Shown here: positions 1 to 64,000 of the stretch, in pieces | Numbering within the stretch: position 1 is the first letter of the stretch | Layout: each line of letters opens with the position of its first letter | NCBI GenBank assembly: GCA_045612185.1 | Contig: JAZKYO010000030.1 | Coordinates: 18,506 to 82,505, forward strand | DNA length: 64,000 bases | Origin: Eubacteriales bacterium | GTDB taxonomy: Bacteria > Bacillota > Clostridia > Oscillospirales > CAG-272 | Direction of reading: 5' to 3' | The notes under the pieces: generated by a model | Told to the model about the DNA's origin: nothing | What the model saw: the letters and a program-made list of their open reading frames with translations, nothing else | Database searches by the model: none | Made by a program: the position numbers and the translations under genes

Positions 1-2346
1 GATAATGATGCTGCGGCATCTAACAAATACCTTGTTGATGACCTTACTGTAGTTGAGGTTGTTGACGGTGTTCCCGTTGGAGACGCGGTGTTCGGCTCGC
101 GTGAAGCTGAGTCCGACGATATTCGCTTTGTAAGCGCACTCAATGATAATATTACAATTATCAAGACCACTGCTTCAAGCGCATCTGTGGGTGACGTTAT
201 CAGCATTTCCGACGGAGCAGAGACACACTCTATACTCCGCGCTGAAAACGGCAAGCTTATGTTTGGTGATACAGTTCTTTGCGGTGAATACGGTGAAGAT
301 ATTCTCCTTACCGAAACACCCGTAAAGGTAGTCGCTATTTACGACGACGTAAAGGGCACCGTGCGCTTTGCGGTTGGTGATTACCTTGCTTATTACAAGG
401 ACGGAGAAGGAAAAGTCCACGCAACCTTTGAGCACCTTGTAATAGACGGCGGTGTCAGCGACAAGGCTTCCTTTGGCACAAAGGGAATGACCGCCTCCAA
501 GCTTAAGAACACCACCTCCGAAATTCTTGGCTTCCAGACACACTTCATTGACAAATCCGTGAGATTCATCTCGGGTGTTGATACCATTTACTACAACGAA
601 ATCGGTTTCAAGCTTGAGACAGCAAGCACTACCAAAAACGTTGGTTCAACGGTAGTATATTCGTCAGTTGTGGGTGACGACAAGGACATTTATGCTCATG
701 AATACGGCTATAACCTTATGTCGGCTATCTCCATAACCGATGTTAAGGATGGCGGTGTTATAAAGGTTACACCTTTCCTCAGAGTAGGTAAAAATTATAT
801 CTACGGAGAAGGAGTATATTACAAGATAATGGTTGACAGTAAAATTACTATTACCGAAACGGATGCAAGCGAATTCGGCGCCGAAACAAACGCCGACCTT
901 GCTTCGGTAACAATTGACGGAGAACCTATTGTTGGGTTCTCCGCCGACGTGACCGAATATAACGTTCCCGCGTCAAACCTTAACGCAATGAATATCGCTG
1001 CAACCACGGCAAGACCAGAGGCAACATTTTCGATTGAGCAAAACGGAAATGTGGCTACAATCACTGTAACGGCATTTAACGGCAAGACACAAAAGACCTA
1101 TACCTTTATCGCTTATGAAAAGGTAGAAACCGCTGTTGTAAACAAAAACGGGGCAAACGCTATAGTTACCTACGTTTTTGACGACGGTAGCAGAAGCTCG
1201 GCTACTATAGTGACAGAGCTTGCGGATAAATACCCCTCGTTTACCGGAAGCTTTGCTCTTATTACCAACAAGCTTGCAACTTTAAGCACGATAGAGGGAG
1301 ACCCGAATGACGGTCTTCTTGAATACGAGTTCGACGAAAACGGAGATTACGTATATACAAAGGACGAAACCGTTTGGAATTATTGGGCAAACTTGTTTAA
1401 CAAATACGGTGACAGAGGTCTTGAGGGTGTAAACCATACCCACACTCATAAGTATATAGGTGAAAATGATAACGGCGGAGCTTTTGAGTACAGAAGTACC
1501 GCGGGTAACGTTTATACTTCGGATGTATTCCCCATAGGAAACGTTCGCAAGGAGTATTATGCCTCAAATCAGATTCTCCGCGAGCTTGGTCAGCGTGCGC
1601 TTGTAATGGTAGGCGCGGGACTTACCGCGGATGACGGAAATATGATAGACTATACCGACAACTACAAAGCGCTTCCCATGACATCGGGCGCGTTTATTGG
1701 AAAGAGAAAAACAGTAAATTCTCCCACCAAGCCCGCGGATATGGTCAACCTTGCCACAGAGTTTTTGAGCGATGATAACCGTTTCAACATAAAGGCATAC
1801 ATGATTCAGCATTACGCTACATCGGCAACCGCTCCCAAGAACACAAGCGCCGAAGGCTACAGCAAGCAGGCTTGCCTTGACGCAGGTATCACCTATTGGA
1901 CAGACTATATCGACAAGGCAGTTGAAATGGGTGAATGGGCAGCATTCTGCTTCCATAACGTAGTGAGAGACACACATACGGGAACAGGCGGACACTTTGT
2001 ATTTGAAACTCAGGCAGACGCTATGTTCAAGTACACAGACGATCTTTCCAAAGAAAACAAGGTATGGGTGGCAAACTTTACCGATGCTTGTCTTTATATG
2101 TTCGAACGTTCTACCGCTGAGGTTGGCGCATATATCGACACCAACGGAGACGTAGTTGTCTCGCTTAACGACAAGGAAGATGACGAAATATTCACAATGC
2201 CCCTCACAGTAAAGGTGGCACTTCCCACAGGCAAAAGCGGTGCAACGCTTAACGGCAATGCCCTTCCCTCCTTTGTGGAGAACGAGGTTACATACGTTTA
2301 CGTAGACATTGTCCCCGGAAACATCGCAACACTCTCAGTTGAATAA
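1..2346 (+). CDS. secreted multidomain protein, 5'-truncated by the window edge; cadherin-like beta-sandwich plus NodB-type polysaccharide deacetylase domain
   Basis: Frame 1 is open from nt 1 with no stop before the first Met at 88, so the gene starts upstream. 'LASVTIDGEPIVGFSADVTEYNV' resembles cadherin-like beta-sandwich repeats. 'VTYVFDDGSRSS' and 'VNHTHTHKY' fit NodB motif 1 (TFDDG) and motif 2 (H-S/T-x-x-H). A hairpin terminator follows. Confidence 0.6.
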   Translation, partial: DNDAAASNKYLVDDLTVVEVVDGVPVGDAVFGSREAESDDIRFVSALNDNITIIKTTASSASVGDVISISDGAETHSILRAENGKLMFGDTVLCGEYGEDILLTETPVKVVAIYDDVKGTVRFAVGDYLAYYKDGEGKVHATFEHLVIDGGVSDKASFGTKGMTASKLKNTTSEILGFQTHFIDKSVRFISGVDTIYYNEIGFKLETASTTKNVGSTVVYSSVVGDDKDIYAHEYGYNLMSAISITDVKDGGVIKVTPFLRVGKNYIYGEGVYYKIMVDSKITITETDASEFGAETNADLASVTIDGEPIVGFSADVTEYNVPASNLNAMNIAATTARPEATFSIEQNGNVATITVTAFNGKTQKTYTFIAYEKVETAVVNKNGANAIVTYVFDDGSRSSATIVTELADKYPSFTGSFALITNKLATLSTIEGDPNDGLLEYEFDENGDYVYTKDETVWNYWANLFNKYGDRGLEGVNHTHTHKYIGENDNGGAFEYRSTAGNVYTSDVFPIGNVRKEYYASNQILRELGQRALVMVGAGLTADDGNMIDYTDNYKALPMTSGAFIGKRKTVNSPTKPADMVNLATEFLSDDNRFNIKAYMIQHYATSATAPKNTSAEGYSKQACLDAGITYWTDYIDKAVEMGEWAAFCFHNVVRDTHTGTGGHFVFETQADAMFKYTDDLSKENKVWVANFTDACLYMFERSTAEVGAYIDTNGDVVVSLNDKEDDEIFTMPLTVKVALPTGKSGATLNGNALPSFVENEVTYVYVDIVPGNIATLSVE

Positions 2347-2357
2347 TTAAATTAAGT

Positions 2358-2390
2358 AAAGGGTTGGTTCAAAAGAACCAACCCTTTCAA
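2358..2390 (+). terminator. hairpin terminator after the deacetylase-domain gene
   Basis: aaagggttggttc-aaaa-gaaccaacccttt, a 13-bp stem. Confidence 0.7.
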
Positions 2391-2651
2391 TCTGTTGATA
2401 TTCAGTCATACCGACGGGTTTATTAAAGAATATTGAAAGAATTATCAATTTTTGAAAAATATTCTTTAAAATTTTCAAAAAACTATTTTCAAAATCCGAT
2501 TTTGATGTTATACTATATGTTGAATGTCATCATTCTGCTCAATAAGGAAACTTTTACCTTAACATTCACATTACCGTCACAGCGCTTTACGGTTGACGGT
2601 ATAAAATTATAATGACTTAAATTAAAAACGTTAAGAAAGGAATAATAAATT

Positions 2652-3344
2652 ATGATCGACACAAAAATTCTTATCGTGGACGACGACGCCGCTATTTGCG
2701 ACATGCTCAAAATCTATTTTGAAAAAGAAGGCTACGACGTAAAGATTGCCACGGACGGTGTTGAGGGCATCAATTTCTTTAAGATGTACGATCCCGACCT
2801 CGTGTTGCTTGACATTATGCTTCCCAAAAAAGACGGCTGGCAGGTGTGCAGAGAGATTCGCGAAACATCCTCTAAGCCTGTTATTATGATAACCGCCAAG
2901 GGAGAGGTGTTTGATAAGGTTCTCGGGCTTGAGCTTGGTGCTGATGATTTTGTGGTCAAGCCTTTTGATCTCAAAGAGCTTTCGGCACGTGTAAAGGCTG
3001 TGCTCCGCCGCTATCAGGCTCACACCAACCCCAATGAGGACGAGGTTGTCAAGTTTGACAACATAGAAATCAGCCTGCAAAAATATGAGCTTAAGCTTGC
3101 GGGTAAGTCGGTTGACATTCCCCCCAAGGAGCTTGAGCTTCTCTACTTCCTTGCTTCCAACTACAACCGCGTATTCACCCGCGACCAGCTTCTTGACAAG
3201 GTTTGGGGCTTTGATTATCTCGGTGACTCCCGTACAGTTGACGTTCACGTAAAGCGTTTAAGAGAAAAGCTTGAGGGCGTTTCCGACAAGTGGCTCCTCC
3301 AAACTGTCTGGGGTGTTGGTTACAAGTTCAAGATTGAAAACTGA
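2652..3344 (+). CDS. OmpR/PhoB-family response regulator (receiver plus winged-helix)
   Basis: The receiver domain is 'KILIVDDD...DLVLLDIMLPKKDGW'. The C-terminal winged helix is 'RVFTRDQLLDKVWG...RTVDVHVKRLREKL...TVWGVGYKF'. An AGGAA-type RBS lies upstream, and the kinase gene follows 12 nt later. Confidence 0.92.
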   Translation: MIDTKILIVDDDAAICDMLKIYFEKEGYDVKIATDGVEGINFFKMYDPDLVLLDIMLPKKDGWQVCREIRETSSKPVIMITAKGEVFDKVLGLELGADDFVVKPFDLKELSARVKAVLRRYQAHTNPNEDEVVKFDNIEISLQKYELKLAGKSVDIPPKELELLYFLASNYNRVFTRDQLLDKVWGFDYLGDSRTVDVHVKRLREKLEGVSDKWLLQTVWGVGYKFKIEN

Positions 3345-3356
3345 TAGATTATCTTT

Positions 3357-4835
3357 ATGTCCAAAAGTATTTTTGCTAAATACATTATCACCTTTGTCAT
3401 TATCATATTAGTAATATTTTTTATGATGATGTCAATCATTGTCGCGCTTATCAACAACTACTCGCTCTCAATGCAGTCGGAAATTGCCAAAAGTGCGGCA
3501 AAATCAGCGGAATCGTATATTGAATTGCGATATGAGTATTCAGAAAAAAACAGTTTTTCGGATTTCGTGAAGGATTACAACGTTGACATTGCGCAAATAG
3601 TAACCTCTGTTGCCGAAAACTGTGACGGAGTATCGCTTATTCTCGCCGATGAGAACGGAAGGATGATGCTATACGCCACGAATGAGGAATTCGGTTGGTT
3701 TGAAAGCGAGCAATATCTTCCCGCTGAGTCTTTGGAGGAACTGAGGAAGGACAACGGTGTACAAATCTCGGGCGAAATTGCGAGTATGTTTGACGTTTCG
3801 CATATTTCTTACGTTGTTCCCGTGGTCTCCGACGGAGTGCTTAGAGGCAGTGTTATTGCGGTTTCGTCGGACAACTCTATCGTAACGCTTATAGACACCA
3901 TGGTAAACGCCATAGTGGTTTCATCACTTTGGATTATGTTAGCGGCGCTTATCGCGGTTTATTTTATCACCGAAATGATTACAGGACCGTTACGCCAGAT
4001 GAGCCGTGCGGCTAAAAAAATGGCAATAGGAAAGTTTGACACGCGCATTCCCGTAAGAGGAAAGGACGAGGTTGCTGAGCTTGCCTCGTCATTCAATCAC
4101 ATGGCTGAATCGCTTGAGAATCTTGAAACTATGCGTAACACCTTTATGGCAAACGTATCACACGATCTCCGCACTCCTATGACCACTATTTCGGGATTTA
4201 TTGACAATATTCTGGTCGGTGCTATTCCTCCGGAAGAACAGCCGTATTATCTTGGAGTAATAAAGGAAGAGGTAAGGCGACTTTCAAGGCTTGTGTCTTC
4301 CCTGCTCGATATTTCAAGGCTTCAGGCAGGAGACAGAAAGCTTACGATGTCAAGCTTTGATATCTGCGAAACCGCAAGACTTATACTTATTTCCTTTGAG
4401 CAAACTATCGATGAGAAAAAGCTTGACGTGGATTTTATTTGTAACGAAGAACGAATTTTCGTTACGGCGGACAGAGACGCTATTTATCAGGTGCTTTACA
4501 ATATATGCGACAACGCAGTTAAGTTCTCGCGTGTTGGCGGCAAATACCGCATAAAAATAGAGCGTATTGAAGAAAGCAAGCACAAAAAAGCAGAAATCAG
4601 CGTTTACAATCAGGGCGAGGGTATCTCGGAGGAGGATCTTCCCTACGTATTCGAGCGTTTTTACAAGGCAGACAAAAGCCGCGGTATAGACAAACGCGGT
4701 GTGGGCTTGGGAATGTTTATTTCCAAAACCATCATTGATGCTCACGGCGAGGAAATTCGCGTGCAAAGCAAGAAAAACGAGTACTGCGAATTTACATTTA
4801 CCCTGACTTGCGACGAAAGCAAGAACGCTGAATAA
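3357..4835 (+). CDS. membrane sensor histidine kinase (2 TM, HAMP, HisKA, HATPase_c)
   Basis: It has an N-terminal TM segment, a ~150-aa extracytoplasmic region and a second TM. The HAMP region is 'LRQMSRAAKKMAIGKFDTRIPVRGKDEVAELASSFNHM'. The H-box is 'SHDLRTPMTTISGF', the N-box 'CDNAVKF' and the G-boxes 'NQGEGI' and 'GVGLGM'. Confidence 0.92.
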   Translation: MSKSIFAKYIITFVIIILVIFFMMMSIIVALINNYSLSMQSEIAKSAAKSAESYIELRYEYSEKNSFSDFVKDYNVDIAQIVTSVAENCDGVSLILADENGRMMLYATNEEFGWFESEQYLPAESLEELRKDNGVQISGEIASMFDVSHISYVVPVVSDGVLRGSVIAVSSDNSIVTLIDTMVNAIVVSSLWIMLAALIAVYFITEMITGPLRQMSRAAKKMAIGKFDTRIPVRGKDEVAELASSFNHMAESLENLETMRNTFMANVSHDLRTPMTTISGFIDNILVGAIPPEEQPYYLGVIKEEVRRLSRLVSSLLDISRLQAGDRKLTMSSFDICETARLILISFEQTIDEKKLDVDFICNEERIFVTADRDAIYQVLYNICDNAVKFSRVGGKYRIKIERIEESKHKKAEISVYNQGEGISEEDLPYVFERFYKADKSRGIDKRGVGLGMFISKTIIDAHGEEIRVQSKKNEYCEFTFTLTCDESKNAE

Positions 4836-4882
4836 ACCACCGAATCATTTACGGTTAAGTATATTTGAGGTAACTATTAACT

Positions 4883-6553
4883 ATGGAAGAAAAAAACATT
4901 AACGAAACAAACGTCACGCCTTCCGAAGAAGGTGCTGACACACCGCAGGCTGACATAAACAGCGAAAGCAAGGAAGTAGTTCAGGAACAGAACGCCGCAA
5001 ACGAAGAAACCTCCGCCGAAACCGATATCGACGTTGAAACGGATGTAACAACTGACGGTGACACAGTTATTGAGGAATCTATCCCCGCTGAAGTTGAAAC
5101 GGCAACCGAGGAAGAAAAAGCTGTTGAGGAGTCCGAAGAGCTTGAGCCAATCAAAGAGATTGAGGATATTGAGGAAAGCGAAAAAGCTGATTCAACTGAA
5201 GAAATCGAAGAAAAGCAGAGCGACGTGCTTGAGCCTGTTACGGTAGTCAAAGCAGAGCCCACGGCATACGCTTTTCGCTGGGACTACAACGAGCAAAGAC
5301 TGCACGATGACAGCATCAAAACCAAGAGCGTCCCAGCTCGCGGAGTTACAACCTACGTTTTAATTCTTACGGTTACGTTTATTCTCGCGATAGCGGTGCT
5401 TCTTGGCGCGATATTTATCGGCAACGCACTTTCGAGACCGAGCGCTCCCATGCAATATTCGGACAGCCTTGCGCTTGACGAGCTTTACGAGTACTGCCTT
5501 CCCTCTTACGTAGCAATAAGTGTAGTGAAGAACAGTGGATCTGAGGGGGCAGGCTCAGGTATTATTATCACGGAGGACGGATACATCTGCACAAACTACC
5601 ACGTGGTTGAGAACGCAAAAAAAATCACCGTAGTGATAGAGGGCACACGAAAGCTTGAGGCTGAATATATTGACGGTGACGAAATAAACGATATTGCCGT
5701 AGTCAAGGTTTCCGCCAACAATCTTAAAGCCGCTACCCTTGGAAACTCAAAAAACACAAAAGTCGGGGAGCGTGTTATGGCTATCGGTACTCCGTTCAGC
5801 ATTAATTACGCTGGCTCTATGACAGCAGGTTACGTTTCAGGTGTTGACAGACAGTACGCTATCAAGAACGACAACGGAACAGTAAACAAAATCCTTAAGT
5901 TTATACAGACTGACACAAGCGTAAATCCCGGAAACTCTGGCGGTCCGCTTTTCAACATGAACGGTGAAGTTATTGGAGTTGTAACCTTGAAAATCGCGGC
6001 TACCAATTACGAGGGCATGGGCTTTGCTCTTCCCATTGACGGTGTCAAAAATATGATTTTCGACATTATCGAAAACGGAAAAATAACCGACAGTAACGCG
6101 GGTAGTGCTGTGCGCGGCGCGGCTCTCGGAATCAGCGGACACGAGCTTATCGGAGGTCAAAAATACCTTATAACCTCACAGTACTGCATCAAAGTACAAA
6201 CCGATGACAACGGCGACTATATCGAGTGGTCTACGGGAATCTACAACGAAAAGGTTTACGTGACCGACACCGACACACTTGACGCGCTCGGTCTTGAAGG
6301 AGCTTACCCCTACCTTGCCCCCTGTACCGGTATACTGGTAAAATCCACGAACGAAGGATTTGATTCTCACGAAAAGCTACAAATCAACGACATTATCATA
6401 TCTGCAAACGACGTTGTATGCGATACTATGAGCACCTTGCAAGGGCTTATATTCGACAGCCGAGTCGGCGATATTCTTAAGCTTAAGATTCACAGAGACG
6501 GAATGATTATAAACGTGGAAGTTGAGCTTGGCGTAGCAAATTCAATGGAATAA
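4883..6553 (+). CDS. HtrA/DegP-like trypsin-fold serine protease with acidic N-terminal region, one TM and a C-terminal PDZ-like domain
   Basis: Triad contexts are 'TNYHVVENA', 'NDIAVVKV' and 'GNSGGPLFN'. About 130 aa of E/D/T-rich sequence precede the TM 'TYVLILTVTFILAIAVLLGAIFIG'. It lies directly downstream of the two-component pair. Confidence 0.85.
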   Translation: MEEKNINETNVTPSEEGADTPQADINSESKEVVQEQNAANEETSAETDIDVETDVTTDGDTVIEESIPAEVETATEEEKAVEESEELEPIKEIEDIEESEKADSTEEIEEKQSDVLEPVTVVKAEPTAYAFRWDYNEQRLHDDSIKTKSVPARGVTTYVLILTVTFILAIAVLLGAIFIGNALSRPSAPMQYSDSLALDELYEYCLPSYVAISVVKNSGSEGAGSGIIITEDGYICTNYHVVENAKKITVVIEGTRKLEAEYIDGDEINDIAVVKVSANNLKAATLGNSKNTKVGERVMAIGTPFSINYAGSMTAGYVSGVDRQYAIKNDNGTVNKILKFIQTDTSVNPGNSGGPLFNMNGEVIGVVTLKIAATNYEGMGFALPIDGVKNMIFDIIENGKITDSNAGSAVRGAALGISGHELIGGQKYLITSQYCIKVQTDDNGDYIEWSTGIYNEKVYVTDTDTLDALGLEGAYPYLAPCTGILVKSTNEGFDSHEKLQINDIIISANDVVCDTMSTLQGLIFDSRVGDILKLKIHRDGMIINVEVELGVANSME

Positions 6554-6557
6554 TTAA

Positions 6558-6592
6558 ATAAAGCAGGTCAGCGAATGCCGACCTGCTTTTTA
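6558..6592. terminator. bidirectional terminator between htrA-like gene and sigF
   Basis: The 10-bp stem is aaagcaggtc/gacctgcttt. It is flanked by A-rich sequence on one side and T-rich sequence on the other. Confidence 0.75.
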
Positions 6593-7336
6593 TACTGCCA
6601 ATTCTTCTCTCAAAAAAGCCATTATCTTTTTTTCCTCGCGCGATACCTTGACCTGAGAAAGCCCGAGCTTTTCGGCGGTTTCCTGTTGTGTCATATCTTT
6701 ATAATATCGCAAAAGGATTATCTGCCGCCAGGTTGGCGGCATTTTTGATATTGCCTGGGTAAGTGCTATATGATCCGACATTCTTTCAATCTCGTTGTCT
6801 GTGTCTGCAATACGGCTCTCAAGCGTCATTGTGCTATCGTCAGAGCCAAGAGTTGATGACAGTGACATTACCGGAGAAATGGCGTCAAGGGCGATTGCGG
6901 CATCCTCCGGGCTCACGCCGCATATTTCCGCAAGCTCCTCTATTTTTGGCTCTCTGCCGTCGTCACCGACAATTTTATTACGGGCATTCATAAGCTCCAT
7001 ACCGAGTTTTTTATGATACCTGCTTATTTTTATCAGTCCGTCGTCACGGAGATGACGTCGTATCTCACCAATTATAAGCGGAACGGCATATGTTGAAAAG
7101 GTAGTTTCACGTTCAAGCTCAAAGCTTCTTATGGCTTTTATCATTCCGATTGTGCCAATTTGTATTAAGTCCTCCATATCTACACCTCGGTCCTTAAAAC
7201 GCATTGCGAGACTTCTGACCAGACCTATATTGATAGAAATAAGCTTTGCGGTTGCTTCTTGAGAGGCGCGCTCGTCACCGTTTTGAGCTATACTTATCAG
7301 CTCTCTGTTTCCCGAATATTTTTCACAAGATTGCAT
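6590..7336 (-). CDS. sigF: sporulation sigma factor SigF
   Basis: It has sigma-70 regions 2-4: 'DLIQIGTIGMIKAIRSF', 'FSTYAVPLIIGEIRRHLRDDGLIKISR' and an HTH 'TQQETAEKLGLSQVKVSREEKK'. It is the third gene after spoIIAA and spoIIAB. Confidence 0.85.
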   Translation of the reverse strand: MQSCEKYSGNRELISIAQNGDERASQEATAKLISINIGLVRSLAMRFKDRGVDMEDLIQIGTIGMIKAIRSFELERETTFSTYAVPLIIGEIRRHLRDDGLIKISRYHKKLGMELMNARNKIVGDDGREPKIEELAEICGVSPEDAAIALDAISPVMSLSSTLGSDDSTMTLESRIADTDNEIERMSDHIALTQAISKMPPTWRQIILLRYYKDMTQQETAEKLGLSQVKVSREEKKIMAFLREELAV

Positions 7337-7355
7337 CAGGCTAAACCTTTCGATT

Positions 7356-7805
7356 TTAATTTATATGTATGTTGTTCAGCCTTTTACTCATGGTTACGCT
7401 CGTTCCTTTTCCGACGGTTGACGAAACCGAAAGCTTATCCATAAAGCTTTCCATCACCGTAAACCCCATTCCGCTTCTCTCCCCCTCCGCTTCGGTGGTA
7501 AAAAGCGGTTGGCGGGCTTGCTTTACGTCAGATATTCCACATCCTTTATCCCTTATATTAATTTTTACCAGGCCATCCTCAAATATTTTTACACTTATGT
7601 AGATATTCCCTATTAGATCTTTATAGCCGTGTACTATACAGTTTGTTATCGCCTCCGAAACCGCGCATTTTATATCGGCTATATCTACAGCGGTAGGGTT
7701 CAACTGGGCGCAAAAAGCGGCTATAACCGACCGTGCCACCCCCTCGTTTACCGAAAGCGACGGTATTACCATTTTCATTTCGTTTGTCTGTTTAGCGTTT
7801 TTCAT
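7356..7805 (-). CDS. spoIIAB: anti-sigma F factor (serine kinase) SpoIIAB
   Basis: The GHKL ATPase-like motifs are 'AVSEAITNCIVHGY', 'IRDKGCGI' and 'ERSGMGFTVM'. It overlaps spoIIAA by 14 nt and precedes sigF. Confidence 0.85.
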   Translation of the reverse strand: MKNAKQTNEMKMVIPSLSVNEGVARSVIAAFCAQLNPTAVDIADIKCAVSEAITNCIVHGYKDLIGNIYISVKIFEDGLVKINIRDKGCGISDVKQARQPLFTTEAEGERSGMGFTVMESFMDKLSVSSTVGKGTSVTMSKRLNNIHIN

Positions 7806-8139
7806 TTTTTTCTCCCCCGTTTTTGGTTTTTATCATTCGTTCAAGGCCCGCAAGGCGGCAAATTCTTTTTACGTTTTCATTTGGATTCTTCAGCACTAAC
7901 TCTCCACCAAGCTTTTTTACAAGCGCGTATCTTCCCATTATGAACCCAAGTCCGGAGCTATCCATGAATCCTATTTCCTCAAGGTTGAGAGCTACTTCAG
8001 AGGGCTTATGCTTTTTTATAAGTTCATCGGCTCTCTCTCTTAACCCTACGGCACTATGATGGTCTATTTCCCCCGTAACAATCAATTCAAGTATGCTTCC
8101 GTTAATTTTATAGCTTACAACGGTTTGATTTTTTATCAT
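7792..8139 (-). CDS. spoIIAA: anti-sigma F factor antagonist SpoIIAA (STAS domain)
   Basis: It is a STAS fold with the phosphorylatable Ser context 'FMDSSGLGFI'. It is the first gene of the three-gene operon. Confidence 0.85.
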   Translation of the reverse strand: MIKNQTVVSYKINGSILELIVTGEIDHHSAVGLRERADELIKKHKPSEVALNLEEIGFMDSSGLGFIMGRYALVKKLGGELVLKNPNENVKRICRLAGLERMIKTKNGGEKNEKR

Positions 8140-8203
8140 TGCTTCACATCCTTTTTTATTAATTATATCATATGAAGTTTGAGAAAAATGTCATAGTGTG
8201 ACA

Positions 8204-8238
8204 CAAAAAAAGAGGCGGACGAAAATTTCGTCCGCCTC
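8204..8238 (-). terminator. terminator of the EF-G2-like gene
   Basis: gaggcggacg-aaaattt-cgtccgcctc, followed by U7 on the minus strand. Confidence 0.85.
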
Positions 8239-8246
8239 ACCAAGGC

Positions 8247-10304
8247 TTACGCCTCCTGGGTCTTTCTGTATTCTTCTACTATCTTTGCCGCAATGTTTCC
8301 GGGAACAACCTCGTATCCCGTAACGTTAAAGTCAAAGGAACCGCGTCCTTGTGTCATAGCGCGAAGCACGATAGGATACTCTGCAAGCTCTGCCTTAGGA
8401 GCGATAGCGTTAATGGTTGTGTATCCCACCATTTCGGCTGTATCCATACCCATAACGCTTCCACGGCGCTTATTAAGGTCTCCCATAATATCGCCCACAA
8501 GGTCATCGGGAATGGTTATCGTAAGGTCGCCCACAGGCTCGAGAAGCACGGGAGCAGCCTGCTTCAAGCACTCTTTATACGCAAGGTTAGCCGCAAGCTT
8601 GAAGGAGATTTCGTTAGAGTCAACGTCGTGATAAGATCCGTCGTAAAGGTCAGCCGCAAGGTGAATTACGGGGAATCCCGCAACGCCCTTTGCCATAGCC
8701 TCCTGAAGGCCCTTTTCTACTGCCGGGAAGTAGTTCTTGGGAACTGCTCCGCCGACAACCGACTCTGTGAACGTAAGTCCCTCAGCCTCACCGGGAGAGA
8801 ACGTAATCTTAACGTGACCGTACTGACCGCTTCCGCCCGACTGCTTCTTATGCTTACCTTCAACCTGAACCTTCTTTGTTATCTTTTCACGGTAAGCCAG
8901 TCTGGGCTCGCTAAGGTTTACAGTTACACCAAAGCGTGCTTTAAGCTTAGATACAAGGCACGCAAGGTGCATATCACCAAGGCCCGAAATAAGCATCTGC
9001 TTTGTTTCTGCGTTGTTTTCATATCCGATTGTAAGGTCCTCTTCAAGCAGCTTTGCGATACCCTGAGAAATCTTGCCCTCGTCGCCCTTCGCCGCCGGCG
9101 TCATCGCCTGGGTATAGTAGGGCTTGGGATAACGGATAGGAAGGTATGCTCTTGTTCCACCGAGCGAGAGTGTATCGTTTGTATCTGTATCAACAAGCTT
9201 TGCAACCATACCGATATCACCGCAAGCAAGCTCGTCTACCTCAACCTGTGTCTTGCCCTTAACTGTGTATATATGTGAGAACTTCTCGGCAACTCCGCTA
9301 CGGCTGTTCTTAAGCACCATATCGCGTTTGAGAGTACCGCTCATAACCTTGAAGAAAGACATTTTTCCTACGAACTGGTCGGCAACTGTCTTGAATACGA
9401 ATACCGAGGCGTCTCCCTCAACTTCGATGGGAAGAAGTGTACCGTCAGCAAGCTTTTCGTTCTTCTTTGCCGTAAAGCGCGGGAAGGACTCGGAGATAGC
9501 GTCAAGCATTGCGATAACGCCCCATACATTTGTTGCCGAACCGCAATAAACGGGAGTGATAGTACCGTCGATGATACCCTGGTGAAGAGCCTCAACAGCC
9601 TCCTCCTTAGTAATCTCCTCACCGTTGAAGTACTTTTCCATAAGCGCGTCGCTTGTACCCGCAAGGGCCTCGTTAAGCGCTTCCTTATACTGAGCCACAA
9701 CTTCCTCAAAGCGAGCTTCCATCGGGATTTCCCATCGCTTACCGCAGGAGTCGTACTTATACGCCTTCATTGCTACAAGGTCAAGCATTGTAACGTCTTT
9801 ACCGTATTCTACGGGTACGAAAACGGGACAAACCGTTCTTCCGAACTTATAGTCAAGCTCTTTGAATACGCGGTCAAAATTAGCCTCGTTATCGTCGCAT
9901 TTATTTACAAAGAAAACCTTGGGAACGCCGTATGCGGTCGCGCTGTTCCAAGCAAGCTCCGTACCAACCTCAACGCCTGCCTTGGCGTCAACTGTGATAA
10001 CCGCGCTTCCCGCAACTCTGAGCGCCTGATTAGCCTCTCCCACAAAATCAAGGTAACCGGGAGTATCTATAATATTTATCTTGATGTTTTTCCACTCAAC
10101 AGGAGCTATCGATGCCGAAAGCGTAAAGCCTTTTTTAATTTCTTCCGCGTCATAGTCGCAAACTGTATTTCCGTCAGCAACCTTACCGAGTCTGTCGGAG
10201 CCTCCCGTAATATAAATCAAAGCCTCTGCAAGCGACGTTTTTCCGCTTCCGCCATGTCCGAGCAGCGCTAAATTTCTGATTGATTTTGTATCAAACTTTG
10301 CCAT
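8247..10304 (-). CDS. EF-G family translational GTPase, EF-G2-like paralog
   Basis: G1 is 'GHGGSGKTSL', G3 is 'IDTPGYLDF' and G4 is 'NKCD'. The length (685 aa) and C-terminal domains IV/V are EF-G-like. It stands alone with its own promoter and terminator, and is not in an rpsL-rpsG-fusA-tuf context. Confidence 0.8.
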   Translation of the reverse strand: MAKFDTKSIRNLALLGHGGSGKTSLAEALIYITGGSDRLGKVADGNTVCDYDAEEIKKGFTLSASIAPVEWKNIKINIIDTPGYLDFVGEANQALRVAGSAVITVDAKAGVEVGTELAWNSATAYGVPKVFFVNKCDDNEANFDRVFKELDYKFGRTVCPVFVPVEYGKDVTMLDLVAMKAYKYDSCGKRWEIPMEARFEEVVAQYKEALNEALAGTSDALMEKYFNGEEITKEEAVEALHQGIIDGTITPVYCGSATNVWGVIAMLDAISESFPRFTAKKNEKLADGTLLPIEVEGDASVFVFKTVADQFVGKMSFFKVMSGTLKRDMVLKNSRSGVAEKFSHIYTVKGKTQVEVDELACGDIGMVAKLVDTDTNDTLSLGGTRAYLPIRYPKPYYTQAMTPAAKGDEGKISQGIAKLLEEDLTIGYENNAETKQMLISGLGDMHLACLVSKLKARFGVTVNLSEPRLAYREKITKKVQVEGKHKKQSGGSGQYGHVKITFSPGEAEGLTFTESVVGGAVPKNYFPAVEKGLQEAMAKGVAGFPVIHLAADLYDGSYHDVDSNEISFKLAANLAYKECLKQAAPVLLEPVGDLTITIPDDLVGDIMGDLNKRRGSVMGMDTAEMVGYTTINAIAPKAELAEYPIVLRAMTQGRGSFDFNVTGYEVVPGNIAAKIVEEYRKTQEA

Positions 10305-10420
10305 AGGTGTGTTACCATCCCGCTCTCCGTTATTACGGGGAGACGGCCTTTCTATTAGATTTTATCCACAAAGAATTCCAAAATTAATGTCTTTTTTTGT
10401 TCACCTTGCTGATTATATTA

Positions 10421-10449
10421 ATTATATACCATAAACTCCGATTTTTCAA
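10421..10449 (-). promoter_or_regulatory. promoter of the EF-G2-like gene
   Basis: Minus strand reads TTGAAA-17-TATAAT. It leaves a ~115-nt leader. Confidence 0.55.
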
Positions 10450-10524
10450 GAGTTTTTTGGCACTTTTTTGCCGTCAAAACGTAGAAACGCACCTTATTTT
10501 TTTGTAAATTTTGCACAACATTGT

Positions 10525-10572
10525 TAAAAAAACAATACTTTTATGTACAAATTGCACACAAAAGTATTGTTT
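10525..10572 (-). terminator. terminator of GH-like paralog 1
   Basis: The 13-bp stem is aaacaatactttt/aaaagtattgttt with a 17-nt loop, followed by a U-run on the minus strand. Confidence 0.6.
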
Positions 10573-10593
10573 CCACCACTTATATGGCACGGT

Positions 10594-12834
10594 TTATCTT
10601 TCATCGAAAAAGCTTATAAGATTATACTTTTGACCGTTAAGCTCCTTCATATATTCGGTAAGTTCTGTATACTCCTCACCACGGTTTGACATAATGCCTT
10701 TATTGGCGTTACGGTTTGAGGGGTCCGCGCTTAGGTTATCTGGGTCATTATCCCAATACTGAAACCAATCGAAACCTACGCATCCTTTACATTCAAGAAG
10801 CGAGAGCGCATAGTTCTGATAGAATCTTCCGCGGTCTGCCTGAGTTCTAACAGTCCAGCCCGCGCCCGACACGTTTGTCATTCGGTTATCCTTTTCCCAC
10901 GTATCCAGTCCCTTTGCGTACCACTCGGTAACCGCGAAGGGGCGACCTGACCACTTTTGAAGATTTTCCACTACGCTTGCCTTGGCATCCCACGCACCGT
11001 AATAGTTAAGCGAGATAATGTCGCAATAATATCCGGCAACGCGCACTATATATTCGTCAAGATAACAGCCCGGAGTAAATCGGCTTCCGAAATATTGGTG
11101 CATAGGAACATATTTATCAAGGCACAGCTTTGCCACGCTAAAATATTTATCGTATACCATGGCACGGTATTCCAAACGTAACTCGTCGGTTATATCAGCA
11201 AGCGACACGTTGGCTTTACCTGTTTTCATGTACATAAAAGTCCAGGCGGTGGCATAGGTATGAGCCCACTTAGGGTCGCTCGGGTCTTTTTTAAGCGAAA
11301 AATCCAAGGTGTTAATCTCGGACGGCAACTCGTTATCCGAGAACCATCCAAAAACTTCGGATGCGCCCGCATAGCCATTAGTTTTTTCCGCCGTACTTTT
11401 CATTGCTGATGTCACAAATGCGGGATCAAACACAGGCATAACGTTTTCGCTGTATTTGGTATCTCCCGGTGTTGGCAATCTGATTCCCACCGAGGTTGCG
11501 TACGTACTCATAATATTCCAGCGCTCGGTTTGTGAAAGAGGATTATCCGCGTTTATTAGATTTGCGATATCCGACCAGTTACCCGCAGAATTGAATCCAA
11601 GCGCACGCAATCGCTCCGTTGCCGCTTGCGCCCAGTTTTCTATATTTTCGTATTTGGAAAGAGTAAGAGATTTCTGATTTTTGGAATCCCCGTGCACAAT
11701 ACCAACGCAAGCCGTGCGGTAAAACGGATATCCAAGTGGGTCTATCACCCACCAACGTTCACCTATTTTTTTAGTATAGAAATATCCCGTCGCCTCCTGC
11801 TTTAAAGCTTCGTTCACAAGTCCTCCGTAGACGTCATACTCGGCTGTCTCGGAAAAGTCGGGAACATAGCCGTCAAGGGTGGACACAAGTCTTGTCGGAT
11901 GAGACGTATATCTGGTATTATAGCCATCGGTTCCTGCGGCAAGACAGGCGTCGGTAGTAACGCTATACTCATTTTCACGCTTAACCACGGTTTGGGCATC
12001 TGAGTCTCCACCGTTTTTAATGGATTCCCATCTTCCAAGCCAATCCGAAACGTTCTGCATAGCTAACGTCCAAGGATTTTCTCCATCATACGCGATATCG
12101 GTGGTATAAGCATAGTCACCGCAAGTGACATTTAAAAAGGCGCTTCTTCCCTCTTGGCGTTCTTTGGAGCTGAAATTCAGACGCTTCATTGAGCTGACAT
12201 CCCCCTCAAGAACAAAAGAAATCTCCGAATCTTTAAAACTGAGACATTTCAGCACGTAATCGGTAACGTCTATATTTACAAGTCCTTTTCCGCTAACGAA
12301 AACAGACGTCACAAATTCATCTTTTTCGGGGCGGGTTGAGTAGGTTACTGTTTCCTCCTTCCAAGCACTAGGGTCACATCCGTACACAAGCACCTCGGTA
12401 GAATACCCCGGCGTTTCAAGCACAAAGCAATCAAGTGTTAAGGTTACCGAAATAACCCCTTCTTGCGGTAGGCTTGAAATGTCAAATTTAAGCAAGGGCG
12501 TTCTATAATAGCTTTCATATTTTTGGGGTTCGTCAGCGTTAAGCGCTTTAAAGTCCATCATTTCGGAAAATCCGAAATTCTTATTTGCGGAAACTCCTCC
12601 CTCAACGTAGGTGTCCTCAAGAACGGGAACAGTAAACGTATCGGTTTGAGTAATTCCCACAAGGGAATCAAGTCCGCTGATTATTATCTGTTCATCAAGT
12701 GCGCTATTCCATTCATCGGAAACAGCGGTTTGCGGTGCGGCGGCTGTTTCTCCCCTCTCGGTTGTATCTATTGGGGCGCCGCACCCCGAAAGCAATAATA
12801 ATGTTGCCATAAAAAGGAATATAAATTTTTTCAC
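10594..12834 (-). CDS. lipoprotein: one DNRLRE/CBM96-like module plus a conserved putative clan GH-A glycoside hydrolase domain (paralog 1 of 4)
   Basis: The GTG start is preceded by GGAGAG. The lipobox is 'LLLSGC'. The module is 'EDTYVEGGVSANKNFG...YYRTPLLKFDISSL...VYGCDPSAWKEETVTYSTRP'. The C-terminal domain carries 'GWFSDNELP' and 'FAVTEWYAKG', ending in '...FDWFQYWDNDP...'. Confidence 0.6.
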   Translation of the reverse strand: MKKFIFLFMATLLLLSGCGAPIDTTERGETAAAPQTAVSDEWNSALDEQIIISGLDSLVGITQTDTFTVPVLEDTYVEGGVSANKNFGFSEMMDFKALNADEPQKYESYYRTPLLKFDISSLPQEGVISVTLTLDCFVLETPGYSTEVLVYGCDPSAWKEETVTYSTRPEKDEFVTSVFVSGKGLVNIDVTDYVLKCLSFKDSEISFVLEGDVSSMKRLNFSSKERQEGRSAFLNVTCGDYAYTTDIAYDGENPWTLAMQNVSDWLGRWESIKNGGDSDAQTVVKRENEYSVTTDACLAAGTDGYNTRYTSHPTRLVSTLDGYVPDFSETAEYDVYGGLVNEALKQEATGYFYTKKIGERWWVIDPLGYPFYRTACVGIVHGDSKNQKSLTLSKYENIENWAQAATERLRALGFNSAGNWSDIANLINADNPLSQTERWNIMSTYATSVGIRLPTPGDTKYSENVMPVFDPAFVTSAMKSTAEKTNGYAGASEVFGWFSDNELPSEINTLDFSLKKDPSDPKWAHTYATAWTFMYMKTGKANVSLADITDELRLEYRAMVYDKYFSVAKLCLDKYVPMHQYFGSRFTPGCYLDEYIVRVAGYYCDIISLNYYGAWDAKASVVENLQKWSGRPFAVTEWYAKGLDTWEKDNRMTNVSGAGWTVRTQADRGRFYQNYALSLLECKGCVGFDWFQYWDNDPDNLSADPSNRNANKGIMSNRGEEYTELTEYMKELNGQKYNLISFFDER

Positions 12835-12866
12835 AAATATTGCTCTCCTCTACAAGTATATTCATT

Positions 12867-12895
12867 ATTATAGCAGATTTTTATTTTAAAATCAA
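12867..12895 (-). promoter_or_regulatory. promoter of GH-like paralog 1
   Basis: Minus strand reads TTGATT-17-TATAAT. Confidence 0.5.
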
Positions 12896-12942
12896 TATCC
12901 TAAAGGCAATTTAACTTCTTTTGCAACGCAACCGCATAAAGG

Positions 12943-12970
12943 AATCCCCACGACAAAAGCCGTGGGGATT
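12943..12970 (-). terminator. hairpin after GH-like paralog 2
   Basis: aatccccacg-acaaaagc-cgtggggatt. The U-tract is weak. Confidence 0.5.
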
Positions 12971-12974
12971 AAAA

Positions 12975-15875
12975 TTATCGCGCGTCGAAATACTTTATAA
13001 GATTGTACTTTTGGTTATTAAGCTCTTCCATATACTTGGTAAGTTCTGTATATTCATCTCCGCTGTTGGAGAGAATACCCTTATTGGCGTTACGGTTTGA
13101 AAGGTCGGTGGTAAGGTCCTCGGGGTCGTTATCCCAAAGCTTGAACCAGTCAAAGCCAACGCATCCCTTGCACTCAAGCAACTGAAGCGCATAGTTCTGA
13201 TAGAATCTTCCGCGGTCTGCCTGAGTTCTTACCGTCCAGCCCGCACCAGACTTATTTGTCATACGGTTATCGGCTTCCCAAACATCCATTCCCTTTGCGT
13301 ACCACTCGGTAATAACAAAAGGTTTTCCTGCCCACTTCTGAATGTTGGCAATAACGTTAGGCTCAGCCTCCCACACACCGTAATAGTTAAGCGTAATAAG
13401 GTCACACCAATATCCCGCAACGCGGAGAACATACTCATCCTTATAGCATCCCGCCAAGAAGCGACATCCCATATACTGGTGATTTGGGGCATACTTATCA
13501 AGAGCCTTGCAGGTAAGTGAGAACAGTCTGTCGTAAACCATTGCGCGATACTCTTTTCTGAGTTCGTCAGTCAAATCCGCTGCAGACACAGAAGTTTTAC
13601 CCGTTTTCATATACATAAACGTCCATGCGGTAGCATAAGAATAGATAAATCTCATGTCAGTCGGGTCAAAAGCAAGAGTATTATCAAGCATATTGGTTTC
13701 ATCCGGAAGCTCGTTGTCACTCATCCATCCATATATATCCGAAGAATCGGCGTATTTGCTTACCGTAGAATTAACCTTTGTATCAACGTATTTGGCAAAA
13801 TCGGGATCAAACACGGGAAGCGCGTTACCTACAAGATCGGTGCTTCCGCTTTGGCTGATGTTGAGCCCCATTGTGGAAGCATAAGAGCCAACAAGTCCGA
13901 TTATCTGTGTTTGAGCAAGCGGCTTTTCAGATTTGATAAGAGTATCAATTGTAGACCATCCGCCCGTTGAGTTAAATCCAATCTCGTGGAGGCGGTCGGT
14001 TATTGCCTGAGCCCAGTTTGCGGCATCACCGTATTTAGCCAACGTTCTGGCTTTTTGGGCACTGTTACCCATTGATACGTTAACGATGGCAGTTCTGAAG
14101 AAAGGATATCCAAGTGGGTCGATTGTCCACCATCTGTCACCAATCTTCTTAGTATAAAAGAATCCTGTTGCCTCCTGCTTCATGGACTCATCCATAAAGC
14201 CACCGTACACGTCGTACTTCTTTGTCTCAGAGGTGTTGGCGGTATAGCCCTTAAGAGTGTCTATATTTCTTGTTTTATACTGTGAATACTTGGTTTCCGC
14301 ACCATTTGTACCGCCTGAACGGGTTGCGTCAACTGTAAGGGTATATTCTGCGGGATCCTTAACTAATACTTTGGCATCAGGATCTCCGCCCTTCTTAATT
14401 TCTTCCCATCTGTCAAACCACTCACTAACAACGTCCATAGCTACCTGCCAAGGATTTTCTCCCTTGTAGTGAACGTAGGTGGAAAATGCCAGATCACCGT
14501 TTGAAATATTAAGCACGGGACCGCCCTTATCACTTTCATTAGACGAGAATTTAAGGCGGCGAATAGAATCGGCATCACCTTCAAGGTAGAAGGCAATCTC
14601 CTTTTCTCCAAACTCGCGACACATATTAACGTAGTCAGTAACATCAACGTAAACGTTGCCAGTACTCTTTACAACAACCGTATTTATAAGTTCTTCCCTA
14701 TCGGGGATGGAATTATACGTTACGCTACTTTCTTGCCACTGCGCGGGATTACATCCGTACACGTGGACCGTGGTGGGAATTGACGTATTTTCCATACTGA
14801 TACAGTTAAGCACGAGAGCCGCATAGCCCGTTGATTCGGGAATATTTGATATATCAAATTTGATAAGCGAGACTCTGTAATAGTTATTTATTGTAGAAGT
14901 GGCAGCCTTGAAATCAATAAGCTCAGCTCCGCCAAAGTTGGTGTCTGCCGAGGTTCCCGCCTCGACGTAAGTATCCTCTTTAGCTTTAAGCGTCAGCATT
15001 TCGCCCTTATCCTGACCAAGTATAACGTCAAGACCGTTCTTTGAAAGGTCGGGATCTCCAAGCTCTGTCTTTCCGCTGTAAGTCTGTTCGTCAACCTTTG
15101 TTCCGTAGTAAACGCTAAGCTTGGGGATATTTTCTCCGCTTTCCTTAGACGCAAATTTTAAGCGAAGCGGTGTTACGGGGGTCGCCTCCTTTAAATAGAG
15201 GGCTATTTCGGTCTGACCGTTTGCAAGCGCCTTTCTTACATAGTCGGTAATCGCAAAGCTTGTGGTAATCTTTTGAGTACTGATGGCGTTTTGCGAGGTA
15301 ATGAGGTCAAAAGACATCGGTTGGTTATTGAAGGTAACTTCCTCACCTTTCCACTCAGTTTCACATCCGTACACCTCAACTGCGGCAAGCTCGGGATTTC
15401 CCGCGTCATTCTGTCTCCACGTAAGGGTAAGGTCAAGATCTATGCAAGTGAAATCGTTATCGCCCACAAGCGAAGAAATATCAAACTTAAGATATCCGTA
15501 TCTTGTAAGGCTGTTTTTATTTGACTTCAAATCAATAAGAACGTCGGTAGAAAAGCTTTTTTTAGACTGATCTCCCGAGTTGTCTTTATTAAGTACGTAG
15601 GTATCCTCCTTAACGTCAATTGAATAGTCAAAGCGATCAACCTTTACGGGTGGCTCTGTTTCGGGTGGATCTGTTTCAGGGGGATTGGTTTCAACAGGCG
15701 TTGATTCCTTTGGGTCGGTTTCCTGCTGACCATTATCGTCAGGGGTTGTATCCTGCGCGTCGGTGACATCGGGAGCATCCGTAACTTCGGGAGTTGAAGT
15801 TATGTCGTCCACCGCAGGGGCACAGCCTGCAAGCTGCATAAGAAGCGCAAGTAAGATGGCAACGATTTTTTTCAT
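12975..15875 (-). CDS. lipoprotein: two DNRLRE/CBM96-like modules plus putative clan GH-A glycoside hydrolase domain (paralog 2 of 4)
   Basis: The lipobox is 'QLAGC', followed by a T/P/D/E linker. The modules contain 'TRYGYLKFDISSL' and 'YYRVSLIKFDISNI'. The C-terminal domain has 'GWMSDNELP' and 'FVITEWYAKG'. Confidence 0.6.
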   Translation of the reverse strand: MKKIVAILLALLMQLAGCAPAVDDITSTPEVTDAPDVTDAQDTTPDDNGQQETDPKESTPVETNPPETDPPETEPPVKVDRFDYSIDVKEDTYVLNKDNSGDQSKKSFSTDVLIDLKSNKNSLTRYGYLKFDISSLVGDNDFTCIDLDLTLTWRQNDAGNPELAAVEVYGCETEWKGEEVTFNNQPMSFDLITSQNAISTQKITTSFAITDYVRKALANGQTEIALYLKEATPVTPLRLKFASKESGENIPKLSVYYGTKVDEQTYSGKTELGDPDLSKNGLDVILGQDKGEMLTLKAKEDTYVEAGTSADTNFGGAELIDFKAATSTINNYYRVSLIKFDISNIPESTGYAALVLNCISMENTSIPTTVHVYGCNPAQWQESSVTYNSIPDREELINTVVVKSTGNVYVDVTDYVNMCREFGEKEIAFYLEGDADSIRRLKFSSNESDKGGPVLNISNGDLAFSTYVHYKGENPWQVAMDVVSEWFDRWEEIKKGGDPDAKVLVKDPAEYTLTVDATRSGGTNGAETKYSQYKTRNIDTLKGYTANTSETKKYDVYGGFMDESMKQEATGFFYTKKIGDRWWTIDPLGYPFFRTAIVNVSMGNSAQKARTLAKYGDAANWAQAITDRLHEIGFNSTGGWSTIDTLIKSEKPLAQTQIIGLVGSYASTMGLNISQSGSTDLVGNALPVFDPDFAKYVDTKVNSTVSKYADSSDIYGWMSDNELPDETNMLDNTLAFDPTDMRFIYSYATAWTFMYMKTGKTSVSAADLTDELRKEYRAMVYDRLFSLTCKALDKYAPNHQYMGCRFLAGCYKDEYVLRVAGYWCDLITLNYYGVWEAEPNVIANIQKWAGKPFVITEWYAKGMDVWEADNRMTNKSGAGWTVRTQADRGRFYQNYALQLLECKGCVGFDWFKLWDNDPEDLTTDLSNRNANKGILSNSGDEYTELTKYMEELNNQKYNLIKYFDAR

Positions 15876-15904
15876 ATTCTTTCCTCCAAAAATATACTTG
15901 TTTA

Positions 15905-15933
15905 ATTATACCATATAATGTTCTTTTTGTCTA
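15905..15933 (-). promoter_or_regulatory. promoter of GH-like paralog 2
   Basis: Minus strand reads TAGACA-17-TATAAT, in the -10 context GGTATAATTAAA. Confidence 0.5.
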
Positions 15934-15992
15934 TACTTTTTATACATTTCTCATAATTTCATAATTTTCCGCAATTAATCCTTAAAGACTGT

Positions 15993-16021
15993 AAAAAGCC
16001 CTCGGCATGCGTGCCGAGGGC
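15993..16021 (-). terminator. terminator of GH-like paralog 3
   Basis: gccctcggca-tgcg-tgccgagggc, followed by U5 on the minus strand. Confidence 0.8.
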
Positions 16022-16026
16022 TGATA

Positions 16027-18876
16027 TTATCTTGCGTCAAAGAAGTTTATAATGTTATACTTCTGATTATTCAGTTCCTCCATAAACTTAGTAAGCTCGG
16101 TATACTCGTTACCTTGATTATCAATGATACCCTTATTGGAGTTTCTGTTGGAAAGATCGGCGTTAAGGTTATCGGGGTCATTGTCCCAGAACAAGAACCA
16201 GTCAAAACCGACGCATCCCTTGCACTCAAGGAGTGAAAGCGCGAAAGTTTGATAGAACTGTCCTCTTGCGGTCTGGTCCTTAACCGTCCAGCCCGCGCCC
16301 GATTCGTTGGTCATTCTGTTGTCCTTTTCCCAAACGTCCATTCCCTTTGCGTACCACTCGGTAACTACGAAAGGCTTACCTGCCCACTTAACCTGATTTG
16401 CAACCAGTTCAAAATCAGCGTTCCATGCGCCATAATAGTTATAAGTGATAACGTCGCACCAATAACCCGCAACGCGCATTACGTATTCGTCGGTATAACA
16501 GCCTTTAAGCATACGGCAACCCATATACTGATGATAAGGAGCGTATCTGTCAAGGGCGTTCTTAACCACCTCAAAATATCTGTCGTAAACCATCGCTCTG
16601 TACTCAAGGCAAAGCTCGTCGGTAACGTCTTCAACAGAAACGTTGGGGTTACCCGTTTTGAGATACATAAAGGTCCACGCGGCAGCGTAAGTATAAGCAA
16701 ATCTAGCGTCCGTAGTATCAAGAGAAAGTGCGCTGACAAGCATTCTCTTAGAGTCTGGAAGCTCGTTATCACTCATCCAACCGTAGACGTTGGGGTTAGT
16801 AGCATAAGCGGAAACCGCACTTTTAACAGTTTCATCTGCCATGACAGCATATTCGGGGTCAAATACGGGAATAACGTCTCCGATAAGAGTGGTATTACCG
16901 CTTTCGGAAATATCAAGTCCGTTTGCCTGACAGTATTTTTTTGCAACATACATGATATGTGTCTGTGTAATGGGGTTATTTGCCTTGATAAGATTTCCGA
17001 TAGACGACCAACCGCCCGCGGAATTGAAGCCAAGCTCGTGAAGTCTGTCGCTTGTTGCCTGTGCCCAATTTGCCGTTGTTCCGTATTTTGCTTTAACAAC
17101 AGCGTTCTGATTTGGTGAACCTGTACCAATAGTTACAACAGCTGTACGGAAGAAGGGATATCCAAGCGGGTCTATTGTCCACCATCTATCACCGATTTTC
17201 TTGGTATAGAAAAATCCTGTTGCCTCCTGCTTTATGGACTCGTCCATTAATCCGCCGTAGATATCGTATTTCTCCGTCTCAGCGGTGCTTGCGGAATAGC
17301 CATTAAGCGTGCTTACAAGACGGGTGGGATAGTTTGTGTATTTGGTATTAGCTCCCGTTGTACCGCTGGCGTTTGTTGCGCCTACGTTCAAGGGATATTC
17401 GGACATATCGGGCTGTATTTGCTCGATGTTTTCGTCTCCGCCCTGCTTAATGATTTCCCATCTGTGAAGCCACGTGGAAACTCGCTCCATCGCAACCGCC
17501 CAAGGGTTCTCTCCGACATAACTAAGCTCTGTGGTAAAGTTTTTGTCTCCTATGTTTAGCACAAGTGAGGGTGACATAGTTTTAGACTCTTTTGAGGAAA
17601 AATTAAGTCTGCGAACCGAATCGGCATCCCCCTCAAGATATAGGGAGATTTCTTTATATCCGATATTGACAAGCTTTGAAACGTAATCAGTAACGTCTAT
17701 TCTGACAGTTCCCTTGCCTTCAACCACCACCGAATTTATAAGCTCTTCCCTTTCGGGCAACGTATTATAGGTTACGCTCATTTCTTGCCAATCGTCGGGA
17801 TAACAACCGTAAACATTAATTCTTGTGGGGTGATCATAGCTTTCGATACTGGTACAGTTCAATTCCAGAAACAGCTTATCATACTCCATGTTGTTAAGCT
17901 GTGAAACATCGAACTTCAGAAGCGTTATTCTGTAATATTCATTAGGCTTAGAACCGACAGCCTTAAAGTCAAGCATATCAGAATCTCCGAAATTATCATC
18001 GGCGGTCTTTCCTGCCTGAACGTAAGCGTCTTCTTTAACGATTATTTTTGTAGAGTCGACCTTATGCACGCCAACTATCGTATCCAAGCCGTTTTGGGAA
18101 GGAATATATTCGGTTGCAGTACCTATAGATGCGCCGCTGTAAACCGAATCATCTGTCTTTGTTCCGTAGTAAACTGTAAGCGAAGGTCCTGCCTTTTCGC
18201 TTTCCTTAGACTCAAACTTGATATGAAGAGGCGTACTTGTGTTTTCCTTGATATAAAAAGCCACCTCTGTTTCACCCTTAGAAAGCGCGTATTTGATGTA
18301 AGAAGCAACCGGGAAATCAAACACTTTACCGTTACCTACCACGTCATCGCGCAAGCTGATAAGCTCGTAATGCTCGGGCTGATTATTAAAGGTAAGTGTG
18401 TTTTCACTCCACGAGTCTGTGGGCGCGCCGTAGATTTCTACGACTGCGGTAGCGGGATTTCCGGAGTCATTCTGCTTCATTTTAAGCATAAGCTTAAGGT
18501 CAACAGCAGTAAAATCGTTATCACCTACCAAACAAGAAATATCAAACTTGAGATAGGTAAATCGAATGGGGGCGGAAGCCTCAGATTTAAGCTGAAGATC
18601 TACGTCACTACCGAAATTATCGTCAACGTTCTTGTTTCCTGCCGCCTTATACACGTAGGTATCTTCTTTTACTTCGATTGTATAATCCTCACGTTTTACG
18701 GGAGGGGCAGTTTCGGGGGGATCGGTTTCGGGAGCGTCTGTAACAAGTGGAGCATCTGTATGTGTTGGCTCATCGGTTATCTCATTGTCAACGGTTGTAT
18801 CGGCAGGAGCGCCACAACCGCAAAGCAACATAATAACTACCAAAGCCACTATAAAAATTTTCCGGTTTTTCTTCAT
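16027..18876 (-). CDS. lipoprotein: two DNRLRE/CBM96-like modules plus putative clan GH-A glycoside hydrolase domain (paralog 3 of 4)
   Basis: I moved the start to the internal ATG at 18876 ('MKKNRKIF', RBS GAGAGGA). The lipobox is 'LLCGC'. Motifs are 'IRFTYLKFDISCL', 'YYRITLLKFDVSQL', 'GWMSDNELP' and 'FVVTEWYAKG'. It begins 21 nt downstream of paralog 4 with no terminator between them. Confidence 0.6.
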   Translation of the reverse strand: MKKNRKIFIVALVVIMLLCGCGAPADTTVDNEITDEPTHTDAPLVTDAPETDPPETAPPVKREDYTIEVKEDTYVYKAAGNKNVDDNFGSDVDLQLKSEASAPIRFTYLKFDISCLVGDNDFTAVDLKLMLKMKQNDSGNPATAVVEIYGAPTDSWSENTLTFNNQPEHYELISLRDDVVGNGKVFDFPVASYIKYALSKGETEVAFYIKENTSTPLHIKFESKESEKAGPSLTVYYGTKTDDSVYSGASIGTATEYIPSQNGLDTIVGVHKVDSTKIIVKEDAYVQAGKTADDNFGDSDMLDFKAVGSKPNEYYRITLLKFDVSQLNNMEYDKLFLELNCTSIESYDHPTRINVYGCYPDDWQEMSVTYNTLPEREELINSVVVEGKGTVRIDVTDYVSKLVNIGYKEISLYLEGDADSVRRLNFSSKESKTMSPSLVLNIGDKNFTTELSYVGENPWAVAMERVSTWLHRWEIIKQGGDENIEQIQPDMSEYPLNVGATNASGTTGANTKYTNYPTRLVSTLNGYSASTAETEKYDIYGGLMDESIKQEATGFFYTKKIGDRWWTIDPLGYPFFRTAVVTIGTGSPNQNAVVKAKYGTTANWAQATSDRLHELGFNSAGGWSSIGNLIKANNPITQTHIMYVAKKYCQANGLDISESGNTTLIGDVIPVFDPEYAVMADETVKSAVSAYATNPNVYGWMSDNELPDSKRMLVSALSLDTTDARFAYTYAAAWTFMYLKTGNPNVSVEDVTDELCLEYRAMVYDRYFEVVKNALDRYAPYHQYMGCRMLKGCYTDEYVMRVAGYWCDVITYNYYGAWNADFELVANQVKWAGKPFVVTEWYAKGMDVWEKDNRMTNESGAGWTVKDQTARGQFYQTFALSLLECKGCVGFDWFLFWDNDPDNLNADLSNRNSNKGIIDNQGNEYTELTKFMEELNNQKYNIINFFDAR

Positions 18877-18897
18877 AATTTGTCCTCTCATAATTAA

Positions 18898-21711
18898 TTA
18901 TCTGGCATCGAAGTACTCAATAATCGTGTATTTTTGATCATTAAGTTCTTTCATATAATCTGAAAGGTCGGTATATTCTGTTCCCTCGTTGGAGTACATA
19001 CCCTTATTTGAGTCTCTGTTTGAGGGGTCTGCGCCAGCGTCTGTTGGGTCATTATCCCAATACTTGAACCAGTCAAAGCCCGCGCATCCCTTACATTCCA
19101 TAAGCATAAGCGCGTAGTTCTGGTAGTACTTTCCGCGGTCATCCTGAGTTCTTACAGTCCAGCCCGCACCCGTCTTATTGACGATAAGAGGATTCTTTTC
19201 CCAAACGTCCATTCCCTTTGCGTACCATTCGGTAACTACGAAGGGAGTATCTCCAAGCCAGTTCTGAATATTTCTGAGAAGAGTGGGATCACCTTCCCAC
19301 GCACCGTAGTAGTTAAAGGTAACAACGTCGCACCAGTAGCCCGCAACACGCATAATGTACTCGCGTTTATAGTTGTTGTTTACAAAGCGGCAACCCATAT
19401 ACATATGATTGGGGTCGTACTTTTCAAGTGCCTTTGTTACAACTTCAAAATACTTATCATAGGTCATAGCAAGATACTCGTTACGAAGCTCGTCTGTAAT
19501 ATCCATCACAGACACGTCAGCTTTGCCGGTTTTGAGATACATAAATGTCCATGCGGTGGCGTAGGTATAAACACGTTTCACATCAGTAAAGTCAAGCGCA
19601 AGCGCATGGTCAAGCATATTAAGGTTATCGGCAAGCTCATTATCACTCATCCATCCGTAAACAGAAGGATTATTTACGTAGGGCTCTACCGCTTTCTTTA
19701 TATGACTATCCGCAAAGACTGCGAATTCGGGGTCAAATGAAGGTATTACGTCATCCTTGGGAAGTCTTGATCCTCCCGAGGAAACCTTAACACCTATATG
19801 CTTACCGTACTGAGTAGCCACATTGAATATCTGTGTCTGAGAAATAGGATTGTCGATACCCGAAAGAGTAGCGATATCCGACCATCCGCCCGCGGAATTG
19901 AAGCCAAGTTCAAAGAGTCTCTCGGTCGCTGCTACGCCCCAAGCGGCTTTTGTTCCATATTTAGCAAGTGTTATCTCCTTCTGTGCCGGAGATGAACCGT
20001 AAGCCACCTGAACTACCGAAACGCGGTAGAAGGGATAGCCGAGGGGGTCAATATTCCACCAACGATCGCCTATTTTCTTGGTATAGAAATAGCCTGTTGC
20101 CTTGTATTTTTCACCGCCCATATATCCACCGTACTCATCGTAGAGCTTTGTTTCCTTGGCATTAGCCTTAAAGCCTTTAAGGGTACTCAGATTTCTTGTG
20201 GGGTACTGAGAATAAACGGTACTTGCGCCGTTAGTCTTACCTGCGGTGGTAGCGTCTACCGTGATAGAATACTCCGCGGGATCTTTCACTATAAGCTCAG
20301 CATCTGTTCTGCCGTGACTCTTGATTTCTTCCCATCTTGCAAGCCACGTATTTACAGACGTCATAGCCACGTCCCAAGGATTCTCGCCTTTATATCTAAG
20401 CTTTGTAGTGAAGTTCAACTTACCGTAGTTAATTTCAAGACGGGGAGCTTTTCCGCCGACCTTTTCGGAGGAATCAATTCTTGTTCGGTACATAGAGGAT
20501 GTTTCTCCGTCGAGATAGAAGGAAATAACGTCATCTCCGCGTTTTATTGCCTGCTTTACGTAATCAGTTACATCTATGCGTTTTTCACCAGTGCCTACGA
20601 TGGAACAGCTTGTTATAAGTTCTTCTTTTTCGCACAAAGTATTGTACGTAACAGTTCCTTCATCCCAAGCGTAAGGATCACAGCCGAACACTTTTATTAC
20701 TCTTGCTTTATTCGGCTGTTCCATTTCAAAGACATTAAAGTAAATATACACCTTTGATATATCCTCTCTATTTATAGAAGAAACATCAAATTTAAGAAGA
20801 GTAATTCGGTAAGTAGAGATAGATTTTTCTGCGGGAGCCTTATGTTCAAGAACTTCGGAGCTGCCGAAATTCTTATCCACCGATGCGCCACCCTCTACAT
20901 AGGTATCCTCCAAAACGGGAACCATACCGACTTCAACAGTACTCCAACCAAGGAGTTTATCCAAACCGTTTTGAGATATTTCCGGTTCCGGAGTTTTTGT
21001 TTTACCGTTATAGATTGCTGTATCTACCTTTGTTCCGTAATATACGGAAAGTTTGGGGGCGTTCTCCCCCGCTTCTTTGGAAGCCCATCTTGTATGAAGC
21101 GCGACGCCAGCCGAAGCCTCTTTAAGATAAAAAGCTATTTCGCTTTGTCCGTTGGCAAGCGCTTTTCTTACATAATCTGTTATCGGGAAAGAATTTATCA
21201 CCTTATCCGCAGTAATATCGTTTTTAACGGTAATTACATCGAATATCTCAGGCTGTGTATTGAAGGTAAGATCAGACTCGGTCCACTCGGTACCTGCGCC
21301 ATACACCTCGATAGTCGCAAAGGGGGTTGCCGCGTCCTGCTGTCTTACAGTAAGCATAAGATCGAGCTCGATAGACGTAAAATCGTTATCTCCTTTAAGT
21401 GAGGATATGTCGAACTTAAGATATCCATAACGTGTAAGACTGTTACCGTTGGACTTTGTGTGTATCTCGACATCCGAGCCGTAATTGGTATCTTTAAGAT
21501 CGGTGTTGCCGTTTTTGTTCATAACGTATGAATCCTCCTTTACGGGGATAGTGTGGTCAAATCTCTCTACCGGTACGGGAGGCTCTGTTTCGGCCTGAGG
21601 TGTTTCGGGAGCATCCGTCACAACGGGAACCGTGGTATCGTCTCCCACAACCGAATTGCACGAGCTGAGCAACATAAGAGACGCCAGCAAAATCGCAAAA
21701 AATTTTTTCAT
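18898..21711 (-). CDS. lipoprotein: two DNRLRE/CBM96-like modules plus putative clan GH-A glycoside hydrolase domain (paralog 4 of 4)
   Basis: I moved the start to the ATG at 21711 ('MKKFFAIL', RBS AAAGGAAG). The lipobox is 'LLSSC'. Motifs are 'TRYGYLKFDISSL', 'TYRITLLKFDVSSI', 'GWMSDNELA' and 'FVVTEWYAKG'. Confidence 0.6.
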   Translation of the reverse strand: MKKFFAILLASLMLLSSCNSVVGDDTTVPVVTDAPETPQAETEPPVPVERFDHTIPVKEDSYVMNKNGNTDLKDTNYGSDVEIHTKSNGNSLTRYGYLKFDISSLKGDNDFTSIELDLMLTVRQQDAATPFATIEVYGAGTEWTESDLTFNTQPEIFDVITVKNDITADKVINSFPITDYVRKALANGQSEIAFYLKEASAGVALHTRWASKEAGENAPKLSVYYGTKVDTAIYNGKTKTPEPEISQNGLDKLLGWSTVEVGMVPVLEDTYVEGGASVDKNFGSSEVLEHKAPAEKSISTYRITLLKFDVSSINREDISKVYIYFNVFEMEQPNKARVIKVFGCDPYAWDEGTVTYNTLCEKEELITSCSIVGTGEKRIDVTDYVKQAIKRGDDVISFYLDGETSSMYRTRIDSSEKVGGKAPRLEINYGKLNFTTKLRYKGENPWDVAMTSVNTWLARWEEIKSHGRTDAELIVKDPAEYSITVDATTAGKTNGASTVYSQYPTRNLSTLKGFKANAKETKLYDEYGGYMGGEKYKATGYFYTKKIGDRWWNIDPLGYPFYRVSVVQVAYGSSPAQKEITLAKYGTKAAWGVAATERLFELGFNSAGGWSDIATLSGIDNPISQTQIFNVATQYGKHIGVKVSSGGSRLPKDDVIPSFDPEFAVFADSHIKKAVEPYVNNPSVYGWMSDNELADNLNMLDHALALDFTDVKRVYTYATAWTFMYLKTGKADVSVMDITDELRNEYLAMTYDKYFEVVTKALEKYDPNHMYMGCRFVNNNYKREYIMRVAGYWCDVVTFNYYGAWEGDPTLLRNIQNWLGDTPFVVTEWYAKGMDVWEKNPLIVNKTGAGWTVRTQDDRGKYYQNYALMLMECKGCAGFDWFKYWDNDPTDAGADPSNRDSNKGMYSNEGTEYTDLSDYMKELNDQKYTIIEYFDAR

Positions 21712-21755
21712 AATTTTCTTCCTTTCATTATAAATCATTATAAATATACATTTTA

Positions 21756-21784
21756 ATTATACCATAATTAAACATGCTTTTCAA
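21756..21784 (-). promoter_or_regulatory. promoter of GH-like paralogs 4 and 3
   Basis: Minus strand reads TTGAAA-17-TATAAT, with the same GGTATAATTAAA context as paralog 2. Confidence 0.55.
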
Positions 21785-21857
21785 TAGAACAAAAAGTAGA
21801 AAAAAAGGTATTATATTTGGTTAATATAAACAAATATTTTACACCGTGCAAAAGCAA

Positions 21858-21890
21858 TAAAAAAGCCCAACCTTCTTGCGAAAGTTGGGC
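21858..21890 (-). terminator. terminator of tpiA
   Basis: gcccaac...gttgggc stem, followed by U6 on the minus strand. Confidence 0.7.
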
Positions 21891-21905
21891 AAATATTAAT
21901 CAAAT

Positions 21906-22673
21906 TTACTGTGCGGCGTCAACGATAGCCTTGAATTTTTCTGCCACGAGAGACGCGCCACCGATAAGTCCGCCATCAACGTTGGGCTTGGAAAGAAGCT
22001 CAGCGGCATTCTTATCGTTCATAGAACCGCCGTACTGAACGGTAACGGTTTCAGCAACGTCAGCACCGTAAGCCTCAGCGATAGCGGCACGGACAAATCC
22101 GTTACCCTCGTCTGCCTGATCAGCGGTAGCGGTAACGCCTGTACCGATAGCCCAAACGGGCTCATAAGCGATGATTACGTTCTTAAGCTGCTCTGCACTA
22201 ACGTTTGTAAGAGCCATCTTTGTCTGGAACTTAAGTAGAGTCTCGGTATATCCAAGCTCTCTCTGCTCAAGTGTTTCTCCAACACAAACGATAGCCTTAA
22301 GACCTGCGCCCAGAGCCGCAAGTGTACGAAGATTTACTGTCTGGTCGGTTTCAGCAAAGTACTGTCTTCTCTCGGAGTGACCGATAACGACGTACTCTAC
22401 ACCTGCTTCAACAAGCATTTCGGCAGAAATTTCGCCTGTGTAAGCACCCGAAGCCTTAAAATGAACGTTTTCAGCTCCGATCTTTATGTTCGAGCCCTTA
22501 GTTGCTTCGATCGCGGCGGGAATATCTATTGCGGGAACGCAAAGAACAACGTCGCACGCATCCTTACCTGCAACGAGGGGCTTCATCTCCTCAATAAGTG
22601 CGGTTGCGCTCTTGGGAGTCATATTCATTTTCCAGTTACCCGCGATAACTGTTCTTCTCTTAGAAGGATTCAT
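21906..22673 (-). CDS. tpiA: triose-phosphate isomerase
   Basis: Motifs are 'IAGNWKMN', 'IGHSERR' and 'IAYEPVWAIGTG'. It lies directly downstream of pgk. Confidence 0.95.
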   Translation of the reverse strand: MNPSKRRTVIAGNWKMNMTPKSATALIEEMKPLVAGKDACDVVLCVPAIDIPAAIEATKGSNIKIGAENVHFKASGAYTGEISAEMLVEAGVEYVVIGHSERRQYFAETDQTVNLRTLAALGAGLKAIVCVGETLEQRELGYTETLLKFQTKMALTNVSAEQLKNVIIAYEPVWAIGTGVTATADQADEGNGFVRAAIAEAYGADVAETVTVQYGGSMNDKNAAELLSKPNVDGGLIGGASLVAEKFKAIVDAAQ

Positions 22674-22700
22674 TTCAATTCTCCTTTATTTACTGATATG

Positions 22701-22721
22701 AGGGGCGGATTGACCGCCCCT
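22701..22721 (-). other. GC-rich intercistronic stem-loop between pgk and tpiA
   Basis: AGGGGCGG-attga-CCGCCCCT. No U-tract follows on the coding strand, so it is probably not a terminator. Confidence 0.5.
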
Positions 22722-22734
22722 GAATAATTTTTTA

Positions 22735-23934
22735 TTACTTGTCCTGAAGGCAAGCGATACCGGGAAGCTCAAGTCCTTCAAGGAACTCAAGAGAAGCACC
22801 GCCACCGGTGGAAATATGTGTGATCTTGGAAGCGTAGCCAAGCTGCTCGCAAGCTGCCGCGGAGTCTCCACCGCCTACGATAGTGATAGCCTCGGACTCT
22901 GCGAGAGCCTCAGCAACAGCGATTGTACCCTTTGCAAGAGTGGGGTTCTCAAACACGCCCATAGGACCGTTCCAAACAACGGTCTTAGCGCTCTTTGCGG
23001 CATCTGCGAAGAGCTTCTTTGTCTTATCACCGATATCAAGACCCATCTTATCAGCGGGAATCTCGTTTGAGGGAACTATCTCAACATCGATAGGAGCATC
23101 GATAGGATCGGGGAATGCCTTAGCAACAACTGTATCGATAGGAAGAAGAAGCTTTACGCCCTTCTCCTCAGCCTTAGCCATCATCTCACGGCAGTACTCA
23201 ACCTTTGTTTCGTCAAAGAGAGATGTACCGATGCCATATCCCTTAGCGGCAAGGAATGTATAAGCCATACCACCACCGATAATAAGAGTATCAACCTTTG
23301 TAAGGAGGTTGTTGATAACGTTAAGCTTATCGGAAACCTTTGCACCGCCGAGAATAGCAACGAAGGGACGCTCGGGATCAGCAAGAGCCTTACCCATAAC
23401 ACCGATTTCCTTCTGGATAAGGTAACCGCAAACAGCGGGAAGGTAATCTGCAACACCTGCTGTGGAAGCGTGTGCGCGGTGAGCCGCGCCAAACGCGTCG
23501 TTTACGAAAATGTCGGCAAGAGAAGCAAGCTCCTTAGCAAACTCGGGATCGTTCTTTTCTTCTCTCTTGTCAAAACGGGTATTCTCAAGAAGAACAGCCT
23601 GTCCTTCCTTAAGAGCGGCTGCCTTAGCCTTAGCGTCTGCGCCGATTGTGTCAGCCGCAAGCTCTACGGTCTGACCGAGAAGCTCAGTAAGTCTTGCCGC
23701 AACAGGTGCAAGAGAATACTTAGCAACAACTTCTCCCTTGGGCTTACCCATGTGAGAGCAAAGAATTACCTTTGCGCCCTTGGAAAGAAGGTACTTGATT
23801 GTGGGAAGTGCCTCAACGATTCTCTTATCGCTGGTGATTACGCCTTCCTTGAGAGGTACATTGAAGTCGCAACGAACAAGAACTCTCTTGCCGGCTACAT
23901 CAATATCTTCGATGTTTTTCTTATTGTAGGTCAT
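22735..23934 (-). CDS. pgk: phosphoglycerate kinase
   Basis: Motifs are '[12 protein letters not shown]', 'HMGKPKG' and 'GGGDS'. The length is 399 aa. Confidence 0.95.
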
Positions 23935-23973
23935 TTTTGTGTCCGCCTTTCATATTTTTTTACACCATATATT

Positions 23974-24002
23974 AATATACCACAAATGTAAGATTTTATC
24001 AA
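23974..24002 (-). promoter_or_regulatory. promoter of pgk-tpiA
   Basis: Minus strand reads TTGATA-17-TATATT. Confidence 0.5.
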
Positions 24003-24055
24003 TACCTATTTGTGAAAAATTTCTCAATTTCCAAAAAAATTTATTGTACAATATA

Positions 24056-24086
24056 ACAAAAGAACGCCGCGCGTTGCGCGGCGTTC
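24056..24086 (-). terminator. terminator of lipoprotein paralog 1
   Basis: aacgccgcgc-gtt-gcgcggcgtt. Confidence 0.75.
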
Positions 24087-24101
24087 CAAATCATACTTTA
24101 A

Positions 24102-25118
24102 TTACTTAGCAACAGACATAAGGATCTCGTCGATATATGCCTCGAACTGACCCTGATCGTCAAAGAATCTTACAGAAGAATCTGTCTTGCCTGCAACAGA
24201 TGCGCCAAGCTTGCCTGTGCCTTCAGCGGTCTTACCGTCAAAGCCAACAAACTCAACCTTTACATCGCCCTTAGCAGGATCAACTACAACTGTAACCTTA
24301 TCCCAACCCTTATCGGAGAAGGCTGCAACTGCCTTATTGTTACCAACTGTGTAGATATCACCTACACCGTCAACTGTAAGAAGCTTATACTCTGTACCAC
24401 CGATTGTCCATGTAAGGAGATCAAGTGTGCCGGTAAGAGGATACTCATCAAACTTAGCCATAAAGGAAATTGTGAATGTCTTTGCAGCAAACGCATTGTT
24501 CTTATCTGTAAGCTCGAAGTAACCTGCGGGGTTGATTCCGCTATCACCTGTGGGAACGTTTGCATAGTTGTTGGTCTCTTCACCGTCAACGAAAGAAACA
24601 ACCTGAGTTGCGAATGCGCCCTTGTATGTAATGTCATTTGCAAACTTGTCCGCTACGTTCTTGATGTCAGCAACATCATCGAAAGACGTATAGAAGAAGG
24701 GGAACTCGATTGCGGAGTAATCAGCAACCTTTGTACCGTTAGCGTCCTCTACATACTCATCAGCACATACTGTGCAGAACTGCTTTGTGTAAGCGCCGTC
24801 TGTGCTCTTAAGAGGAGAGTACATATGAGCAGCGGGAATAACTTCGTCCCAAGTAAGGTTACAAGAACGGCAAACCATTGTGTACTTACCGTCTGTTGTA
24901 CAACTAGCCTCTACGCGGCTACCGGGAACTTCTCTGGTACGAGTGTGCTTGCACTCCTCTTCAGGCTCAGTATCTGTGCCCTGTGTGTCGGGGGCCTGTG
25001 TATCGGGAGCATCTGTAACATCAGGTGCCGTTGTGTCTGTTCCGCCACCGCAAGCTGCGAAAGCACAAACTACCATCACAAGTGCGATAACAAGCGCCAT
25101 AATCTTTGTGAATTTCAT
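24102..25118 (-). CDS. surface lipoprotein, His/Cys-module family (2 modules) plus beta-sandwich-like C-terminal domain (paralog 1 of 6)
   Basis: I moved the start to the ATG at 25118 ('MKFTKIMAL', RBS GGAGGAAG). The lipobox is 'AFAAC', followed by a T/D/P linker. The modules are 'CKHTRTREVPGSRVEASCTTDGKYTMVCRSCN' and 'HMYSPLKSTDGAYTKQFCTVCA'. The tail is 'AYIDEILMSVAK'. Confidence 0.55.
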   Translation of the reverse strand: MKFTKIMALVIALVMVVCAFAACGGGTDTTAPDVTDAPDTQAPDTQGTDTEPEEECKHTRTREVPGSRVEASCTTDGKYTMVCRSCNLTWDEVIPAAHMYSPLKSTDGAYTKQFCTVCADEYVEDANGTKVADYSAIEFPFFYTSFDDVADIKNVADKFANDITYKGAFATQVVSFVDGEETNNYANVPTGDSGINPAGYFELTDKNNAFAAKTFTISFMAKFDEYPLTGTLDLLTWTIGGTEYKLLTVDGVGDIYTVGNNKAVAAFSDKGWDKVTVVVDPAKGDVKVEFVGFDGKTAEGTGKLGASVAGKTDSSVRFFDDQGQFEAYIDEILMSVAK

Positions 25119-25206
25119 GATTCTTCCTCCAAAAATTAAAGAAATAATTTTGCATCTCCCAACCAAGCATAAATGTAGCTTTTTTGGGGTCAACACTTAT
25201 GCTAAT

Positions 25207-25235
25207 AATATATCACAAAAAGTTTTTTTTGTCAA
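25207..25235 (-). promoter_or_regulatory. promoter of His/Cys lipoprotein paralog 1
   Basis: Minus strand reads TTGACA-17-TATATT. Confidence 0.55.
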
Positions 25236-25333
25236 TAGTTTATACGAAAAGACATTTGCTTTTTTTGAAAGCTTATTTAATCTGTACAAAACCAAACAGC
25301 AAATACTATGCACTTTGACCATAATATCAAACG

Positions 25334-25363
25334 CAAAAAGGCGGCACCGTTACCGATGCCGCC
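25334..25363 (-). terminator. terminator of lipoprotein paralog 2
   Basis: ggcggca-ccgttaccga-tgccgcc, followed by U5. Confidence 0.7.
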
Positions 25364-25374
25364 AAATATGTTAT

Positions 25375-26472
25375 TTACTTAATCTCAACAAGCTTGAAAT
25401 TGTCGAAGTAAGGCATGGAAACACCGTTGGATTTAACGTCGAAGAAACGAAGTTCAAAGTTTCCATTGTACTTGGCATCGGAATGATTGGTGATATCCTT
25501 GGAACCAATACTTACACCGTCAATATAAACCGAAACCTTCCATGTGGAAGTATCTATGATACCGACACAGTTGTACCACTTTCCAATTTCGGCTTTTATG
25601 CTGTTGGCATCGTTATGACCTGCATCTTGAGTGGAAAGCACTCCGTCAGCCTCGTAATACTTAACGATCCAAGCATATGTAGAACGACCTCCAACAAACG
25701 AGAAGATAGACTCACCTCTGTGAGTAAGTCCCTGTGTAGTAAGCTTGAAATCAAAGCTTACAAGGAGCTTGGTATTAGTGGGAATAACCTCGGGGGCGTA
25801 CTTAAGCCAAAGCGCACCGTTAGTCTGCAATGCGCTGCCCTCATACTTCATGCCTTCAGGCTTGGTAACTGCAAAAGCGGGATAGTTTGCGAACTCAGCC
25901 TCGCTGTCAAAGTCAAGCTTGAGAATGGGGGCCTGCTCACCAAACTTAGCGGTCTGACCGCACTTTGTACAAGTGCTTGCCACGCCTTCCTTGGAAACGG
26001 AGATCTTAGTAAGGTCGTAAGCGTGAGCTGCCTTAACAACAGTCTCTTCCTTGCTTCCGCAACGGTAGCACTCGCTCTTTGCCAAGCCATCGGCTGTACA
26101 CGTTGCCTCTGTTATAACGGAATCAACAAAAAGGTGACCGTACTTTTCAACAAGGAGCTTTCCGCAAGTTGCGCAAACAGAATCCTCTGTGCAAGTAGCA
26201 TCCTTAGCATCGTGCATTGCGAAAGGAACGGGCATTTCGCTTCCCTCTTCAACTTCACCGCACTCACACTTCATAACCTTTTTACCGAGAGACGTACAAG
26301 TAGGTTCAAGCGTAACCGCCTCAACGTACGCATGAACATGGGTGGAAGGATTGTCATCAACTACGGGAGGATTGTCTCCGGCAGGAGCTGTGGTCTCGTT
26401 ACCGCTAGGGCCGCATGCAACTATTGCCAATGCCATAACAAGCACAAGAGCAAACAATAAAAACTTTTTCAT
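25375..26472 (-). CDS. surface lipoprotein, His/Cys-module family (4 modules) plus beta-sandwich-like C-terminal domain (paralog 2 of 6)
   Basis: The RBS is AAGGAG and the lipobox is 'AIVAC'. The modules are 'HVHAYVEAVTLEPTCTSLGKKVMKCECG', 'HDAKDATCTEDSVCATCG', 'HLFVDSVITEATCTADGLAKSECYRCG' and 'HAYDLTKISVSKEGVASTCTKCG'. The tail is 'YFDNFKLVEIK'. Confidence 0.55.
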   Translation of the reverse strand: MKKFLLFALVLVMALAIVACGPSGNETTAPAGDNPPVVDDNPSTHVHAYVEAVTLEPTCTSLGKKVMKCECGEVEEGSEMPVPFAMHDAKDATCTEDSVCATCGKLLVEKYGHLFVDSVITEATCTADGLAKSECYRCGSKEETVVKAAHAYDLTKISVSKEGVASTCTKCGQTAKFGEQAPILKLDFDSEAEFANYPAFAVTKPEGMKYEGSALQTNGALWLKYAPEVIPTNTKLLVSFDFKLTTQGLTHRGESIFSFVGGRSTYAWIVKYYEADGVLSTQDAGHNDANSIKAEIGKWYNCVGIIDTSTWKVSVYIDGVSIGSKDITNHSDAKYNGNFELRFFDVKSNGVSMPYFDNFKLVEIK

Positions 26473-26518
26473 AACAAATCTCCTTTAATGTATTTGCGTT
26501 AGCTATTTGTTTAAAAAC

Positions 26519-26547
26519 ATTTTAACATATCGAGGCAATTTTGTCAA
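26519..26547 (-). promoter_or_regulatory. promoter of His/Cys lipoprotein paralog 2
   Basis: Minus strand reads TTGACA-17-TAAAAT. Confidence 0.6.
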
Positions 26548-26595
26548 GTGTTTTTAAATCGAATTTTGACACCTTTATCTGTTTTGACTAAGGGG

Positions 26596-26625
26596 ACAAA
26601 AAACCGCCCCGCTAAAGCGAGGCGG
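26596..26625 (-). terminator. terminator of lipoprotein paralog 3
   Basis: ccgccccgc-taaa-gcgaggcgg with one mismatch, followed by U7. Confidence 0.7.
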
Positions 26626-26638
26626 CAAAAATTTTAGC

Positions 26639-27769
26639 TTACTTAAGAGCAGAAATTGTAAAGTTATCGATGATGTGACCGAAGGCAGGACCGTCACCAA
26701 ATCTGAAGCTCGCGTTCTTTTCAGCAAGTCCGCCTATATTTGCAGCCGGAATGCTCATACCGATATATGAACCGTTTACAAATACATGCGCGCCCTTAGT
26801 TGCGGGAGATACTACAAGCTGAATCTTATACTGAACATTACGCTCGAAAGATATACTATTGGCATCACTAAATTCCGCAGTTACCGTAGCTAATTTATCA
26901 TTATCCTCAATAGCCTTGATCATCCAACCCCAACCTATTGATCCAACACTTGTCTGAGCGCCGTTGAAGTGGTTGCTAAGGAGAGAGAATACAGATCCTG
27001 CGGAACCGGCAGCAGCTTCCTGGGTAGTAGCATAATCAAAGCTGATTACGAAAGTACCGAGAGCTGCAAGCTTTGCGGGATCGACGATGTTAATATATTC
27101 GGGCTTACCAGAATTAAGAATGAAAGCCTTAGATCCGTTAAAGTCGCCAATTTTCCATCCTTCCGGCTTATAAATCTCGAGGCCTATCTCGTTTGCCGCC
27201 TCAGCAGCAAGATCAGCGTCAAAAGTAAGGCTGAAAGCAGGAGCCTGAGCTGTAACAGTTACATTCTGACCGCAGATAGAGCAAGTGGTTGCGAATCCGC
27301 CGGCAGCGGCAGTAATAGCAGCGTCCTTAGCGGGAACGTGACCTGTTGCGGGAACATCCTTTTCAATCATCTTACCGCAGGTAAGGCAAGTACCGCTCTG
27401 CTTGCCGGGAGCGGAGCAGGTTGCTGCGTTAACGTCGTTATAGCTTGCGACTGTATGACCGGCAGCGGGAGTAAGTACTTCGTTACATACCGTACATACC
27501 GTATCCTTCTCGCAATCAGCTGCGGAAGGCTGATGGTCAGCAAAGCCAAGGGTTTCCTCAGACTGAACGTCGCCGCACTCACAAACGAGCTTCTTGGAGC
27601 CTGCTGTTGTGCAAGTGGGAGCCACGATGTCCTCTTCATAAACATGAACGTGTTCTGTTACCTCGTCTGTGGGAGGTGTTGTATCCTGGGGCTGTGTATC
27701 TCCGCCGCAAGCGACGAGAGCAAGTGCCAGCACAAGGATTGTGAGAGTGATTAAAAGCTTTTTAATCAT
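26639..27769 (-). CDS. surface lipoprotein, His/Cys-module family (4 modules) plus beta-sandwich-like C-terminal domain (paralog 3 of 6)
   Basis: The RBS is AAGGAG and the lipobox is 'ALVAC'. The modules are 'HVHVYEEDIVAPTCTTAGSKKLVCECG', 'HQPSAADCEKDTVCTVCN', 'HTVASYNDVNAATCSAPGKQSGTCLTCG' and 'HVPAKDAAITAAAGGFATTCSICG'. The tail is 'HIIDNFTISALK'. Confidence 0.55.
   Translation of the reverse strand: MIKKLLITLTILVLALALVACGGDTQPQDTTPPTDEVTEHVHVYEEDIVAPTCTTAGSKKLVCECGDVQSEETLGFADHQPSAADCEKDTVCTVCNEVLTPAAGHTVASYNDVNAATCSAPGKQSGTCLTCGKMIEKDVPATGHVPAKDAAITAAAGGFATTCSICGQNVTVTAQAPAFSLTFDADLAAEAANEIGLEIYKPEGWKIGDFNGSKAFILNSGKPEYINIVDPAKLAALGTFVISFDYATTQEAAAGSAGSVFSLLSNHFNGAQTSVGSIGWGWMIKAIEDNDKLATVTAEFSDANSISFERNVQYKIQLVVSPATKGAHVFVNGSYIGMSIPAANIGGLAEKNASFRFGDGPAFGHIIDNFTISALK
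27561..27769 (-). repeat. 209-nt 5' gene segment nearly identical to 28897..29105
   Basis: A gap-free hand alignment of the 5' ends of paralogs 3 and 4 gives 18 mismatches in 209 nt by my count. This is far more similar than the 3' halves of the genes. Confidence 0.75.
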
Positions 27770-27822
27770 TGGTAATTTCTCCTTAAAAATTTTATTTTGG
27801 GAATTATATCATCCACCTCATC

Positions 27823-27851
27823 ATTTTATCACGCTAAAGTGAATTTGTCAA
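27823..27851 (-). promoter_or_regulatory. promoter of His/Cys lipoprotein paralog 3
   Basis: Minus strand reads TTGACA-17-TAAAAT. Confidence 0.6.
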
Positions 27852-27920
27852 CCCAAAAAGGGATTCCGACACAAATTTCGTCAACTAACTCCAAACTCAA
27901 ATCGATTTTTTTGTGCAATA

Positions 27921-27952
27921 TAAACAAACCGCCCGACATTAGTCGGGCGGTT
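27921..27952 (-). terminator. terminator of lipoprotein paralog 4
   Basis: aaccgcccgac-atta-gtcgggcggtt. Confidence 0.75.
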
Positions 27953-27965
27953 ATAATCCAATTGA

Positions 27966-29105
27966 TTACTTGAGTGCCGAAATTGTGAAGTTATCAAACA
28001 CCTGAACGCATGCGGGTCCGTCTCCAAAGCGGAAGGTCATAGTACCGTCAGCAGTGCCTGCAAGAGCTATTCCCTGCTTTGCGTCACCAATATACTGTCC
28101 GTTGACGAAAACTTGCTTTGATGTCGAATTTGCATCCATTATAATCTGAACTTTATACTTAACGTTTTCCTTGAGGACAAAGCTGTTGGAAGCATTTGTA
28201 TCGGTAGAGTTTACGGTAGCGATAGCGGAATTGTTTGCTATAAGCTTAGCCGCCCAACCCCACTTGGTTTCATTTTGGGTTTTAAGATTTTTACCATCAT
28301 AAAAATTGCCAAGAACCGAGAACACAGAAGCTCTGGCATCTGCCACAACTTTAGTAACCATATAGTCAAAGCTTACAACGAATGTTCCAAGCTCCTCAAA
28401 GGGCTTAGCAGAAGGAATGTTGACGTAGTATACCTTTTGGGGACCTTCAGACAAAAGAGCCTTGCTTCCGTCCATTTCGGTCACTGCCCAATTTTGGGGC
28501 TTTATGGGAACCAACCCAAGAGCGTTGCCGCTCATTTCGGTTTCTACGTCTGCCTCAAAAGTAAGGTTAACAATGGGAGCCTGAGCCTTGAGCGTTACAG
28601 TCTGACCGCAAGAACCGCACAAAAGAGTAAATCCGTCTGCAACCGCTGTAGGCGTGCTTCCGGCAGCGGGAACATGTCCTGTTTTAGGAATATCCGTCTC
28701 AACTCTTTTACCGCATGTAAGGCAAGTGCTGACAGCTTTTCCTGTAGTGGAGCAGCTTGCAGCCGTAACAATTATCTGGTCGGTCATAGTATGTCCCGCT
28801 GCGGGAGCCATAACCGTGTTACAAACCGTACAAACGGTATCCTTTTCACAGTCGGGCGCAGAGGGGGTGTGATCAAGAATTCCGATAACTTCATCGGACT
28901 GAACGTCACCGCACTCACAAACGAGCTTCTTGGAGCCTGCTGTTGTACAAGTGGGAGCTACGATGTCCTCTTCATAAACATGAACGTGCTCGGTCACTTC
29001 ATCTGTGGGAGGTGTTGTATCCTGGGGCTGTGTATCTCCGCCGCAAGAGACGAGAGCAAGCGCAAGCACAAGAATAGCGAGTGTAATTAAAAACTTTCTA
29101 ATCAT
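27966..29105 (-). CDS. surface lipoprotein, His/Cys-module family (4 modules) plus beta-sandwich-like C-terminal domain (paralog 4 of 6)
   Basis: I chose the ATG at 29105, which sits 9 nt after AAGGAG. The track start at 29111 is a TTG. The lipobox is 'ALVSC'. The N-terminal ~70 aa are nearly identical to paralog 3. The tail is 'VFDNFTISALK'. It begins 29 nt after the paralog 5 stop with no terminator between them. Confidence 0.55.
   Translation of the reverse strand: MIRKFLITLAILVLALALVSCGGDTQPQDTTPPTDEVTEHVHVYEEDIVAPTCTTAGSKKLVCECGDVQSDEVIGILDHTPSAPDCEKDTVCTVCNTVMAPAAGHTMTDQIIVTAASCSTTGKAVSTCLTCGKRVETDIPKTGHVPAAGSTPTAVADGFTLLCGSCGQTVTLKAQAPIVNLTFEADVETEMSGNALGLVPIKPQNWAVTEMDGSKALLSEGPQKVYYVNIPSAKPFEELGTFVVSFDYMVTKVVADARASVFSVLGNFYDGKNLKTQNETKWGWAAKLIANNSAIATVNSTDTNASNSFVLKENVKYKVQIIMDANSTSKQVFVNGQYIGDAKQGIALAGTADGTMTFRFGDGPACVQVFDNFTISALK
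28897..29105 (-). repeat. 209-nt 5' gene segment nearly identical to 27561..27769
   Basis: This is the partner copy of the repeat at 27561..27769. Confidence 0.75.
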
Positions 29106-29134
29106 AGTCAAAAACTCCTTTAAAAATATATTTA

Positions 29135-30262
29135 TTATTTAAGGTCAGCAATAACAAAGTTATCAAATATTTGTCCGCACTTGGGACCGTCACCGAATCT
29201 GATGGTGAGGTTTTCCTGTCCCATAATAGAAAGTGTGGGAATTTCGGAGCAAATACCGATATAAGTTCCGTCAACGAACATATGAGCAACTCTCGCTGTG
29301 GGAACTATAACAGCCTGAATCTTATAATTCTTATTACGCTCGATAGCGATGCTGGTAGTATCGTTAATCTTATCAGCCTCTTTCTTGGTAGCAATCACGT
29401 CAAACTTTTCAACGAGCTTAACAAGCCATCCCCAAGCGGTGCTTCCCTTGGCGGTCTGAGCACCATTGTAGAAGTTGCCAAGGAAGGACACAATAGATGC
29501 TGCGTCACTCTCAGCGCCCTCTGCAGTACTCATATAATCAAAGCTTAAAAGGAAGGTTCCAAGTGCAGCCAGCTTATCGGCATCAGATATGTTCAAGTAT
29601 GCGATGTCGCTGTTTCCGTTAACTTTAAGCACGCCGTCAGACACTTTCCAAACCTCGGGCTTAAAAACTGTAATACCGATATCATTCTTGGCATCGGTTT
29701 CGATATCTTCTTCAAAGGTAAGTTCAAACACGGGGGCCTGAGCCTTAAGCACTACCGACTGTCCGCAAGAAGCGCAAGTGATAGCGAAGCCGTCGGCGGC
29801 TACGGTAATCGCACCGTCCTTGGCAAGAATATGCCCGGTTGCCGGAATTTCGTTTTCTACGATTTTTCCACAATTAAGGCACGCGCCCTTTTCTTTTCCC
29901 GCTGCGAAGCAAGTAGCTTCGGAAACGATTTCCTTGTCACCGAAGATATGACCGGTTGCGGTGGTAAGTACTTCGTTACATACGACACACACCGTGTCCT
30001 TTTCGCAATCAACGACTGAAGGCGTATGATCTACAACCCCGAGAACATTTTCGGACTGCACATCACCGCACTCGCAAACCAATTTCACGGATCCCTCAGA
30101 TGTGCAAGTGGAAGCAACAATCACCTCACTGTAAATATGAACGTGCTCAGTTACCTCATCGGCAGGGGGCGTGGTATCATCAACAACAGGCGGAGTAGGA
30201 CCGCAAGCTATGAGAATAAACGCCACTACCACAACAACAATAATTGACAAAACTTTTGACAT
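29135..30262 (-). CDS. surface lipoprotein, His/Cys-module family (4 modules) plus beta-sandwich-like C-terminal domain (paralog 5 of 6)
   Basis: I moved the start to the ATG at 30262 ('MSKVLSII', RBS AAGGAGG). The longer track ORF would run through the predicted promoter. The lipobox is 'ILIAC'. The modules include 'HVHIYSEVIVASTCTSEGSVKLVCECG' and 'HTPSVVDCEKDTVCVVCN'. The tail is 'IFDNFVIADLK'. Confidence 0.55.
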   Translation of the reverse strand: MSKVLSIIVVVVVAFILIACGPTPPVVDDTTPPADEVTEHVHIYSEVIVASTCTSEGSVKLVCECGDVQSENVLGVVDHTPSVVDCEKDTVCVVCNEVLTTATGHIFGDKEIVSEATCFAAGKEKGACLNCGKIVENEIPATGHILAKDGAITVAADGFAITCASCGQSVVLKAQAPVFELTFEEDIETDAKNDIGITVFKPEVWKVSDGVLKVNGNSDIAYLNISDADKLAALGTFLLSFDYMSTAEGAESDAASIVSFLGNFYNGAQTAKGSTAWGWLVKLVEKFDVIATKKEADKINDTTSIAIERNKNYKIQAVIVPTARVAHMFVDGTYIGICSEIPTLSIMGQENLTIRFGDGPKCGQIFDNFVIADLK

Positions 30263-30308
30263 AATGACAACCTCCTTAATAAATATTTGTATCATTGAAG
30301 ACAAATAA

Positions 30309-30337
30309 ATTTTATCACCAAAAAAGCTTTTTGTCAA
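30309..30337 (-). promoter_or_regulatory. promoter of His/Cys lipoprotein paralogs 5 and 4
   Basis: Minus strand reads TTGACA-17-TAAAAT. Confidence 0.6.
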
Positions 30338-30409
30338 CTGTCACGCGGTCAAAAAATCCTTTTTGTGAAAACAGCACAACAAACCCTTTTGTTTTTTGTA
30401 CAACACTTC

Positions 30410-30441
30410 AAAAAAATTCCCGAGCGCGTACACACTCGGGA
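30410..30441 (-). terminator. terminator of lipoprotein paralog 6
   Basis: tcccgag-cgcgtacaca-ctcggga, followed by U7. Confidence 0.7.
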
Positions 30442-30452
30442 GCAAAACAATA

Positions 30453-31451
30453 TCACTTTTTGAAGGTAAGACCACTGGGAACCACAAACTCAGGGGCGTC
30501 GGCAACGTACGCTTTGAGGTTATCTGCCAAAGCCGCAAATCCCACCTTACGGTCAAAATATCGGATATACGACTTAGAAACATCTGCGGGAGGAACAATA
30601 TACACCACGTCCTTACGCTCAAGCTTTTCGTCAACGTACACGTCGGCAAGTCCCGCGGTTGGGTTATATACTATGGTAATATTATTGTATCCCTTATTTT
30701 TCAGCTTCACCGAAAGCGGCTCTTTGCTTCCGCTTACGTAAAGAGAACCATCGGTTCCGACAAGCACGATTCCGCTGTTATAGGTTTCTTTACCTTTTGA
30801 ATTGCGGTAAGACACCGAAAAAAGATTAAGCGTTTCTCTTGGGTAGCTCTCAAACATTACGTCCATAGAGACAACTATTTTTTTACTGGTAATACTTCTT
30901 GTATTCTCCCAAACGCAATAGTTACATTCGTGAACGTAAATATAGTTACCGTCCACGTTGCTCCTTATCTCAACGTCACCCTTGGTTTTGTCGGCGGAAG
31001 AAATAGTATAGTACTCAAGATTCTTTTGAGCGTTGGTAGCGTCTTTTACCGAATCAAATCCCTCATAGGTCATATTGAAAAGATAGCTTTGAAGCTTTAC
31101 TATCTTATAATCGCCGCAAAGCGAGCAAGTTTTTTTCACGTATTTTCCCGTAGAATCCTTTACTTCGACGTACTTATGGGCAGACGGAATGAGATTTCTG
31201 TAAGTTATTCCGCACTCACATCCGTATTCCTCGAAACCCTCGTCAACGCAAGTACCAGCCACGGTATTTATCACCTTATAGTCGTGGACGTGGGGTGGCT
31301 CGGTTTCCTCAGGTTCTTCAGGTTCTGTCTCCATGGGCTCGGTTGAAATGCCGCTCTCCTCGGGCAAGGTTGTTTCTTCACCGTTTCCGCAAGAAACAAT
31401 TACAATACTCAATATCAATATCGTCAGTACAAGAAACAGTTTTAGCTTCAT
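30453..31451 (-). CDS. surface lipoprotein, His/Cys-module family (2 modules) plus beta-sandwich-like C-terminal domain (paralog 6 of 6, most divergent)
   Basis: I moved the start to the ATG at 31451 ('MKLKLFLVL', RBS GGAGG). The lipobox is 'VIVSC', followed by an E/P/T linker. The modules are 'HVHDYKVINTVAGTCVDEGFEEYGCECG' and 'HKYVEVKDSTGKYVKKTCSLCG'. The tail is 'ALADNLKAYVAD'. Confidence 0.5.
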   Translation of the reverse strand: MKLKLFLVLTILILSIVIVSCGNGEETTLPEESGISTEPMETEPEEPEETEPPHVHDYKVINTVAGTCVDEGFEEYGCECGITYRNLIPSAHKYVEVKDSTGKYVKKTCSLCGDYKIVKLQSYLFNMTYEGFDSVKDATNAQKNLEYYTISSADKTKGDVEIRSNVDGNYIYVHECNYCVWENTRSITSKKIVVSMDVMFESYPRETLNLFSVSYRNSKGKETYNSGIVLVGTDGSLYVSGSKEPLSVKLKNKGYNNITIVYNPTAGLADVYVDEKLERKDVVYIVPPADVSKSYIRYFDRKVGFAALADNLKAYVADAPEFVVPSGLTFKK

Positions 31452-31481
31452 AAGCGCCTCCGTTAGTTTCACATTGGTTTT

Positions 31482-31510
31482 ATTATAACACATCAAATTA
31501 AAGTTGTCAA
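31482..31510 (-). promoter_or_regulatory. promoter of His/Cys lipoprotein paralog 6
   Basis: Minus strand reads TTGACA-17-TATAAT. Confidence 0.6.
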
Positions 31511-31518
31511 TAAGCATT

Positions 31519-31544
31519 AAAAAAATCCCCCTCTCGGAGGGGGA
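31519..31544 (-). terminator. terminator of the cupin gene
   Basis: tccccctc-tcg-gaggggga, followed by U7. Confidence 0.8.
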
Positions 31545-31549
31545 AAGTT

Positions 31550-32752
31550 TTACTTGCTTTCAGCCATAAATCTGTCAAGCTCGGGATTTTCGGAGAAGTG
31601 TTTAAGCATTACGATAGGCTCGGTTGCGGAGGTATTGGTAATTACAACGCCTTCCTTTGCCGCTTTTTCGGTTACGAAATACTCGTCGTTTGTAAGCTCT
31701 CCGTATCTTATAAGAGTAGGAGTTTCAAGTGTCCAGCTGTTCATAGTTCCGTGTCCCTGAAGCAGGATAAGACCGTAAGCCGCCTCGTCCTTTATCGTCA
31801 CGCTTGCGCCGGGAGCAACGGTAAGGCGCTTTGCGGAAGCGAGCTTGCACTTATAGCATATCCACTCCTCGGTGTAATTCTCGTCCGAATGGATAACCGC
31901 GGGCTTCATAAAGCGGTTCTTTTTGAAGTCGGGGTCGGTATTTGCCTCCCAATCGATAACGTCCATAAGATAGTCGAAGTTGCCCTTCTCCTCCTCGGGG
32001 CAGTTTTTCCACAGAAGGTCCTCGGAAACGCACTCGCCGCCGTAAAGCACCGACTGATACATAGCGTACACGTCGCTGGCGAACTGTGGCTCATAGGTAC
32101 AAAGGCTTGCGGGAGCGTGAAGCACTCCGGGAGGAACGTCCCATCCTGTGTCAAGCGTGATTTTATAAGCCTGAGAAAGGTCAAGGAGTTTATTGTCGCC
32201 CTTTGTGAAGTTTACAAGGCACTCGCGCACCTCCTCCTTAGTAGCATCGGGATTAAGTCCGAAGAATGTAAAAGGAAACGTTCCGCCATGGTTATTGCAC
32301 TGCGACGGGAAGAAATACATTTCGGGCTTTCCGTCCGCGCCTACGCGCTTGGCGTGTTCGTTGCGGTGATGTATATGATGCGGAAGCGGTCCTTTATTAT
32401 CGAAGAACTTAGAGAACATAGGCCACTTGCCATACTTATTCCAAAGGTATTCGCCTACAATTTCAGACTTAAGCTCTTCAACCATATCGCGCAAAAGCAT
32501 TCTCTCTTTTCCGTCCGCGCTGACAACGTAGCTAAGCCCCTCGTCATCGGGGGTTTCGGGTCCGTTTTCGGCATGAGTGGTGGAGGCAAACCATCTTTCA
32601 TCTATTCCTCCGCGCTCAAGTCCGAGAATATAATAATCATCGGGATGAAGCTTTATTCTTCTTCCCGGGATACAGAAAGCTCTTGGAACCCACACAGGCG
32701 CGAGTCTGAGTATTCCCTTGCCCTCTTCAAGTAATTTTTTAGCCAATTCCAT
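31550..32752 (-). CDS. cupin-fold protein resembling type I phosphomannose isomerase-like sugar isomerases
   Basis: 'GGIDERWFASTTH', 'SKFFDNKGPLPHHIHH' and 'YEPQFASDVYAMY' resemble the PMI type I patterns (ExW..s.H; K.L....LS.Q.HP; E.Q..SD.TYR). The ATG at 32752 has no clear SD and directly abuts a hairpin plus U-tract. The alternative GTG at 32764 lies inside that hairpin. Confidence 0.45.
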   Translation of the reverse strand: MELAKKLLEEGKGILRLAPVWVPRAFCIPGRRIKLHPDDYYILGLERGGIDERWFASTTHAENGPETPDDEGLSYVVSADGKERMLLRDMVEELKSEIVGEYLWNKYGKWPMFSKFFDNKGPLPHHIHHRNEHAKRVGADGKPEMYFFPSQCNNHGGTFPFTFFGLNPDATKEEVRECLVNFTKGDNKLLDLSQAYKITLDTGWDVPPGVLHAPASLCTYEPQFASDVYAMYQSVLYGGECVSEDLLWKNCPEEEKGNFDYLMDVIDWEANTDPDFKKNRFMKPAVIHSDENYTEEWICYKCKLASAKRLTVAPGASVTIKDEAAYGLILLQGHGTMNSWTLETPTLIRYGELTNDEYFVTEKAAKEGVVITNTSATEPIVMLKHFSENPELDRFMAESK

Positions 32753-32812
32753 ATAAAAAAGCACCGTCCTTTCTTTTTGTTACTTTTATTGTAACACGAA
32801 GGCGGTGCTTTT
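32751..32812 (-). terminator. long hairpin plus U6 after the AraC gene, abutting the cupin start codon
   Basis: The outer stem (32757-32771 with 32799-32812) has 14 bp and one bulge. The inner hairpin is gttac-ttttatt-gtaac. The U-run ends 2 nt before the ATG at 32752. Confidence 0.7.
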
Positions 32813-32855
32813 GAATAGAAAATATAACCCCAAAAAGGGGAATTTGGATTATTTA

Positions 32856-33692
32856 TTAATCTTTTATCGAGTTTTGCTTTCTCCACGCACTTGGCGTACA
32901 GCCGCAATTCTTTTTGAAAGCTTTGGTAAAATAATTGGAATCCGAATATCCCGTCTTTTCGGCTACCGTCGACACCGACCAATCGGTTGACGCCAAAAGT
33001 TCTTTGGCTGTTTCCATTCTGGCGTCGCGGATATACTCTGTAATTCCCTTTCCGAATGCTGAGCGAGAGAGAAGGTAAAGACTGCTTTTGGACATTTTAA
33101 ATTCGCGGCACAGCCGTTTTATATCAAGCTCGTCGGCAATATGCCTGCGGACGTATTCTTTGAGCAGCACTTCGGCAGAGGTCTCTCTGAATTTTATCAG
33201 CTTTTTCATGTGCAGATACGATGCGCACATTTCCACAAGATTGCACATTGCATCAAGCTCCTCACGGCTTGTGTATTTCATTTTGTCAAGCATTTCGAGC
33301 ATGGTGACTCTTTTGCTTTCATCGGGGAAAAGATCAATATTTCGTTTTACTCTCTCATAATCTTCGCGCATAAGCTTTTGCCCCATCATAAGATATCCGA
33401 CAATCTGCCCGTCACATATTATTGGAGTAACGGTTTCGGTAAGTCCCATGTGACATTTGTAGGTATACACACGGGCAGTTTGGTTGGAGTGGAAAAACCC
33501 TTCTCTGTCTGACTCTATACACTTTTTATGGCACTCGGGACAGGTTCTTACAAGTGTGCAAAAAGAGCACATATTCATATTATCGCCATGGAGAATGTTG
33601 AAGTCCTTGTCATAAAGATCAAACTTAACCTTTGTTATCAGGTTAACGTCGTTTATCAAGATAGAGATTTCGTCCATATTAAAGCTTAACAT
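32856..33692 (-). CDS. AraC-family transcriptional regulator with N-terminal PocR-type sensory domain
   Basis: The PocR-like region is 'CSFCTLVRTCPECHKKCIESD...YTYKCHMGLTETVTPIICDGQIVGYLMMGQ'. The C-terminal AraC HTH is 'STVAEKTGYSDSNYFTKAFKKNCGCTPSAWRK'. Confidence 0.8.
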   Translation of the reverse strand: MLSFNMDEISILINDVNLITKVKFDLYDKDFNILHGDNMNMCSFCTLVRTCPECHKKCIESDREGFFHSNQTARVYTYKCHMGLTETVTPIICDGQIVGYLMMGQKLMREDYERVKRNIDLFPDESKRVTMLEMLDKMKYTSREELDAMCNLVEMCASYLHMKKLIKFRETSAEVLLKEYVRRHIADELDIKRLCREFKMSKSSLYLLSRSAFGKGITEYIRDARMETAKELLASTDWSVSTVAEKTGYSDSNYFTKAFKKNCGCTPSAWRKQNSIKD

Positions 33693-33705
33693 ACTCTTTT
33701 ACCTT

Positions 33706-33739
33706 CCAAAAATGCGCGTACATAAACTATACGCGCATT
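33706..33739 (-). terminator. terminator of the antiporter gene
   Basis: aatgcgcgta-cataaacta-tacgcgcatt, followed by U5. Confidence 0.8.
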
Positions 33740-33751
33740 GTATTAAAATAA

Positions 33752-35101
33752 TTATTCTTCTTTTTGTCTGTCGGGGTTAATAACCTTGGATGACTTTCTG
33801 TGCTCGGGCTTGATTTCTCCCGCTTTTGTAAGAGCCCATTTCGTAAGCATGGGGCCTACAAGCTCATATATGAGAACCGAGAAAAGCACTATATTTCTTA
33901 CAAGGCTTCCCTCTCCCTCACCAAGCTGTTGCGCGGTAACCGACATTCCAAGAGCCACTCCAGCTTGTGGAAGAAGGGTGATTCCAAGATATTTTACGAT
34001 ATTGTCATCGCATTTCACAGCCTTAGCACTGACATACGCGCCAAAATACTTTCCGAGGGAACGGAAAATAATATACACCACGCCAATACCCACGATGGCT
34101 ATATTAAGGAACACGTTAAGCTCAAGCTCTGCGCCGCTGATTACAAAGAACAGGATAAAGAGGGGGGTTGTCCATCTGTCCACTCTGTCCATAAGCTCCT
34201 CGGAGGACTCACAGAAATTGCAGAAAATTGTTCCAAGCATCATACAAGTGAGAAGCGAGGAAAAGCCGATATGTACTCTACCTATCTCAAACTTAAGCAT
34301 AGTCATCGCAACGGTAAGAATAACCGCAGTTATCGACACCGAAAGGCGTTTACTGCGAGAGTGGAAGAACTTTTCAGCCTGAGAAAGCAAGAATCCCATA
34401 ACCGCACCCAAAACAAGTGACAAAACAATTTCAAGAAGCGGATTTACTATTATTGAAACAAGGTCAAGCGAGGGAGTAATCATAACCCCGTCCGCTCCCA
34501 TAATAGGGGTAATGCCCTTTGCGATACCGAAGGATATTGCAAAAACAACAAGTCCTACCGCATCGTCTAGGGCTACGATTGGCAAAAGAATGTCGGTAAG
34601 CTTACCCTTTGCCTTATACTGACGCACAACCATCAGAGTAGCGGCAGGCGCGGTTGCGGTTGCGATTGCGCCAAGCGTTATAGCAACACCGACAGGAAGG
34701 ATTTCCTGACCGAGAATAAAGCTAAGTCCGATAAGCGCTATATCAACGAGGATTGTCGCAGTAATTGCCTGAAATATGGCGATTATAGTTGCCTGTTTTC
34801 CTATTTGTTTAAGCTGAGAGAGTCTGAACTCATTACCAATGGAAAATGCGATAAATCCAAGGGCAACGTCTGAGATAATACCAAAATGCTCAACGTATTC
34901 CATGGTATTAAAACCAAGACCGGTGATTCCCAGAAGTTCTCCAAGCTGTCCAAGACAAAACGGACCTATAAGGACGCCCGCAATAAGATAACCCGTTACA
35001 GCGGGAAGTCCCAAGGGCTTAATGATTCTAGTCATAAGAAGTCCGGCGAAAAGCGCGATAGCAACGCTTAACAAAATACTCAGTGAAGTTTCTAGTTCCA
35101 T
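33752..35101 (-). CDS. CPA2-type monovalent cation:proton antiporter (Na+/H+ exchanger family)
   Basis: The start is the ATG at 35101 (RBS GAAAGGAA). It is a polytopic membrane protein. The N-terminus 'LFAGLLMTRIIKPLGLPAVTGYLIAGVLIGPFCLG' is typical of Kef/NapA-like antiporters. Confidence 0.8.
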   Translation of the reverse strand: MELETSLSILLSVAIALFAGLLMTRIIKPLGLPAVTGYLIAGVLIGPFCLGQLGELLGITGLGFNTMEYVEHFGIISDVALGFIAFSIGNEFRLSQLKQIGKQATIIAIFQAITATILVDIALIGLSFILGQEILPVGVAITLGAIATATAPAATLMVVRQYKAKGKLTDILLPIVALDDAVGLVVFAISFGIAKGITPIMGADGVMITPSLDLVSIIVNPLLEIVLSLVLGAVMGFLLSQAEKFFHSRSKRLSVSITAVILTVAMTMLKFEIGRVHIGFSSLLTCMMLGTIFCNFCESSEELMDRVDRWTTPLFILFFVISGAELELNVFLNIAIVGIGVVYIIFRSLGKYFGAYVSAKAVKCDDNIVKYLGITLLPQAGVALGMSVTAQQLGEGEGSLVRNIVLFSVLIYELVGPMLTKWALTKAGEIKPEHRKSSKVINPDRQKEE

Positions 35102-35178
35102 AATATTCCTTTCAAGCCACAGCACGGCTAATACAAAAAATACTGCTCAAGCAAACCGGAGCCTGCGCAAACAGTAAT

Positions 35179-35207
35179 ATGATAACACTTTCGACACAAA
35201 ATGTCAA
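35179..35207 (-). promoter_or_regulatory. promoter of the CPA2 antiporter gene
   Basis: Minus strand reads TTGACA-17-TATCAT. It leaves a ~70-nt leader. Confidence 0.5.
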
Positions 35208-35253
35208 TACTTTTTCTAACAAAAAAGCCGCCCTTTAAAAGTTTATTTTTTAA

Positions 35254-35286
35254 CAAAAAATTGCGAAGAGTATAAACTCTTCGCAA
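35254..35286 (-). terminator. terminator of the UPF0340 gene
   Basis: ttgcgaagag-tataaa-ctcttcgcaa, followed by U7. Confidence 0.85.
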
Positions 35287-35294
35287 CTGTTGTT

Positions 35295-35843
35295 TTAAGT
35301 GTTTTCGGGATAGACCGCGCGAGCTCCGCCGATAAATTTGGGGCGCGTTCTCGCGCATATTATATTTGCCTCTCCGATTTTTTGAACCGAAAGTCTTACC
35401 GGTACGGCGACGCGCTTAAGGTGCATACCGATGAGCGTACCGCCGATATCTATTCCCGCTTCGGCGCGAATTTCTTCAACCGCCACCGGTGAGTTGAAGT
35501 TTTTGTACGCGGTTGTGGCGAAAGACCCGCCCGCTTTAGGCTGCGGAATTACAGTTACAGGCTCGTATCCTCTCGTTTTCGCACATTCTTCCTCGATAAT
35601 AATAGCGCGGTTAAGATGCTCGCAACACTGCGCGGCAAGGTAGATTCCCTTCTCCTTTAAAATCGGATAAATTTCCGAAAATACAGCTTCCGCTGACTCA
35701 AGGCTGGAATTTTTACCGATCTTACCACCAACGATTTCGGAAGACGAGCAACCGACAACGAGAATATCCCCTGCTTCAAGGGCAGCCGCGTCAATCAGTT
35801 CTCTTACGGCAATCCCCGCGTTTTTTCTGATTTCTTCAAACAT
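35295..35843 (-). CDS. UPF0340/TIGR01440-family protein (YwlG-like)
   Basis: The start is the ATG at 35843, after GGAGAGA. 'GDILVVGCSSSEIVGGKIG' and 'YLAAQCCEHLNRAIIIE' match my memory of the UPF0340 family. Confidence 0.6.
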   Translation of the reverse strand: MFEEIRKNAGIAVRELIDAAALEAGDILVVGCSSSEIVGGKIGKNSSLESAEAVFSEIYPILKEKGIYLAAQCCEHLNRAIIIEEECAKTRGYEPVTVIPQPKAGGSFATTAYKNFNSPVAVEEIRAEAGIDIGGTLIGMHLKRVAVPVRLSVQKIGEANIICARTRPKFIGGARAVYPENT

Positions 35844-35853
35844 ATTTCTCTCC

Positions 35854-35887
35854 AAAAAATTCAGGGGTTGCCGCTATGAGCAACCCC
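35854..35887 (-). terminator. terminator of the cmk-plsC-ispH/S1 operon
   Basis: ggggttgc-cgctatga-gcaacccc, followed by a U-run. Confidence 0.75.
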
Positions 35888-35896
35888 GATTTTCAA

Positions 35897-37927
35897 TTAC
35901 TCAGCAGTCTCCTCTGCAGCCTCTTCAGCTACAACTTCCTCTGTCTCGGGCATAGCCTCTTCCTCAGCCTGAGCCTCGTCAAGAAGGACCTTGATAGAAA
36001 GGCTTACCTTCTCCTTCTCATCATCAATCTCAGTGATCTTTACGTCAACTGTCTGACCGATTTCAAGAACGTCAGCGGGCTTAGCGATTCTTGTCTGCGC
36101 GATCTGAGAAATGTGGATAAGTCCGTCAACACCGTCGACGATTTCAGCAAATGCGCCGAAAGGCATCATGTTAACGATCTTAACGTTTACAACGTCACCG
36201 ACGTTGTATGTATTCTTGAAGATGTACCAGGGATTTGTATCCTCGGTCTTGTAGCCAAGAGAAATTCTCTTCTTCTCAGCGTCAAAGCTCTTTACGAATA
36301 CTGTAATCTCGTCGCCGATAGCAACTACTTCAGCGGGAGTCTTAATACGCTTCCAGGAAAGCTCGGTAGCGTGAACCATTCCGTCTACACCGCCAAGGTC
36401 AACAAACGCGCCGTAGCTTGTCATGCTCTTAACCTTACCTGTGTACTGCTTACCCTCTTCGATGCTTGCCCAGAACTCAGCCTCCTTAGCCTTGCGCTCC
36501 TCACGGAGAACGACACGGATAGAACCGATAGCCTTCTTAGCGTAGTCCTTGATCTCGATAACCTTAAGCTTAACGACTGTTCCCACAAGTGCTGTAAGAT
36601 CGCCGTCCTTCGGTACACCTGTCAAAGACGCGGGTACGAATACCTTTACAGAATCAACGAGAACGACAACGCCGCCCTTAACTGCCTCTGTAACCTTACC
36701 CTCAAGTACGTCACCTGTGTTGCAAGCCTCAACAATCTTGCCCCAGTTCTTGTCAGAGTCAACGCGCTTCTTGGAAAGCTCGGCAACTCCCTCGATGTCA
36801 CTTACGCGGATAACGAAAGCTTCAACTTCGTCTCCGACCTTGAACATCTCGGTCAGCTTAACAGAAGAATCATCTGTTATCTGCTCGGCCTTGATTACGC
36901 CTGTAACTTTAGTGCCAAGATCAAGCTGCAGATCTGCGTCTGTAACCTTGGTTACTATTCCGGTAACGGTGTCTCCTGTATTTAAAGTTTTGAATGTCTC
37001 CTCGAGCATTTGCGCAAAATTTTCTTGTTCGCTCATTTTTTTGTTTACCTCCTCTATTATGTCGCTTGGGGTTGAAGCTCCCGCGACAATTCCCACTTTT
37101 CCGTGGATGTTCGGCAAAAAGGCTTCAAGCTCTGCCGCTTCCTCAATCCAGAAAGTGTTTTCACAATTCCTCTTACATATAGATGCCAATTTAGCTGTGT
37201 TAGAGCTTTCTTTTCCGCCTATAACGATTACTGTATCACACTTTTCGGAAAGGGCGGCAGCCTCTCGCTGTCTTTTTTCCGTAACATTACATATTGTATC
37301 AAAAATTATCGGATTTGTACATAGGTTTTTGAGAAATTTTTGAGTTTTTTCCCACTCCACCAAATTAAAGGTCGTTTGAGCAGCTAAAATCGGCGTTTTT
37401 TTGTGCAAATTGACCAAACTGCCATTTTTTACCGCGTTCTCAAATTCTTCTTTTGAGCCAAAAATATACTTTTCTCCTGAAAAGTAGCTCATTATTCCGA
37501 TAACCTCCGGGTGACTTTCGCTCCCCATAAGAATAAAAATATTTTCTTTCGACGAGTGTTCCATTGCTATATTATGGATTTTTTTCACATATGGGCAAGT
37601 GCAGTCCTCGTAGGTGAAAAACTCGTTTTGCATATTGAGTTCACGGAGCTTTTCTTCCATATAAATCGGTACTCCGTGAGCACGAAGGAAAAGCTTGACG
37701 GGCGACTTGCTGTCGGCTTGGCTCGCAATTTTTTCAACATCAGAAAACTCCACGGCAAAAACCCCTTTTTCTTCAAGACGTTTATTGAACGTAGGGTTAT
37801 GAATAAGGTGCCCCAGAGTATATATTTTCTCTCCGCTTTCCTCGTTTATCGCGTTTTCAATTTTGTCGGCGGCTCTTTTTACGCCAAAGCAAAAGCCTGC
37901 GTTTTGCGCCACTGTTACTTTTTGCAT
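35897..37927 (-). CDS. ispH: bifunctional 4-hydroxy-3-methylbut-2-enyl diphosphate reductase (IspH) / ribosomal protein S1-domain fusion
   Basis: The N-terminal IspH region has 'AGFCFGVKRA' and 'GHLIHNP'. The C-terminal half contains four S1 repeats ('GDTVTGIVTKV', 'GDVLEGKVTEAVKGGV', 'GKQYTGKVKSMTSYGAFV', 'GDVVNVKIVNMMPFGAFA'). This is a known clostridial arrangement. Confidence 0.9.
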   Translation of the reverse strand: MQKVTVAQNAGFCFGVKRAADKIENAINEESGEKIYTLGHLIHNPTFNKRLEEKGVFAVEFSDVEKIASQADSKSPVKLFLRAHGVPIYMEEKLRELNMQNEFFTYEDCTCPYVKKIHNIAMEHSSKENIFILMGSESHPEVIGIMSYFSGEKYIFGSKEEFENAVKNGSLVNLHKKTPILAAQTTFNLVEWEKTQKFLKNLCTNPIIFDTICNVTEKRQREAAALSEKCDTVIVIGGKESSNTAKLASICKRNCENTFWIEEAAELEAFLPNIHGKVGIVAGASTPSDIIEEVNKKMSEQENFAQMLEETFKTLNTGDTVTGIVTKVTDADLQLDLGTKVTGVIKAEQITDDSSVKLTEMFKVGDEVEAFVIRVSDIEGVAELSKKRVDSDKNWGKIVEACNTGDVLEGKVTEAVKGGVVVLVDSVKVFVPASLTGVPKDGDLTALVGTVVKLKVIEIKDYAKKAIGSIRVVLREERKAKEAEFWASIEEGKQYTGKVKSMTSYGAFVDLGGVDGMVHATELSWKRIKTPAEVVAIGDEITVFVKSFDAEKKRISLGYKTEDTNPWYIFKNTYNVGDVVNVKIVNMMPFGAFAEIVDGVDGLIHISQIAQTRIAKPADVLEIGQTVDVKITEIDDEKEKVSLSIKVLLDEAQAEEEAMPETEEVVAEEAAEETAE

Positions 37928-38535
37928 TTTTCAAATTCCTCGCCGAGTTTACATACTTCATCAAAAATGATATTTGATATTCTGACGTATTCGCCAGTAC
38001 CGTCGGGGTCGTAGCCCAAATTTTCAAATTTTATGGGCTTGCCGATTATGACGGTAGTTCTTTTGAAAAGCCCATGCTTGTTTCCCTTGCAGTGGATATA
38101 TACCGGAAGCACGTCAACGCCCACTCGCGTCGCTATCATAGCCGCGCCGTTTTTAAGCTTGGTCTCACGCGGATTTTCTCCCGGGTGACGAGTTCCCTGT
38201 GGGAAAATACCTACTCTTTTGCCGTCCTCAAGGAGCGATATCGCTTTCTTGATTGCGCCAACGTCTTTTCCGCTTCGGTCTACGGGAAACGCGCCGAGAG
38301 TTCTGATAAGCCACGAAAGCACGGGAATTTTAAAGAGTTCTTTTTTTGCCATATAGCAAACCTGATGCTTCATGGCGGCACATATTACCACGGGATCGGA
38401 AGCCGAAATATGGTTTGAGCAGACAAGCGCCGCGCCGTCCTTGGGCTCGTTTTCCGCGCCTATTACTCTTATACCAAAAATGAGCTTTACTATACCGACG
38501 AAAAGGATATAGAAAAACCTGTAAACCTTGGTCAT
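37915..38535 (-). CDS. plsC: 1-acyl-sn-glycerol-3-phosphate acyltransferase
   Basis: The acyltransferase motif is 'NHISASDP' (HX4D) and motif III is 'IFPQGTR'. It overlaps both cmk and ispH by a few nt. Confidence 0.8.
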   Translation of the reverse strand: MTKVYRFFYILFVGIVKLIFGIRVIGAENEPKDGAALVCSNHISASDPVVICAAMKHQVCYMAKKELFKIPVLSWLIRTLGAFPVDRSGKDVGAIKKAISLLEDGKRVGIFPQGTRHPGENPRETKLKNGAAMIATRVGVDVLPVYIHCKGNKHGLFKRTTVIIGKPIKFENLGYDPDGTGEYVRISNIIFDEVCKLGEEFEKCKK

Positions 38536-39200
38536 ATATCTATCCTCTGCTTCGCTATTTCTATAATTTTGTCAAGCGTTTCTTCCATAGTAAGCTCGGA
38601 GTTATCAAGAATCACCGCGTCGTCCGCGGGAACTGCGGGAGCTACGTCACGGTTTTTATCGTTATTATCGCGCTCTATCATTTCCTTGAGAACATCCTCG
38701 TAACTTGCTTCCATTCCCTTCTCTTTAAGCTCCAGCACGCGGCGTTTTGCTCGGCACTCAACCGAGGCGGTAAGAAAGATTTTCACTTCAGCGTCGGGAA
38801 GAATTACAGTTCCTATATCTCTGCCGTCCATTACCACGTTATTTGCGCGGGCAACAGCCTTTTGTGTTTCAAGAAGGAACGCGCGGACCGCGGGAATTGC
38901 CGACACTGCCGAGGCATACATTGAGATTTCGGGCTCGCGTATTTTATCACCGAGGTTTTCGCCGTTGAGATAAACGCACTGAGTTCCGTTTTCATATTTC
39001 ACCTCAATTCCAATGTCCTTAAGGTGAGGCTCTACCTGCTCCGCCGATTTTGGATCTGCACCCACGGAACGAATATAGTAACCAACCGTACGGTAAAGAG
39101 CGCCCGTGTCAACGTATACTATTCCCATTTTCTTGGAAAGCGCCTTTGCGACGCTGCTTTTACCTGCGCCGCTGGGTCCGTCTATTGCTATTTTAAACAT
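38532..39200 (-). CDS. cmk: cytidylate kinase
   Basis: The P-loop is 'IAIDGPSGAGKSSVAK'. 'DTGALYR' and 'VMDGRDIGTVILPDA' are also present. Confidence 0.92.
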   Translation of the reverse strand: MFKIAIDGPSGAGKSSVAKALSKKMGIVYVDTGALYRTVGYYIRSVGADPKSAEQVEPHLKDIGIEVKYENGTQCVYLNGENLGDKIREPEISMYASAVSAIPAVRAFLLETQKAVARANNVVMDGRDIGTVILPDAEVKIFLTASVECRAKRRVLELKEKGMEASYEDVLKEMIERDNNDKNRDVAPAVPADDAVILDNSELTMEETLDKIIEIAKQRIDI

Positions 39201-39221
39201 AGAATTATCTCCTTTTAAATT

Positions 39222-40055
39222 TTAAATATGTAATATCATTCCGTCGTAGGAAACGAGGAATCCTTCTTTTGCCGCAATGGGCACAAACTCATCGTAAACC
39301 ACATTATAGCCGTTATGCGAAAAGTGGTGGCAAACAAATGTTGTATTTTCATCCGCGACACCCATTTCAAGCATACGCGCGCGAACCTTTACGTTTTCCG
39401 CAAAGCTCATATGTCCTATATAAGTCAATGGCTTGCAGGCGTTGGTACAGTCAAGCGATACCATATTGAAATACGGCTTTGTCTTTTCCCAATACTCCCA
39501 CACCGAGTCGTCAAAATAATTGGTATCGTTAGCGTAGAGTATTGTTTTTTCACCATCGGAAATCTGATAGAAAAGCGGTCCGGATTTAGGGTCGTGTATC
39601 GCTTTAAGCGGGGTCACCGTATACTCGCCTATCTTTTTAGGCTCGAAGGCTTTGACCTCCTCAAACGAAAGAATATTAAGCTCTCTCAGCTTATCGTTAA
39701 GCTGGGGCTCAATTGATTCGCCCACCTTATCCGAGCCGTAAATATTCATGTGCCACCCCTCGGGCAAATGAGAAAAGCCGGGCTTAAAATTAGCTAAGTC
39801 AACGGGGTGAAGATGGTCGTAATGGTTATGGGTAACTATGCAATCACTAACCTTTAAAAGATCTATACGCTGAGCGTGAATGTGTGCCATCGTATCCGCG
39901 GGAAAGTCGATAAGAAGCTTGCCGTCAACAATAGCCTGCGAGCGGGTTCTCAAAGCTCTTCCTCCGATTTCTCGCGAACGAATACAGTTTTCACAGTTAC
40001 AAACGAATGCGGGAATTCCTTCTGCCGCCGCTGTTCCAAGGTATTGAAATTTCAT
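39222..40055 (-). CDS. MBL-fold metallo-hydrolase, PhnP-like (paralog A)
   Basis: It has an N-terminal Cys cluster 'FVCNCENC' and the metal motif 'VTHNHYDH'. It is in tandem with a paralog 12 nt upstream. Confidence 0.7.
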   Translation of the reverse strand: MKFQYLGTAAAEGIPAFVCNCENCIRSREIGGRALRTRSQAIVDGKLLIDFPADTMAHIHAQRIDLLKVSDCIVTHNHYDHLHPVDLANFKPGFSHLPEGWHMNIYGSDKVGESIEPQLNDKLRELNILSFEEVKAFEPKKIGEYTVTPLKAIHDPKSGPLFYQISDGEKTILYANDTNYFDDSVWEYWEKTKPYFNMVSLDCTNACKPLTYIGHMSFAENVKVRARMLEMGVADENTTFVCHHFSHNGYNVVYDEFVPIAAKEGFLVSYDGMILHI

Positions 40056-40067
40056 AACTTTTCTCCT

Positions 40068-40886
40068 CTATACTTTTAATATTATTCCGTCATATGAGAC
40101 GATAAATCCGGTCTCCGCGGCTATGGGTACAAGGTCATCGTACAAACAATTTATCCCATTATGAGAGATATGTGTGCAAACGAACACCGTGTTTTCATCG
40201 GCAATTCCCATATCAATCATTCGTTCCCGAACCTTTATATTCTCCGCAAGCCCCATGTGACCGACGTAAGTCAAGGGCTTACACGCATTGGTGCAATCAA
40301 GCGTTACCAAGTCAAAGAAAGGCTTGGTCTTTTCCCAATACCCCCACACCGACTCGTGAAAATAGTTCGTATCTGTTCCGTAAAGCACGGTCTTTTTGCC
40401 GTCGCTTATTTGGTAAATAAGCGGTCCTGACTTGGCAGAGTGAATTGCTTTCAACGGAGTTACGGTATAACATCCAACCTTTTTGGGAACAAACTCTTGC
40501 GCCCGATCAAAGGAAAAGATATTCTGGTCAAGACAGCGGGCAAACGCCTCGCCGACTATATCCGAACCGTGAAAGGTTATATGCCAATCCTTTGGCGTGT
40601 GTATGTGTGTGGGACGAAAATTTTCAAGCTCAATCGGTGAAAAATGATCGTAGTGGCTATGGGTAACGAGGCAGTCGCTTACCCCCGACAAATCTACGTT
40701 ACAAAAATGAGAATGAGCCAAGGTGTCAGGTGGAAAATCTATAAGAAGCTTTCCATCTATCAACGCCTGAGCTCGCGTTCGGCAAGAACGCCCTCCGATT
40801 TTCCTTGCCTTTACACAATTTTCACAACAACACATAAGCGCGGGAATTCCCTCCGAGCCCCCTGTGCCAAGATATTGAATTTCCAT
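40068..40886 (-). CDS. MBL-fold metallo-hydrolase, PhnP-like (paralog B)
   Basis: It has the Cys cluster 'LMCCCENC' and the motif 'VTHSHYDH'. It is collinear with paralog A along its whole length. Confidence 0.7.
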   Translation of the reverse strand: MEIQYLGTGGSEGIPALMCCCENCVKARKIGGRSCRTRAQALIDGKLLIDFPPDTLAHSHFCNVDLSGVSDCLVTHSHYDHFSPIELENFRPTHIHTPKDWHITFHGSDIVGEAFARCLDQNIFSFDRAQEFVPKKVGCYTVTPLKAIHSAKSGPLIYQISDGKKTVLYGTDTNYFHESVWGYWEKTKPFFDLVTLDCTNACKPLTYVGHMGLAENIKVRERMIDMGIADENTVFVCTHISHNGINCLYDDLVPIAAETGFIVSYDGIILKV

Positions 40887-40899
40887 AATTCTCCTTTAC

Positions 40900-42147
40900 T
40901 TACCACTCGCCCACAGCGGCACTTTCACCAGCGACAACGGCAGTGGAAAAAGCTATTTGCAAGTTAAATCCACCCGTATACGCGTCCACGTCAAGCACCT
41001 CTCCCGCAAAATACAGACCTCCGATCCCCTTTGCCTGCATAGTACTTGGAACAATTTGCTTTACGTCAACACCGCCCTTGGTAATTATAGCCTCATTTAT
41101 TGGGCGGAAGCCGTCAAGGCTTATACGGAGACACTTAATAATTTCGGCAAGTCTCTGTCTTTCCTCGCGGGTAACCGAGTTAACCTTTTTATGTGGATCG
41201 ATACCCGACAAATCAATCACCACGCTTATCATCTTTTGCGGCAAAAGCTCGCCAAGCGAGTTTGCGAAATCCTTATTGGCAAATTTTGTAAAATCGTTCA
41301 AAAGCCTATTATCCAGCGTTTTCATATCAAGCGCGGGCTTAAGGTCTATATGCGCCTCGTAGCTTGACGAATTAATATCGGGAATATGAGCCGAAGCCGA
41401 GAGAACAAGCGGTCCCGTTACGCCGAAGTGGGTAAACATCATTTCGCCAAAGTCCTCATACACGGTTTTCCCATTAGTTTTATTTACTATTTTAAGTGCC
41501 ACGTTGCGGAGGGAGAGCCCCTGCATTCTTGGGCAAATCTTACTGCTTGAAACTATGGGAACAAGCGATGGCACAAGCTCTGTAACCTTTAAGCCAAGCT
41601 GCTTGGCGAATCGGTAACCGTCACCGTCAGAGCCGGTTTGTTTATAAGACATTCCGCCCGTAGCCACTACAACGGCATCGGCAAGATACTGTGACTTCTC
41701 GCTGACGACGCCAACAACCGCGCCGTTTTCAACAAGCAAGGATTTTATTTTCTCGTACACGATTGAAACTCCGCTTTCGCGGCAGCCGCGCGCAAGGGCG
41801 TCAACTATATCCTGCGCCTTATCAGACACAGGAAACACGCGTTTTCCTCGCTCTGTTTTAAGCGGCACGCCAAGCGACTCGAAAAACTCCTTGGTGTCCT
41901 CTGTGGAAAATCTGTTAAGCGCACCGTAAAGAAAGCGCGGATTTGTAGGCACATTTTTCAAAAACTCCTGCGTATCGCAGTCGTTGGTAAGATTACATCT
42001 CCCCTTGCCCGTTATTCTCAACTTTTTGCCAAGTCTGTCGTTCTTCTCAAAAAGCGTAACGTCCGCACCGTATCTCGCGGCGCTTATTGCCGCCATCATA
42101 CCTGCGGCGCCTCCGCCTATTACTATTACACTACGGTTATCACTCAT
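40900..42147 (-). CDS. HI0933/YhiN-family NAD(P)/FAD-dependent oxidoreductase
   Basis: I chose the ATG at 42147 ('MSDNRSVIVIGGGAAGMMAAI'). This removes the apparent 50-nt overlap with the upstream regulator gene. The family hallmark 'KLRITGKGRCNLTN' is present. Confidence 0.8.
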   Translation of the reverse strand: MSDNRSVIVIGGGAAGMMAAISAARYGADVTLFEKNDRLGKKLRITGKGRCNLTNDCDTQEFLKNVPTNPRFLYGALNRFSTEDTKEFFESLGVPLKTERGKRVFPVSDKAQDIVDALARGCRESGVSIVYEKIKSLLVENGAVVGVVSEKSQYLADAVVVATGGMSYKQTGSDGDGYRFAKQLGLKVTELVPSLVPIVSSSKICPRMQGLSLRNVALKIVNKTNGKTVYEDFGEMMFTHFGVTGPLVLSASAHIPDINSSSYEAHIDLKPALDMKTLDNRLLNDFTKFANKDFANSLGELLPQKMISVVIDLSGIDPHKKVNSVTREERQRLAEIIKCLRISLDGFRPINEAIITKGGVDVKQIVPSTMQAKGIGGLYFAGEVLDVDAYTGGFNLQIAFSTAVVAGESAAVGEW

Positions 42148-43003
42148 GATTTTTGTCGTAAACGTCGTACTCGTCCCAAATTTCTTCAAGGGTCTTGAGA
42201 CGGACGGTCAATTCCTCTTTCTTTTTCTTTGCAACCGAAACAGCGATAGCATTTATTATGCTCATGGGCGCTACCAACGAATCCACGAAAGAAGCCATAT
42301 CACTGCTTGCCGTGAGAAGCTGGTCGGCGTTCTGCGCTATGGGAGAAGTCTTGCTGTCGGTAAGCGCGACAATATTCGCACCTTTATGGGCAGCAAACTC
42401 AACAGCGTTTATAACGCGCTTTGAGTATCTGGGAAAACTTATGGCTATAACAACGTCATCCTCATCTATGCGCATTATCTGTTCAAGCATTTCACTTCCC
42501 GACGTCGTTTGCACAAGCGTAAGGTTATCAAACGCCATTTGCAAATTATAGTGCAAAAATCCCGCCAAGGTCGCCGACGAGCGTACACCGAGAATATATA
42601 TACGCTTTGCCCCTATTATTTTGTCAACCGCCGTTTCAAAGGCTTTACGGTCTATGGTATCAAGGGTATTGCGGAGCTTTTCGGCATCGGCAAGTATCAC
42701 CTGCGTAAGAATGTCCTTATCTCCGATTATTGAATCCGAGACCTCCATGCGCTGAAATGACGTAAGGTTGGTACGCACAAGTTCACGAAGCGATTTTTGA
42801 AATTCCGGGTAACCTTCAAATCCCAATTGACAGGCAAAACGCACTACGGTGGACTCGGAAACGTCGGCAAGCATTCCAAGCTTTGCCGCTGTCATATACG
42901 CCGCCTTTTCGTAGTGCTCGATTATATAATCGGCAATAGCCTTCTGGCCTTTTGAAAAGCCCTCATAGCCGACCTCGATTTTTTTAAGTATACTCTCTTT
43001 CAT
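42140..43003 (-). CDS. MurR/RpiR-family transcriptional regulator (HTH plus SIS domain)
   Basis: I chose the ATG at 43003 (RBS GAGG 8 nt upstream). The ATG at 43030 sits at the predicted TSS. The HTH is 'AAKLGMLADVSESTVVRFACQLGFEGYPEF' and the SIS region is 'RIYILGVRSSATLAGFL'. Confidence 0.8.
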   Translation of the reverse strand: MKESILKKIEVGYEGFSKGQKAIADYIIEHYEKAAYMTAAKLGMLADVSESTVVRFACQLGFEGYPEFQKSLRELVRTNLTSFQRMEVSDSIIGDKDILTQVILADAEKLRNTLDTIDRKAFETAVDKIIGAKRIYILGVRSSATLAGFLHYNLQMAFDNLTLVQTTSGSEMLEQIMRIDEDDVVIAISFPRYSKRVINAVEFAAHKGANIVALTDSKTSPIAQNADQLLTASSDMASFVDSLVAPMSIINAIAVSVAKKKKEELTVRLKTLEEIWDEYDVYDKNHE

Positions 43004-43035
43004 AGCGTCCGCCTCGCAAAATTCAATCATCTAAT

Positions 43036-43064
43036 ATTATATTATTTTTTTGCGGTTTTGTCAA
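43036..43064 (-). promoter_or_regulatory. promoter of the RpiR-family regulator operon
   Basis: Minus strand reads TTGACA-17-TATAAT. Confidence 0.55.
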
Positions 43065-43086
43065 CTGAATTTTTTAAAATGCAAGA

Positions 43087-43124
43087 CAAAAAAAGATACC
43101 CACGGGCTGTGAGTATCTTTTTTT
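43087..43124. terminator. hairpin terminator after the GH99-like gene
   Basis: aaaagatac...gtatcttttt, flanked by an A-run on one side and a T-run on the other. Confidence 0.6.
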
Positions 43125-44240
43125 CTATCCAAACACTCTTTTTATTGCTTCGAGATAGCCGTAGCGGTAAAGGTCATCAGGCTCAAGATAGCTTCCCTCT
43201 GTCCACTCGTTCCAGCTATTTACCGTAACCAGAGGAGATTTGAGATTTTTATGCGTGTCTATATATTCCTTTGCCATAAGAAAAGCCTTTTCCACGTTTT
43301 GGGGCGTATTGTTTGTACATATATTTTTGAGAGTCCGCTCCCTCGGCTGAGAGTATCTCGGTGTGGCGTCCCATCCAAGTGACACGTGAGGATAATATGG
43401 CATTTTGAAATTGGCATCAACATACTCCCACTCTTTTTTCACGTTCTCCAAAATAGCGGTATAATCACCTTCCATGCTTGTAAAATGACAGAATTGATAG
43501 TGTGTTACGCTATCAAAACCAAGCTCATTAACAGCTGATACCATATTTCCCTCAAAAGCAGGATCTATCCCCGTATCATTCATTGACTTCTCACTCCTCA
43601 AGGTCAGCTGAAGTTCAAGTCCGCTGAAACCGGCTTTCACAGTTTCACTTCTGAAATAATCAAGAGCTTTTTTTGTGTTTTCAATTCCCCCAAGACCTTT
43701 TACAAGGTTGTCGAGATCATAAATCATATAAACAGGTTTCCCATCTATTTTATAGTAGGATGGGTGCGTAAAATAATTATCTATCGTCCTGTGAACGATA
43801 ACGTCAAAATTCTTTCTGTCAACTTTACCGTCCCAAATCGGCACATTAAGATGTGCGGTACGCTTATCCCAAATCGAGGTGGCGGTATGGTTTGCCCACA
43901 TAATATAAAATTTTACTTTGCTATTGTTTTGGGCTTTAAGATAACCGTCGTTAAGACACTGCTCAAGAAACGGACGGTTGTCAAACCAATACCAATCGTA
44001 TATAAAGACGTTTACTCCGTACGCCGCTGCAGATTCTATCTGCGCTTCCATAACGCTTGGATCCGCCTCATTACAGTAGCCCCAAAGCGGCTTTCTTGGC
44101 CAAGCGTGCCCCTCGAAAAAGGGCTTCATATCCTTTACAGTCTGCCATTCACCGATTCCGTCGGGCCAAAACATGCGCGTTCTTGGCTCATCTCCGGTAT
44201 ACGCGGGCCATATATATGCCGCTATATCATATTTGGACAT
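43125..44240 (-). CDS. GH99-like / WbsX-family protein (cytoplasmic, no signal peptide)
   Basis: 'IAAYIWPAY...GIGEWQTVKDMKPFFEGHAWPRKPLWGYCNEADPSVMEAQIESAAAYGVNVFIYDWYWF' follows the WbsX (Glyco_tran_WbsX) N-terminal pattern as I remember it. Confidence 0.6.
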   Translation of the reverse strand: MSKYDIAAYIWPAYTGDEPRTRMFWPDGIGEWQTVKDMKPFFEGHAWPRKPLWGYCNEADPSVMEAQIESAAAYGVNVFIYDWYWFDNRPFLEQCLNDGYLKAQNNSKVKFYIMWANHTATSIWDKRTAHLNVPIWDGKVDRKNFDVIVHRTIDNYFTHPSYYKIDGKPVYMIYDLDNLVKGLGGIENTKKALDYFRSETVKAGFSGLELQLTLRSEKSMNDTGIDPAFEGNMVSAVNELGFDSVTHYQFCHFTSMEGDYTAILENVKKEWEYVDANFKMPYYPHVSLGWDATPRYSQPRERTLKNICTNNTPQNVEKAFLMAKEYIDTHKNLKSPLVTVNSWNEWTEGSYLEPDDLYRYGYLEAIKRVFG

Positions 44241-44267
44241 AATCCACCTCCAAATTTCGTTGTTTTA

Positions 44268-44296
44268 ATTTTACATCTTTATTTCGGCTTTGTCAA
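44268..44296 (-). promoter_or_regulatory. promoter of the GH99-like/WbsX gene
   Basis: Minus strand reads TTGACA-17-TAAAAT. The -35 is the left arm of the 44291-44323 palindrome. Confidence 0.55.
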
Positions 44297-44323
44297 CTGT
44301 TTTGTACAAAATAACAGTTGACA
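44291..44323. repeat. 33-bp palindrome spanning two back-to-back -35 boxes
   Basis: TGTCAACTGTT-TTGTACAAAAT-AACAGTTGACA. The 11-bp arms are perfect reverse complements. Confidence 0.8.
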
Positions 44324-44347
44324 TTTTACAATAAAATATGTTAGAAT
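44318..44347 (+). promoter_or_regulatory. promoter of rsmA
   Basis: TTGACA-18-TAGAAT. The -35 is the right arm of the palindrome. Confidence 0.5.
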
Positions 44348-44365
44348 TAAATAAAATATTTTGTA

Positions 44366-45244
44366 ATGGGAGATTTTATGAACCTTTGCGACATCAAAAA
44401 TATTAAACAGATAATGTCGGTTTTCGGCATTAAGTTTCACAAGGAATTCGGACAGAACTTCCTTACCAACAAAATGGTGGTTGAGGACATTGCCGACTAC
44501 TGCTGTGAGGGAAAATCAAACACTATTCTCGAAATAGGTCCCGGCATAGGCACGCTTACAGTAGAACTTGCCGAGCGCTATGAAAAGGTTATTGCGCTTG
44601 AGATTGACAAGGGGCTTATTCCCGTTCTCTCCTACACGCTTGACACGTACAACAACGTAGAGGTCATTAACGAGGACGTTATGAAAACCGACCTTGAGAC
44701 ATTACTCGCCCCATATTTTGAAAACGGAGTTTCGGTTTGCGCCAATCTGCCCTACTACATAACCACGCCTATTCTTATGAAGCTGCTTGAGTCAAAGCTC
44801 CCTTTTGATTACATCACAATAATGATACAGTCTGAGGTTGCCGACAGACTTTGCGCTAAGGCAGGAAGCAAGGATTGCGGTGCTATAACCGCGGTGCTTT
44901 CCTATTACGGTGAGGCTGAAAAGCTGTTTACGGTTGAGGCTGACAACTTTATGCCTCCACCAAAGGTCAATTCAAGCGTGGTACGCATAAAACTTTACAA
45001 AAACAAGCCGTACACCCCCAAGGACGAAGAGCTTTTCTTCAAGGTTATAAAGGCGGCGTTTGAGCAACGCAGAAAAACCCTGCTTAACGCACTTTCCTGC
45101 GGATTTCCCGAAATTACAAAAGAAAGGCTTGCGGAGGCTATTGAAAAGGCAGGACACCGTCCCGACATCCGCGGCGAAAAGCTTGACGTTAAAATGTTCT
45201 GCGAGCTTGCAGACATCATATATGATATAAAAACCTCCATTTAA
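44366..45244 (+). CDS. rsmA: 16S rRNA (adenine1518/1519-N6)-dimethyltransferase
   Basis: Motifs are 'FGQNFL' and the SAM site 'ILEIGPGIGTLT', plus 'ANLPYYITTPI'. The start could instead be the ATG at 44378, just after GGGAGA. Confidence 0.9.
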   Translation: MGDFMNLCDIKNIKQIMSVFGIKFHKEFGQNFLTNKMVVEDIADYCCEGKSNTILEIGPGIGTLTVELAERYEKVIALEIDKGLIPVLSYTLDTYNNVEVINEDVMKTDLETLLAPYFENGVSVCANLPYYITTPILMKLLESKLPFDYITIMIQSEVADRLCAKAGSKDCGAITAVLSYYGEAEKLFTVEADNFMPPPKVNSSVVRIKLYKNKPYTPKDEELFFKVIKAAFEQRRKTLLNALSCGFPEITKERLAEAIEKAGHRPDIRGEKLDVKMFCELADIIYDIKTSI

Positions 45245-45343
45245 CACAGATTTAACACAAAAGCGCTTTCGGATTTTACACAAAATATGTTATATTGGGT
45301 ATAAGGAAAATTTTTGTTAAAAATCTGTTGCTATGGAGGAAAT

Positions 45344-47104
45344 ATGTTCGATTACACAAACGTTTTGACACTTCTTGGCGGTATATGTCTGTTCCTTTTC
45401 GGAATGACGGTTATGGGCGACGCTCTTGAAAAAAGCGCAGGCTCACAGCTTAAAGGACTGCTTGCCAAGATGACCTCAAACCCACTAAAAGGATTTATTT
45501 TAGGAGCGGGAGTTACCGCTATAATTCAAAGCTCTTCTGCCACTACCGTTATGTTGGTGGGCTTTGTAAATTCGGGGCTTATGTCTCTCTCTTCGGTTAT
45601 TCCCGTAATTATGGGCGCAAACGTAGGTACTACGATTACCGCGTGGATATTGAGCCTTATGGGTATGGGCGACGACAACTTTTTGATGACAATGCTCAAG
45701 CCCACGTCATTTACCCCAATTCTCGCGGTTATAGGCGTTATACTTTACATTTTCTTAAAAAACGCCAAAAAGAAAGATATAGGCCTTATTCTTCTTGGCT
45801 TTGCCGTGCTTATTTACGGTATGGACATTATGAGCGACGCTGTATCACCGCTTAAAGACAGCGATGCATTTAAAAACATTCTGCTTATGTTTGACAATCC
45901 TATTTTGGGTGTCCTCGCGGGTGCGCTGATTACCGCAATAATCCAAAGCTCGTCAGCTTCTGTCGGTATCCTTCAGGCTTTATCGATAACGGGGGCTGTA
46001 ACATTCGGCTCTGCTATTCCGATAATCATGGGTCAGAACATAGGTACTTGTGTAACTGCTCTTATCTCATCTATCGGCGCTAACAAAAACGCGCGCAGAG
46101 TTGCTATGGTACACCTTTATTTCAACATCGTCGGTACCGTGGTGCTTCTTACCGCATTCTATACGGTAAACGCAGTGGTCGGCGGTTTCGGATTCTTAAC
46201 GTCAGCCATAGACGAAACCTACATCGCGATAGTTCACTCTGCGTTCAACATAGGTTGTACCGCATTGCTGCTTCCCTGCCATAAGTTGCTTGAAAAGCTT
46301 GCTATACTCACGGTTAAAGACAAGAATGGGACGGAAGAAAAGGTCAAACTGTTCGACGATATGCTTCTTACCACACCGAGTATAGCCCTTGACCAATGCA
46401 GAAACGTTACATTTGATATGGCAAAGACCTCTGTGGCATCTCTTAAAAAGGCTTTTTCGCTTTTTGACAAGTATGATTCAAGACTTTTTGATGAAATAGA
46501 AAAAGAAGAAAACGAGGTAGATATTTACGAGGACGAGATAGGCTCGTATCTCGTTAAGCTTACAAAATGCGACCTTACCGAACGGGACAGCCTTGAGGTT
46601 ACCAAACTCCTTCACATAATAGGAGACCTTGAGCGTATATCCGACCACGCGGTGAATATTGCAGAATCGGCGCGTGAGATTCAAGACAAGAAAATCACCT
46701 TCTCCACTCCGGCGCAAGGTGAACTGAAAATTATGATTAACGCTGTTATTGAGATTCTTGACGCGTCGCTGGGCTCGTTTACCGAAAACAGCCTTGAGCT
46801 TGCGGCAAAGGTTGAACCTCTTGAAGAAGTTGTTGACAATCTCAAGGACAGAATCAAGCTTAACCACGTTAAGAGAGTTCAAAACAACGAATGTACTATT
46901 GAGCTTGGATTTATTCTTTCCGACCTTCTTACCAATCTTGAGAGAATTTCCGATCACTGCTCCAACATTGCGGGCTGCGTTATTGAAATTGCGCACAGCA
47001 GTCTTGGTATGCACGGATACACAAAAGCTCTCAGACGAGGAAACGAGGTTTACGACCAATACTACAAGGAATTCTCTCGCAAATATTCCTTGCAAGGCGA
47101 GTAA
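45344..47104 (+). CDS. Na/Pi cotransporter family protein with C-terminal PhoU-like domains
   Basis: The start is the ATG at 45344, after GGAGGA. The track start at 45314 is a TTG. The duplicated motif 'IIQSSSATTVM' / 'IIQSSSASVGI' is typical of NptA-type transporters. PhoU-like repeats contain 'ERISDH' twice. Confidence 0.85.
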   Translation: MFDYTNVLTLLGGICLFLFGMTVMGDALEKSAGSQLKGLLAKMTSNPLKGFILGAGVTAIIQSSSATTVMLVGFVNSGLMSLSSVIPVIMGANVGTTITAWILSLMGMGDDNFLMTMLKPTSFTPILAVIGVILYIFLKNAKKKDIGLILLGFAVLIYGMDIMSDAVSPLKDSDAFKNILLMFDNPILGVLAGALITAIIQSSSASVGILQALSITGAVTFGSAIPIIMGQNIGTCVTALISSIGANKNARRVAMVHLYFNIVGTVVLLTAFYTVNAVVGGFGFLTSAIDETYIAIVHSAFNIGCTALLLPCHKLLEKLAILTVKDKNGTEEKVKLFDDMLLTTPSIALDQCRNVTFDMAKTSVASLKKAFSLFDKYDSRLFDEIEKEENEVDIYEDEIGSYLVKLTKCDLTERDSLEVTKLLHIIGDLERISDHAVNIAESAREIQDKKITFSTPAQGELKIMINAVIEILDASLGSFTENSLELAAKVEPLEEVVDNLKDRIKLNHVKRVQNNECTIELGFILSDLLTNLERISDHCSNIAGCVIEIAHSSLGMHGYTKALRRGNEVYDQYYKEFSRKYSLQGE

Positions 47105-47128
47105 GCGGGAGACTCCAAAGGAGTCATT

Positions 47129-48025
47129 ATGAACGGAAACATTACAGATATTCAGCGCTTTTCCTTACACGACGGTCCCGGTATACGTACTACGGTGTTT
47201 CTAAAAGGATGCAATATGTGTTGCGTTTGGTGTCACAACCCCGAAACCATCAGCTTTGGAAATGATTTACTCTTTTATGAAAAAAACTGTATTCATTGCG
47301 GTTACTGTCTCGGCATTTGCGAAAACGGCGCGCATTCACTTGACCAGAACGGCGTTCACGCTATTGACAGAAGCAAATGCAAGCTGTGCGGAAAGTGCGT
47401 GGCGGGGTGCTTTTCAGAGGCATTGAAATTCGCCTCTCGCTCTGTTAGTGAGGACGAGGTAATGAAAGAGATTCTTTCAGACCGAGCATACTACGAGGAA
47501 TCGGGAGGCGGCGTTACCCTTTCGGGGGGCGAGGCTCTTTGCCAGCTTGAATTCGCTGAACGCATTATAGACAGATGCAAAGCAGAAAAAATAAGTGTGG
47601 CGGTAGAAACAAACCTGCTTCACGACTTCGAAAAAATCGAGCATATTCTCAAAAAACTTGACCTGGTAATGTTCGACATTAAAATTTTTGACGGTGATGA
47701 ACACAAGAAGTACACCGGCGTTTCAAACACCCTTATACTTGAAAACGCAAAAAAGCTTGACGGGCTTGGAATTCCGTTTATAGTAAGGACTCCGCTTATT
47801 CCGGGCATTACCGACAGCAACGAAAACATTCTTGCTATCGCAAAATTCACTTCGGGGCTTAAAAATCTTACGGTTTACGAGCTGTTGAATTTCAACCCTC
47901 TCGGAGCGTCCAAGTACTCGGCATTGAACACCGACAACCGCTTAAAAGACGCCAAGCCGCTTTCAAAAGAACGGCTTGAGGAAATAGCGGAGCTGACAAA
48001 AAATTTCAACGTAAAAATAAGATAA
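47129..48025 (+). CDS. glycyl-radical enzyme activating protein (radical SAM, with two auxiliary ferredoxin-like Cys clusters)
   Basis: The radical SAM motif is 'GCNMCCVWCHNPE' (CX3CX2C). The auxiliary clusters are 'CIHCGYCLGICENGA' and 'CKLCGKCVAGC'. 'VTLSGGEA' is also present. The RBS is AAGGAG. It starts 24 nt after the transporter gene. Confidence 0.85.
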   Translation: MNGNITDIQRFSLHDGPGIRTTVFLKGCNMCCVWCHNPETISFGNDLLFYEKNCIHCGYCLGICENGAHSLDQNGVHAIDRSKCKLCGKCVAGCFSEALKFASRSVSEDEVMKEILSDRAYYEESGGGVTLSGGEALCQLEFAERIIDRCKAEKISVAVETNLLHDFEKIEHILKKLDLVMFDIKIFDGDEHKKYTGVSNTLILENAKKLDGLGIPFIVRTPLIPGITDSNENILAIAKFTSGLKNLTVYELLNFNPLGASKYSALNTDNRLKDAKPLSKERLEEIAELTKNFNVKIR

Positions 48026-48029
48026 GTAA

Positions 48030-48060
48030 GAAAAACACCTTCAATCTGAAGGTGTTTTTT
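48030..48060. terminator. bidirectional terminator between the GRE activase and the cysteine desulfurase gene
   Basis: aaaaacaccttca-atc-tgaaggtgtttttt. Confidence 0.85.
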
Positions 48061-48062
48061 CG

Positions 48063-49229
48063 TTATCTTTTTATTCTCACAAGCATTCTTATTCCCATTT
48101 CGAGATGCTCGGCAAGGGCGTCTATATCCGACTCGGTAGTGGATTCAGAAATACTTACGCGGAGTGAGCAGTCGGCATCGTCGGGAGCAAGTCCAAACGC
48201 CATAAGCGCACGGCTGTGCGAACGCGAGTGTGAGGAGCAAGCCGAGCCGCTTGATACGTATATTCCCTCTCCCGAAAGGTAGTGAAGCATTGTTTCGCTC
48301 TTAATATTCGGAAGTGTAAAATTAATGATATGGGGCGCGGTTTCACCAAGCGGTGTATTAACCCGCACGTCAAGCGCCGCCAATTTAAGCAAGGCGTATT
48401 CTCTCACCGACGACATATGCGAAATATTGGCGTCAAGGTTTATATACGCCTCTTTAAGCGCCGCGCCAAAGCCCGCAATTCCCACCACGTTTTCAGTACC
48501 GGAGCGAAATCCGTTTTCCTGACCGCCTCCGTAAATTATAGGAGACATTTTACGCTGTTTGAGAATGTCCGCGCTTATGTACAGCGCTCCCACCCCTTTG
48601 GGTCCGTGTATTTTATGTGAGCTTACACTGATAAGATCAGCAGAAATTGACGCAGGGGTAAATTTCTTTTTCATAAAGCCCTGCACCGCGTCGCAATGAG
48701 TTACTGCCTCGGGGCATCTTGCCTTTGCCATCGAAAAAACCTTACCAACGTCGTACATTGCGCCCGTCTCGTTATTGACCATCATCATGGTAACGAGAAG
48801 CACGTTTTTGTCAAGTTCTCTTTCAACAGCCGACATATCAAGAACTCCGCCGCGGGTGGATATTCTTACCACGTTGAAGCCTTCTTCCTCAAGCTTAACA
48901 AGAAGATTTTCAACCGACGGATGCTCAGAGTCGGTGGTTATAATTTTGTTTGCAACACGCCTGGTTTTTGAATATATACTGCCTCTTATAGCTAGGTTAT
49001 TTGCCTCCGTGCCACTTGCGGTAAACACAAGCTGGCCCGGCTTTAACATTCTTACGCCAAAGGCGTATCCCAAAGAATTTCTCGCCTCGTCCACCACTTT
49101 TTGTGCCGCAAGACCTACCGAATGAAGCGACGATGGGTTGCCATAGCATCCCATCGCCTCTGTCATTGCCTTGATAGCGCTGTCGCACAACGGTGTAGTG
49201 GCGCTGTTATCAAGATATATTTCTCTCAT
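48063..49229 (-). CDS. cysteine desulfurase (NifS/IscS class)
   Basis: The PLP-Lys context is 'SVSSHKIHGPKGVGALY' and the catalytic Cys loop is 'VSSGSACSS'. Confidence 0.9.
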   Translation of the reverse strand: MREIYLDNSATTPLCDSAIKAMTEAMGCYGNPSSLHSVGLAAQKVVDEARNSLGYAFGVRMLKPGQLVFTASGTEANNLAIRGSIYSKTRRVANKIITTDSEHPSVENLLVKLEEEGFNVVRISTRGGVLDMSAVERELDKNVLLVTMMMVNNETGAMYDVGKVFSMAKARCPEAVTHCDAVQGFMKKKFTPASISADLISVSSHKIHGPKGVGALYISADILKQRKMSPIIYGGGQENGFRSGTENVVGIAGFGAALKEAYINLDANISHMSSVREYALLKLAALDVRVNTPLGETAPHIINFTLPNIKSETMLHYLSGEGIYVSSGSACSSHSRSHSRALMAFGLAPDDADCSLRVSISESTTESDIDALAEHLEMGIRMLVRIKR

Positions 49230-49240
49230 AAAGCCCCTTA

Positions 49241-50272
49241 TTATTTGAATTCAAACAGCTCTATAATCTTGTTTACATCCTCAAGATGCGTCTCGTAGTT
49301 GCGTCTGTTAGAGGTGTAAGTGAAGATATAGATGTTTCCGTTAACAGTAAGGAAAACCTGCTTAAGCTTATATACTACTCCATAAATGTCACAGGTATAC
49401 TCTACCCCATACGCGGGATATTTGCCAAGCTTTGCGTTTTCGTCAACCACGATATCCGAAATGGTATAGGAAGTTCCCTTGACGTACTCTTCCCAATAGG
49501 TTTTACCGTCAAACACGTACTCGTCGGCAACACGCATATTCATCGTAACGTTGGAGGAATCGGTAGCCGAAAAATAAGCCTTGGGGTTATAGGTTCTTCT
49601 CTGAACGGTCCAGGTAAGGGGAACGTAAAGTCTGTACTCGTATTTATCGTTAGAAGCTATTTGAAATCCCTCGGGAGTTTTTTCATCAACGAGAGTCATA
49701 AAATCGTCTGTTTCGAGCTCGCCTTCATTAAAGGTCTTGAACTCAAATTTGGCTGCTATCTCCTCAAACTGGGCAAGATATGTGTCAAAATGCTCAACCG
49801 GCGCGGAATACACGAGTGTGGTAAAGGTTGCCTCAACCTTGGCGTTGATTACCTTAAACTTATAGGCGCGGTCAACTGTTTGTTCACCCGCAGCTTCTTT
49901 AAGGTTAGCCTTATATTCCATGGTGTAAGCTGCGTAAGATCCGAGCGTTGTCTGAGCAGGTTCGGAAATCAATTCATATCCGTCCATTTTCTCATAGCTC
50001 TTGAGCGCTACCGACATAAATTCGCCTACCGTATAATTCTTTACGTTTCTGGTAGTCTTGGCGCAAACGAGGGTCTTGTTTTCGATAGAAGCGTAAGCCC
50101 CCGCGATTCCGCTTGAAATATTGCTGCTCCAACTCTTGGGAACGTAGAGGTTAAAAATCTCATCCTCTCCCGAAACAAGCTGGTATCCCTCGGGAGCGTC
50201 ATCCTTTTTACAAGCGACAAAGCAGCCTAAAAGCATGCAGATTAAAAGCAAAGCCGAAATAATTCTTTTCAT
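49241..50272 (-). CDS. lipoprotein of unknown function with two internal repeats
   Basis: The lipobox is 'MLLGC'. There are two ~150-aa repeats, each opening with 'PEG(Y/F)Q..S......L(Y)VP..W'. I recognise no family. Confidence 0.5.
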   Translation of the reverse strand: MKRIISALLLICMLLGCFVACKKDDAPEGYQLVSGEDEIFNLYVPKSWSSNISSGIAGAYASIENKTLVCAKTTRNVKNYTVGEFMSVALKSYEKMDGYELISEPAQTTLGSYAAYTMEYKANLKEAAGEQTVDRAYKFKVINAKVEATFTTLVYSAPVEHFDTYLAQFEEIAAKFEFKTFNEGELETDDFMTLVDEKTPEGFQIASNDKYEYRLYVPLTWTVQRRTYNPKAYFSATDSSNVTMNMRVADEYVFDGKTYWEEYVKGTSYTISDIVVDENAKLGKYPAYGVEYTCDIYGVVYKLKQVFLTVNGNIYIFTYTSNRRNYETHLEDVNKIIELFEFK

Positions 50273-50355
50273 GATTTATCACCTTTCTGTTAAACATCTT
50301 CATTATTGTATCAAAAGAACACGCGCTTGTCTACAAAAAAATTGTAAACATTTTG

Positions 50356-51609
50356 TTATTCCACCGAAAGCATCTCTTCAGCAGCGTACATTATGCCGAT
50401 TTTTCCGCTTTCATATGTAAGTCCGCCTTGGAAAAAGGCTGTATACGGCGGTCTCAGCGGTCCGTCCGCCGAAAGCTCTATGGACGAGCCTTGAGTAAAC
50501 GCGCCCGCCGCCATTATAACCTTATCGTTATATCCCGGCATATCCCAAGGTTCGGGAGTTACAAAGGAATCAACGGGAGAACCTTTCTGTATACCCCGAC
50601 AAAATGCGCAAAGCTTTTCGGGAGCGCCCGTGATAACCGTCTGTATAATATCGTGGTGGGTCTGATTCCACTTAGGTTCTACGTCATATCCCATTTTTTC
50701 AAACACGTAAGCCGCGAGGTGTGCTACCTTAAGAGCTTGCGCTGTTGTATGGGGGGCGTAGAAAAGCCCTTTATAAAGGCTTTTATTCAATCCGAGCGTC
50801 GCTCCGACCTCACAGCCCACGCCTACCGAGGTAAGGCGATAAGATGCGAGCTCAACCGCGCGCTTTGTCCCCGCAATATATCCGCCCGTTTCAGCCATTC
50901 CACCGCCCGGGTTTTTGATGAGCGAGCCTATAACCATATCCGCGCCTGCCGAGCAAGGCTCTTTATCCTCAACAAATTCTCCATAGCAGTTATCAACCAC
51001 CACGTAAGCCTCGGGATTGATGGATTTTACAAATCGAGCAGCCGCTCCTATCTCATCAACGCTAAGCGTTTTGCGGTTAAGATATCCTTTTGAACGCTGT
51101 ATAAAGACCACCTTTACGCGAGAACTGTATTCCGCAAGTTTTTCATGAATCAAATCCCAATCGAAATTGCCGTCTTTAAGGTCTACCTGCGCATACTCTA
51201 CTCCAAAATCCTTAAGCGATCCGTCGCCCGGGGTACCGCAGATTCCTATTACTTCCTCAAGGGTATCATATGGCTTTCCCGCTATTGAAAGCATTACGTC
51301 TCCCGGTCTGAGAAGTCCGAAAAGACCTATGGTAAGCGCCTGCGTTCCATTGACTATATTATGTCTCACGAAAGCCGCCTCAGCGCCCATTACATCCGCC
51401 CATATGGAGTCGAGGGTATCTCTGCCTCTGTCGTCATATCCATATCCGCTTGAGGGATTGAACATTGCCTCAGAAACTCGGTATTCTCTGAAAAGCTCCA
51501 TTATTTTAGCGGTATTTTTAAACGAAACTCTGTCGATTTCAGCGAAAATTTCCGCAAGGTCTTTTTCAGCATCTTCCACAAGTCCGTACACTTTTTCTGA
51601 AAATTCCAT
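50356..51609 (-). CDS. methionine gamma-lyase-family (YnbB / 'aluminium resistance') PLP protein
   Basis: 'FREYRVSEAMFNPSSGYGYDDRGRDTLD' and 'GSLIKNPGGG' match my memory of the PF06838 family. Confidence 0.75.
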   Translation of the reverse strand: MEFSEKVYGLVEDAEKDLAEIFAEIDRVSFKNTAKIMELFREYRVSEAMFNPSSGYGYDDRGRDTLDSIWADVMGAEAAFVRHNIVNGTQALTIGLFGLLRPGDVMLSIAGKPYDTLEEVIGICGTPGDGSLKDFGVEYAQVDLKDGNFDWDLIHEKLAEYSSRVKVVFIQRSKGYLNRKTLSVDEIGAAARFVKSINPEAYVVVDNCYGEFVEDKEPCSAGADMVIGSLIKNPGGGMAETGGYIAGTKRAVELASYRLTSVGVGCEVGATLGLNKSLYKGLFYAPHTTAQALKVAHLAAYVFEKMGYDVEPKWNQTHHDIIQTVITGAPEKLCAFCRGIQKGSPVDSFVTPEPWDMPGYNDKVIMAAGAFTQGSSIELSADGPLRPPYTAFFQGGLTYESGKIGIMYAAEEMLSVE

Positions 51610-51622
51610 TTTTACCGTCCAA

Positions 51623-52612
51623 TCAATAATTATTTACAAAGGCAAGGGCAAGGTCGCGGCAAGCTTCCGCGTCCTTAAGGTCAATCACCTCAACCGACGA
51701 GTGAATATATCTCGACGGGATAGAGAGAGCGCCCGCGCGAACTCCGCTGCCCGACACCTGAATAGAGCTTGTATCGGTTCCGCCGTATTTGAGTATCTCG
51801 CACTGGTAAGGAATCTTATTTTCCTTGGCAAGCTCCACAAGCTTTTCAACCATTTCGTGGTCACAAATAACCGAAGCATCTTTTATCTTTATCGCCGCGC
51901 CTTCGCCAAGCTTGACAGCCATTGGCTGGGCGCCTATGGTATCGCCCGTTCCCGTAACGTCAAAGACAATTGCGCAATCGGGAGCAAGTCGGTTTGCGGC
52001 GGTTTTTGCACCTCTGCAGCCAACCTCTTCCTGCGTTGAGAAAACGAACCAAACGTCGTTTTTCGTTTCGCCGAGGTTTTTGGCGATATCGTAAAGCACA
52101 GCGCAACCGATTCTGTCGTCAAACGGTCTGCCCGCTATACGCTTGCCCATAAGCTTGTCTATTGAAGCCTCGGCAACTGCGACGTCTCCGATTTTTATCT
52201 TCTTCTCTGCCGTTTTTTTGCTATCCGCGCCGATATCCACGTAATAGCTGTCGGATTTTTTGTTATCGTCAGCTTTTCCCTCCGGAACAAGCACGCCCTT
52301 AGTTCCGTTTTCAAATACTATTTTGGAATACGCCGAGGCGGCAAAGTTTATTCCGCCTATATTGGCTACGCGGATATATCCGTTATCCTCAATATAAGTT
52401 GCCATAAAACCGATTTCATCAGCGTGAGCGCAAAGCATTATGCTTTTGGGGGACTCGGCTGTTCCTTTCTTAAGCGCCATAAGGTTGCCGAGATTGTCAA
52501 AGCTACATTCGTCCACGTACGGGGCGATAAGCGTTCTTATTTTTTCAAGAAGCTCCGACTCTCTGCCCGACACCGCGGGTACATTTATTATCTGTTTCAA
52601 AAAATTATACAT
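51623..52612 (-). CDS. M42-family metallopeptidase (paralog 3 of 3)
   Basis: I chose the ATG at 52612 ('MYNFLKQII', RBS AGGGAA). Motifs are 'CAHADEIGF', 'DDRIGC' and 'STQEEVG'. Confidence 0.85.
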   Translation of the reverse strand: MYNFLKQIINVPAVSGRESELLEKIRTLIAPYVDECSFDNLGNLMALKKGTAESPKSIMLCAHADEIGFMATYIEDNGYIRVANIGGINFAASAYSKIVFENGTKGVLVPEGKADDNKKSDSYYVDIGADSKKTAEKKIKIGDVAVAEASIDKLMGKRIAGRPFDDRIGCAVLYDIAKNLGETKNDVWFVFSTQEEVGCRGAKTAANRLAPDCAIVFDVTGTGDTIGAQPMAVKLGEGAAIKIKDASVICDHEMVEKLVELAKENKIPYQCEILKYGGTDTSSIQVSGSGVRAGALSIPSRYIHSSVEVIDLKDAEACRDLALAFVNNY

Positions 52613-52625
52613 TTGTATTCCCTTT

Positions 52626-53696
52626 CTATACCGATTTCCAAGATTCAATTAATGCCGACACAAGCTCGATTATAGCCTCATAGTCGTCAAGCGAAGCTAC
52701 GCAGGCGGGAGAATGCAAGTATCTTGTGGGAGCGGAAATCGCAACTGTTTTTACGCCGTCACCGCTCTTGTGGATATGCGCCGCATCGTTCCCTCCCGAA
52801 ACGTATCTCTTAACCTGAGCTTTGATGCCTTTAAGCTCCGCAAGCTCAAGCACGTACGACACAAGTTTATGGTTATACACCGTTCCTCGGTCCATAACCG
52901 ATATAACTCCGCCCTCTCCAACATCTGCCACACGCAAAGCAGGCGGCACGTCGTCTATATCCGCTATGGCGGTAGTTTCAAGGACTATAGCATAGTCGGG
53001 TTTTATTACCTGAGCCACTGTCTGCGCGCCCGAAAGTCCGACCTCCTCACGCACGGTAAAGCAAAAATACAGTTCGTTTTCGCTCTTTATTTTGCCTTCA
53101 GCCAGAGCTTTCATAATCTCAAGCATTACCGCGCAACCGAGACGGTCGTCAAGAGCCTTGGACTTAACGAGTCGGTTATTTTTGCCAAAGGTTACAAACT
53201 CGCTGTCAAAGGTGGCAAAATCGCCTATACTTACGTATTTCTCAGCCTCCTCGTCGGAGCTTGCGCCAATATCTATATACATATCCGAAACCTTGGTAGC
53301 TTTTTTACGCTCATCGGCTTTCTGGTGGTGTATCGCCTTGGAAGCGATAACGCCGTTTATCCGTCTCTCCTCGTCTCCAATAACAACGTTGCGGCCGCAA
53401 AGCACGCGGGGATCTATTCCCCCAAGGGTATCGAATCTGAGATAACCGTCTTTATCTATTTCGGTTATCATCATTCCCACCTCGTCCATGTGGGCGGAGA
53501 TCATAATTTTCTTTGTGTGCCTTGTATGAACCTCGGGCGAAACTCTGAAAACAAAGTTTCCCATTCGGTCAGTGGCATAATTATCGCAATGGCTCTCGGC
53601 TATTTTACAGATAAGCTCGCCCACGTTTCCCTCGCAGCCGGTTGGTCCGAACGCCTGCGAAAGCTTTTTCAACAATTCAACTCTATCATTATACAT
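52626..53696 (-). CDS. M42-family metallopeptidase (paralog 2 of 3)
   Basis: I chose the ATG at 53696, 9 nt after GGAGG. It overlaps the upstream stop by 8 nt. Motifs are 'SAHMDEVGM', 'DDRLGC' and 'TVREEVG'. Confidence 0.85.
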   Translation of the reverse strand: MYNDRVELLKKLSQAFGPTGCEGNVGELICKIAESHCDNYATDRMGNFVFRVSPEVHTRHTKKIMISAHMDEVGMMITEIDKDGYLRFDTLGGIDPRVLCGRNVVIGDEERRINGVIASKAIHHQKADERKKATKVSDMYIDIGASSDEEAEKYVSIGDFATFDSEFVTFGKNNRLVKSKALDDRLGCAVMLEIMKALAEGKIKSENELYFCFTVREEVGLSGAQTVAQVIKPDYAIVLETTAIADIDDVPPALRVADVGEGGVISVMDRGTVYNHKLVSYVLELAELKGIKAQVKRYVSGGNDAAHIHKSGDGVKTVAISAPTRYLHSPACVASLDDYEAIIELVSALIESWKSV

Positions 53697-54738
53697 TGCC
53701 AAACACCTCCGCGATTTTTTTGTCTGTCACGAAAGCGGCGATAAGCACTGTAAGCTCTTCCGCATCTCCAAGGTCAAGTATCTCGTTATAGGTGTGCATA
53801 CACTTAAGCGGAAGTCCCACGTCAACCACGGGAACACCGCCGCGCACCAGTGAAAGCGCGGTTGCATTAGTTCCCGTACTGCTTGCCGACACAATCTTTT
53901 GACACTTGATTTCCTTTTCCTCACAAAGCTGAGAGATCATTTTTGTCAGCTTGCGATCGGTAACGGCTGACAGCGTTATTGACACGCCCTCGCCCATTTT
54001 AACCGTCTCGCTTGATTTTGTATCGGGAGTTTTTGCAAGATTTACGTCAACCACTATGGCGTAATCGGGAGCGATCGTATAGGTCCCGCATACCACGCCG
54101 CCAAGTCTGTCGGTTTCTTCGTGTGCCGAAAGCAACAGGTATACATCACCCGCTAAACTTTCGCGCGGGGTTTCAGCCAAAGCCTTAACCGCGCAAGCGG
54201 CGCACGCCTTATTGTCAAAGCCTTTTCCCGCAAGCTGTGAGCCGAGAAGCTCGGTGTACTTGGGCTTGAATCCGACGGGAGTTCCTATTGAAACAAGCTC
54301 CTCAAGCTCTTCTCTGCCGTAGCCTGTATCTATAAGAAGCTCGTCTACGCTTTTAAGCCTATCTCTGTCCTTCTCCGAGGAAAGGTGAGGCGGTGTTGAA
54401 GCCACCACACCAAAAATCGTTTGCTTTCCGTATATTACCACGTCAGCGGCTTGCATTATACGGGTGTCAAGTCCGCCTACGTTTACCACTTTAAGGAATC
54501 CGCCGTCCTTGATTTCGGCAACGTACATTCCTATCTCGTCAAAATGCGTATCCACAACGATTTTGGGCGCGTTATCTCTGCCACATTTTTTCACAAGCAC
54601 CTGATTTCTGAGGTTATCGCAAAAATATTCGTCGAAATACTCATCCGCTATTTTCTTTATTACGTTCGAGCATCTGTCCTCATGTCCGGTAATTGACATA
54701 AGTCCCGAAAGCTCCGTTATCAACTTTTTTAATTCCAT
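53689..54738 (-). CDS. M42-family metallopeptidase (paralog 1 of 3)
   Basis: Motifs are 'DTHFDEIGM', 'FDNKACAA' and 'SAHEETD'. Confidence 0.8.
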   Translation of the reverse strand: MELKKLITELSGLMSITGHEDRCSNVIKKIADEYFDEYFCDNLRNQVLVKKCGRDNAPKIVVDTHFDEIGMYVAEIKDGGFLKVVNVGGLDTRIMQAADVVIYGKQTIFGVVASTPPHLSSEKDRDRLKSVDELLIDTGYGREELEELVSIGTPVGFKPKYTELLGSQLAGKGFDNKACAACAVKALAETPRESLAGDVYLLLSAHEETDRLGGVVCGTYTIAPDYAIVVDVNLAKTPDTKSSETVKMGEGVSITLSAVTDRKLTKMISQLCEEKEIKCQKIVSASSTGTNATALSLVRGGVPVVDVGLPLKCMHTYNEILDLGDAEELTVLIAAFVTDKKIAEVFGNV

Positions 54739-54751
54739 TAAAACTGCCTTT

Positions 54752-56182
54752 CTATACCATCGAATTTACTATGTTCTTAAAGGTTGCTCCGCGCTCCTCG
54801 AAATTCTTGAAGGCGTCAAAGCTGGCGCACGCCGGAGACAGCAGGACCACGTCTCCACCGCACGAAATCTTGCGCGCGGTTTCCACAGCCTCGGTAAAAT
54901 CGGGCTTTATAAGTATTGTAAGATTGCTTTCCGCAAAATACTCGGAACGTCTTACAGAGGCGTTTATCGCCTCACGTGTCGCACCTGTAAGTACGATCGC
55001 TTTAGCTCGTCTGCAAAGAACGTGGCCAAGCTCATCAAACGGAATATGCTTGTCGTATCCACCGCATATAACGATAGGCTTAAGCTCTCCAAATGCGGAA
55101 ATTGCGGCTATGGTACGGGTGGGACTGGAGTCGATAGAGCTGTTGTAATATTTTACTCCGTCAAGCTCTCGCACAAACTCAAGTCTGTGCTCCACCCCGC
55201 CAAAGTTGGTTGCAACCTTTCTGATACTATTATAGCTTACCAGTCCGTCAAGCAATGCGATTGCTGTCATATAGTTTTCCAGATTATGTCTGCCAACCAA
55301 TTTTATATCAGCGGTTTTTGCCATCATTCGCTCCAGAGTTCCGTCGCTGAGAATAACCTCGCCGTCTCTTTCAAATATAGCCTTTCTGCCGTGGCGTTCC
55401 TCGTATATATCGTGAAAATCGGTTTTCTTTGAAGAAACCACAGTAACCGCTGTTTCAAAGCTGTCGGCATACGAAAAGGTAGCCTCACACTCGGCGTTGG
55501 TAACCAGTCTGTCAAGCTTTGCGCCACGGCAAAGATTAAACTTGCATGCGCTGTATTCAGCCATATCTGTATGCCAATCAAGGTGATTGGGAGATATGTT
55601 GGTTATTGCTGCGCGGTAAGGCGTATATTTCATGGTCTTAAGCTGAAAGCTTGAAAGCTCGACAACCACGAAATCCTCCTCTGACATTTCGGACACGAGA
55701 GGCAACAGAGGTTTTCCTATATTTCCGCCCACGTAAACCTTATTCTTTCCCTTAGAGGCAAGCTCCGTCTCAAGTATCATATGTGTAAGCGTGGTTGTGG
55801 TGGTTTTTCCGTCACTTCCCGTTATAGCTATAACGCGCGCGGGGGTAAGCTCAAGGAAAAGCTCCATTTCCGAAGTAAGCCACGCTCCTTTTTCCACAGC
55901 CTCTACTATTGCGGGAATATCATCCCTTATTCCCGGAGTACGGAAAATAACCTCGGCATCTATACTGTCAAGGTAATGCTCTCCTCCAATAAAATTAACG
56001 CCCTGCAAATTATATTCAAGCGCTTTATCGCCAAGATCGTCAAGATTTTTCTTGTCGTGTACTGTAATGTCTTTTACCCCGAGATCAAGCAAAAACTGCA
56101 CCAAAGGCTCGTTTGATATGCCAAAGCCAAGCACTGCCGTCTTACTGTTCTTTATTTTTTCCAGAAGTTCGGTATTCTTCAT
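54752..56182 (-). CDS. murD: UDP-N-acetylmuramoyl-L-alanine--D-glutamate ligase
   Basis: It has an N-terminal Rossmann-like region 'VLGFGISN' and the ATP site 'ITGSDGKTTTTTL'. The length and Mur ligase C-terminal domain fit MurD. Confidence 0.88.
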   Translation of the reverse strand: MKNTELLEKIKNSKTAVLGFGISNEPLVQFLLDLGVKDITVHDKKNLDDLGDKALEYNLQGVNFIGGEHYLDSIDAEVIFRTPGIRDDIPAIVEAVEKGAWLTSEMELFLELTPARVIAITGSDGKTTTTTLTHMILETELASKGKNKVYVGGNIGKPLLPLVSEMSEEDFVVVELSSFQLKTMKYTPYRAAITNISPNHLDWHTDMAEYSACKFNLCRGAKLDRLVTNAECEATFSYADSFETAVTVVSSKKTDFHDIYEERHGRKAIFERDGEVILSDGTLERMMAKTADIKLVGRHNLENYMTAIALLDGLVSYNSIRKVATNFGGVEHRLEFVRELDGVKYYNSSIDSSPTRTIAAISAFGELKPIVICGGYDKHIPFDELGHVLCRRAKAIVLTGATREAINASVRRSEYFAESNLTILIKPDFTEAVETARKISCGGDVVLLSPACASFDAFKNFEERGATFKNIVNSMV

Positions 56183-56223
56183 GAAAATCTTCCCCTCTCA
56201 CAAAATATACTACATCATTTTAT

Positions 56224-56252
56224 ATTATATATTAATTCGACGATTTATGCAA
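56224..56252 (-). promoter_or_regulatory. promoter of the murD-M42 peptidase operon
   Basis: Minus strand reads TTGCAT-17-TATAAT. Confidence 0.5.
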
Positions 56253-56388
56253 GAGCAATTTGTTAATTTTTGAAAAAAGATGAAAAATATTTAATTTTCC
56301 TCTTTTCAAAATGAAAAATTTCTGTTATAATTATACTTGGAGTAATTTAGATTTGACACAAGTATAAAATCGAAAGGACATATATAAA

Positions 56389-58386
56389 GTGGCAACAAAC
56401 AAAAGCAAACAGGAATACGGCAACCAAAGTATAACCGCCCTGAAAGGCGCGGACAGAGTAAGAAAACGCCCAAGCGTTATATTTGGCTCGGACGGACTTG
56501 AGGGCTGTCAGCATTCGTTTTTCGAAATCCTTTCAAACTCGGTTGACGAGGCCAAAGAGGGACACGGTAACGAGATAACCGTTACCGCATACCTTGACAA
56601 CTCAATCACAGTTGACGACAAGGGACGCGGAGTTCCGCTTGGGTACAACGAAAAGGAAGGAAGATGGAACTGGGATCTTATATACTGTGAGCTATATGCG
56701 GGCGGAAAATACAACAACAACGACAGCGAGGCTGCTTACGAGTACTCTCTCGGTCTTAACGGTCTTGGTGCGTGCGCTACCCAATACAGCTCAGAATACA
56801 TGGACGTTTATTCCTACGACGGCAAGTTCGTGCGCTCCATTCACTTTAAAAAGGGCGAGCCCTGCAGCGAGCTTGAAGAACGTGAGCTTGAGCGCAAGGA
56901 AAAACGCACGGGTACGGTTATTCATTGGAAGCCCGACCTTGAAGTCTTTACTGACATAAGGATTCCCCATGAGTTTTTCATCGAAACCATGCGCCGTCAG
57001 TCGGTAGCCAACGCGGGAATCTCTTTCGTTCTTAAGCTCGAGCTTGATGACGGAAGCTTTGAGGAGCATAAGTTCCTCTACCCGGGCGGCATCTCCGACT
57101 ACATTGCCGAGATTGCGGGTGAGGCTTCTATGACCGCGCCCTACTTCTGGCATCTTGAGACCAAGGGACGCGACCGTGACGACAAGCCCGAGTACAAGCT
57201 GAAGGCCGACTTTTCCTTCTGCGTTTCCAACAGCATCAACCTTATAGAGTATTATCACAACTCAAGCTTTCTTGAGTACGGCGGTTCGCCTGACAAGGCT
57301 GTAAAACTAGGATTTGCCTACGCACTTGACAAATACATCAAAAACGCGGGAAAATATACCAAAAACGAGTCAAAGATCACCTTTAACGACGTAAGCGACT
57401 GTCTTATTCTCGTCATCAACAGCGTTTCTACGATAACGTCATACGAAAATCAGACAAAAAAAGCTATCAACAACAAGTTTATCTACGAGGCGATGTATGA
57501 GTCGATAAAGACGAATCTTGAGATTTTCTTCATCGAAAATCCTCAAAGCGCGGAAGTTTTTGCAAACCAAGTACTGATAAATAAGCGTAGCCGCGAGTCT
57601 GCCGAAAACGCGAGACTCAACATCAAGAAGAAGCTGACGGGCACGCTTGACATAGCCAGCAGAGTGGAAAAGTTTGTAAACTGCCGTTCAAAAGACCCGA
57701 CCAGAAGAGAGCTTTATATAGTTGAGGGTGATTCGGCACTTTCGTCCTGTAAACTGGCGCGCGACGCTGAATTCCAAGCCATTATTCCCGTCAGAGGTAA
57801 GACGCTTAACTGTTTGAAGAGCTCTTACGATAAGATTTTCAAATCAGAGATAATAACCGATCTGTTAAGAGTTATCGGTTGCGGAGTGGAGATTCAAGGC
57901 AAGGTAAAAACCGACATGCCCGCGTTTGACATTGAGTCCTTGCGTTGGTCAAAGATTATTATTTGTACCGATGCCGACGAGGACGGCTTCCAGATAAGAA
58001 CTCTGCTTCTTACGCTGTTCTACCGTCTGCTTCCCTCTCTTCTTGCAGCGGGCAAGGTGTTTATCGCCGAGTCTCCGCTGTTTGAAATCACCTGCAAGGA
58101 CGATATTTATTTTGCGTATAACGAGTTTGAAAAAACTGAAATTCTTAAAAAGCTCGAAGGCAAAAAATACACCCTGCAGCGTTCCAAGGGTCTTGGTGAA
58201 AACGAGCCGGAAATGATGTCAAAAACCACCATGAAGCCCGAATCCCGCCGCCTTATCGCGGTTACTACCACCGATGCGGCAAAAACATTCGAGATTTTTG
58301 ACACGCTACTTGGCGACAACCTCCCCGCCAGAAAAGAATTTATCACACTTCACGGCAAGGAATACGTCAAGGATGCCGACATATAA
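56389..58386 (+). CDS. type IIA DNA topoisomerase, ATPase (B) subunit, divergent GyrB/ParE-like
   Basis: It uses a GTG start. The GHKL Asn context is 'EILSNSVDEA'. The Toprim motifs are 'LYIVEGDSA' and 'ICTDADEDGFQIRTLLLTLFYR'. 'QRSKGLGENEPEMM' is also present. No A-subunit gene lies next to it. Confidence 0.8.
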   Translation: MATNKSKQEYGNQSITALKGADRVRKRPSVIFGSDGLEGCQHSFFEILSNSVDEAKEGHGNEITVTAYLDNSITVDDKGRGVPLGYNEKEGRWNWDLIYCELYAGGKYNNNDSEAAYEYSLGLNGLGACATQYSSEYMDVYSYDGKFVRSIHFKKGEPCSELEERELERKEKRTGTVIHWKPDLEVFTDIRIPHEFFIETMRRQSVANAGISFVLKLELDDGSFEEHKFLYPGGISDYIAEIAGEASMTAPYFWHLETKGRDRDDKPEYKLKADFSFCVSNSINLIEYYHNSSFLEYGGSPDKAVKLGFAYALDKYIKNAGKYTKNESKITFNDVSDCLILVINSVSTITSYENQTKKAINNKFIYEAMYESIKTNLEIFFIENPQSAEVFANQVLINKRSRESAENARLNIKKKLTGTLDIASRVEKFVNCRSKDPTRRELYIVEGDSALSSCKLARDAEFQAIIPVRGKTLNCLKSSYDKIFKSEIITDLLRVIGCGVEIQGKVKTDMPAFDIESLRWSKIIICTDADEDGFQIRTLLLTLFYRLLPSLLAAGKVFIAESPLFEITCKDDIYFAYNEFEKTEILKKLEGKKYTLQRSKGLGENEPEMMSKTTMKPESRRLIAVTTTDAAKTFEIFDTLLGDNLPARKEFITLHGKEYVKDADI

Positions 58387-58387
58387 A

Positions 58388-58422
58388 AGAAAAGGTGCAG
58401 TTCACTCAAACTGCACCTTTTA
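58388..58422. terminator. bidirectional terminator between the topoisomerase B gene and the TetR gene
   Basis: aaaggtgcagtt-cactca-aactgcaccttt. Confidence 0.85.
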
Positions 58423-58424
58423 TA

Positions 58425-58943
58425 TTAATTCGGAAGCGGAGACACCATATCGGAGCTTAGCTTGATTTCTTCGGCAAACTTTTTTGGAGAAACGGGACAA
58501 TCGGATTGCAACCAATTTCTTACCGCACAAAAAACTCCGTATATCAAAAAATCTTTTCGCACGTCCGTGCTGCCGGATAACGGGCTGTACTTAGGCAGGA
58601 AACGCGTGCTTCTCTCCTCAAAATGGACGAAAAACGAATTTTCGGCATTGCTTGCAAACACGTTTTTATAGAAAGTCTTATTCTCGCACAAGTACTCGCA
58701 AAGGGCGCAAGTATAGTCTATCCATCCAACGTCTGCGACGTTTTCCAAAGGAACAAAAAACTCGGTATCAAATATCCAATTAATAATCTCGTATTTATCC
58801 TTGAAATGATAGTAAAAATTTTTTCTGCTCATATAACTGCGCGAGCATATCTCGCTTACGGTTATTTTGTCAAACGAGCTTTGCGTCATTAAATTCTTCA
58901 TGGACTTTGCCAGCTCAGCCTTGGTAATATTTGCCCCTGTCAT
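58425..58943 (-). CDS. TetR/AcrR-family transcriptional regulator (DhaS-like subgroup)
   Basis: I chose the ATG at 58943 (RBS GGAGGAG). The HTH is 'FDKITVSEICSRSYMSRKNFYYHFKDKYEIINWIF'. Confidence 0.75.
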   Translation of the reverse strand: MTGANITKAELAKSMKNLMTQSSFDKITVSEICSRSYMSRKNFYYHFKDKYEIINWIFDTEFFVPLENVADVGWIDYTCALCEYLCENKTFYKNVFASNAENSFFVHFEERSTRFLPKYSPLSGSTDVRKDFLIYGVFCAVRNWLQSDCPVSPKKFAEEIKLSSDMVSPLPN

Positions 58944-58961
58944 TTTCTCCTCCGAATTTAT

Positions 58962-59006
58962 AAAAATAAAAAACGAGACTTCTCTGCCATTGCAGATAAG
59001 TCTCGT
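58962..59006 (-). terminator. intrinsic terminator inside the TetR leader
   Basis: The minus-strand sequence is 'ACGAGACUU-AU-CUGCAAUGGCAG-AG-AAGUCUCGU' followed by UUUUUUAUUUUU. It ends about 18 nt before the TetR RBS, and no gene lies upstream on this strand. Confidence 0.7.
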
Positions 59007-59081
59007 CAATCAAGATAAGACCGGGATTAAAATCCGTACTGTTGGTCTTATCACACTATGTGCCGACTACTCCCCTATTTA
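58962..59081 (-). promoter_or_regulatory. structured 5' leader: candidate yybP-ykoY-like (Mn2+) riboswitch with intrinsic terminator, upstream of the TetR gene
   Basis: The minus-strand RNA starts about at the predicted TSS with 'AAUAAAUAGGGGAGUAG' (GGGGAGUAG at 59075..59067). Proposed pairings are AUAGG (59078-59074) with CUUAU (59000-58996) and GUCGG with UUGAC. The 3' loop strand is GAGA. There is a hairpin CACA-UAG-UGUG and an 8-bp helix AUAAGACC/GGUCUUAU enclosing a hairpin. The CUUAU strand is shared with the terminator stem. No equivalent of helix P4 is visible. Confidence 0.4.
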
Positions 59082-59087
59082 TTAATT

Positions 59088-59116
59088 ATTGTATCAGAAA
59101 AAAATGAATTTTTCAA
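59088..59116 (-). promoter_or_regulatory. sigma-A-type promoter for the leader/TetR transcript
   Basis: Minus strand reads TTGAAA-17 nt-TACAAT. Confidence 0.55.
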
Positions 59117-59209
59117 GACTTTTTGATGGTATTTTGATTAATTTTTCCATATTTGTCGAAATATCTTTTTAAGAAACACAAAAATGTTACAGTAAGCTCA
59201 CTCTGTCTG

Positions 59210-59238
59210 TTGACACGGATCGATTTTTTTGGTAAAAT
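59210..59238 (+). promoter_or_regulatory. sigma-A-type promoter of the P-type ATPase gene
   Basis: TTGACA-17 nt-TAAAAT with TG two nt upstream of the -10. It lies about 30 nt before the start codon. Confidence 0.7.
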
Positions 59239-59269
59239 TAATCAAAAGTTATTCAGGGAGGTACAAAAT

Positions 59270-61930
59270 TTGAATCCGCACAATATGACAAAAGAAGAGT
59301 TGCTGACTGCCTTATCCTCAAGCGAAAGTCTTGGCTTGAGCGGTGAAAAAGCGACAGAACTAAAAGAAAAGTTTGGTGAAAACAAGCTTCGCGAAAAGAA
59401 GAAAAAAACCAATCTTCAGCGATTTTTGGATCAGTTCAACGACGTTATGATAATTATTCTCCTGATCGCAGCGGCGATCTCGTTTGTAATCGTCTGCGTT
59501 GAGAAAAATTGGGGAGAGCTTTTTGAGCCTGCGCTTATACTTCTTATCGTAATACTCAACGCTATTATGGGCGTCGTTCAGGAAAGCAAAGCCGAAAAGG
59601 CGCTTGACGCTTTGAAAAACATGTCTGCGCCGCATGCAAGAGTCATCAGAGACGGCAGCGAAAAGGTTATTGACGCCGCCGAGCTTGTTCCCGGTGACAT
59701 CATAAAAGTAGAGGCGGGAGATTTTGTACCCGCGGACGCAAGGCTGCTTCACAGCGCAAGTCTTAAGAGTGAGGAATCGGCTCTTACGGGAGAATCCGTG
59801 CCGTCTGAGAAAGACCATGCAACCGTGGTTGAGGAAAACTCGCCGATAGGTGACAGAACGAACATGATCTTTTCGGGATGCAGTATCACCTACGGCACCG
59901 CTACGGCTATTGTTACAGGAACCGGAATGAACACCGAAATGGGCAAGATAGCCAACCTGCTTGACGGTGAATCCGACTCACAGACTCCCTTACAGCAAAA
60001 GCTCGCTCAGCTTGGAAAATGGCTTGGCATAGTTGCACTTGCCGCTTGCGCGATAATCTTTGTGGTGGGACTTCTTAACAACACCCCCATACTTGAGATA
60101 TTTATGACCTCGGTTTCATTGGCGGTTTCCGCTATTCCCGAAGGACTTCCCGCCATAGTTACAATAGTTCTTTCCATTGGCGTTCAGCGAATGGCGAAGA
60201 AAAACGCGCTTATACGCAGACTTCCCGCTGTTGAAACGCTTGGCAGCGCATCTATAATCTGCTCCGACAAAACAGGTACTCTCACCCAGAACCGCATGAC
60301 GCTTGTAAAAGCTTTTGCGGACGGTGAAGCTGACATTGAGGAAATAAGCGCAAGCAACTCCGACAGCATCAAAAAGCTCCTCACTTACGGCACGCTTTGC
60401 TGTGACGGCTCTGTGGTTTTTGAAGGTGACGAAGAAAAGCACATAGGAGATCCCACGGAAACTGCCATAGTTTTTGCGGCTCATAAAAACGGTCTCGCCA
60501 AGGACTCGCTTAACATTGACTATCCAAGACTTGCCGAGATTCCGTTTGATTCCGACAGAAAGCTTATGTCTACCGTCAACCGTATCAACGGAAAAAACAT
60601 CGTAATCGTTAAAGGCGCGTTTGACATGATGGCTACACGCTGTACGTCAGGCAACATCGAAACGGCGCGCGAAATTACAGACCGAATGAGCAAAGATGCG
60701 CTTCGCGTTCTCGCAATAGCTTGCAAGGAAATTGATACCGTCCCAACCGCTCCGACCTCGGAAGAGCTTGAAAACGGACTTACCTTTATGGGACTTGTTG
60801 GCATGATAGACCCGCCGAGACCCGAGGCCAAGGTTGCGGTAGCTACCTGCCGCAAGGCGGGAATAAAGCCTGTTATGATAACTGGGGACCACGTTGTCAC
60901 AGCTTCGGCAATAGCCAAGGATCTTGGAATTTACGTTGACGGCGATTGTGCTATAACCGGTGCCGAGCTTGACGCCATGAGTGACGAGGAGCTTGACAGC
61001 CGTGTTGAAAGTATTTCGGTATACGCTCGCGTTTCGCCCGAAAACAAAATACGAATAGTTAAGGCATGGCAACGCAAGGGTAAAGTGGTTTCGATGACGG
61101 GTGACGGCGTAAACGACGCCCCCGCGCTTAAAGCCGCAGACATAGGTTGTGCCATGGGTATTACGGGCACAGACGTTGCGAAGGGAGCGGCTGACATGAC
61201 GCTTACCGACGACAACTTTGCTACCATAGTTGATGCCGTTCGCGAGGGGCGCGGAATCTACGCCAACATCAAAAAGGTGGTCGGTTTCCTTTTGGGAACC
61301 AACATTGGCGAGGTTATTACGGTATTCGTGGCTATGCTTCTTTTCCACGTATCTCCCCTGCTATCCATGCAACTGCTTTGGATAAACCTTGTAACAGACA
61401 GTCTTCCCGCCATCGCGCTTGGTATGGAGGCGGTTGAATCCGATATTATGAATCAAAAGCCCAAGCCCAAAAGCGAGGGAATATTTGCCCACGGGCTTTG
61501 GATAAAGGTTATACTTCAGGGAATTATGTTCGCAGGTCTTACTCTGATTGCTTTTGTGGTTGGCACAGGACTTCCCGTCAGCGAGCTTATAAGCGGCGCG
61601 TTCAGGAACGGCGCCAATGAGACGGCACTTGCCCAAGGACAGACGTTGGCGTTTATGGTACTTGCGCTTTGCCAGATAGTTCAGGCTTACAACATGCGTT
61701 CGGAACACTCGCTGTTCAAGATTGGCTTCTTTGGAAACAAAAATCTCAATCTTGCGGCACTCGCTTCAACGCTTCTCGTGGCGCTTGTGCTCTTTACTCC
61801 CGTGGGAATTGCTTTTGGAATGAAGATTCTTTCGTGGAAACTTTACCTCATAGGGCTTGGACTTATCCTTGTACCCCTTGTTGTAATGGAGTTCTGCAAG
61901 CTGGTAGGATTTATCAAGCACAGACACTAA
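59270..61930 (+). CDS. P-type IIA cation-transporting ATPase (Ca2+/Mn2+-type)
   Basis: A TTG at 59270 lies 8 nt after GGGAGG. The alternative ATG is at 59285. The longer track ORF would run through the promoter. Motifs are TM4 '[11 protein letters not shown]', the phosphorylation site 'CSDKTGTLT', 'MITGDHV' and '[12 protein letters not shown]'. Confidence 0.9.
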
Positions 61931-61937
61931 TCAAACA

Positions 61938-61992
61938 AATAACACCTTGTCGCAAGTTTTTAGACAAAGACTTAGCAACAAGGTGTTTATTT
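61938..61992. terminator. bidirectional terminator between the ATPase gene and the glycyl radical enzyme gene
   Basis: The stem is aaataacaccttgt/acaaggtgtttattt with a 26-nt partly paired loop. Confidence 0.7.
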
Positions 61993-64000
61993 TTACATTC
62001 CTTGCAGGAATCTGTCAACCACAAGCTGACGGAATCCGGGGGAAAGTGACGCAAAGTAGGCGGTAAAGCCCGTTACGCGCACCACAAGGTCGGGATAAAG
62101 GTCGGGATTTTCATTGGCGGCAAGCAACTTTTCGGTATCAAGAATATTGATGTTTATAAGCGTTCCGCCTTTTTTGAAGTGCCCCTCGATAAGGTTGAGA
62201 ATAGCGTCCACGCCGCCTTCCTCAATAGATATCATAGGGTCAAACTCTATCTGCAAGGGTGCCGTATTTCCGTATCCGCACTGAACCGAGGCTATTCCGT
62301 TGGACTGCGCTGATGGCGCTCCGTCCTTTCTGAAACGCGGATTGGGATTGGCTCCGTGGGAAATAGGCTCTCCATTTCGTCTACCGTTGGGGGTTGCCCC
62401 CACCTTAGATCCGTATTCGATAGTTCTCGCCCAGCTGAACCACCCCGGAATAAGCTGTCTGCCCTCGGGCATTTTTTGCGCTTTTATCATCGACACCCAG
62501 CTATCGGTAAGCTTGAGCGCCCACTCGTCGGCAATTGTATTTCCGTGGCAATAACGGGGAGCGCTTTGCATCATTGCGCGTATGCGTTCATCCGCAAAGT
62601 CGTTATCGAGCGCATCGTACATCTCGTCCCAGGTAAGTATCTTTTCATTTTCCACACGAGTAACGAGTGCCGCAAAAGAGTCGGCAACAACAGCCAATCC
62701 CGCGCCGTCTATTCCAACGGTATAAAGCTCGGCGCACTGAGATATATCCTCTCCGCGTTCAAGCGTATTGTGCATAAGCAGATTCATAACAAGCTCGGGG
62801 GTTACCTCCCACGCGTGGTCTATATGGTGATTAATTCCTGCCGCCGTCGTCTCTATTGCCTTGGCAAGATGCTCAAGATAAAGTTCGTAAAGGCGCACTG
62901 TGCTTCGCGTGCTCTCTTGTCTCATGTCCTTAAGAGCTTCTTCCATAACCTTTGCGATATTTATTTTTACAGTATCGTTCATAGGAAATTCCTTACCCGG
63001 AACACACATCCAGTTACATCCCACGGCTATGCGCTCACGGGCGGTCTTTTTATCAATACCGTTTCTCATATATCCCTCGGCAAGCGCCTTATCGTTACAA
63101 AAGCGGGGCCAGCCGTTTTTGTTTTTCAGAAGATAATAAACCGCTTTTTTCAAGAATTCTCGATCGCAGTTTTCGTGAACTCTCACCGTAAGGTTGCACG
63201 CGATATTGATAGAATCCGCCGCGTCGAGTATGAGATAAGAAAGATGATTGGTCATATCCATATCGTTTTCATCAACGCCCGAAATCTGATAATAATGGGG
63301 GTCGATAAGAAGCAGGTTGGCTATAAGGAATTTAGCCGTTTCGTCGTCTGTTCTTCCCTCTTTCACGTCGTTTTCATAGAAGGGATACAGAAGGACGTCA
63401 AGCTGAAATCCCGCGCCGTCACGGGTATATATTCTTGAGGCGCAGTTAAAAAATGCCGTCCACTGGCAAGCCTCGCGCAAGGTTTTGGGCGCACCGTATT
63501 TTATATTTTCACAAGCCTCAAGCATACCCTCAAGGTTAGCCTTTACGTCGGCGTTTTTCTCAGCCGCAATCATTTCAACAAGCTTTTTACAGTGGCGGTC
63601 AACGAAGTCGATAATCGCAAGCAGTGTTCTCTCTTCCGCGTCGTAAAATGCCTTTTTATCGGTGTTTATCTTGCGGTATTTGCGCACCTTTTCAAGCAAT
63701 CCGCCAAAGCCAAGTTCAAAGCCTATCTTATAATCACAGGCAAAATGTGCGTCTCCGTCAATACCCGTAGTAATATTATATTTAGCTTGCAGGGGCTTAA
63801 GGTGATCGTAGGGAAATCTCTGCTCGTCCCAACGCTTACTCCACTGATTTGTCGCGCCGTTCTTGATAAACTCAAGATTTTTAAGATTATTTTTAAGCCA
63901 GTCGGGCATATAGTGAAGGTCGCCTCGGTAGTTTACAAGCATATCGCGCCATCTTCCGCAAAGCATTTCATTGGGATCGATATAAGGCGCGTGGGCGTTG
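61993..64000 (-). CDS. glycyl radical enzyme (PFL2/eliminase-like superfamily), N-terminus cut by the window edge
   Basis: The C-terminal glycyl radical motif is 'VVRVTGFTAYFASL'. The Cys loop reads 'IAVGCNWMCVPG'. The frame stays open to nt 64000 beyond the Met at 63966. Confidence 0.85.
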   Translation of the reverse strand, partial: NAHAPYIDPNEMLCGRWRDMLVNYRGDLHYMPDWLKNNLKNLEFIKNGATNQWSKRWDEQRFPYDHLKPLQAKYNITTGIDGDAHFACDYKIGFELGFGGLLEKVRKYRKINTDKKAFYDAEERTLLAIIDFVDRHCKKLVEMIAAEKNADVKANLEGMLEACENIKYGAPKTLREACQWTAFFNCASRIYTRDGAGFQLDVLLYPFYENDVKEGRTDDETAKFLIANLLLIDPHYYQISGVDENDMDMTNHLSYLILDAADSINIACNLTVRVHENCDREFLKKAVYYLLKNKNGWPRFCNDKALAEGYMRNGIDKKTARERIAVGCNWMCVPGKEFPMNDTVKINIAKVMEEALKDMRQESTRSTVRLYELYLEHLAKAIETTAAGINHHIDHAWEVTPELVMNLLMHNTLERGEDISQCAELYTVGIDGAGLAVVADSFAALVTRVENEKILTWDEMYDALDNDFADERIRAMMQSAPRYCHGNTIADEWALKLTDSWVSMIKAQKMPEGRQLIPGWFSWARTIEYGSKVGATPNGRRNGEPISHGANPNPRFRKDGAPSAQSNGIASVQCGYGNTAPLQIEFDPMISIEEGGVDAILNLIEGHFKKGGTLININILDTEKLLAANENPDLYPDLVVRVTGFTAYFASLSPGFRQLVVDRFLQGM

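Follow-up and report, generated by a model that had tools for sequence, protein, structure and literature searches.

GH50 enzymes, CBM96 modules and their described relatives

When genes are annotated or microbiomes profiled for CAZymes, family GH50 is treated as an agarase family. About 30 characterised members had been counted by a 2024 paper, and the family is in fact polyspecific: with the same pair of glutamates it includes the β-1,3-glucanases PaBglu50A (GH50_2) and Fsa16295Glu (GH50_3) and the β-galactosidase VadG925 (PMC11079163), all of which have no CBM96 module and were reported as phylogenetically distant lineages. Agarase structures are represented by Aga50D of Saccharophagus degradans (PDB 4BQ2-4BQ5), PfGH50B (6XJ9) and AgWH50C (5Z6P). 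In Aga50D the acid/base is Glu534 and the nucleophile Glu695 (PMC11079163), and its barrel is preceded by an N-terminal β-sandwich. A different branch is represented by BpGH50 (Bacple_01683 of Phocaeicola/Bacteroides plebeius; PDB 5T3B), a member of a GH50 subfamily common in gut Bacteroidales, which does not cleave agarose (PMC8551122) and is a single domain of about 520 aa, encoded in SusC/D PULs and with no CBM96. Two GH50 β-D-glucuronidases, AXE80_10390 from Wenyingzhuangia fucanilytica and CytfeDRAFT_4604 from Saccharicrinis fermentans, had their activity shown on pNP-β-GlcA only (bioRxiv 10.64898/2026.05.19.726164). These proteins of marine Bacteroidota have the short, BpGH50-like size (54-55 kDa), likewise have no CBM96, and lie in PULs alongside GH88 and sulfatases, a setting that speaks for an acidic glycan and matches the GH88/GH115/CE15 context of BpGH50 homologs.

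The founding members of CBM96, TM6-N4 of an alginate lyase (7VBO) and the CBM of a chondroitinase (8WAB), are appended to polysaccharide lyases. The known ligands of these modules are polyuronates such as alginate (PMC9971899) and chondroitin sulfate (PDB 8WAB title), and in TM6-N4 the ligand residues are Lys27 and Arg36 (PMC9971899). In the genes described below, modules of the same Pfam/NCBIfam family are fused instead to a glycoside hydrolase.

An array of four predicted lipoproteins

The window, the whole stretch of 64,000 nucleotides analysed here from a Eubacteriales bacterium, contains four consecutive minus-strand ORFs of 746, 966, 954 and 946 aa (P1-P4), flanked by an EF-G paralog on one side and by tpiA-pgk on the other. 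Their pairwise identity of 51-57% extends over their full length, so chance likeness is excluded. The array adjoins a second one, of lectin-like lipoproteins. The features of P1-P4 are as follows.

10594..12834, minus strand: P1, 746 aa, predicted lipoprotein with one CBM96 module and a GH50 domain
P1 lipobox, MKKFIFLFMATLLLLSGC, from a regex check
12124..12648, minus strand: P1 CBM96 module, residues 63-237 (local HMM 2e-62), directly abutting the catalytic domain
10597..12129, minus strand: P1 GH50 catalytic domain, residues 236-746, modelled as a (β/α)8 barrel
11329..11334, minus strand: P1 Asn501-Glu502 (codons checked), following barrel strand 4; predicted acid/base
10924..10926, minus strand: P1 Glu637, last residue of barrel strand 7; predicted nucleophile (alignment and model)
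10699..10701, minus strand: P1 Lys712 (NKG signature), in the loop that follows strand 8; candidate for a role in specificity
12975..15875, minus strand: P2, 966 aa, predicted lipoprotein with T/P/D/E linker, two CBM96 modules and a GH50 domain
15108-15629, 14502-15005 and 12978-14504, minus strand: P2 distal CBM96, proximal CBM96 and GH50 domain
13710-13712 and 13305-13307, minus strand: P2 Glu722 and Glu857, predicted catalytic
16027..18891, minus strand: P3, 954 aa, predicted lipoprotein with linker, two CBM96 modules and a GH50 domain
18169-18693, 17557-18054 and 16030-17556, minus strand: P3 CBM96 modules (the first two) and GH50 domain
16762-16764 and 16357-16359, minus strand: P3 Glu710 and Glu845, predicted catalytic
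18898..21738, minus strand: P4, 946 aa counted from 21738, predicted lipoprotein with linker, two CBM96 modules and a GH50 domain
21040-21558, 20428-20931 and 18901-20433, minus strand: P4 CBM96 modules (the first two) and GH50 domain
19636-19638 and 19228-19230, minus strand: P4 Glu701 and Glu837, predicted catalytic

The true start of P4 is likely the ATG at 21711, which an earlier reading of the same DNA from its letters and ORFs (the sequence-only reading) had used, rather than 21738. That reading had described four consecutive paralogs each with a lipobox, a T/P/D/E linker in P2-P4, and one DNRLRE/CBM96-like module in P1 and two in each of the others, all of which was borne out; a regex check also recovered all the motifs it had cited. 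The pattern [LVI][ASTVI][GAS]C located the lipoboxes LSGC, LAGC, LCGC and LSSC, each preceded by an n-region rich in K/R and then by a hydrophobic core, and NCBIfam lipoprotein-signal models gave weak matches to P1-P4; from these sequence patterns the four proteins are predicted to be lipoproteins. The Cys at position -2 of the P3 lipobox is atypical. T, P, D and E make up 53-61% of the linker in P2-P4 versus 37% in P1.

The modules matched Pfam CBM96 (PF24517) and NCBIfam DNRLRE (NF033679) with E-values from 2e-24 to 8e-57, well above the curated cut-offs (86-192 bits against 26 for PF24517, and 67-146 bits against 34 for NF033679); the Pfam match in P1 covers residues 67-228 (E 2.3e-24). Foldseek searches with the model of the P1 module retrieved 8wab at TM 0.88 and 7vbo at TM 0.77, i.e., the β-sandwich fold is the one seen in both founding members, with an identity of just 19-21%. 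At the junction of this module and the barrel the AF2 pLDDT is 85-92, and therefore no flexible linker is predicted between the CBM96 and the catalytic domain of P1.

The catalytic domain belongs to GH50

No profile in Pfam-A or NCBIfam matched the C-terminal domain of P1-P4, as neither collection has a model for it, and it was for this reason that the domain had looked unassigned. The family was recognised solely via sequence and fold searches of the PDB. With P1 as the query, phmmer matched 5t3b (E 8.5e-49), 4bq2 (1.5e-21), 6xj9 (9.6e-20) and 5z6p (5.1e-14), and the ranking was identical for the two other paralog clades. The AF2 model of P1 (pLDDT 89.9, pTM 0.85) has the eight barrel strands of a (β/α)8 fold, and in Foldseek its best match was again 5t3b (E 6e-36, TM 0.82), the rest of the top matches being GH50 agarases and all of the top 17 being GH50 entries. 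On this sequence and model evidence the domain of about 510 aa is placed in CAZy family GH50, clan GH-A, a family that the sequence-only reading had been unable to name.

The plausibility of the assignment is supported by the predicted catalytic residues. The motifs GW[MF]SDNEL[PA], F[VA][VI]TEWYAKG and GFDWF.[YLF]WDNDP each occur once per protein in P1-P4, and the two glutamates are 135 residues apart in P1, P2 and P3 and 136 apart in P4. In the P1 model, strand 494-498 is followed by D500-N501-E502, and E637 is the last residue of strand 633-637, so that the clan GH-A signature, a conserved Asn-Glu at the end of strand 4 and a conserved Glu at the end of strand 7, is present where it had been proposed. 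Glu502 aligns to Glu534 of Aga50D (DNE) and Glu637 to Glu695 (GEFH), and a non-enzymatic fold was not seen. D500, N501, E502 and E637 are invariant in 56 aligned homologs and kept in all 33 copies of the domain found in the host genome, and the same sets keep H579, R585, N610, Y612, Q665 and R668.

BpGH50 is the best match in both sequence and fold, at 29% identity, while structural-alignment identity to Aga50D and the other GH50 agarases is just 14-17%. With P1-P4 it shares the catalytic motifs (FSDNE, VTEFYTKG), the NKG signature (DCNKGM) and, following strand 7, an SGAG[WF] loop, but it is without their helical N-terminal extension of about 70 aa and 11-residue insertion after strand 8. Both the loop and the NKG are absent from the three agarase structures, which have Val or Ile at the position of Lys712 (NYN[VI]GF). 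This lysine is at least 90% conserved among homologs and, by analogy with the GH2 glucuronidases, is a candidate substrate-specificity residue. As for Aga50D, its Asn533 and Phe742 are conserved in P1, as is the catalytic Glu pair, but the agarose-binding Arg752 and Glu757 align opposite Leu701 and Ser706. The N-terminal β-sandwich of these agarases stands ahead of the barrel as the CBM96 does here, and was not detected as a CBM96.

A quick tree of the catalytic domains (LG+G4, midpoint root) had all 48 of the CBM96-fused rows inside one clade of 64 rows (SH-aLRT 89; inner clade 98). P1-P4 lie in the CBM96-fused clade and outside the BpGH50 group: BpGH50 clusters apart, with full support, in a clade that it shares with Bacteroidales homologs and that has no CBM96, a module found in 0 of 119 of the Bacteroidales homologs. 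By this phylogeny the CBM96-fused GH50s are a distinct clade, sister to the non-agarolytic BpGH50 group. No characterised member of the CBM96-fused clade was found, and searches aimed at the two β-glucuronidases, by cluster name and with BpGH50 as the seed, returned only proteins of Planctomycetota and gut Bacteroidales. The family is thus known, and the CBM96-fused clade is an uncharacterised variant of it that is notable for its expansion.

Expansion of the family within one genus

The sequence-only reading had proposed an expansion to four copies. The four are real, but the number understated what the genome contains: P1-P4 are 4 of 33 full-length GH50 copies, every one of them in the CBM96-fused clade, which take up approximately 3.4% of the 2.6-Mb DNA. 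Copies were present in 14 of 14 genomes of the genus (1-34 in each) and in 0 of 27 genomes of neighbouring genera. An assembly artefact or contamination was ruled out as the source of the 33 copies by their mutual identity of 34-68%, their spread over 17 contigs and an estimated contamination of 1%. An N-terminal secretion signal, in most cases with a lipobox, is carried by 27 of them; the remaining six lack a signal peptide, which suggests that they stay in the cytoplasm. In 32 of the 33, including those six, no more than 25 aa separate the catalytic domain from a CBM96 on its N-terminal side, and unlike the modules of 7VBO and 8WAB, the GH50-fused CBM96 is thus retained even in the apparently cytoplasmic copies. 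The copies form three sequence clades within the one genome, and substrate specificity therefore probably differs from copy to copy.

Recent tandem duplication as the origin of P1-P4 was ruled out, since P2 and P4 have clear orthologs in a sister species (67% and 69% identical, respectively) and the paralogs themselves are only 51-57% identical; judged by this divergence, P1-P4 are old paralogs. By domain, P2 and its sister-species ortholog G5d are 69% identical in the distal CBM96, 59% in the proximal CBM96 and 75% in the GH50 domain. The best match of P3 in the sister-species array is G5c (60%), although the tree pairs P3 instead with a paralog of its own genome. P1, a long-branch singleton, has no ortholog in the sister species.

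Genomic context was considered as a clue to the substrate and failed as such: the array lies between the EF-G paralog and tpiA-pgk, relatives are set among housekeeping genes, and the other 29 copies are beside mixed CAZymes. The neighbours are heterogeneous (GH32, GH113, GH28, GH78-like, GH2, CE4 and GH110-like), and no consistent transporter or regulator was found near the 33 copies.

Proposed function and its rivals

It is likely that P1-P4 are active surface GH50 glycosidases of the CBM96-fused clade, with activity, mechanism and localisation inferred. Lipidation at the lipobox Cys would make them cell-surface lipoproteins, with a disordered T/P/D/E stalk (short in P1) that would keep the enzyme off the membrane. 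One CBM96 β-sandwich would be rigidly joined to the N-terminus of the barrel, with a second, distal CBM96 in P2-P4, and cleavage would proceed by the retaining double displacement of clan GH-A, with Glu502 as the acid/base and Glu637 as the nucleophile (P1 numbering). The 33 diverged paralogs may then be a set of tools, particular to the genus, for a single glycan class of varied chemistry, and their number implies an abundant and structurally varied gut substrate.

As to the sugar bound at the -1 subsite, the best lead, and a tentative one, is a β-glucuronide or some other acidic glycan, for example arabinogalactan capped with GlcA or the side chains of pectin. The BpGH50 gene directly follows a GH88/GH154-type gene, and in a PUL of the B. 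clarus type a BpGH50 homolog is encoded together with GH115, CE15, GH88 and, as a protein of its own, a CBM96. This PUL context belongs to a sister clade that shares only about 30% identity with the CBM96-fused clade. The host genome has two UxaC genes and UxuA; GH88 was present in it only as a weak match and GH154 was not found. Other sugars are less favoured: a β-galactoside or galactan we regard as somewhat unlikely, a β-1,3-glucan as unlikely, and agarose as scarcely credible.

The canonical -1 sugar of GH50 is β-D-galactose, which lends weight to the rival that survives best and that we rate as a real, if minority, possibility. According to it, P1-P4 are neutral β-glycanases or β-glycosidases, either β-1,3-glucanases like PaBglu50A and Fsa16295Glu or β-galactosidases/galactanases like VadG925, with plant, fungal or microbial β-glucans or pectic and arabinogalactan galactans as targets. 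The location of some paralogs near GH28, rhamnosidase-like, GH2 and GH113 genes has a pectin/hemicellulose flavour that would suit such targets, and these activities are documented in GH50 (PMC11079163; bioRxiv 10.64898/2026.05.19.726164), but the enzymes concerned lie far apart in the phylogeny, both from one another and from its main groups (PMC11079163). The known ligands of CBM96, in addition, are anionic polymers, and the PUL partners in the sister clade are uronic-acid enzymes.

A second rival treats P1-P4 as surface lectins or adhesins that have kept a glycosidase scaffold but not its catalysis, with antigenic or adhesive diversification, and not catabolism, behind the expansion. Consistent with this are the fast evolution of the sister-species counterparts (60-69% identity for three array correspondences versus 94.7% for the adjacent EF-G paralog), the neighbouring lectin-like lipoproteins and the lack of a linked transporter. 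It is nevertheless very unlikely, in view of the retention of the DNE, the nucleophile Glu and the six further conserved residues in 33/33 copies and 56/56 homologs, and of six copies that, without a signal peptide, cannot be surface adhesins.

That P1-P4 are β-agarases, like most characterised GH50 enzymes, is the least probable of all despite their membership of GH50, the UniRef name "Agarase" on a Cohnella homolog and the precedent of an active GH50 agarase in a gut Firmicute, Faecalicatena (bioRxiv 10.1101/2020.06.09.142968), since the nearest structure is that of the non-agarolytic BpGH50 (PMC8551122), Arg752 and Glu757 have no counterpart, the proteins here replace the NYN[VI]GF of the agarase structures by N(A/S)NKG and have an SGAG loop that those structures lack, MAGs from roe-deer caecum and faeces rather than algal habitats are the source of the named relatives, and 33 copies in one genome would be inexplicable for agar.

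Returning to the acidic lead, the observations can be joined into a more ambitious proposal, which as a whole we consider rather doubtful: the CBM96-fused GH50s would be a functionally new subfamily whose proximal CBM96 belongs to the catalytic unit, instead of being a separable targeting module, and helps to shape the cleft, as the N-terminal sandwich of Aga50D does; the -1 subsite would accept a β-linked uronic acid, with Lys712 binding its carboxylate; and the 33 paralogs, surface or secreted as well as cytoplasmic, would be a PUL-independent system directed against a very heterogeneous acidic glycan. Were this so, the possible glycans would include GlcA-capped arabinogalactan-proteins and gums, rhamnogalacturonan side chains and microbial exopolysaccharides.

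CAZyme annotation mislabels such genes as "agarase", "DNRLRE domain protein" or "hypothetical". Identifying their substrate would establish a new specificity or subfamily within GH50, clarify the role of CBM96 when fused to a hydrolase, and account for the niche of this uncultured genus of Clostridia from the terrestrial herbivore gut. P1-P4 are convenient targets for expression, and P1 offers the minimal architecture.

Intergenic sites in the array

The gap between P3 and P4 is only 6 nt, and the two genes are therefore probably co-transcribed. The remaining intergenic features are candidates, the promoter-like sites being from a consensus scan only.

21756..21784, minus strand: promoter-like site upstream of P4, TTGAAA-17-TATAAT with TG
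15905-15933: similar promoter-like site before P2
12867-12895: similar promoter-like site before P1
15997..16022, no strand assigned: GC-rich palindromic hairpin (stem of 11 bp) in the gap from the P3 stop to the P2 start

The hairpin is a possible terminator or processing site.

The four lipoprotein genes

Four consecutive ORFs, P1–P4 (746, 966, 954 and 946 aa; pairwise identity 51–57%), represent a CBM96-fused GH50 clade that has undergone massive expansion in a single uncultured genus of the herbivore gut. The window features referred to here, with C-numbers denoting contigs of the window's genome, are:

1-2346, plus strand: 3′-terminal part of a giant ORF (~2985 aa; C30:11897-20851), running in from upstream
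8247-10304, minus strand: EF-G paralog, 685 aa, G1 motif GHGGSGKT, flanking the P1–P4 array
10594-21738, minus strand: P1–P4
24102-26472, minus strand: lipoproteins with the same T/P/D/E stalk as P2–P4, part of a separate six-gene array; one has a weak Laminin_G_3 match (E 1.4e-5)
24102-31451: zinc-stalk/lectin lipoproteins

What the sequence-only reading had observed in P1–P4 is confirmed. Regex checks found lipobox signal peptides in all four (LSGC, LAGC, LCGC, LSSC, behind K/R-rich hydrophobic leaders), linkers in P2–P4 that are 53–61% T/P/D/E, a single occurrence per protein of each catalytic motif (GW[MF]SDNEL[PA], F[VA][VI]TEWYAKG and GFDWF.[YLF]WDNDP), and a Glu-to-Glu spacing of 135–136 residues, where ~135 had been given. 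The modules recognized as CBM96-like were matched by PF24517 (Pfam CBM96) and NF033679 (NCBIfam DNRLRE) once in P1 and twice in P2–P4, far above the cut-offs of both models. The gap between P4 and P3 is 6 nt, and sequence patterns suggest sigma-70-like sites upstream of P4, P2 and P1 and a GC-rich hairpin between P3 and P2.

Identity of the catalytic domain

The last ~510 residues match no Pfam-A or NCBIfam model, which explains why the domain had been left unassigned. In a PDB sequence search its top match (E 8.5e-49) was 5T3B, an entry labelled "Glycoside Hydrolase" that is BpGH50 of Phocaeicola/Bacteroides plebeius (PMC8551122, and also the Foldseek result), and the GH50 β-agarases Aga50D (4BQ2), PfGH50B (6XJ9) and AgWH50C (5Z6P) matched at E 1e-14 to 1e-21. 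Full-length P1 was modeled with AlphaFold2 from a 56-sequence alignment (pLDDT 89.9, pTM 0.85); the model again had BpGH50 as its top Foldseek match in the PDB (E 6e-36, target TM 0.82, 29% identity), followed by GH50 agarases only, while its CBM96 part matched 8WAB (TM 0.88) and 7VBO (TM 0.77). The barrel strands of the model lie at residues 373-378, 416-417, 434-438, 494-498, 580-583, 607-610, 633-637 and 685-694 (P1 numbering); D500-N501-E502 comes after strand 4 and E637 ends strand 7, as predicted for a clan GH-A barrel. These four residues are invariant across the 56 homologs, and HMMER aligns them with the DNE and GEFH motifs of Aga50D, which, once the chain offset is applied, hold Glu534 and Glu695, its proton donor and nucleophile (PMC11079163). 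Both a non-enzymatic fold and a misaligned Glu pair were thus tested for and neither was found. The C-terminal domain of P1–P4 belongs to GH50, clan GH-A: the earlier clan assignment holds, and the domain is no longer without a family. From established clan GH-A chemistry, a retaining double displacement would be expected, in which Glu637 would attack the anomeric carbon and Glu502 would serve as acid/base.

A two-domain unit

In 32 of the 33 copies in the window's genome, at most 25 residues separate CBM96 from the catalytic domain downstream of it; CBM96 is undetectable in one copy (C45:16059). The junction in the P1 model has a pLDDT of 85–92 with no low-confidence linker. Elsewhere in the genome, just two ORFs of 300 aa or longer have CBM96 but no GH50. 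The giant ORF is one of these; a Pfam search of its 752 aa within the window gave no match. Among public sequences, CBM96 immediately precedes the domain in 83 of 112 close homologs whose domain is complete and in 38 of 114 cluster representatives (50% identity), and in none of 119 BpGH50 homologs from Bacteroidales. A tree of 132 catalytic domains places all 48 fused sequences in one 64-row clade (SH-aLRT 89; inner clade 98) and BpGH50 with its Bacteroidales homologs in another, which lacks CBM96; on this tree the CBM96 label changes 12 times, versus 39 in shuffles. These counts and the tree argue that CBM96+GH50 is a distinct, recurrent two-domain unit, of which no characterized member was found; at E<=1e-3 the whole family comprises 2665 representatives, and at E<=1e-30 it comprises 392. 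The distal CBM96 and the other N-terminal additions of some paralogs (LamG-like, Cys-rich) are accessory. Larger paralogs of 1150–1370 aa (C28:32747-36868, C44:10675-14790, C8:1951-9050, C45:16059-19508) place Cys-rich (CxxC) modules and LamG-like domains ahead of the unit, and resemble the zinc-stalk/lectin lipoproteins of the window.

Six copies, counted within the 32, have no signal peptide and open directly with CBM96 (C47:5741-9986, C59:453-2528, C92:18652-20697, C133:20011-22041, C4:12000-14144). For the copies on C133 and C4, the sisters are lipoprotein copies from the same tandem array, indicating switches between surface and cytoplasmic location. Based on the lipobox and a stalk that is disordered in the P1 model (residues 14–49), P1–P4 would be lipid-anchored on the outward side of the membrane of a monoderm cell and project from it on that stalk. 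Because some copies are secreted or surface-anchored and others cytoplasmic, glycans may be depolymerized outside the cell, after which imported oligosaccharides would be trimmed inside it.

Substrate

GH50 is polyspecific, with agarases, a β-galactosidase and β-1,3-glucanases documented (PMC11079163), and a neutral β-galactan or β-glucan, the two taken together, is a possible substrate of P1–P4, if well short of a probable one. A β-glucuronide or acidic glycan is rated only slightly lower, also possible though short of probable, and a comparable share of the probability falls to no named substrate. Several observations speak for the acidic reading. Two ~54-kDa GH50 β-D-glucuronidases, compared here by description only, come from PULs with GH88 and sulfatases (bioRxiv 10.64898/2026.05.19.726164); BpGH50 lies directly after a GH88/DUF2264 (GH154-type) gene (PMC12316285); and alginate or chondroitin sulfate is the ligand of characterized CBM96 modules, the domain being found also in pectate and hyaluronate lyases (PMC9971899). 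A Bacteroides clarus-type PUL (L020, ENA ERZ28623194 scaffold_26) combines a BpGH50 homolog with GH115, CE15 (glucuronoyl esterase), GH88 (GH88/DUF2264), GH2, a sulfatase, a SASA esterase, SusC/D, a BACON protein and a separate CBM96-containing protein (1008 aa, two F5/8-type-C domains plus CBM96), so that it holds in trans the domain pair that is fused in cis in P1–P4. This PUL appears to act on a glycan rich in glucuronic acid; we know of no substrate assigned to it. Two uronate isomerases and one mannonate dehydratase are encoded in the window's genome. However, the PUL evidence comes from the sister clade and not from the CBM96-fused one, the window's genome lacks GH154 and yields just a weak GH88 match, and the genes beside the paralogs are a heterogeneous mix (GH32, GH113, GH28, rhamnosidase-like, GH2, CE4, GH110-like).

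GH2 glucuronidases bind the carboxylate through an Asn/Lys motif, and by analogy Lys712 may be considered a candidate specificity residue. It lies in an N-K-G motif after strand 8 that, like an N-x-SGAG[WF] loop inserted after strand 7, is shared with BpGH50 and absent in three of three agarase structures, which have NYN[VI]GF in place of N-K-G. Asn533 and Phe742 of Aga50D are retained (N501, F691), whereas its Arg752 and Glu757 are opposite Leu701 and Ser706. BpGH50 was reported not to cleave agarose (PMC8551122), named relatives come from MAGs of faeces and roe-deer caecum, and agarase activity of P1–P4 is very unlikely, as is agarose as their substrate.

Expansion in the genus

The expansion proposed earlier is real, but the four copies on which it was based are only part of it: the window's genome (2.62 Mb, 154 contigs, 92.9% complete, 1% contamination) has 33 full-length GH50 copies plus fragments on 17 contigs, which sum to 29,732 codons or ~3.4% of the genome, and DNE[LI] and [TS]E[WF] are kept in all 33. 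Copies occur in 14 of 14 genomes of the genus (1–34 each) and in 0 of 27 genomes of other genera within its family or order. In a tree, the 33 domains split into three clades of 13, 17 and 3, with the long-branch C131 weakly joined to the 17-member clade; P1–P4 lie in the first, which grows to 16 rows once four sister-species sequences are added.

That P1–P4 are recent tandem duplicates was rejected: a syntenic array adjoins the same EF-G paralog in the sister species (GCA_045128735.1). The second to fourth genes of that array correspond to P4 (69% identity), P3 (60%) and P2 (67%); the tree bears out the orthology of P4 and P2, and P3 groups with a paralog from its own genome. The EF-G paralog and its sister-species ortholog are 94.7% identical, versus 60–69% for the adjacent GH50 genes, indicating that the GH50 enzymes evolve much faster than their housekeeping neighbor. 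No P1 ortholog was found in the sister-species array, and the ortholog of that array's first gene lies on the same contig as the window, at a distance of ~200 kb, evidence that the array gains and loses members. Short CBM96/GH50 remnants at C45:34602-34982 and C20:4731-5027 (e.g., "...ISFFLEGDADSVRRLNFTS...") point to ongoing gene death in the family.

Follow-up and report, generated by a model that had tools for sequence, protein, structure and literature searches.

Rods of small beta units with predicted zinc sites have been described in the M64 IgA protease of Thomasclavelia ramosa. Two papers of 2025 predict zinc-linked rods in this enzyme, with SAXS in support and no metal site resolved (PMC12237041, PMC12415215). 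In AlphaFold3 models, putative zinc sites of tetrahedral Cys/His type lie where three-stranded subdomains meet; no disulfides were seen in these domains, monodispersity was better with reducing agent, and a distant resemblance to TFIIS was remarked (PMC12237041). SAXS gave an extended rod, interpreted as a 'periscope' spacer, and the comparison with periscope proteins is drawn in the same text (PMC12415215). In the accessible portions of both papers the fold is treated as specific to the IgA protease, and neither a wide repeat family nor a rule for ligands at array ends is described (PMC12237041, PMC12415215).

Six paralogous lipoproteins, G1 to G6, of a spore-forming gut Clostridia (Eubacteriales) bacterium carry a repeated His/Cys module for which profile comparison shows homology with the rod domains of this protease that are predicted to bind zinc. 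The module profile matched the protease sequence (PDB 9qa6, E=2.2e-12), and a stalk profile aligned collinearly with its ZBD1 (E=0.011). The protease has two such domains, ZBD1 and ZBD2 (CTD2 and CTD4), and the alignment with ZBD1 takes in an HxH start, a TCTTAG turn and CxxC knuckles. Both rods are predicted to be strings of three-stranded up-and-down sheets with Cys/His sites between subdomains, zinc being predicted in both, and both systems combine an extended rod, predicted in the case of G1-G6, with an extracellular gut-Firmicute protein. Replacement of the first Cys (ATATTAG) makes most predicted sites of the IgA protease His2Cys2, whereas the canonical Cys3His dominates in G1-G6. Moreover, the protease rods lie C-terminal to a metzincin protease and before a sortase anchor, whereas the G1-G6 stalks follow an N-terminal lipid anchor and bear a ConA-like head.

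Periscope proteins and fibrillar adhesins, such as SasG and Aap with their G5-E repeats, likewise combine a surface anchor, a rod of small beta units and a distal functional domain, and their rods, like those predicted for G1-G6, repeat units without a classical hydrophobic core. The stalk of G1-G6 is short in comparison (2 or 4 units), is unrelated in sequence to known stalk domains, G5 and Ig-like ones included, and is anchored by lipid instead of by sortase/LPXTG; its rigidity is proposed to come from fully coordinated intramolecular Cys/His metal sites, whereas in Aap zinc mediates dimerisation. Zinc ribbons (the TFIIS C-terminal domain, RPA12 and the NrdR N-terminus) and rubredoxin knuckles share with the module a three-stranded antiparallel sheet and a CxxCG knuckle at the hairpin turn. 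They were its best fold and profile matches, all non-significant (E at least 0.045 for sequence and at least 0.5 for fold), and the module departs from them in its single CxxC knuckle, its lone Cys and lone His, the proposed cross-module site and the extracellular setting.

The gene array and its surroundings

The six ORFs follow one another on the minus strand at 24102-31451 of the window, by which we mean the whole 64-kb stretch of DNA analysed. With start codons reset to the Met downstream of each promoter, ORFs and translations give lipoproteins of 332-379 aa: G1 (24102..25118, 338 aa), whose stalk of two modules bears a ConA-like head; G2 (25375..26472, 365 aa) and G3 (26639..27769, 376 aa; the subject of AlphaFold2 modelling), with four-module stalks and ConA-like heads; G4 (27966..29105, 379 aa) and G5 (29135..30262, 375 aa), with four-module stalks; and G6 (30453..31451, 332 aa), whose stalk likewise has two modules and whose head is divergent. 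All six N-termini have a K/R-rich start, a hydrophobic stretch and a lipobox (AAC, VAC, VSC or IAC) followed by G. A disordered T/P/D/E linker comes next (residues 22-37 of G3 have pLDDT <50 in the AlphaFold2 model), then 2 or 4 modules and a C-terminal beta domain of ~200 aa. Strand, sizes and common architecture thus agree with the original prediction, which had been made from the letters of the DNA. G4 and G3 are 90% identical in signal peptide and linker and 82% in their first ~300 nt.

Promoter-like sites on the minus strand, all with TG before the -10, stand 5' of G6 (31482..31510; TTGACA, 17-nt spacer and TATAAT, 12/12 matches) and, with 11/12 matches each, 5' of G5 (30309..30337), G3 (27823..27851), G2 (26519..26547) and G1 (25207..25235). 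Terminator-like hairpins were found 3' of G1 (24061..24087, minus strand), G2 (25340-25363), G3 (26603-26626), G4 (27927-27952) and G6 (30418-30441). Five promoters this close to consensus, together with five terminators, suggest that expression of the array is strong and largely independent. G4 is probably co-transcribed with G5, because only 29 bp separate the G5 stop from the G4 start and G4 has no promoter of its own; the site at 30309..30337 probably serves both genes.

The array had been thought to adjoin a GH-like lipoprotein array and to act together with its DNRLRE/CBM96 hydrolase-like genes. The two arrays are not direct neighbours and the partnership found no support, since tpiA (21906-22673) and pgk (22735-23934) stand between the six genes and the CBM96/DNRLRE lipoprotein array, and the linkage is not kept in L004, the only annotated relative checked, where no CBM96 gene lies within 10 kb of an array of six paralogs. 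Among relatives the array varies from 2 to 6 copies in the same slot upstream of pgk; every subtype has positional orthologs in both L001 and L003, and G1 adjoins pgk in the relatives examined. The G1 ortholog of L001 shows 72% identity and that of L003 69%, compared with 58% for G2 and 65% for G6 in L001; judged by sequence, G1 is the most conserved paralog. Its relatives number 37, and the two with a source name are annotated 'hypothetical protein'. The conserved neighbours are the housekeeping genes pgk and tpiA, and nothing that would hint at function, such as a transporter or a glycoside hydrolase, was consistently adjacent.

Stalk modules and proposed shared metal sites

G2-G5 each contain three full modules, H-x(5-18)-C-x(4-12)-C-x(1-2)-C, and a terminal H...CxxC module, while G1 and G6 each have one full and one terminal module. 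A pattern of this kind, with a last module that often keeps only the CxxC, had been described and is present in all six genes; CxxCH, the haem motif, is absent from them, also as expected. Among the real genes of the 64-kb window such modules occur more than once only in G1-G6; the window also has two ORFs, both out of frame, in which one Cys cluster gives overlapping double matches.

The stalks, all on the minus strand, are encoded at 24765..24953 (G1), 25960..26340 (G2), 27272..27652 (G3), 28608..28988 (G4), 29765..30145 (G5) and 31116..31292 (G6). Relatives keep the Cys/His pattern. In 53 G3-like relatives no variation occurs at C53, C63, C65, C86, C92, C95, C118, C128, C131, C163, C166, H42 or H105, and conservation exceeds 90% at H40, H79 and H144; in 26 G1-like relatives H58, C73, C83, C86, H98, C115 and C118 are invariant. 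Substitutions in the ligand columns of the two family alignments are Cys at 40 (once), Cys at 79 (once) and, in P0266, HxH instead of CxH. Position 144 has two apparent exceptions, which are read as alignment shifts because a His stands a few residues away. Near-invariance and swaps confined to His/Cys support the view that these residues behave as metal ligands. The modules are also the conserved part of the proteins, as had been claimed: G3 is 68% identical to G4 in the modules vs 44% in the C-terminal domain, and 64% vs 47% to G5, with column entropies of 1.21 for modules and 1.71 for the C-terminal domain.

As the original prediction had implied in naming no family, the Pfam-A and NCBIfam copies searched contain a model of neither the whole protein nor the module. 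The module is nevertheless not peculiar to G1-G6 but a very abundant repeat, extremely common in gut bacteria: a 41-position profile matched 72,677 cluster representatives, with up to 91 copies in some proteins. A stalk-only AlphaFold2 model of G3 is all beta (pLDDT 90.1) and had no PDB match better than E=0.5. Each module is predicted as a three-stranded up-and-down beta-sheet in the order His, beta1, turn with the first Cys, beta2, CxxC turn, beta3, next His. In such an order the first Cys of one module would stand beside the His and CxxC of the next.

These features lead us to a model in which the modules are probably not self-contained. A metal site would combine the first Cys of module i-1, in the top turn, with the His that opens module i and the CxxC/CxC in its bottom turn, and one tetrahedral ion per junction, most likely Zn2+, would keep the rod rigid. 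The first site, which has no preceding module, would draw a second ligand from the position two residues ahead of the His (HxH, or CxH in G1), and the last module, with no following site, would have lost its first Cys. Sharing would thus account for a last module that retains only the CxxC and a first module that opens with HxH or CxH. Ligand counts are exactly 4n, 16 in G2-G5 and 8 in G1 and G6. We examined 5,434 modules in 159 other repeat proteins, which were picked by similarity to the canonical-module profile, so that the regularity of internal modules is inflated and the direction of the end effects should hold. The first Cys was kept in 10/123 terminal modules (8%) vs 4,884/5,311 elsewhere (92%, p=3e-105), and an extra His/Cys at +/-2 occurred in 64/117 initial modules (55%) vs 305/5,317 elsewhere (6%, p=3e-45). 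The earlier proposal of one His plus three Cys as a small extracellular Zn unit therefore stands as to metal-ligand behaviour; its self-contained unit probably gives way to sites shared between neighbours.

From strand topology and end-module statistics we infer candidate sites in G3: (H40, H42, C63, C65), (C53, H79, C92, C95), (C86, H105, C128, C131) and (C118, H144, C163, C166). The 16 ligand positions of G4 and of G5 are as in G3, and the 16 putative ligands of G2 (H45, H47, C59, C69, C71, H87, C94, C100, C103, H113, C125, C135, C138, H150, C168 and C171) are the right number for four sites. Likewise, tentative pairs of sites are (C56, H58, C83, C86) and (C73, H98, C115, C118) in G1, and (H54, H56, C78, C80) and (C68, H92, C109, C112) in G6.

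Extracellular, Cys-rich proteins might instead form disulfides, the modules being EGF-like knotted spacers in which the His is structural or incidental. Because AlphaFold2 leaves metals out, its models cannot decide between metal and disulfide. Disulfides seem very unlikely here, as each full module has three Cys and mature G3 has 11 stalk Cys, an odd number, His is as strictly conserved as Cys and is exchanged only with it, ligand counts at the array ends fit four-ligand sites, and the organism appears to be a gut anaerobe, its relatives being faecal and caecal MAGs. In the homologous protease domains, too, no disulfides were seen, and reducing agent improved monodispersity (PMC12237041).

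The extreme abundance of the repeat, up to those 91 copies per protein, might also suit extracellular metal buffers, stores or metal-sensing switches with a secondary head, and regulation by environmental zinc has been speculated upon for the protease (PMC12415215). We regard this as the least probable of the readings considered, since tetrahedral sites with full Cys/His coordination typically hold structural zinc tightly and are not exchangeable stores, each of G1-G6 has no more than 2-4 sites and in every case a conserved, folded head at its end, and no zinc-uptake or Zur-type gene is adjacent. A rigid stalk, as opposed to the ligand-binding part, is the likely role of the modules.

The ConA-like head and its probable ligands

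The C-terminal domain had been described as strand-rich and LamG/concanavalin-like, and the structural comparison bears this out. In the full G3 model (pLDDT 90.4) the head matches ConA-like/LamG jelly rolls in Foldseek with probability 1.0 (E=6e-7 to 1e-4), including sialidase lectin domains, the tetanus/botulinum toxin binding fragment, Emp46p, legume lectins and CBM66. Sequence matches were weak (Laminin_G_3, Sialidase-like_CBM, GH2_N, TS_C). The best in the window, G2 against Laminin_G_3, reached E=1.4e-5 and 25.7 bits, under the 27.6-bit cut-off; at E<0.01 this model matched none of the other five window proteins and 4/53 relatives, leaving 49/53 without a match. The head shares with Laminin_G_3 (PF13385) and the ConA-like superfamily the jelly roll, LamG_3-like core motifs and a final strand (F/I)D(N/E)(F/I/L), but no ligand-binding residues are transferable, and its loops are the most variable region of the family.

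ConA-like/LamG domains bind proteins and lipids as well as sugars, and some are enzymes; glycoside hydrolases and lyases both occur in the ConA-like lectin/glucanase superfamily. The head could accordingly be a displayed enzyme with this fold, such as a GH16-like glucanase or polysaccharide lyase, given its weak matches to GH-associated domains and its few conserved acidic/polar residues (D245, D359, D368, N369, R356). This is highly improbable. The best structural matches are to parts of larger enzymes that are lectin/CBM domains and not catalytic ones, conservation falls on LamG_3-type core motifs (VxxNG.YIG, RFGDG, FDNF) as opposed to a cleft motif such as ExDxxE, and no GH or PL Pfam model matched.

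With the same anatomy, the heads might be adhesins that bind host proteins, bacteria or phage, the paralogs having diversified under host or phage pressure and not for nutrient glycans. Laminin and neurexin LamG domains also bind proteins, the Foldseek matches include the ConA-like/LamG domains found in neurotoxin binding fragments, and no carbohydrate-utilisation gene is consistently adjacent to the array. Moreover, the sole studied protein with such a stalk is the IgA protease, which acts on a host protein (PMC12237041, PMC12415215), and stalk plus head is the fibrillar adhesin/periscope design (PMC12415215). Yet carbohydrate-binding modules and lectins make up most of the top fold matches, orthologs are well conserved (58-72% identity), which speaks against rapid arms-race turnover, and no invertible or phase-variable elements were found around the array promoters. 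We therefore consider adhesins unlikely, and glycans, judged by fold similarity, the most likely ligands.

Our preferred reading, which we hold to be probable though far from certain, is that G1-G6 are stalked ligand-binding surface lipoproteins with a zinc-stapled rod and a ConA-like, probably glycan-binding head. The lipidated lipobox Cys would tether each protein to the outer face of the cytoplasmic membrane, and the disordered linker would lead into a thin rod of 2 (G1, G6) or 4 (G2-G5) three-stranded up-and-down sheets placed end to end. This rod would carry the divergent ConA-like/LamG head, whose variable loops presumably bind an extracellular ligand, most likely carbohydrate. The paralogs, in three subtypes that each have orthologs in related genomes, would offer different specificities.

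The gene array and its chromosomal slot

Six genes follow in succession on the minus strand at window positions 24102-31451, numbered here G1 to G6 by rising coordinate. The longest ORFs of G1, G5 and G6 begin upstream of or within near-consensus promoter-like sites, and hence their starts were taken at downstream Met codons. With these starts the products have 338 (G1), 365 (G2), 376 (G3), 379 (G4), 375 (G5) and 332 aa (G6), the same as the corrected sizes of the original prediction. Five near-perfect extended -10 promoter-like sites, one per transcription unit, were located on the minus strand at 25207-25235, 26519-26547, 27823-27851, 30309-30337 and 31482-31510; they have TTGACA, a 17-nt spacer and TAAAAT or TATAAT, all with the TG extension. 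Three of the five are alike outside the hexamers as well (repeat family D7). Of the six genes, five are preceded by a promoter-like site and five are followed by a hairpin-plus-T-run terminator of their own. The start of G4 is 29 bp past the stop of G5 and neither signal is present in this gap, therefore G4 is probably co-transcribed with G5. Phase variation via invertible promoters was rejected, since a search for flanking inverted repeats found none.

All six proteins have a basic N-terminus, a hydrophobic stretch, a lipobox (FAAC, IVAC, LVAC, LVSC, LIAC and IVSC, with the Cys at residue 20-23) and then a T/P/D/E-rich segment. When scored by sequence motif ([LVI][ASTVI][GAS]C in the first ~25 residues, together with basic and hydrophobic regions), all six are classed as bacterial lipoproteins, that is, as predicted Lgt/LspA substrates, and the lipobox Cys is invariant among relatives in the alignments. 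The linker is disordered in the AlphaFold2 model of G3, where residues 22-37 have pLDDT <50.

Directly downstream of the array is pgk-tpiA. The opposite flank has a PocR-AraC regulator and a gene for a 404-aa protein (31550-32764, minus strand) that had been taken for a PMI-like cupin, a name that finds no backing in Pfam or NCBIfam, where the protein has no match. A ~400-aa protein beside a PocR-AraC regulator occupies the same position in L001 and L005, two of the four loci of relatives compared. Locus L001 has five paralogs and the same flanks as the window; L003 has two; L004 has six, with a PfkB kinase, an aldolase and a lyxose-isomerase-type cupin upstream; and L005 has at least four, together with PocR-AraC and the 400-aa protein, and ends before the point of pgk-tpiA. 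In L001, L003 and L004 the array is again directly upstream of pgk-tpiA. Hence the array has a stable place in the chromosome, where it grows and shrinks, with 2-6 copies across four loci on MAGs or metagenome contigs. Positional orthologs share 72% and 69% identity for G1, 65% for G6, 58% for G2 and 60% for G3, and because such orthologs exist, three subtypes (G1; G6; G2 with G3-5) must be old and individually maintained, with changes in copy number occurring in G3-5. G3 and G4 share 82% nucleotide identity over their first ~300 nt. Genome matches were faecal or caecal MAGs named 'Eubacteriales/Clostridia bacterium', and a SigF/SigG-type sporulation sigma factor gene in the window (6590-7336, minus strand; below equivalog cut-offs) indicates an endospore-forming Firmicute.

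Partnership with the neighboring array of putative surface hydrolases had been suggested. That array consists of four CBM96/DNRLRE paralogs (10594-21738, minus strand; 746, 966, 954 and 946 aa) with one or two domains each (lipoprotein-like N-terminus in the first gene; four genes downstream of tpiA), and no catalytic Pfam domain was detected in these supposedly GH-like proteins. Functional coupling of the two arrays was rejected and the suggestion gains no comparative support, since tpiA and pgk stand between them and no CBM96/DNRLRE gene is found within 10 kb of the L004 array. A role as solute-binding lipoproteins of an ABC transporter was also rejected: there is no match to a solute-binding protein family, and transporter genes do not flank the array in the window, L004 or L005.

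Conserved modules and the proposed building of metal sites

Between linker and C-terminal domain (the head) lies a stalk of tandem His/Cys modules. Three full H...C...C-x(1-2)-C units and a terminal H...CxxC make up each stalk of G2-G5, and one full and one terminal unit each stalk of G1 and G6. Among the real genes of the window, only these six have more than one such unit. Searches with G3 gave about 54 full-length relatives at 30-70% identity, all from metagenomes or MAGs and none with a functional name, and G1 gave 37 further relatives of the two-module type. Among G3-type sequences no variation is seen at H42, H105 or any of the 11 stalk Cys, and conservation at H40, H79 and H144 is >90%; the G1-type alignment, which reaches down to 37% identity, shows no change at H58, C73, C83, C86, H98, C115 and C118. 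Loss of the Cys/His pattern in orthologs would have spoken against the original prediction and was looked for, but the pattern is kept in both alignments. Where ligand columns vary, His and Cys replace each other (Cys once at 40 and once at 79, in G3 numbering), and two apparent exceptions at position 144 are read as alignment shifts with a His a few residues away. Moreover, the relative P0266 has HxH in place of the CxH of other G1-type proteins. Such a conservation pattern is, as far as sequence can tell, the behavior of metal ligands.

The module region was also correctly predicted to be more conserved than the C-terminal domain: column entropy is 1.21 in the stalk versus 1.71 in the head, and identities between paralogs are 68% (stalk) versus 44% (head) for G3/G4 and 39% versus 30% for G2/G3. 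Module number is changeable within the family, since P0053, a related protein of 448 aa, has a fifth module inserted in its stalk; in the same protein the His opening module 2 (the junction His) is replaced by Cys. An extra H-E-C-N-Y-C motif is present inside the head of G6 (residues 174-179; gene at 30453-31451). It is probably not a metal site, because the His is absent in the L001 ortholog, which has ANCC there. Binding of haem, as in a multihaem c-type cytochrome, was rejected, since no CxxC knuckle has a His directly after it and no CxxCH is present.

How would these ligands be combined? DSSP on the AlphaFold2 models gives three strands and no helix for each full module (pLDDT 90), and modules are thus predicted to be three-stranded antiparallel up-and-down sheets, which we infer to be arranged end to end. 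In the models each module runs from His through beta1, a turn with the lone first Cys, beta2 with the CxxC knuckle at its end, and beta3 to the next His. In such a sheet the CxxC turn would be at the end of the entry His, and the first-Cys turn at the exit end beside the next His. A putative tetrahedral site may then be formed by the first Cys of module i-1, the junction His of module i and the CxxC of module i. This inter-module site, whose geometry is deduced from the models, most likely accounts for every conserved ligand. Proposed sites are (H40, H42, C63, C65), (C53, H79, C92, C95), (C86, H105, C128, C131) and (C118, H144, C163, C166) in G3; (C56, H58, C83, C86) and (C73, H98, C115, C118) in G1; and (H54, H56, C78, C80) and (C68, H92, C109, C112) in G6. 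The ligand total is 4n per stalk.

Sharing of sites between neighboring modules would explain why the last module keeps only CxxC and why stalks start with HxH or CxH. Both features were followed at the ends of arrays in 5,434 modules from 159 other proteins. The first Cys is kept in 10 of 123 terminal modules (8%) versus 4,884 of 5,311 modules elsewhere (92%; p=3e-105), and an additional His or Cys two residues from the junction His is present in 64 of 117 initial modules (55%) versus 305 of 5,317 others (5.7%; p=3e-45). A self-contained HC3 site in each module would give the last module just three ligands and no role to the initial His of HxH, and was rejected because it predicts neither of these end-of-array results. 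Hence, of the small Zn-knuckle units originally proposed, metal-ligand behavior is supported by conservation and His/Cys swaps, and the self-contained knuckle is made improbable by the end-of-array pattern. Disulfides in the modules are unlikely, given the odd Cys count, the co-conserved His, the His/Cys swaps, the gut origin of relatives and the fact that no disulfides were seen in an IgA protease with related rods. A chain of metal centers for electron transfer was rejected, since sites would be ~35 A apart by comparison with ZBD1 of that protease (~110 A for three sites, PMC12237041).

A widespread stalk repeat related to IgA protease rods

Proteins matched more weakly by G3 have just the modules in common with it; there they form long tandem arrays, accompanied by SLH, cohesin, FecR or CAP domains or by membrane anchors. 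A 41-position module profile was built from 37 modules and searched against 1.84 billion cluster representatives. It matched 72,677 proteins at E<=1e-3, 43,400 at <=1e-10 and 14,344 at <=1e-30, including proteins of 7,000 aa and with up to 91 matched stretches in one protein. Thus the modules are not private to these genes, but a widespread stalk repeat. Among giant module-built proteins (P0064-P0213), P0069 has 4,548 aa and 91 stretches and P0082 has 7,583 aa and 81, and many giants alternate two repeat subtypes, H-x-W-G-x-W... and H-x-Y-...PTCTE-x-GYT.... Partner domains in smaller module-rich proteins are Peptidase_S8, CAP, Big_2, SLH, cohesin and FecR. Viral contigs scanned with one related protein (P0192) gave no confirmed relative. 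A tblastn search with a repeat protein (P0057) matched the repeat region in a few gut 'phage' contigs that are unannotated, further matches being to the SLH part of this protein; contigs labelled 'Bacteriophage sp.' from human faeces are MT835477.1 (84,755 bp) and MT835476.1 (113,916 bp).

Scans of the six proteins and 13 other repeat-rich proteins found no model for the module in Pfam-A or NCBIfam, and even proteins with 20-40 copies had no credible match there. NCBI names of the module proteins checked were 'hypothetical protein', and the 41-column module alignment used as homologue query returned only 15 short proteins, none of them named. In a full-text literature search by keyword and sequence word the repeat was not described, and the literature was reached only via a PDB sequence match to 9qa6, the Thomasclavelia ramosa IgA protease. 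This was the one PDB sequence match of module profile A4, which includes window modules (9qa6_A, E=2.2e-12, three stretches). In addition, the window-family stalk profile A3 matches 9qa6 with E=0.011, collinear over ZBD1. By sequence profiles, the modules are homologous to ZBD1 and ZBD2, putative zinc-linked beta-sheet rods of this protease.

Two papers from 2025 (PMC12237041 and PMC12415215) give the module fold as a prediction. What PMC12237041 names ZBD1 and ZBD2 is named CTD2 and CTD4 in PMC12415215. The former reports that disulfides were not seen and that reducing agent improved monodispersity; the latter finds CTD2 to be a fully extended rod by SAXS and proposes 'an uncharacterized periscope domain fold'. 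The rod domains are not needed for catalysis. Because these segments were treated in both papers, the module has been noticed already, though solely as a predicted part of a single protein.

A classical zinc ribbon was also considered. The stalk-only model (pLDDT 90.1, all beta) has no Foldseek match in PDB better than E=0.5, with the zinc ribbons of NrdR and RPA12 as weak leaders. Each module has one knuckle, whereas a classical zinc ribbon has two CxxC/CxxH per ~30-40-aa unit. With Pfam zinc-ribbon matches below cut-offs (E>=0.0027), fold matches at E>=0.5 and a single knuckle, this assignment was rejected.

Lectin-like heads and possible functions

The C-terminal domain has ~200 aa and ends in (F/I)D(N/E)(F/I/L)...K. 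No whole-protein model for G1-G6 was found in the Pfam-A and NCBIfam copies searched, and phmmer of G3 against PDB sequences gave no match. Sub-threshold head matches were to Laminin_G_3, Sialidase-like_CBM, Glyco_hydro_2_N and the Trans-sialidase C-terminal domain. The best Laminin_G_3 (PF13385) match in the window was G2 with 25.7 bits (E=1.4e-5), under the 27.6-bit gathering threshold; the other five window proteins had no Laminin_G_3 match at E<=1, and only 4 of 53 relatives matched at E<0.01. The G3 model from a 53-sequence alignment has a mean pLDDT of 90.4, and Foldseek found 174 PDB matches to it at E<=0.001. Top matches were lectin-like domains of bacterial and trypanosomal sialidases, legume lectins, CBM66, the lectin-like part of tetanus and botulinum toxin binding fragments and the Emp46p carbohydrate-recognition domain. 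On the strength of this confident model and its lectin and CBM matches, the head is predicted to be a divergent ConA-like/LamG jelly roll; model and Foldseek thus agree with the LamG/concanavalin likeness first suspected.

Both components are of known kinds, a ConA-like fold and an IgA-protease 'ZBD/periscope' rod, in a whole-protein family that is unannotated and with a module that is uncurated. Fold relatives point to carbohydrate as the ligand of the head, and lower weight is given to heads as protein-binding adhesins or as enzymes. Loops are the most variable elements of the head (entropy 1.91, and 2.56 in one stretch), and together with the maintained paralogs they suggest, as an inferred step, several specificities. 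The reading with the best support is that these are binding proteins on stalks with a lipid anchor: the ConA-like head would be held off the membrane, into or through the wall, by a flexible linker followed by a metal-stapled rod. Judged by ZBD1 (PMC12237041), a rod of two to four units would measure roughly 7-14 nm. Modules acting as metal buffers were given lower weight than this reading as stalks.

The main interest lies in how large the unmodelled repeat family is and in the testable site-sharing rule. Boundaries, ligand set and this rule define, in testable terms, an extracellular repeat that is very common in gut Firmicutes, and they suffice for a domain model and for annotating tens of thousands of 'hypothetical' surface proteins. 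With 2 or 4 modules and one head, the six lipoproteins are among the smallest natural settings of the repeat seen, a size that suits a first experimental structure and metal analysis of the predicted fold. In addition, the three conserved and apparently strongly expressed subtypes of lectin-like head are a lead to the surface ligands of an uncultured lineage. It is a bold and rather improbable reading that the module, present in >70,000 clusters (50% identity) and repeated up to ~90 times in a protein, is among the largest bacterial extracellular metal-binding repeat families lacking a model in the Pfam-A and NCBIfam copies, and that it has an undescribed 'interleaved' design in which each zinc staples two consecutive mini-sheets. 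If true, the length and stiffness of many surface proteins of Clostridia, these six included, would vary with zinc availability, and zinc sequestration by the host would be tied to how gut anaerobes adhere, capture nutrients and display their surface proteins.

Follow-up and report, generated by a model that had tools for sequence, protein, structure and literature searches.

The window, the whole 64,000-nt stretch of DNA analysed here, contains a TetR-family regulatory gene whose leader resembles a manganese riboswitch, and a gene encoding a P-type ATPase is located divergently to it. To our knowledge, the yybP-ykoY riboswitches characterised so far act as direct ON switches of genes for transporters or membrane proteins. 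The locus represents a compact system that raises the question of why a protein relay should be inserted between a riboswitch and its usual target. In the reading that we consider likely, the TetR gene is preceded by a leader that functions as a transcriptional ON riboswitch, a three-way-junction member of the yybP-ykoY (Mn2+) class, and the TetR protein would then probably act on an inverted repeat at the promoter of the ATPase gene. The conserved structure, the family membership and the recurrent gene contexts of the element were computed, and from these data we infer the ligand, the read-through, the binding of TetR to the repeat and the sign of TetR action.

The genetic layout of the leader was deduced on the minus strand, to which all coordinates of the leader refer. 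A TTGAAA-17-TACAAT promoter had been assigned to positions 59116 to 59088 in the original prediction, and a sigma-70-type promoter with 10 of 12 matches and a TG in front of the -10 region is present there as described; the position of this promoter predicts a transcription start near 59081. The leader begins with the sequence AAAUAGGGGAGUAG and includes an 88-nt aptamer of the three-way-junction yybP-ykoY type (58993..59080) that was delineated by the covariance model R2 and by covariation, as specified below. Helix P1.1 is composed of the strands AUAGG and CUUAU (59078-59074 with 59000-58996) and is followed by the L1 strands GGAGUA on the 5' side (59073-59068) and GAGA on the 3' side (59004-59001), by helix P1.2 with the strands GUCG and UGAC (59067-59064 with 59008-59005) and by the P2 hairpin CACA-UAG-UGUG (59062-59052). 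Helix P3.1, in which AUAAGACC pairs with GGUCUUAU (59051-59044 with 59022-59015), encloses the loop L3 with the sequence AACAGUAC (59043-59036) and the hairpin P3.2 (59035-59024), and the junction is formed by the sequence CUUGAU (59014-59009).

The aptamer overlaps an intrinsic terminator (58962..59006) that comprises a hairpin at 59006-58973 and a U-run extending to about 58962. The terminator hairpin ACGAGACUUAUCUGC...GCAGAGAAGUCUCGU along with U6 (59006-58968) yielded a folding energy of -20.2 kcal/mol, and the sequence located right after the hairpin is UUUUUUAUUUUU; the hairpin at 59006-58973 was absent from the list produced by a simple terminator scan. The assumption that the 3' strand of P1.1 also belongs to a strong terminator was confirmed, as P1.2, L1 and P1.1 all contribute their 3' strands to the terminator, where they make up the 5' arm. 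The reuse of these strands makes the aptamer fold and the terminator fold mutually exclusive. Folding of the whole leader gave a z value of -2.7, and the minimum free energy of the full leader was -38.2 kcal/mol in the terminator state versus -25.5 kcal/mol with the aptamer enforced, so that the terminator is favoured by about 13 kcal/mol. The nascent 86-nt aptamer alone folds with P1.1 closed.

With respect to family membership, a score above the gathering threshold of the Rfam Mn2+ riboswitch model RF00080 had been named as support for the assignment, but the element reached only 7.9 bits (E 1.8) on a 141-nt search space, compared with a gathering score of 45. No RF00080 match was detected at E<=10 in 3 kb around the element or at E<=1 across the whole genome, and none of the 27 copies scanned, i.e. 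the window copy and 26 relatives, attained the gathering score. Three sub-threshold matches of 31, 25 and 22 bits in relatives correspond to the same element and thus link the group to the canonical yybP-ykoY family. RF00080 was rejected as a membership test, since this model expects helix P4. The model RF02617 (SSRC10, 'Streptococcus sRNA 10') matched the window element over the full model length with 34.7 bits (E 2e-5 to 5e-4), a value below its gathering score of 56 bits, and scored 27-50 bits on relatives, where the matches are located upstream of mntP, P-type ATPase, orphan oadB-like and Na/Pi transporter genes. Two of the nine RF02617 matches in relatives (L003 and L006) were discarded as false, representing a terminator and a tRNA, and an aptamer-only covariance model (R1) was therefore built.

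The R1 model was applied to 201 genomes of the same bacterial family and detected at least one copy in 130 of them, including a single copy in the genome of the window. A further covariance model (R2), which was generated from 41 relatives with the window sequence left out, assigned 71.2 bits (E 2.8e-18) to the window element as its sole match in the 64-kb window. In an alignment of 35 copies that includes the window copy, 94.3% of the pair cells form standard pairs, whereas just 33-47% of the cells pair when the partners are slid by one to three columns; the alignment was fitted to the model and somewhat favours the structure for this reason, yet the difference from the slid controls is considerable. 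Changes on both sides were observed in 22 of the 25 pairs, and these are distributed across all five helices, P1.1, P1.2, P2, P3.1 and P3.2. The helices of the initial drawing, including the hairpin enclosed by P3.1, were recovered in the sequence, and each of them covaries in the 35 aligned copies.

Helix P4 is absent from the window element, in which merely six nucleotides separate P3.1 from P1.2 and a four-way junction is lacking, and it was likewise found in none of the 41 relatives. In place of P4 the element contains a short single-stranded linker, and the terminator downstream of it shares sequence with the 3' side of P1, as is characteristic of the three-way-junction subtype. The absence of P4 had initially been interpreted as indicating either a variant or a different RNA; the former interpretation held and corresponds to the published three-way-junction form (PMC6649816), while the latter was abandoned. 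Judged by its sequence, the element is clearly a member of the three-way-junction (P4-less) yybP-ykoY subtype. The genes downstream of the 35 aligned copies encode mostly orphan OadB-like proteins (13 copies), MntP (8) and P-type ATPases (7), and more rarely Na+/Ca2+ exchangers (2), TetR regulators (2), a PiT protein, a Na/Pi transporter and an SPFH protein (1 each).

The three-way-junction form is known from SN44, the RNA in the mgtA 5' UTR of Streptococcus pneumoniae, which is a riboswitch of the yybP-ykoY family with P4 replaced by a short UNAAA linker that is followed by the terminator; both Mn2+ and Ca2+ are bound by the SN44 aptamer, and read-through is activated by Mn2+ in vitro as well as in vivo (PMC6649816, Martin et al. 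2019). The window RNA resembles the mgtA element in the lack of P4, in the L1 sequence GGGAGUAG with AGA on the 3' side, in the CA of L3, in the C-G pair closing P3.1, in the overlap of the terminator with the 3' side of P1 that provides the ON logic, and in the presence of a PII-type Ca2+/Mn2+ ATPase in the system. It differs from mgtA, where the RNA resides directly in the 5' UTR of the ATPase gene, in that it precedes a TetR gene while the ATPase gene is divergent and equipped with its own promoter, and furthermore in the junction (UUGAU instead of UNAAA) and in the start of L3 (AACA instead of GUCA). With the canonical four-way form (RF00080), represented by L. lactis yoaB, B. subtilis yybP and ykoY and E. 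coli mntP, it shares the L1 and L3 consensus, the helix order P1.1-L1-P1.2, P2, P3.1-L3-P3.2, the control of a Mn2+ exporter gene (mntP) in relatives and an ON switch by anti-termination. It deviates from this form by the missing P4, by RF00080 scores of 7.9 bits here and at most 31 on relatives, and by a transcription factor as target.

SSRC10 of S. pyogenes adjoins a gene annotated as 'putative calcium transporter' (PMC3675131). Because of this genomic position and the GGGAGUAG-containing consensus of the RF02617 model, SSRC10 and SN44 appear to be the same RNA, with SSRC10 seemingly corresponding to the product of termination at this three-way-junction Mn2+ riboswitch. These data add to the evidence that the Rfam Mn2+ model misses the three-way-junction form; its streptococcal version is filed in Rfam as a small RNA.

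All columns that are invariant in the family were present in the window copy, namely GGGAGUA in L1 with AGACU on its 3' side, the C-G pair closing P3.1 and the CA dinucleotide of L3. In particular, L1 contains GGGGAGUAG at 59076-59068 and GAGA at 59004-59001, the respective columns being invariant in the 35 copies; the CA dinucleotide is located within AACAGUAC, and a C-G pair closes P3.1 in 35 of 35 copies (C59044-G59022 in the window). In the mgtA riboswitch of S. pneumoniae, the residues of the metal pocket and of the A-minor contact are G16-G17-A18, C46-G83, C49-A50 and AGA, and the A of C49-A50 makes an inner-sphere contact to Mn2+ (PMC6649816). The L1 G-G-A, the P3.1-closing C-G, the L3 CA and the AGA of the window copy correspond to these residues, and the L. 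lactis counterparts are G8-G9-A10 in L1 and C40-A41 in L3. Departures were observed in the junction, which reads UUGAU and not UNAAA, a sequence described as 'invariant' in Streptococcus. Most of the relatives in Clostridia carry UUAAA or UGAAA at this position, the TetR-linked copy of G229 carries UUAAU and locus L009 carries GGAAG; the third junction position is A in at least 90% of the relatives and G in the window copy. The start of L3 is AACA rather than GUCA, with AACA being common to mntP- and ATPase-linked copies and GUCA occurring in oadB-linked ones.

The regulatory gene itself (58425..58953, minus strand, including the ribosome-binding site GGAGGAG at 58953-58947) starts with ATG at 58943 and encodes a DhaS-like protein of 172 amino acids (ORF 58425-58943). 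The protein passes the Pfam cut-offs for TetR_N and TetR_C_8, which substantiates the TetR-family target named in the original prediction, and the pairing of such a gene with the riboswitch recurs in five genera. The best named family is NCBIfam TIGR02366 (DhaS) with 101.6 bits, compared with an equivalog cut-off of 129, and by this measure the window protein is a relative of DhaS and no equivalog. DhaS is a TetR-family activator of Lactococcus lactis (TIGR02366), and the position of the candidate operator upstream of the -35 region would suit an activator; unlike for DhaS, no dha genes and no gene for the partner protein DhaQ are located nearby, and the function of the window protein is deduced only from its synteny with a metal pump. 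A bidirectional terminator (58390..58421) closes both the TetR gene and a convergent gyrB-like gene, and the TetR gene is therefore monocistronic. A search of the relatives with the TetR protein identified the riboswitch directly upstream of orthologs in five genera belonging to three families, i.e. in the window genome (genus g1), G229 (g73) and G156 and G068 (both g56) of family f1, in four species of genus g152 (family f18) and in G448 (family f19). The terminator overlaps P1 in all further copies of which the sequence was read as far as the expression platform (G229, G156 and the four g152 species). When assembled contigs were searched with the TetR protein, only four distant loci were obtained, none of which was informative.

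The divergent gene encodes a P-type IIA ATPase of the PMR1-like Ca2+/Mn2+ type (59270..61930, plus strand), with a probable TTG start at 59270 that is located 8 nt after GGGAGG. As originally predicted, it has its own promoter, a near-consensus TTGACA-17-TAAAAT sequence with 11 of 12 matches (59210..59238, plus strand). The leader of the ATPase gene is short, and the R2 search of the 64-kb window detected no riboswitch in it. The best models for the ATPase were PMR1-type and SERCA-type Ca2+ ATPases. Divergent pairs of TetR and ATPase genes were found at 11 loci, with the ATPases being 71-77% identical to that of the window (65% over a short stretch in L080). A riboswitch precedes the TetR gene in six of these 11 pairs and is missing in the other five, so that TetR must also work without the riboswitch.

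The regulation of the ATPase gene was moreover surveyed in 27 orthologs of at least 66% identity in the family sample. Four of the orthologs are directly under riboswitch control, namely those of G111, G201 and G080 and that of G170, which is part of a riboswitch-mntP-ATPase operon; their identity to the window ATPase amounts to 75-78% in G111 and G170 (78% in G111), 73% in G201 and 67% in G080. A riboswitch-TetR unit adjoins the ATPase gene in two cases (the window genome and G229), TetR alone adjoins it in two (G107 and G175), and the unit is located elsewhere in the genome in a further two (G068 and G156). Neither a riboswitch nor a TetR gene was found adjoining the ATPase gene in the remaining orthologs.

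A comparison within the genus provided information on the history of the cassette. An orphan gyrB-like gene is present at positions 56389-58386 (plus strand) of the window, and its counterpart is located directly upstream of the ATPase gene in G012 (L091), a genome of the same genus whose ATPase is 84% identical. In G012 the ATPase gene follows the gyrB-like gene after only about 160 nt, an interval in which no TetR gene and no riboswitch were found, whereas about 880 nt including the TetR-riboswitch cassette separate both genes in the window. By this comparison, the cassette is an insertion or a deletion between the gyrB-like and ATPase genes. A riboswitch copy of any form was present in 3 of the 14 species of the genus, and the TetR form was confined to the window species and missing from the 13 others; this patchy presence characterises the cassette as a regulatory module that is gained or lost. 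The mntP and oadB homologs of the window genome (contigs C12, C96 and C47) gave no sign of a riboswitch, and the TetR leader thus represents the only sensor copy of this genome.

With regard to the mode of action, the nascent RNA would form the terminator hairpin 59006-58973 and the U-run in the absence of ligand, and transcription would stop about 25 nt before the ribosome-binding site of the TetR gene. A divalent metal, most likely Mn2+, would bridge L1 (GGAGUA/GAGA) and L3 (the CA of AACAGUAC) and thereby hold P1.1 and P1.2. The 5' arm of the terminator would then be sequestered by the held helices, and RNA polymerase could read into the gene of the DhaS-like regulator. By analogy, the leader is expected to follow the ON logic of L. 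lactis yoaB and S. pneumoniae mgtA.

The aptamer could alternatively sense another divalent ion such as Ca2+, in which case the circuit would tune a Ca2+ pump and not Mn2+ export. This explanation, which we regard as unlikely though worth keeping in view, fits the observations that the three-way-junction aptamer of S. pneumoniae had a higher affinity for Ca2+ than for Mn2+ in vitro (PMC6649816), that Ca2+-type models give the best scores for the partner ATPase, that relatives also precede Na+/Ca2+ exchanger genes, and that the window copy combines an unusual junction with an unusual start of L3. In S. pneumoniae, however, it is Mn2+ and not Ca2+ that drives read-through both in vitro and in vivo (PMC6649816). 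Moreover, relatives with an L3 of the AACA type precede mntP, the gene of a dedicated Mn2+ exporter, and the L3 CA, equivalent to C49-A50 of mgtA with its A in inner-sphere contact with Mn2+, is conserved in the window copy.

The unusual junction, which departs from UUAAA at two positions, might alternatively mark the aptamer as a decaying relic and the leader as a constitutive attenuator or a leaky terminator, with the expression of TetR being independent of metal. An A-C mismatch occupies position 47, where most relatives form a pair, and the cassette is patchy, given that the 13 other species of the genus lack it and that five of the 11 ATPase-TetR pairs lack its riboswitch. Decay is nevertheless quite improbable, as none of the invariant positions or of the five helices is disrupted, as the promoter, the terminator and the ribosome-binding site are intact, and as the score of 71 bits with an independent model exceeds that of many copies preceding mntP; the UUNAU junction is also shared with G229 and hence looks like a lineage variant. 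Least probable of all is that the terminated RNA of about 110 nt constitutes the actual product, a trans-acting small RNA in line with the Rfam entry of SSRC10, and that TetR is a mere bystander of read-through, although such a role would be compatible with the riboswitch. Northern blots of S. pyogenes indeed showed SSRC10 as a discrete RNA (PMC3675131), and the window leader possesses its own promoter and a strong terminator. Terminated riboswitch leaders, however, always show up as small RNAs, and the fixed short distance of the aptamer to the start codons of coherent genes, encoding metal transporters and, in five genera, TetR regulators, is what would be expected of a cis element.

On the assumption of a metal-responsive ON switch, the DhaS-like TetR protein would probably act on an inverted repeat that abuts the -35 region of the divergent promoter of the PMR1-type Ca2+/Mn2+ ATPase gene. 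The candidate TetR site is the operator-like sequence AGACA-N12-TGTAAC (59186..59208, read on the minus strand), to which binding is presumed. As in genus g152, a single nucleotide separates the window repeat from the -35 hexamer of the ATPase promoter, which lies downstream of it, and the window repeat is imperfect (AGACA/TGTAAC). The motif [AG]GACA-N11-12-TGT[ATC][AC]C (GGACA-N11-12-TGTYMC) was present in eight of 11 ATPase-TetR intergenic regions, compared with at most 2 in 2000 shuffles, with the pattern having been defined after viewing the data and the four g152 species counting as one lineage, which leaves about five independent lineages. In G229 the motif was not detected. In genus g56, where the TetR gene is unlinked, a GGACA-N12-TGTCC sequence is located roughly 25-30 nt upstream of the -35 region of the operon that holds the ATPase gene, and the repeat of G156 has TGTTAC-T6 in front of it, a feature shared with G107, G494 and G462.

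The perfect repeat occurs about four times per genome in six other genomes, i.e. at chance frequency and no more commonly than a reversed control, so that the information lies solely in its location at the ATPase promoter. Its presence at this promoter in several lineages is unlikely to result from chance, and the conserved position provides the main support for a relay from the riboswitch via TetR to the ATPase. A scan of the window genome for the repeat yielded 21 matches versus roughly 30 expected by chance, and no TetR regulon could be called from them; the seven matches examined more closely, which have AT-rich or palindromic spacers, are mostly located inside open reading frames and none of them near metal-related genes. 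The regions upstream of the mntP and oadB homologs on C12 and C96 contained no repeat.

Activation of the ATPase gene by TetR appears more likely than repression, roughly by a factor of two, because the operator is located upstream of the -35 region, because DhaS is named an activator in NCBIfam, and because sister lineages switch the ATPase gene ON with the same riboswitch. Repression is favoured by the near-consensus sequence of the ATPase promoter and by the proximal half-site abutting the -35 box.

The relay from riboswitch to TetR to ATPase is plausible on these grounds, and the two-tier circuit suggested in the original prediction gains comparative support from the conserved TetR-ATPase pair and from the operator-like repeat at the ATPase promoter. 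It would involve a division of labour, with the RNA sensing the metal and the protein relaying the signal. As a tentative extension, to which we give slightly less than even odds, a metal riboswitch may have been recruited as the sensory front end of TetR, such that the level of TetR is set by the RNA in response to Mn2+ and TetR in turn controls the ATPase via a conserved operator of the GGACA-N12-TGTCC type, even if unlinked as in genus g56. If this holds true, the riboswitch would head a regulon acting in trans, the ligand domain of TetR would be available for a second signal, and the relay would be an alternative solution to a task that sister lineages perform by wiring the same ATPase directly to the riboswitch. 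A cis-acting RNA sensor could thereby control promoters elsewhere in the genome and be combined with a second, protein-sensed signal. The locus also bears on the role of the abundant DhaS-like TetR regulators in gut Clostridia. The RNA fold is already known (Martin et al. 2019, PMC6649816), and the TetR wiring appears to be new; a limited literature search revealed no description of a yybP-ykoY or manganese riboswitch paired with a TetR or other transcriptional regulator, nor of a TetR-ATPase-operator module.

Several further observations were made in the relatives. In genus g56 the riboswitch-TetR unit is located just downstream of an NfeD-SPFH gene pair, and the operator-bearing promoter is separated from the ATPase gene by one or two open reading frames for small membrane proteins, which apparently form an operon with this gene (L088, 1132-1653; L089, 954-1893). 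Two further GGACA-N12-TGTCC repeats are kept between both g56 species (G156:C1:67930 with G068:C30:2463 and G156:C6:119234 with G068:C48:22805) and could be more operators of the g56 TetR protein or of its paralogs. The TetR ortholog beside the ATPase gene in G107 (contig C80; L050, 7034-7546), which also has no riboswitch, lacks ATG, GTG and TTG at the conserved N-terminus and shows ACG at the expected start; either decay of this copy or initiation at an unusual codon may account for this.

The L3 loop occurs in two subtypes that track the targets, with C-AACA preceding mntP, P-type ATPase and TetR genes (59043-59040 in the window) and CG-UCA preceding oadB-like, PiT, Na+/Ca2+ exchanger and Na/Pi genes, and these subtypes may represent two classes of specificity or affinity. 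The commonest target in the family is a stand-alone oadB-like gene, corresponding to the beta subunit of a Na+-pumping decarboxylase (13 of the 35 copies; L004, L010, L011, L014, L018, L020, L021, L023, L024, L029, L033, L038 and L039), with the aptamer near position 1501 of each locus. Locus L008 (G015:C21) contains two riboswitch copies on one strand at positions 402-541 and 1478-1585, 1 kb apart, with an SPFH/band-7 gene downstream of the first copy and a Na/Pi cotransporter gene downstream of the second.
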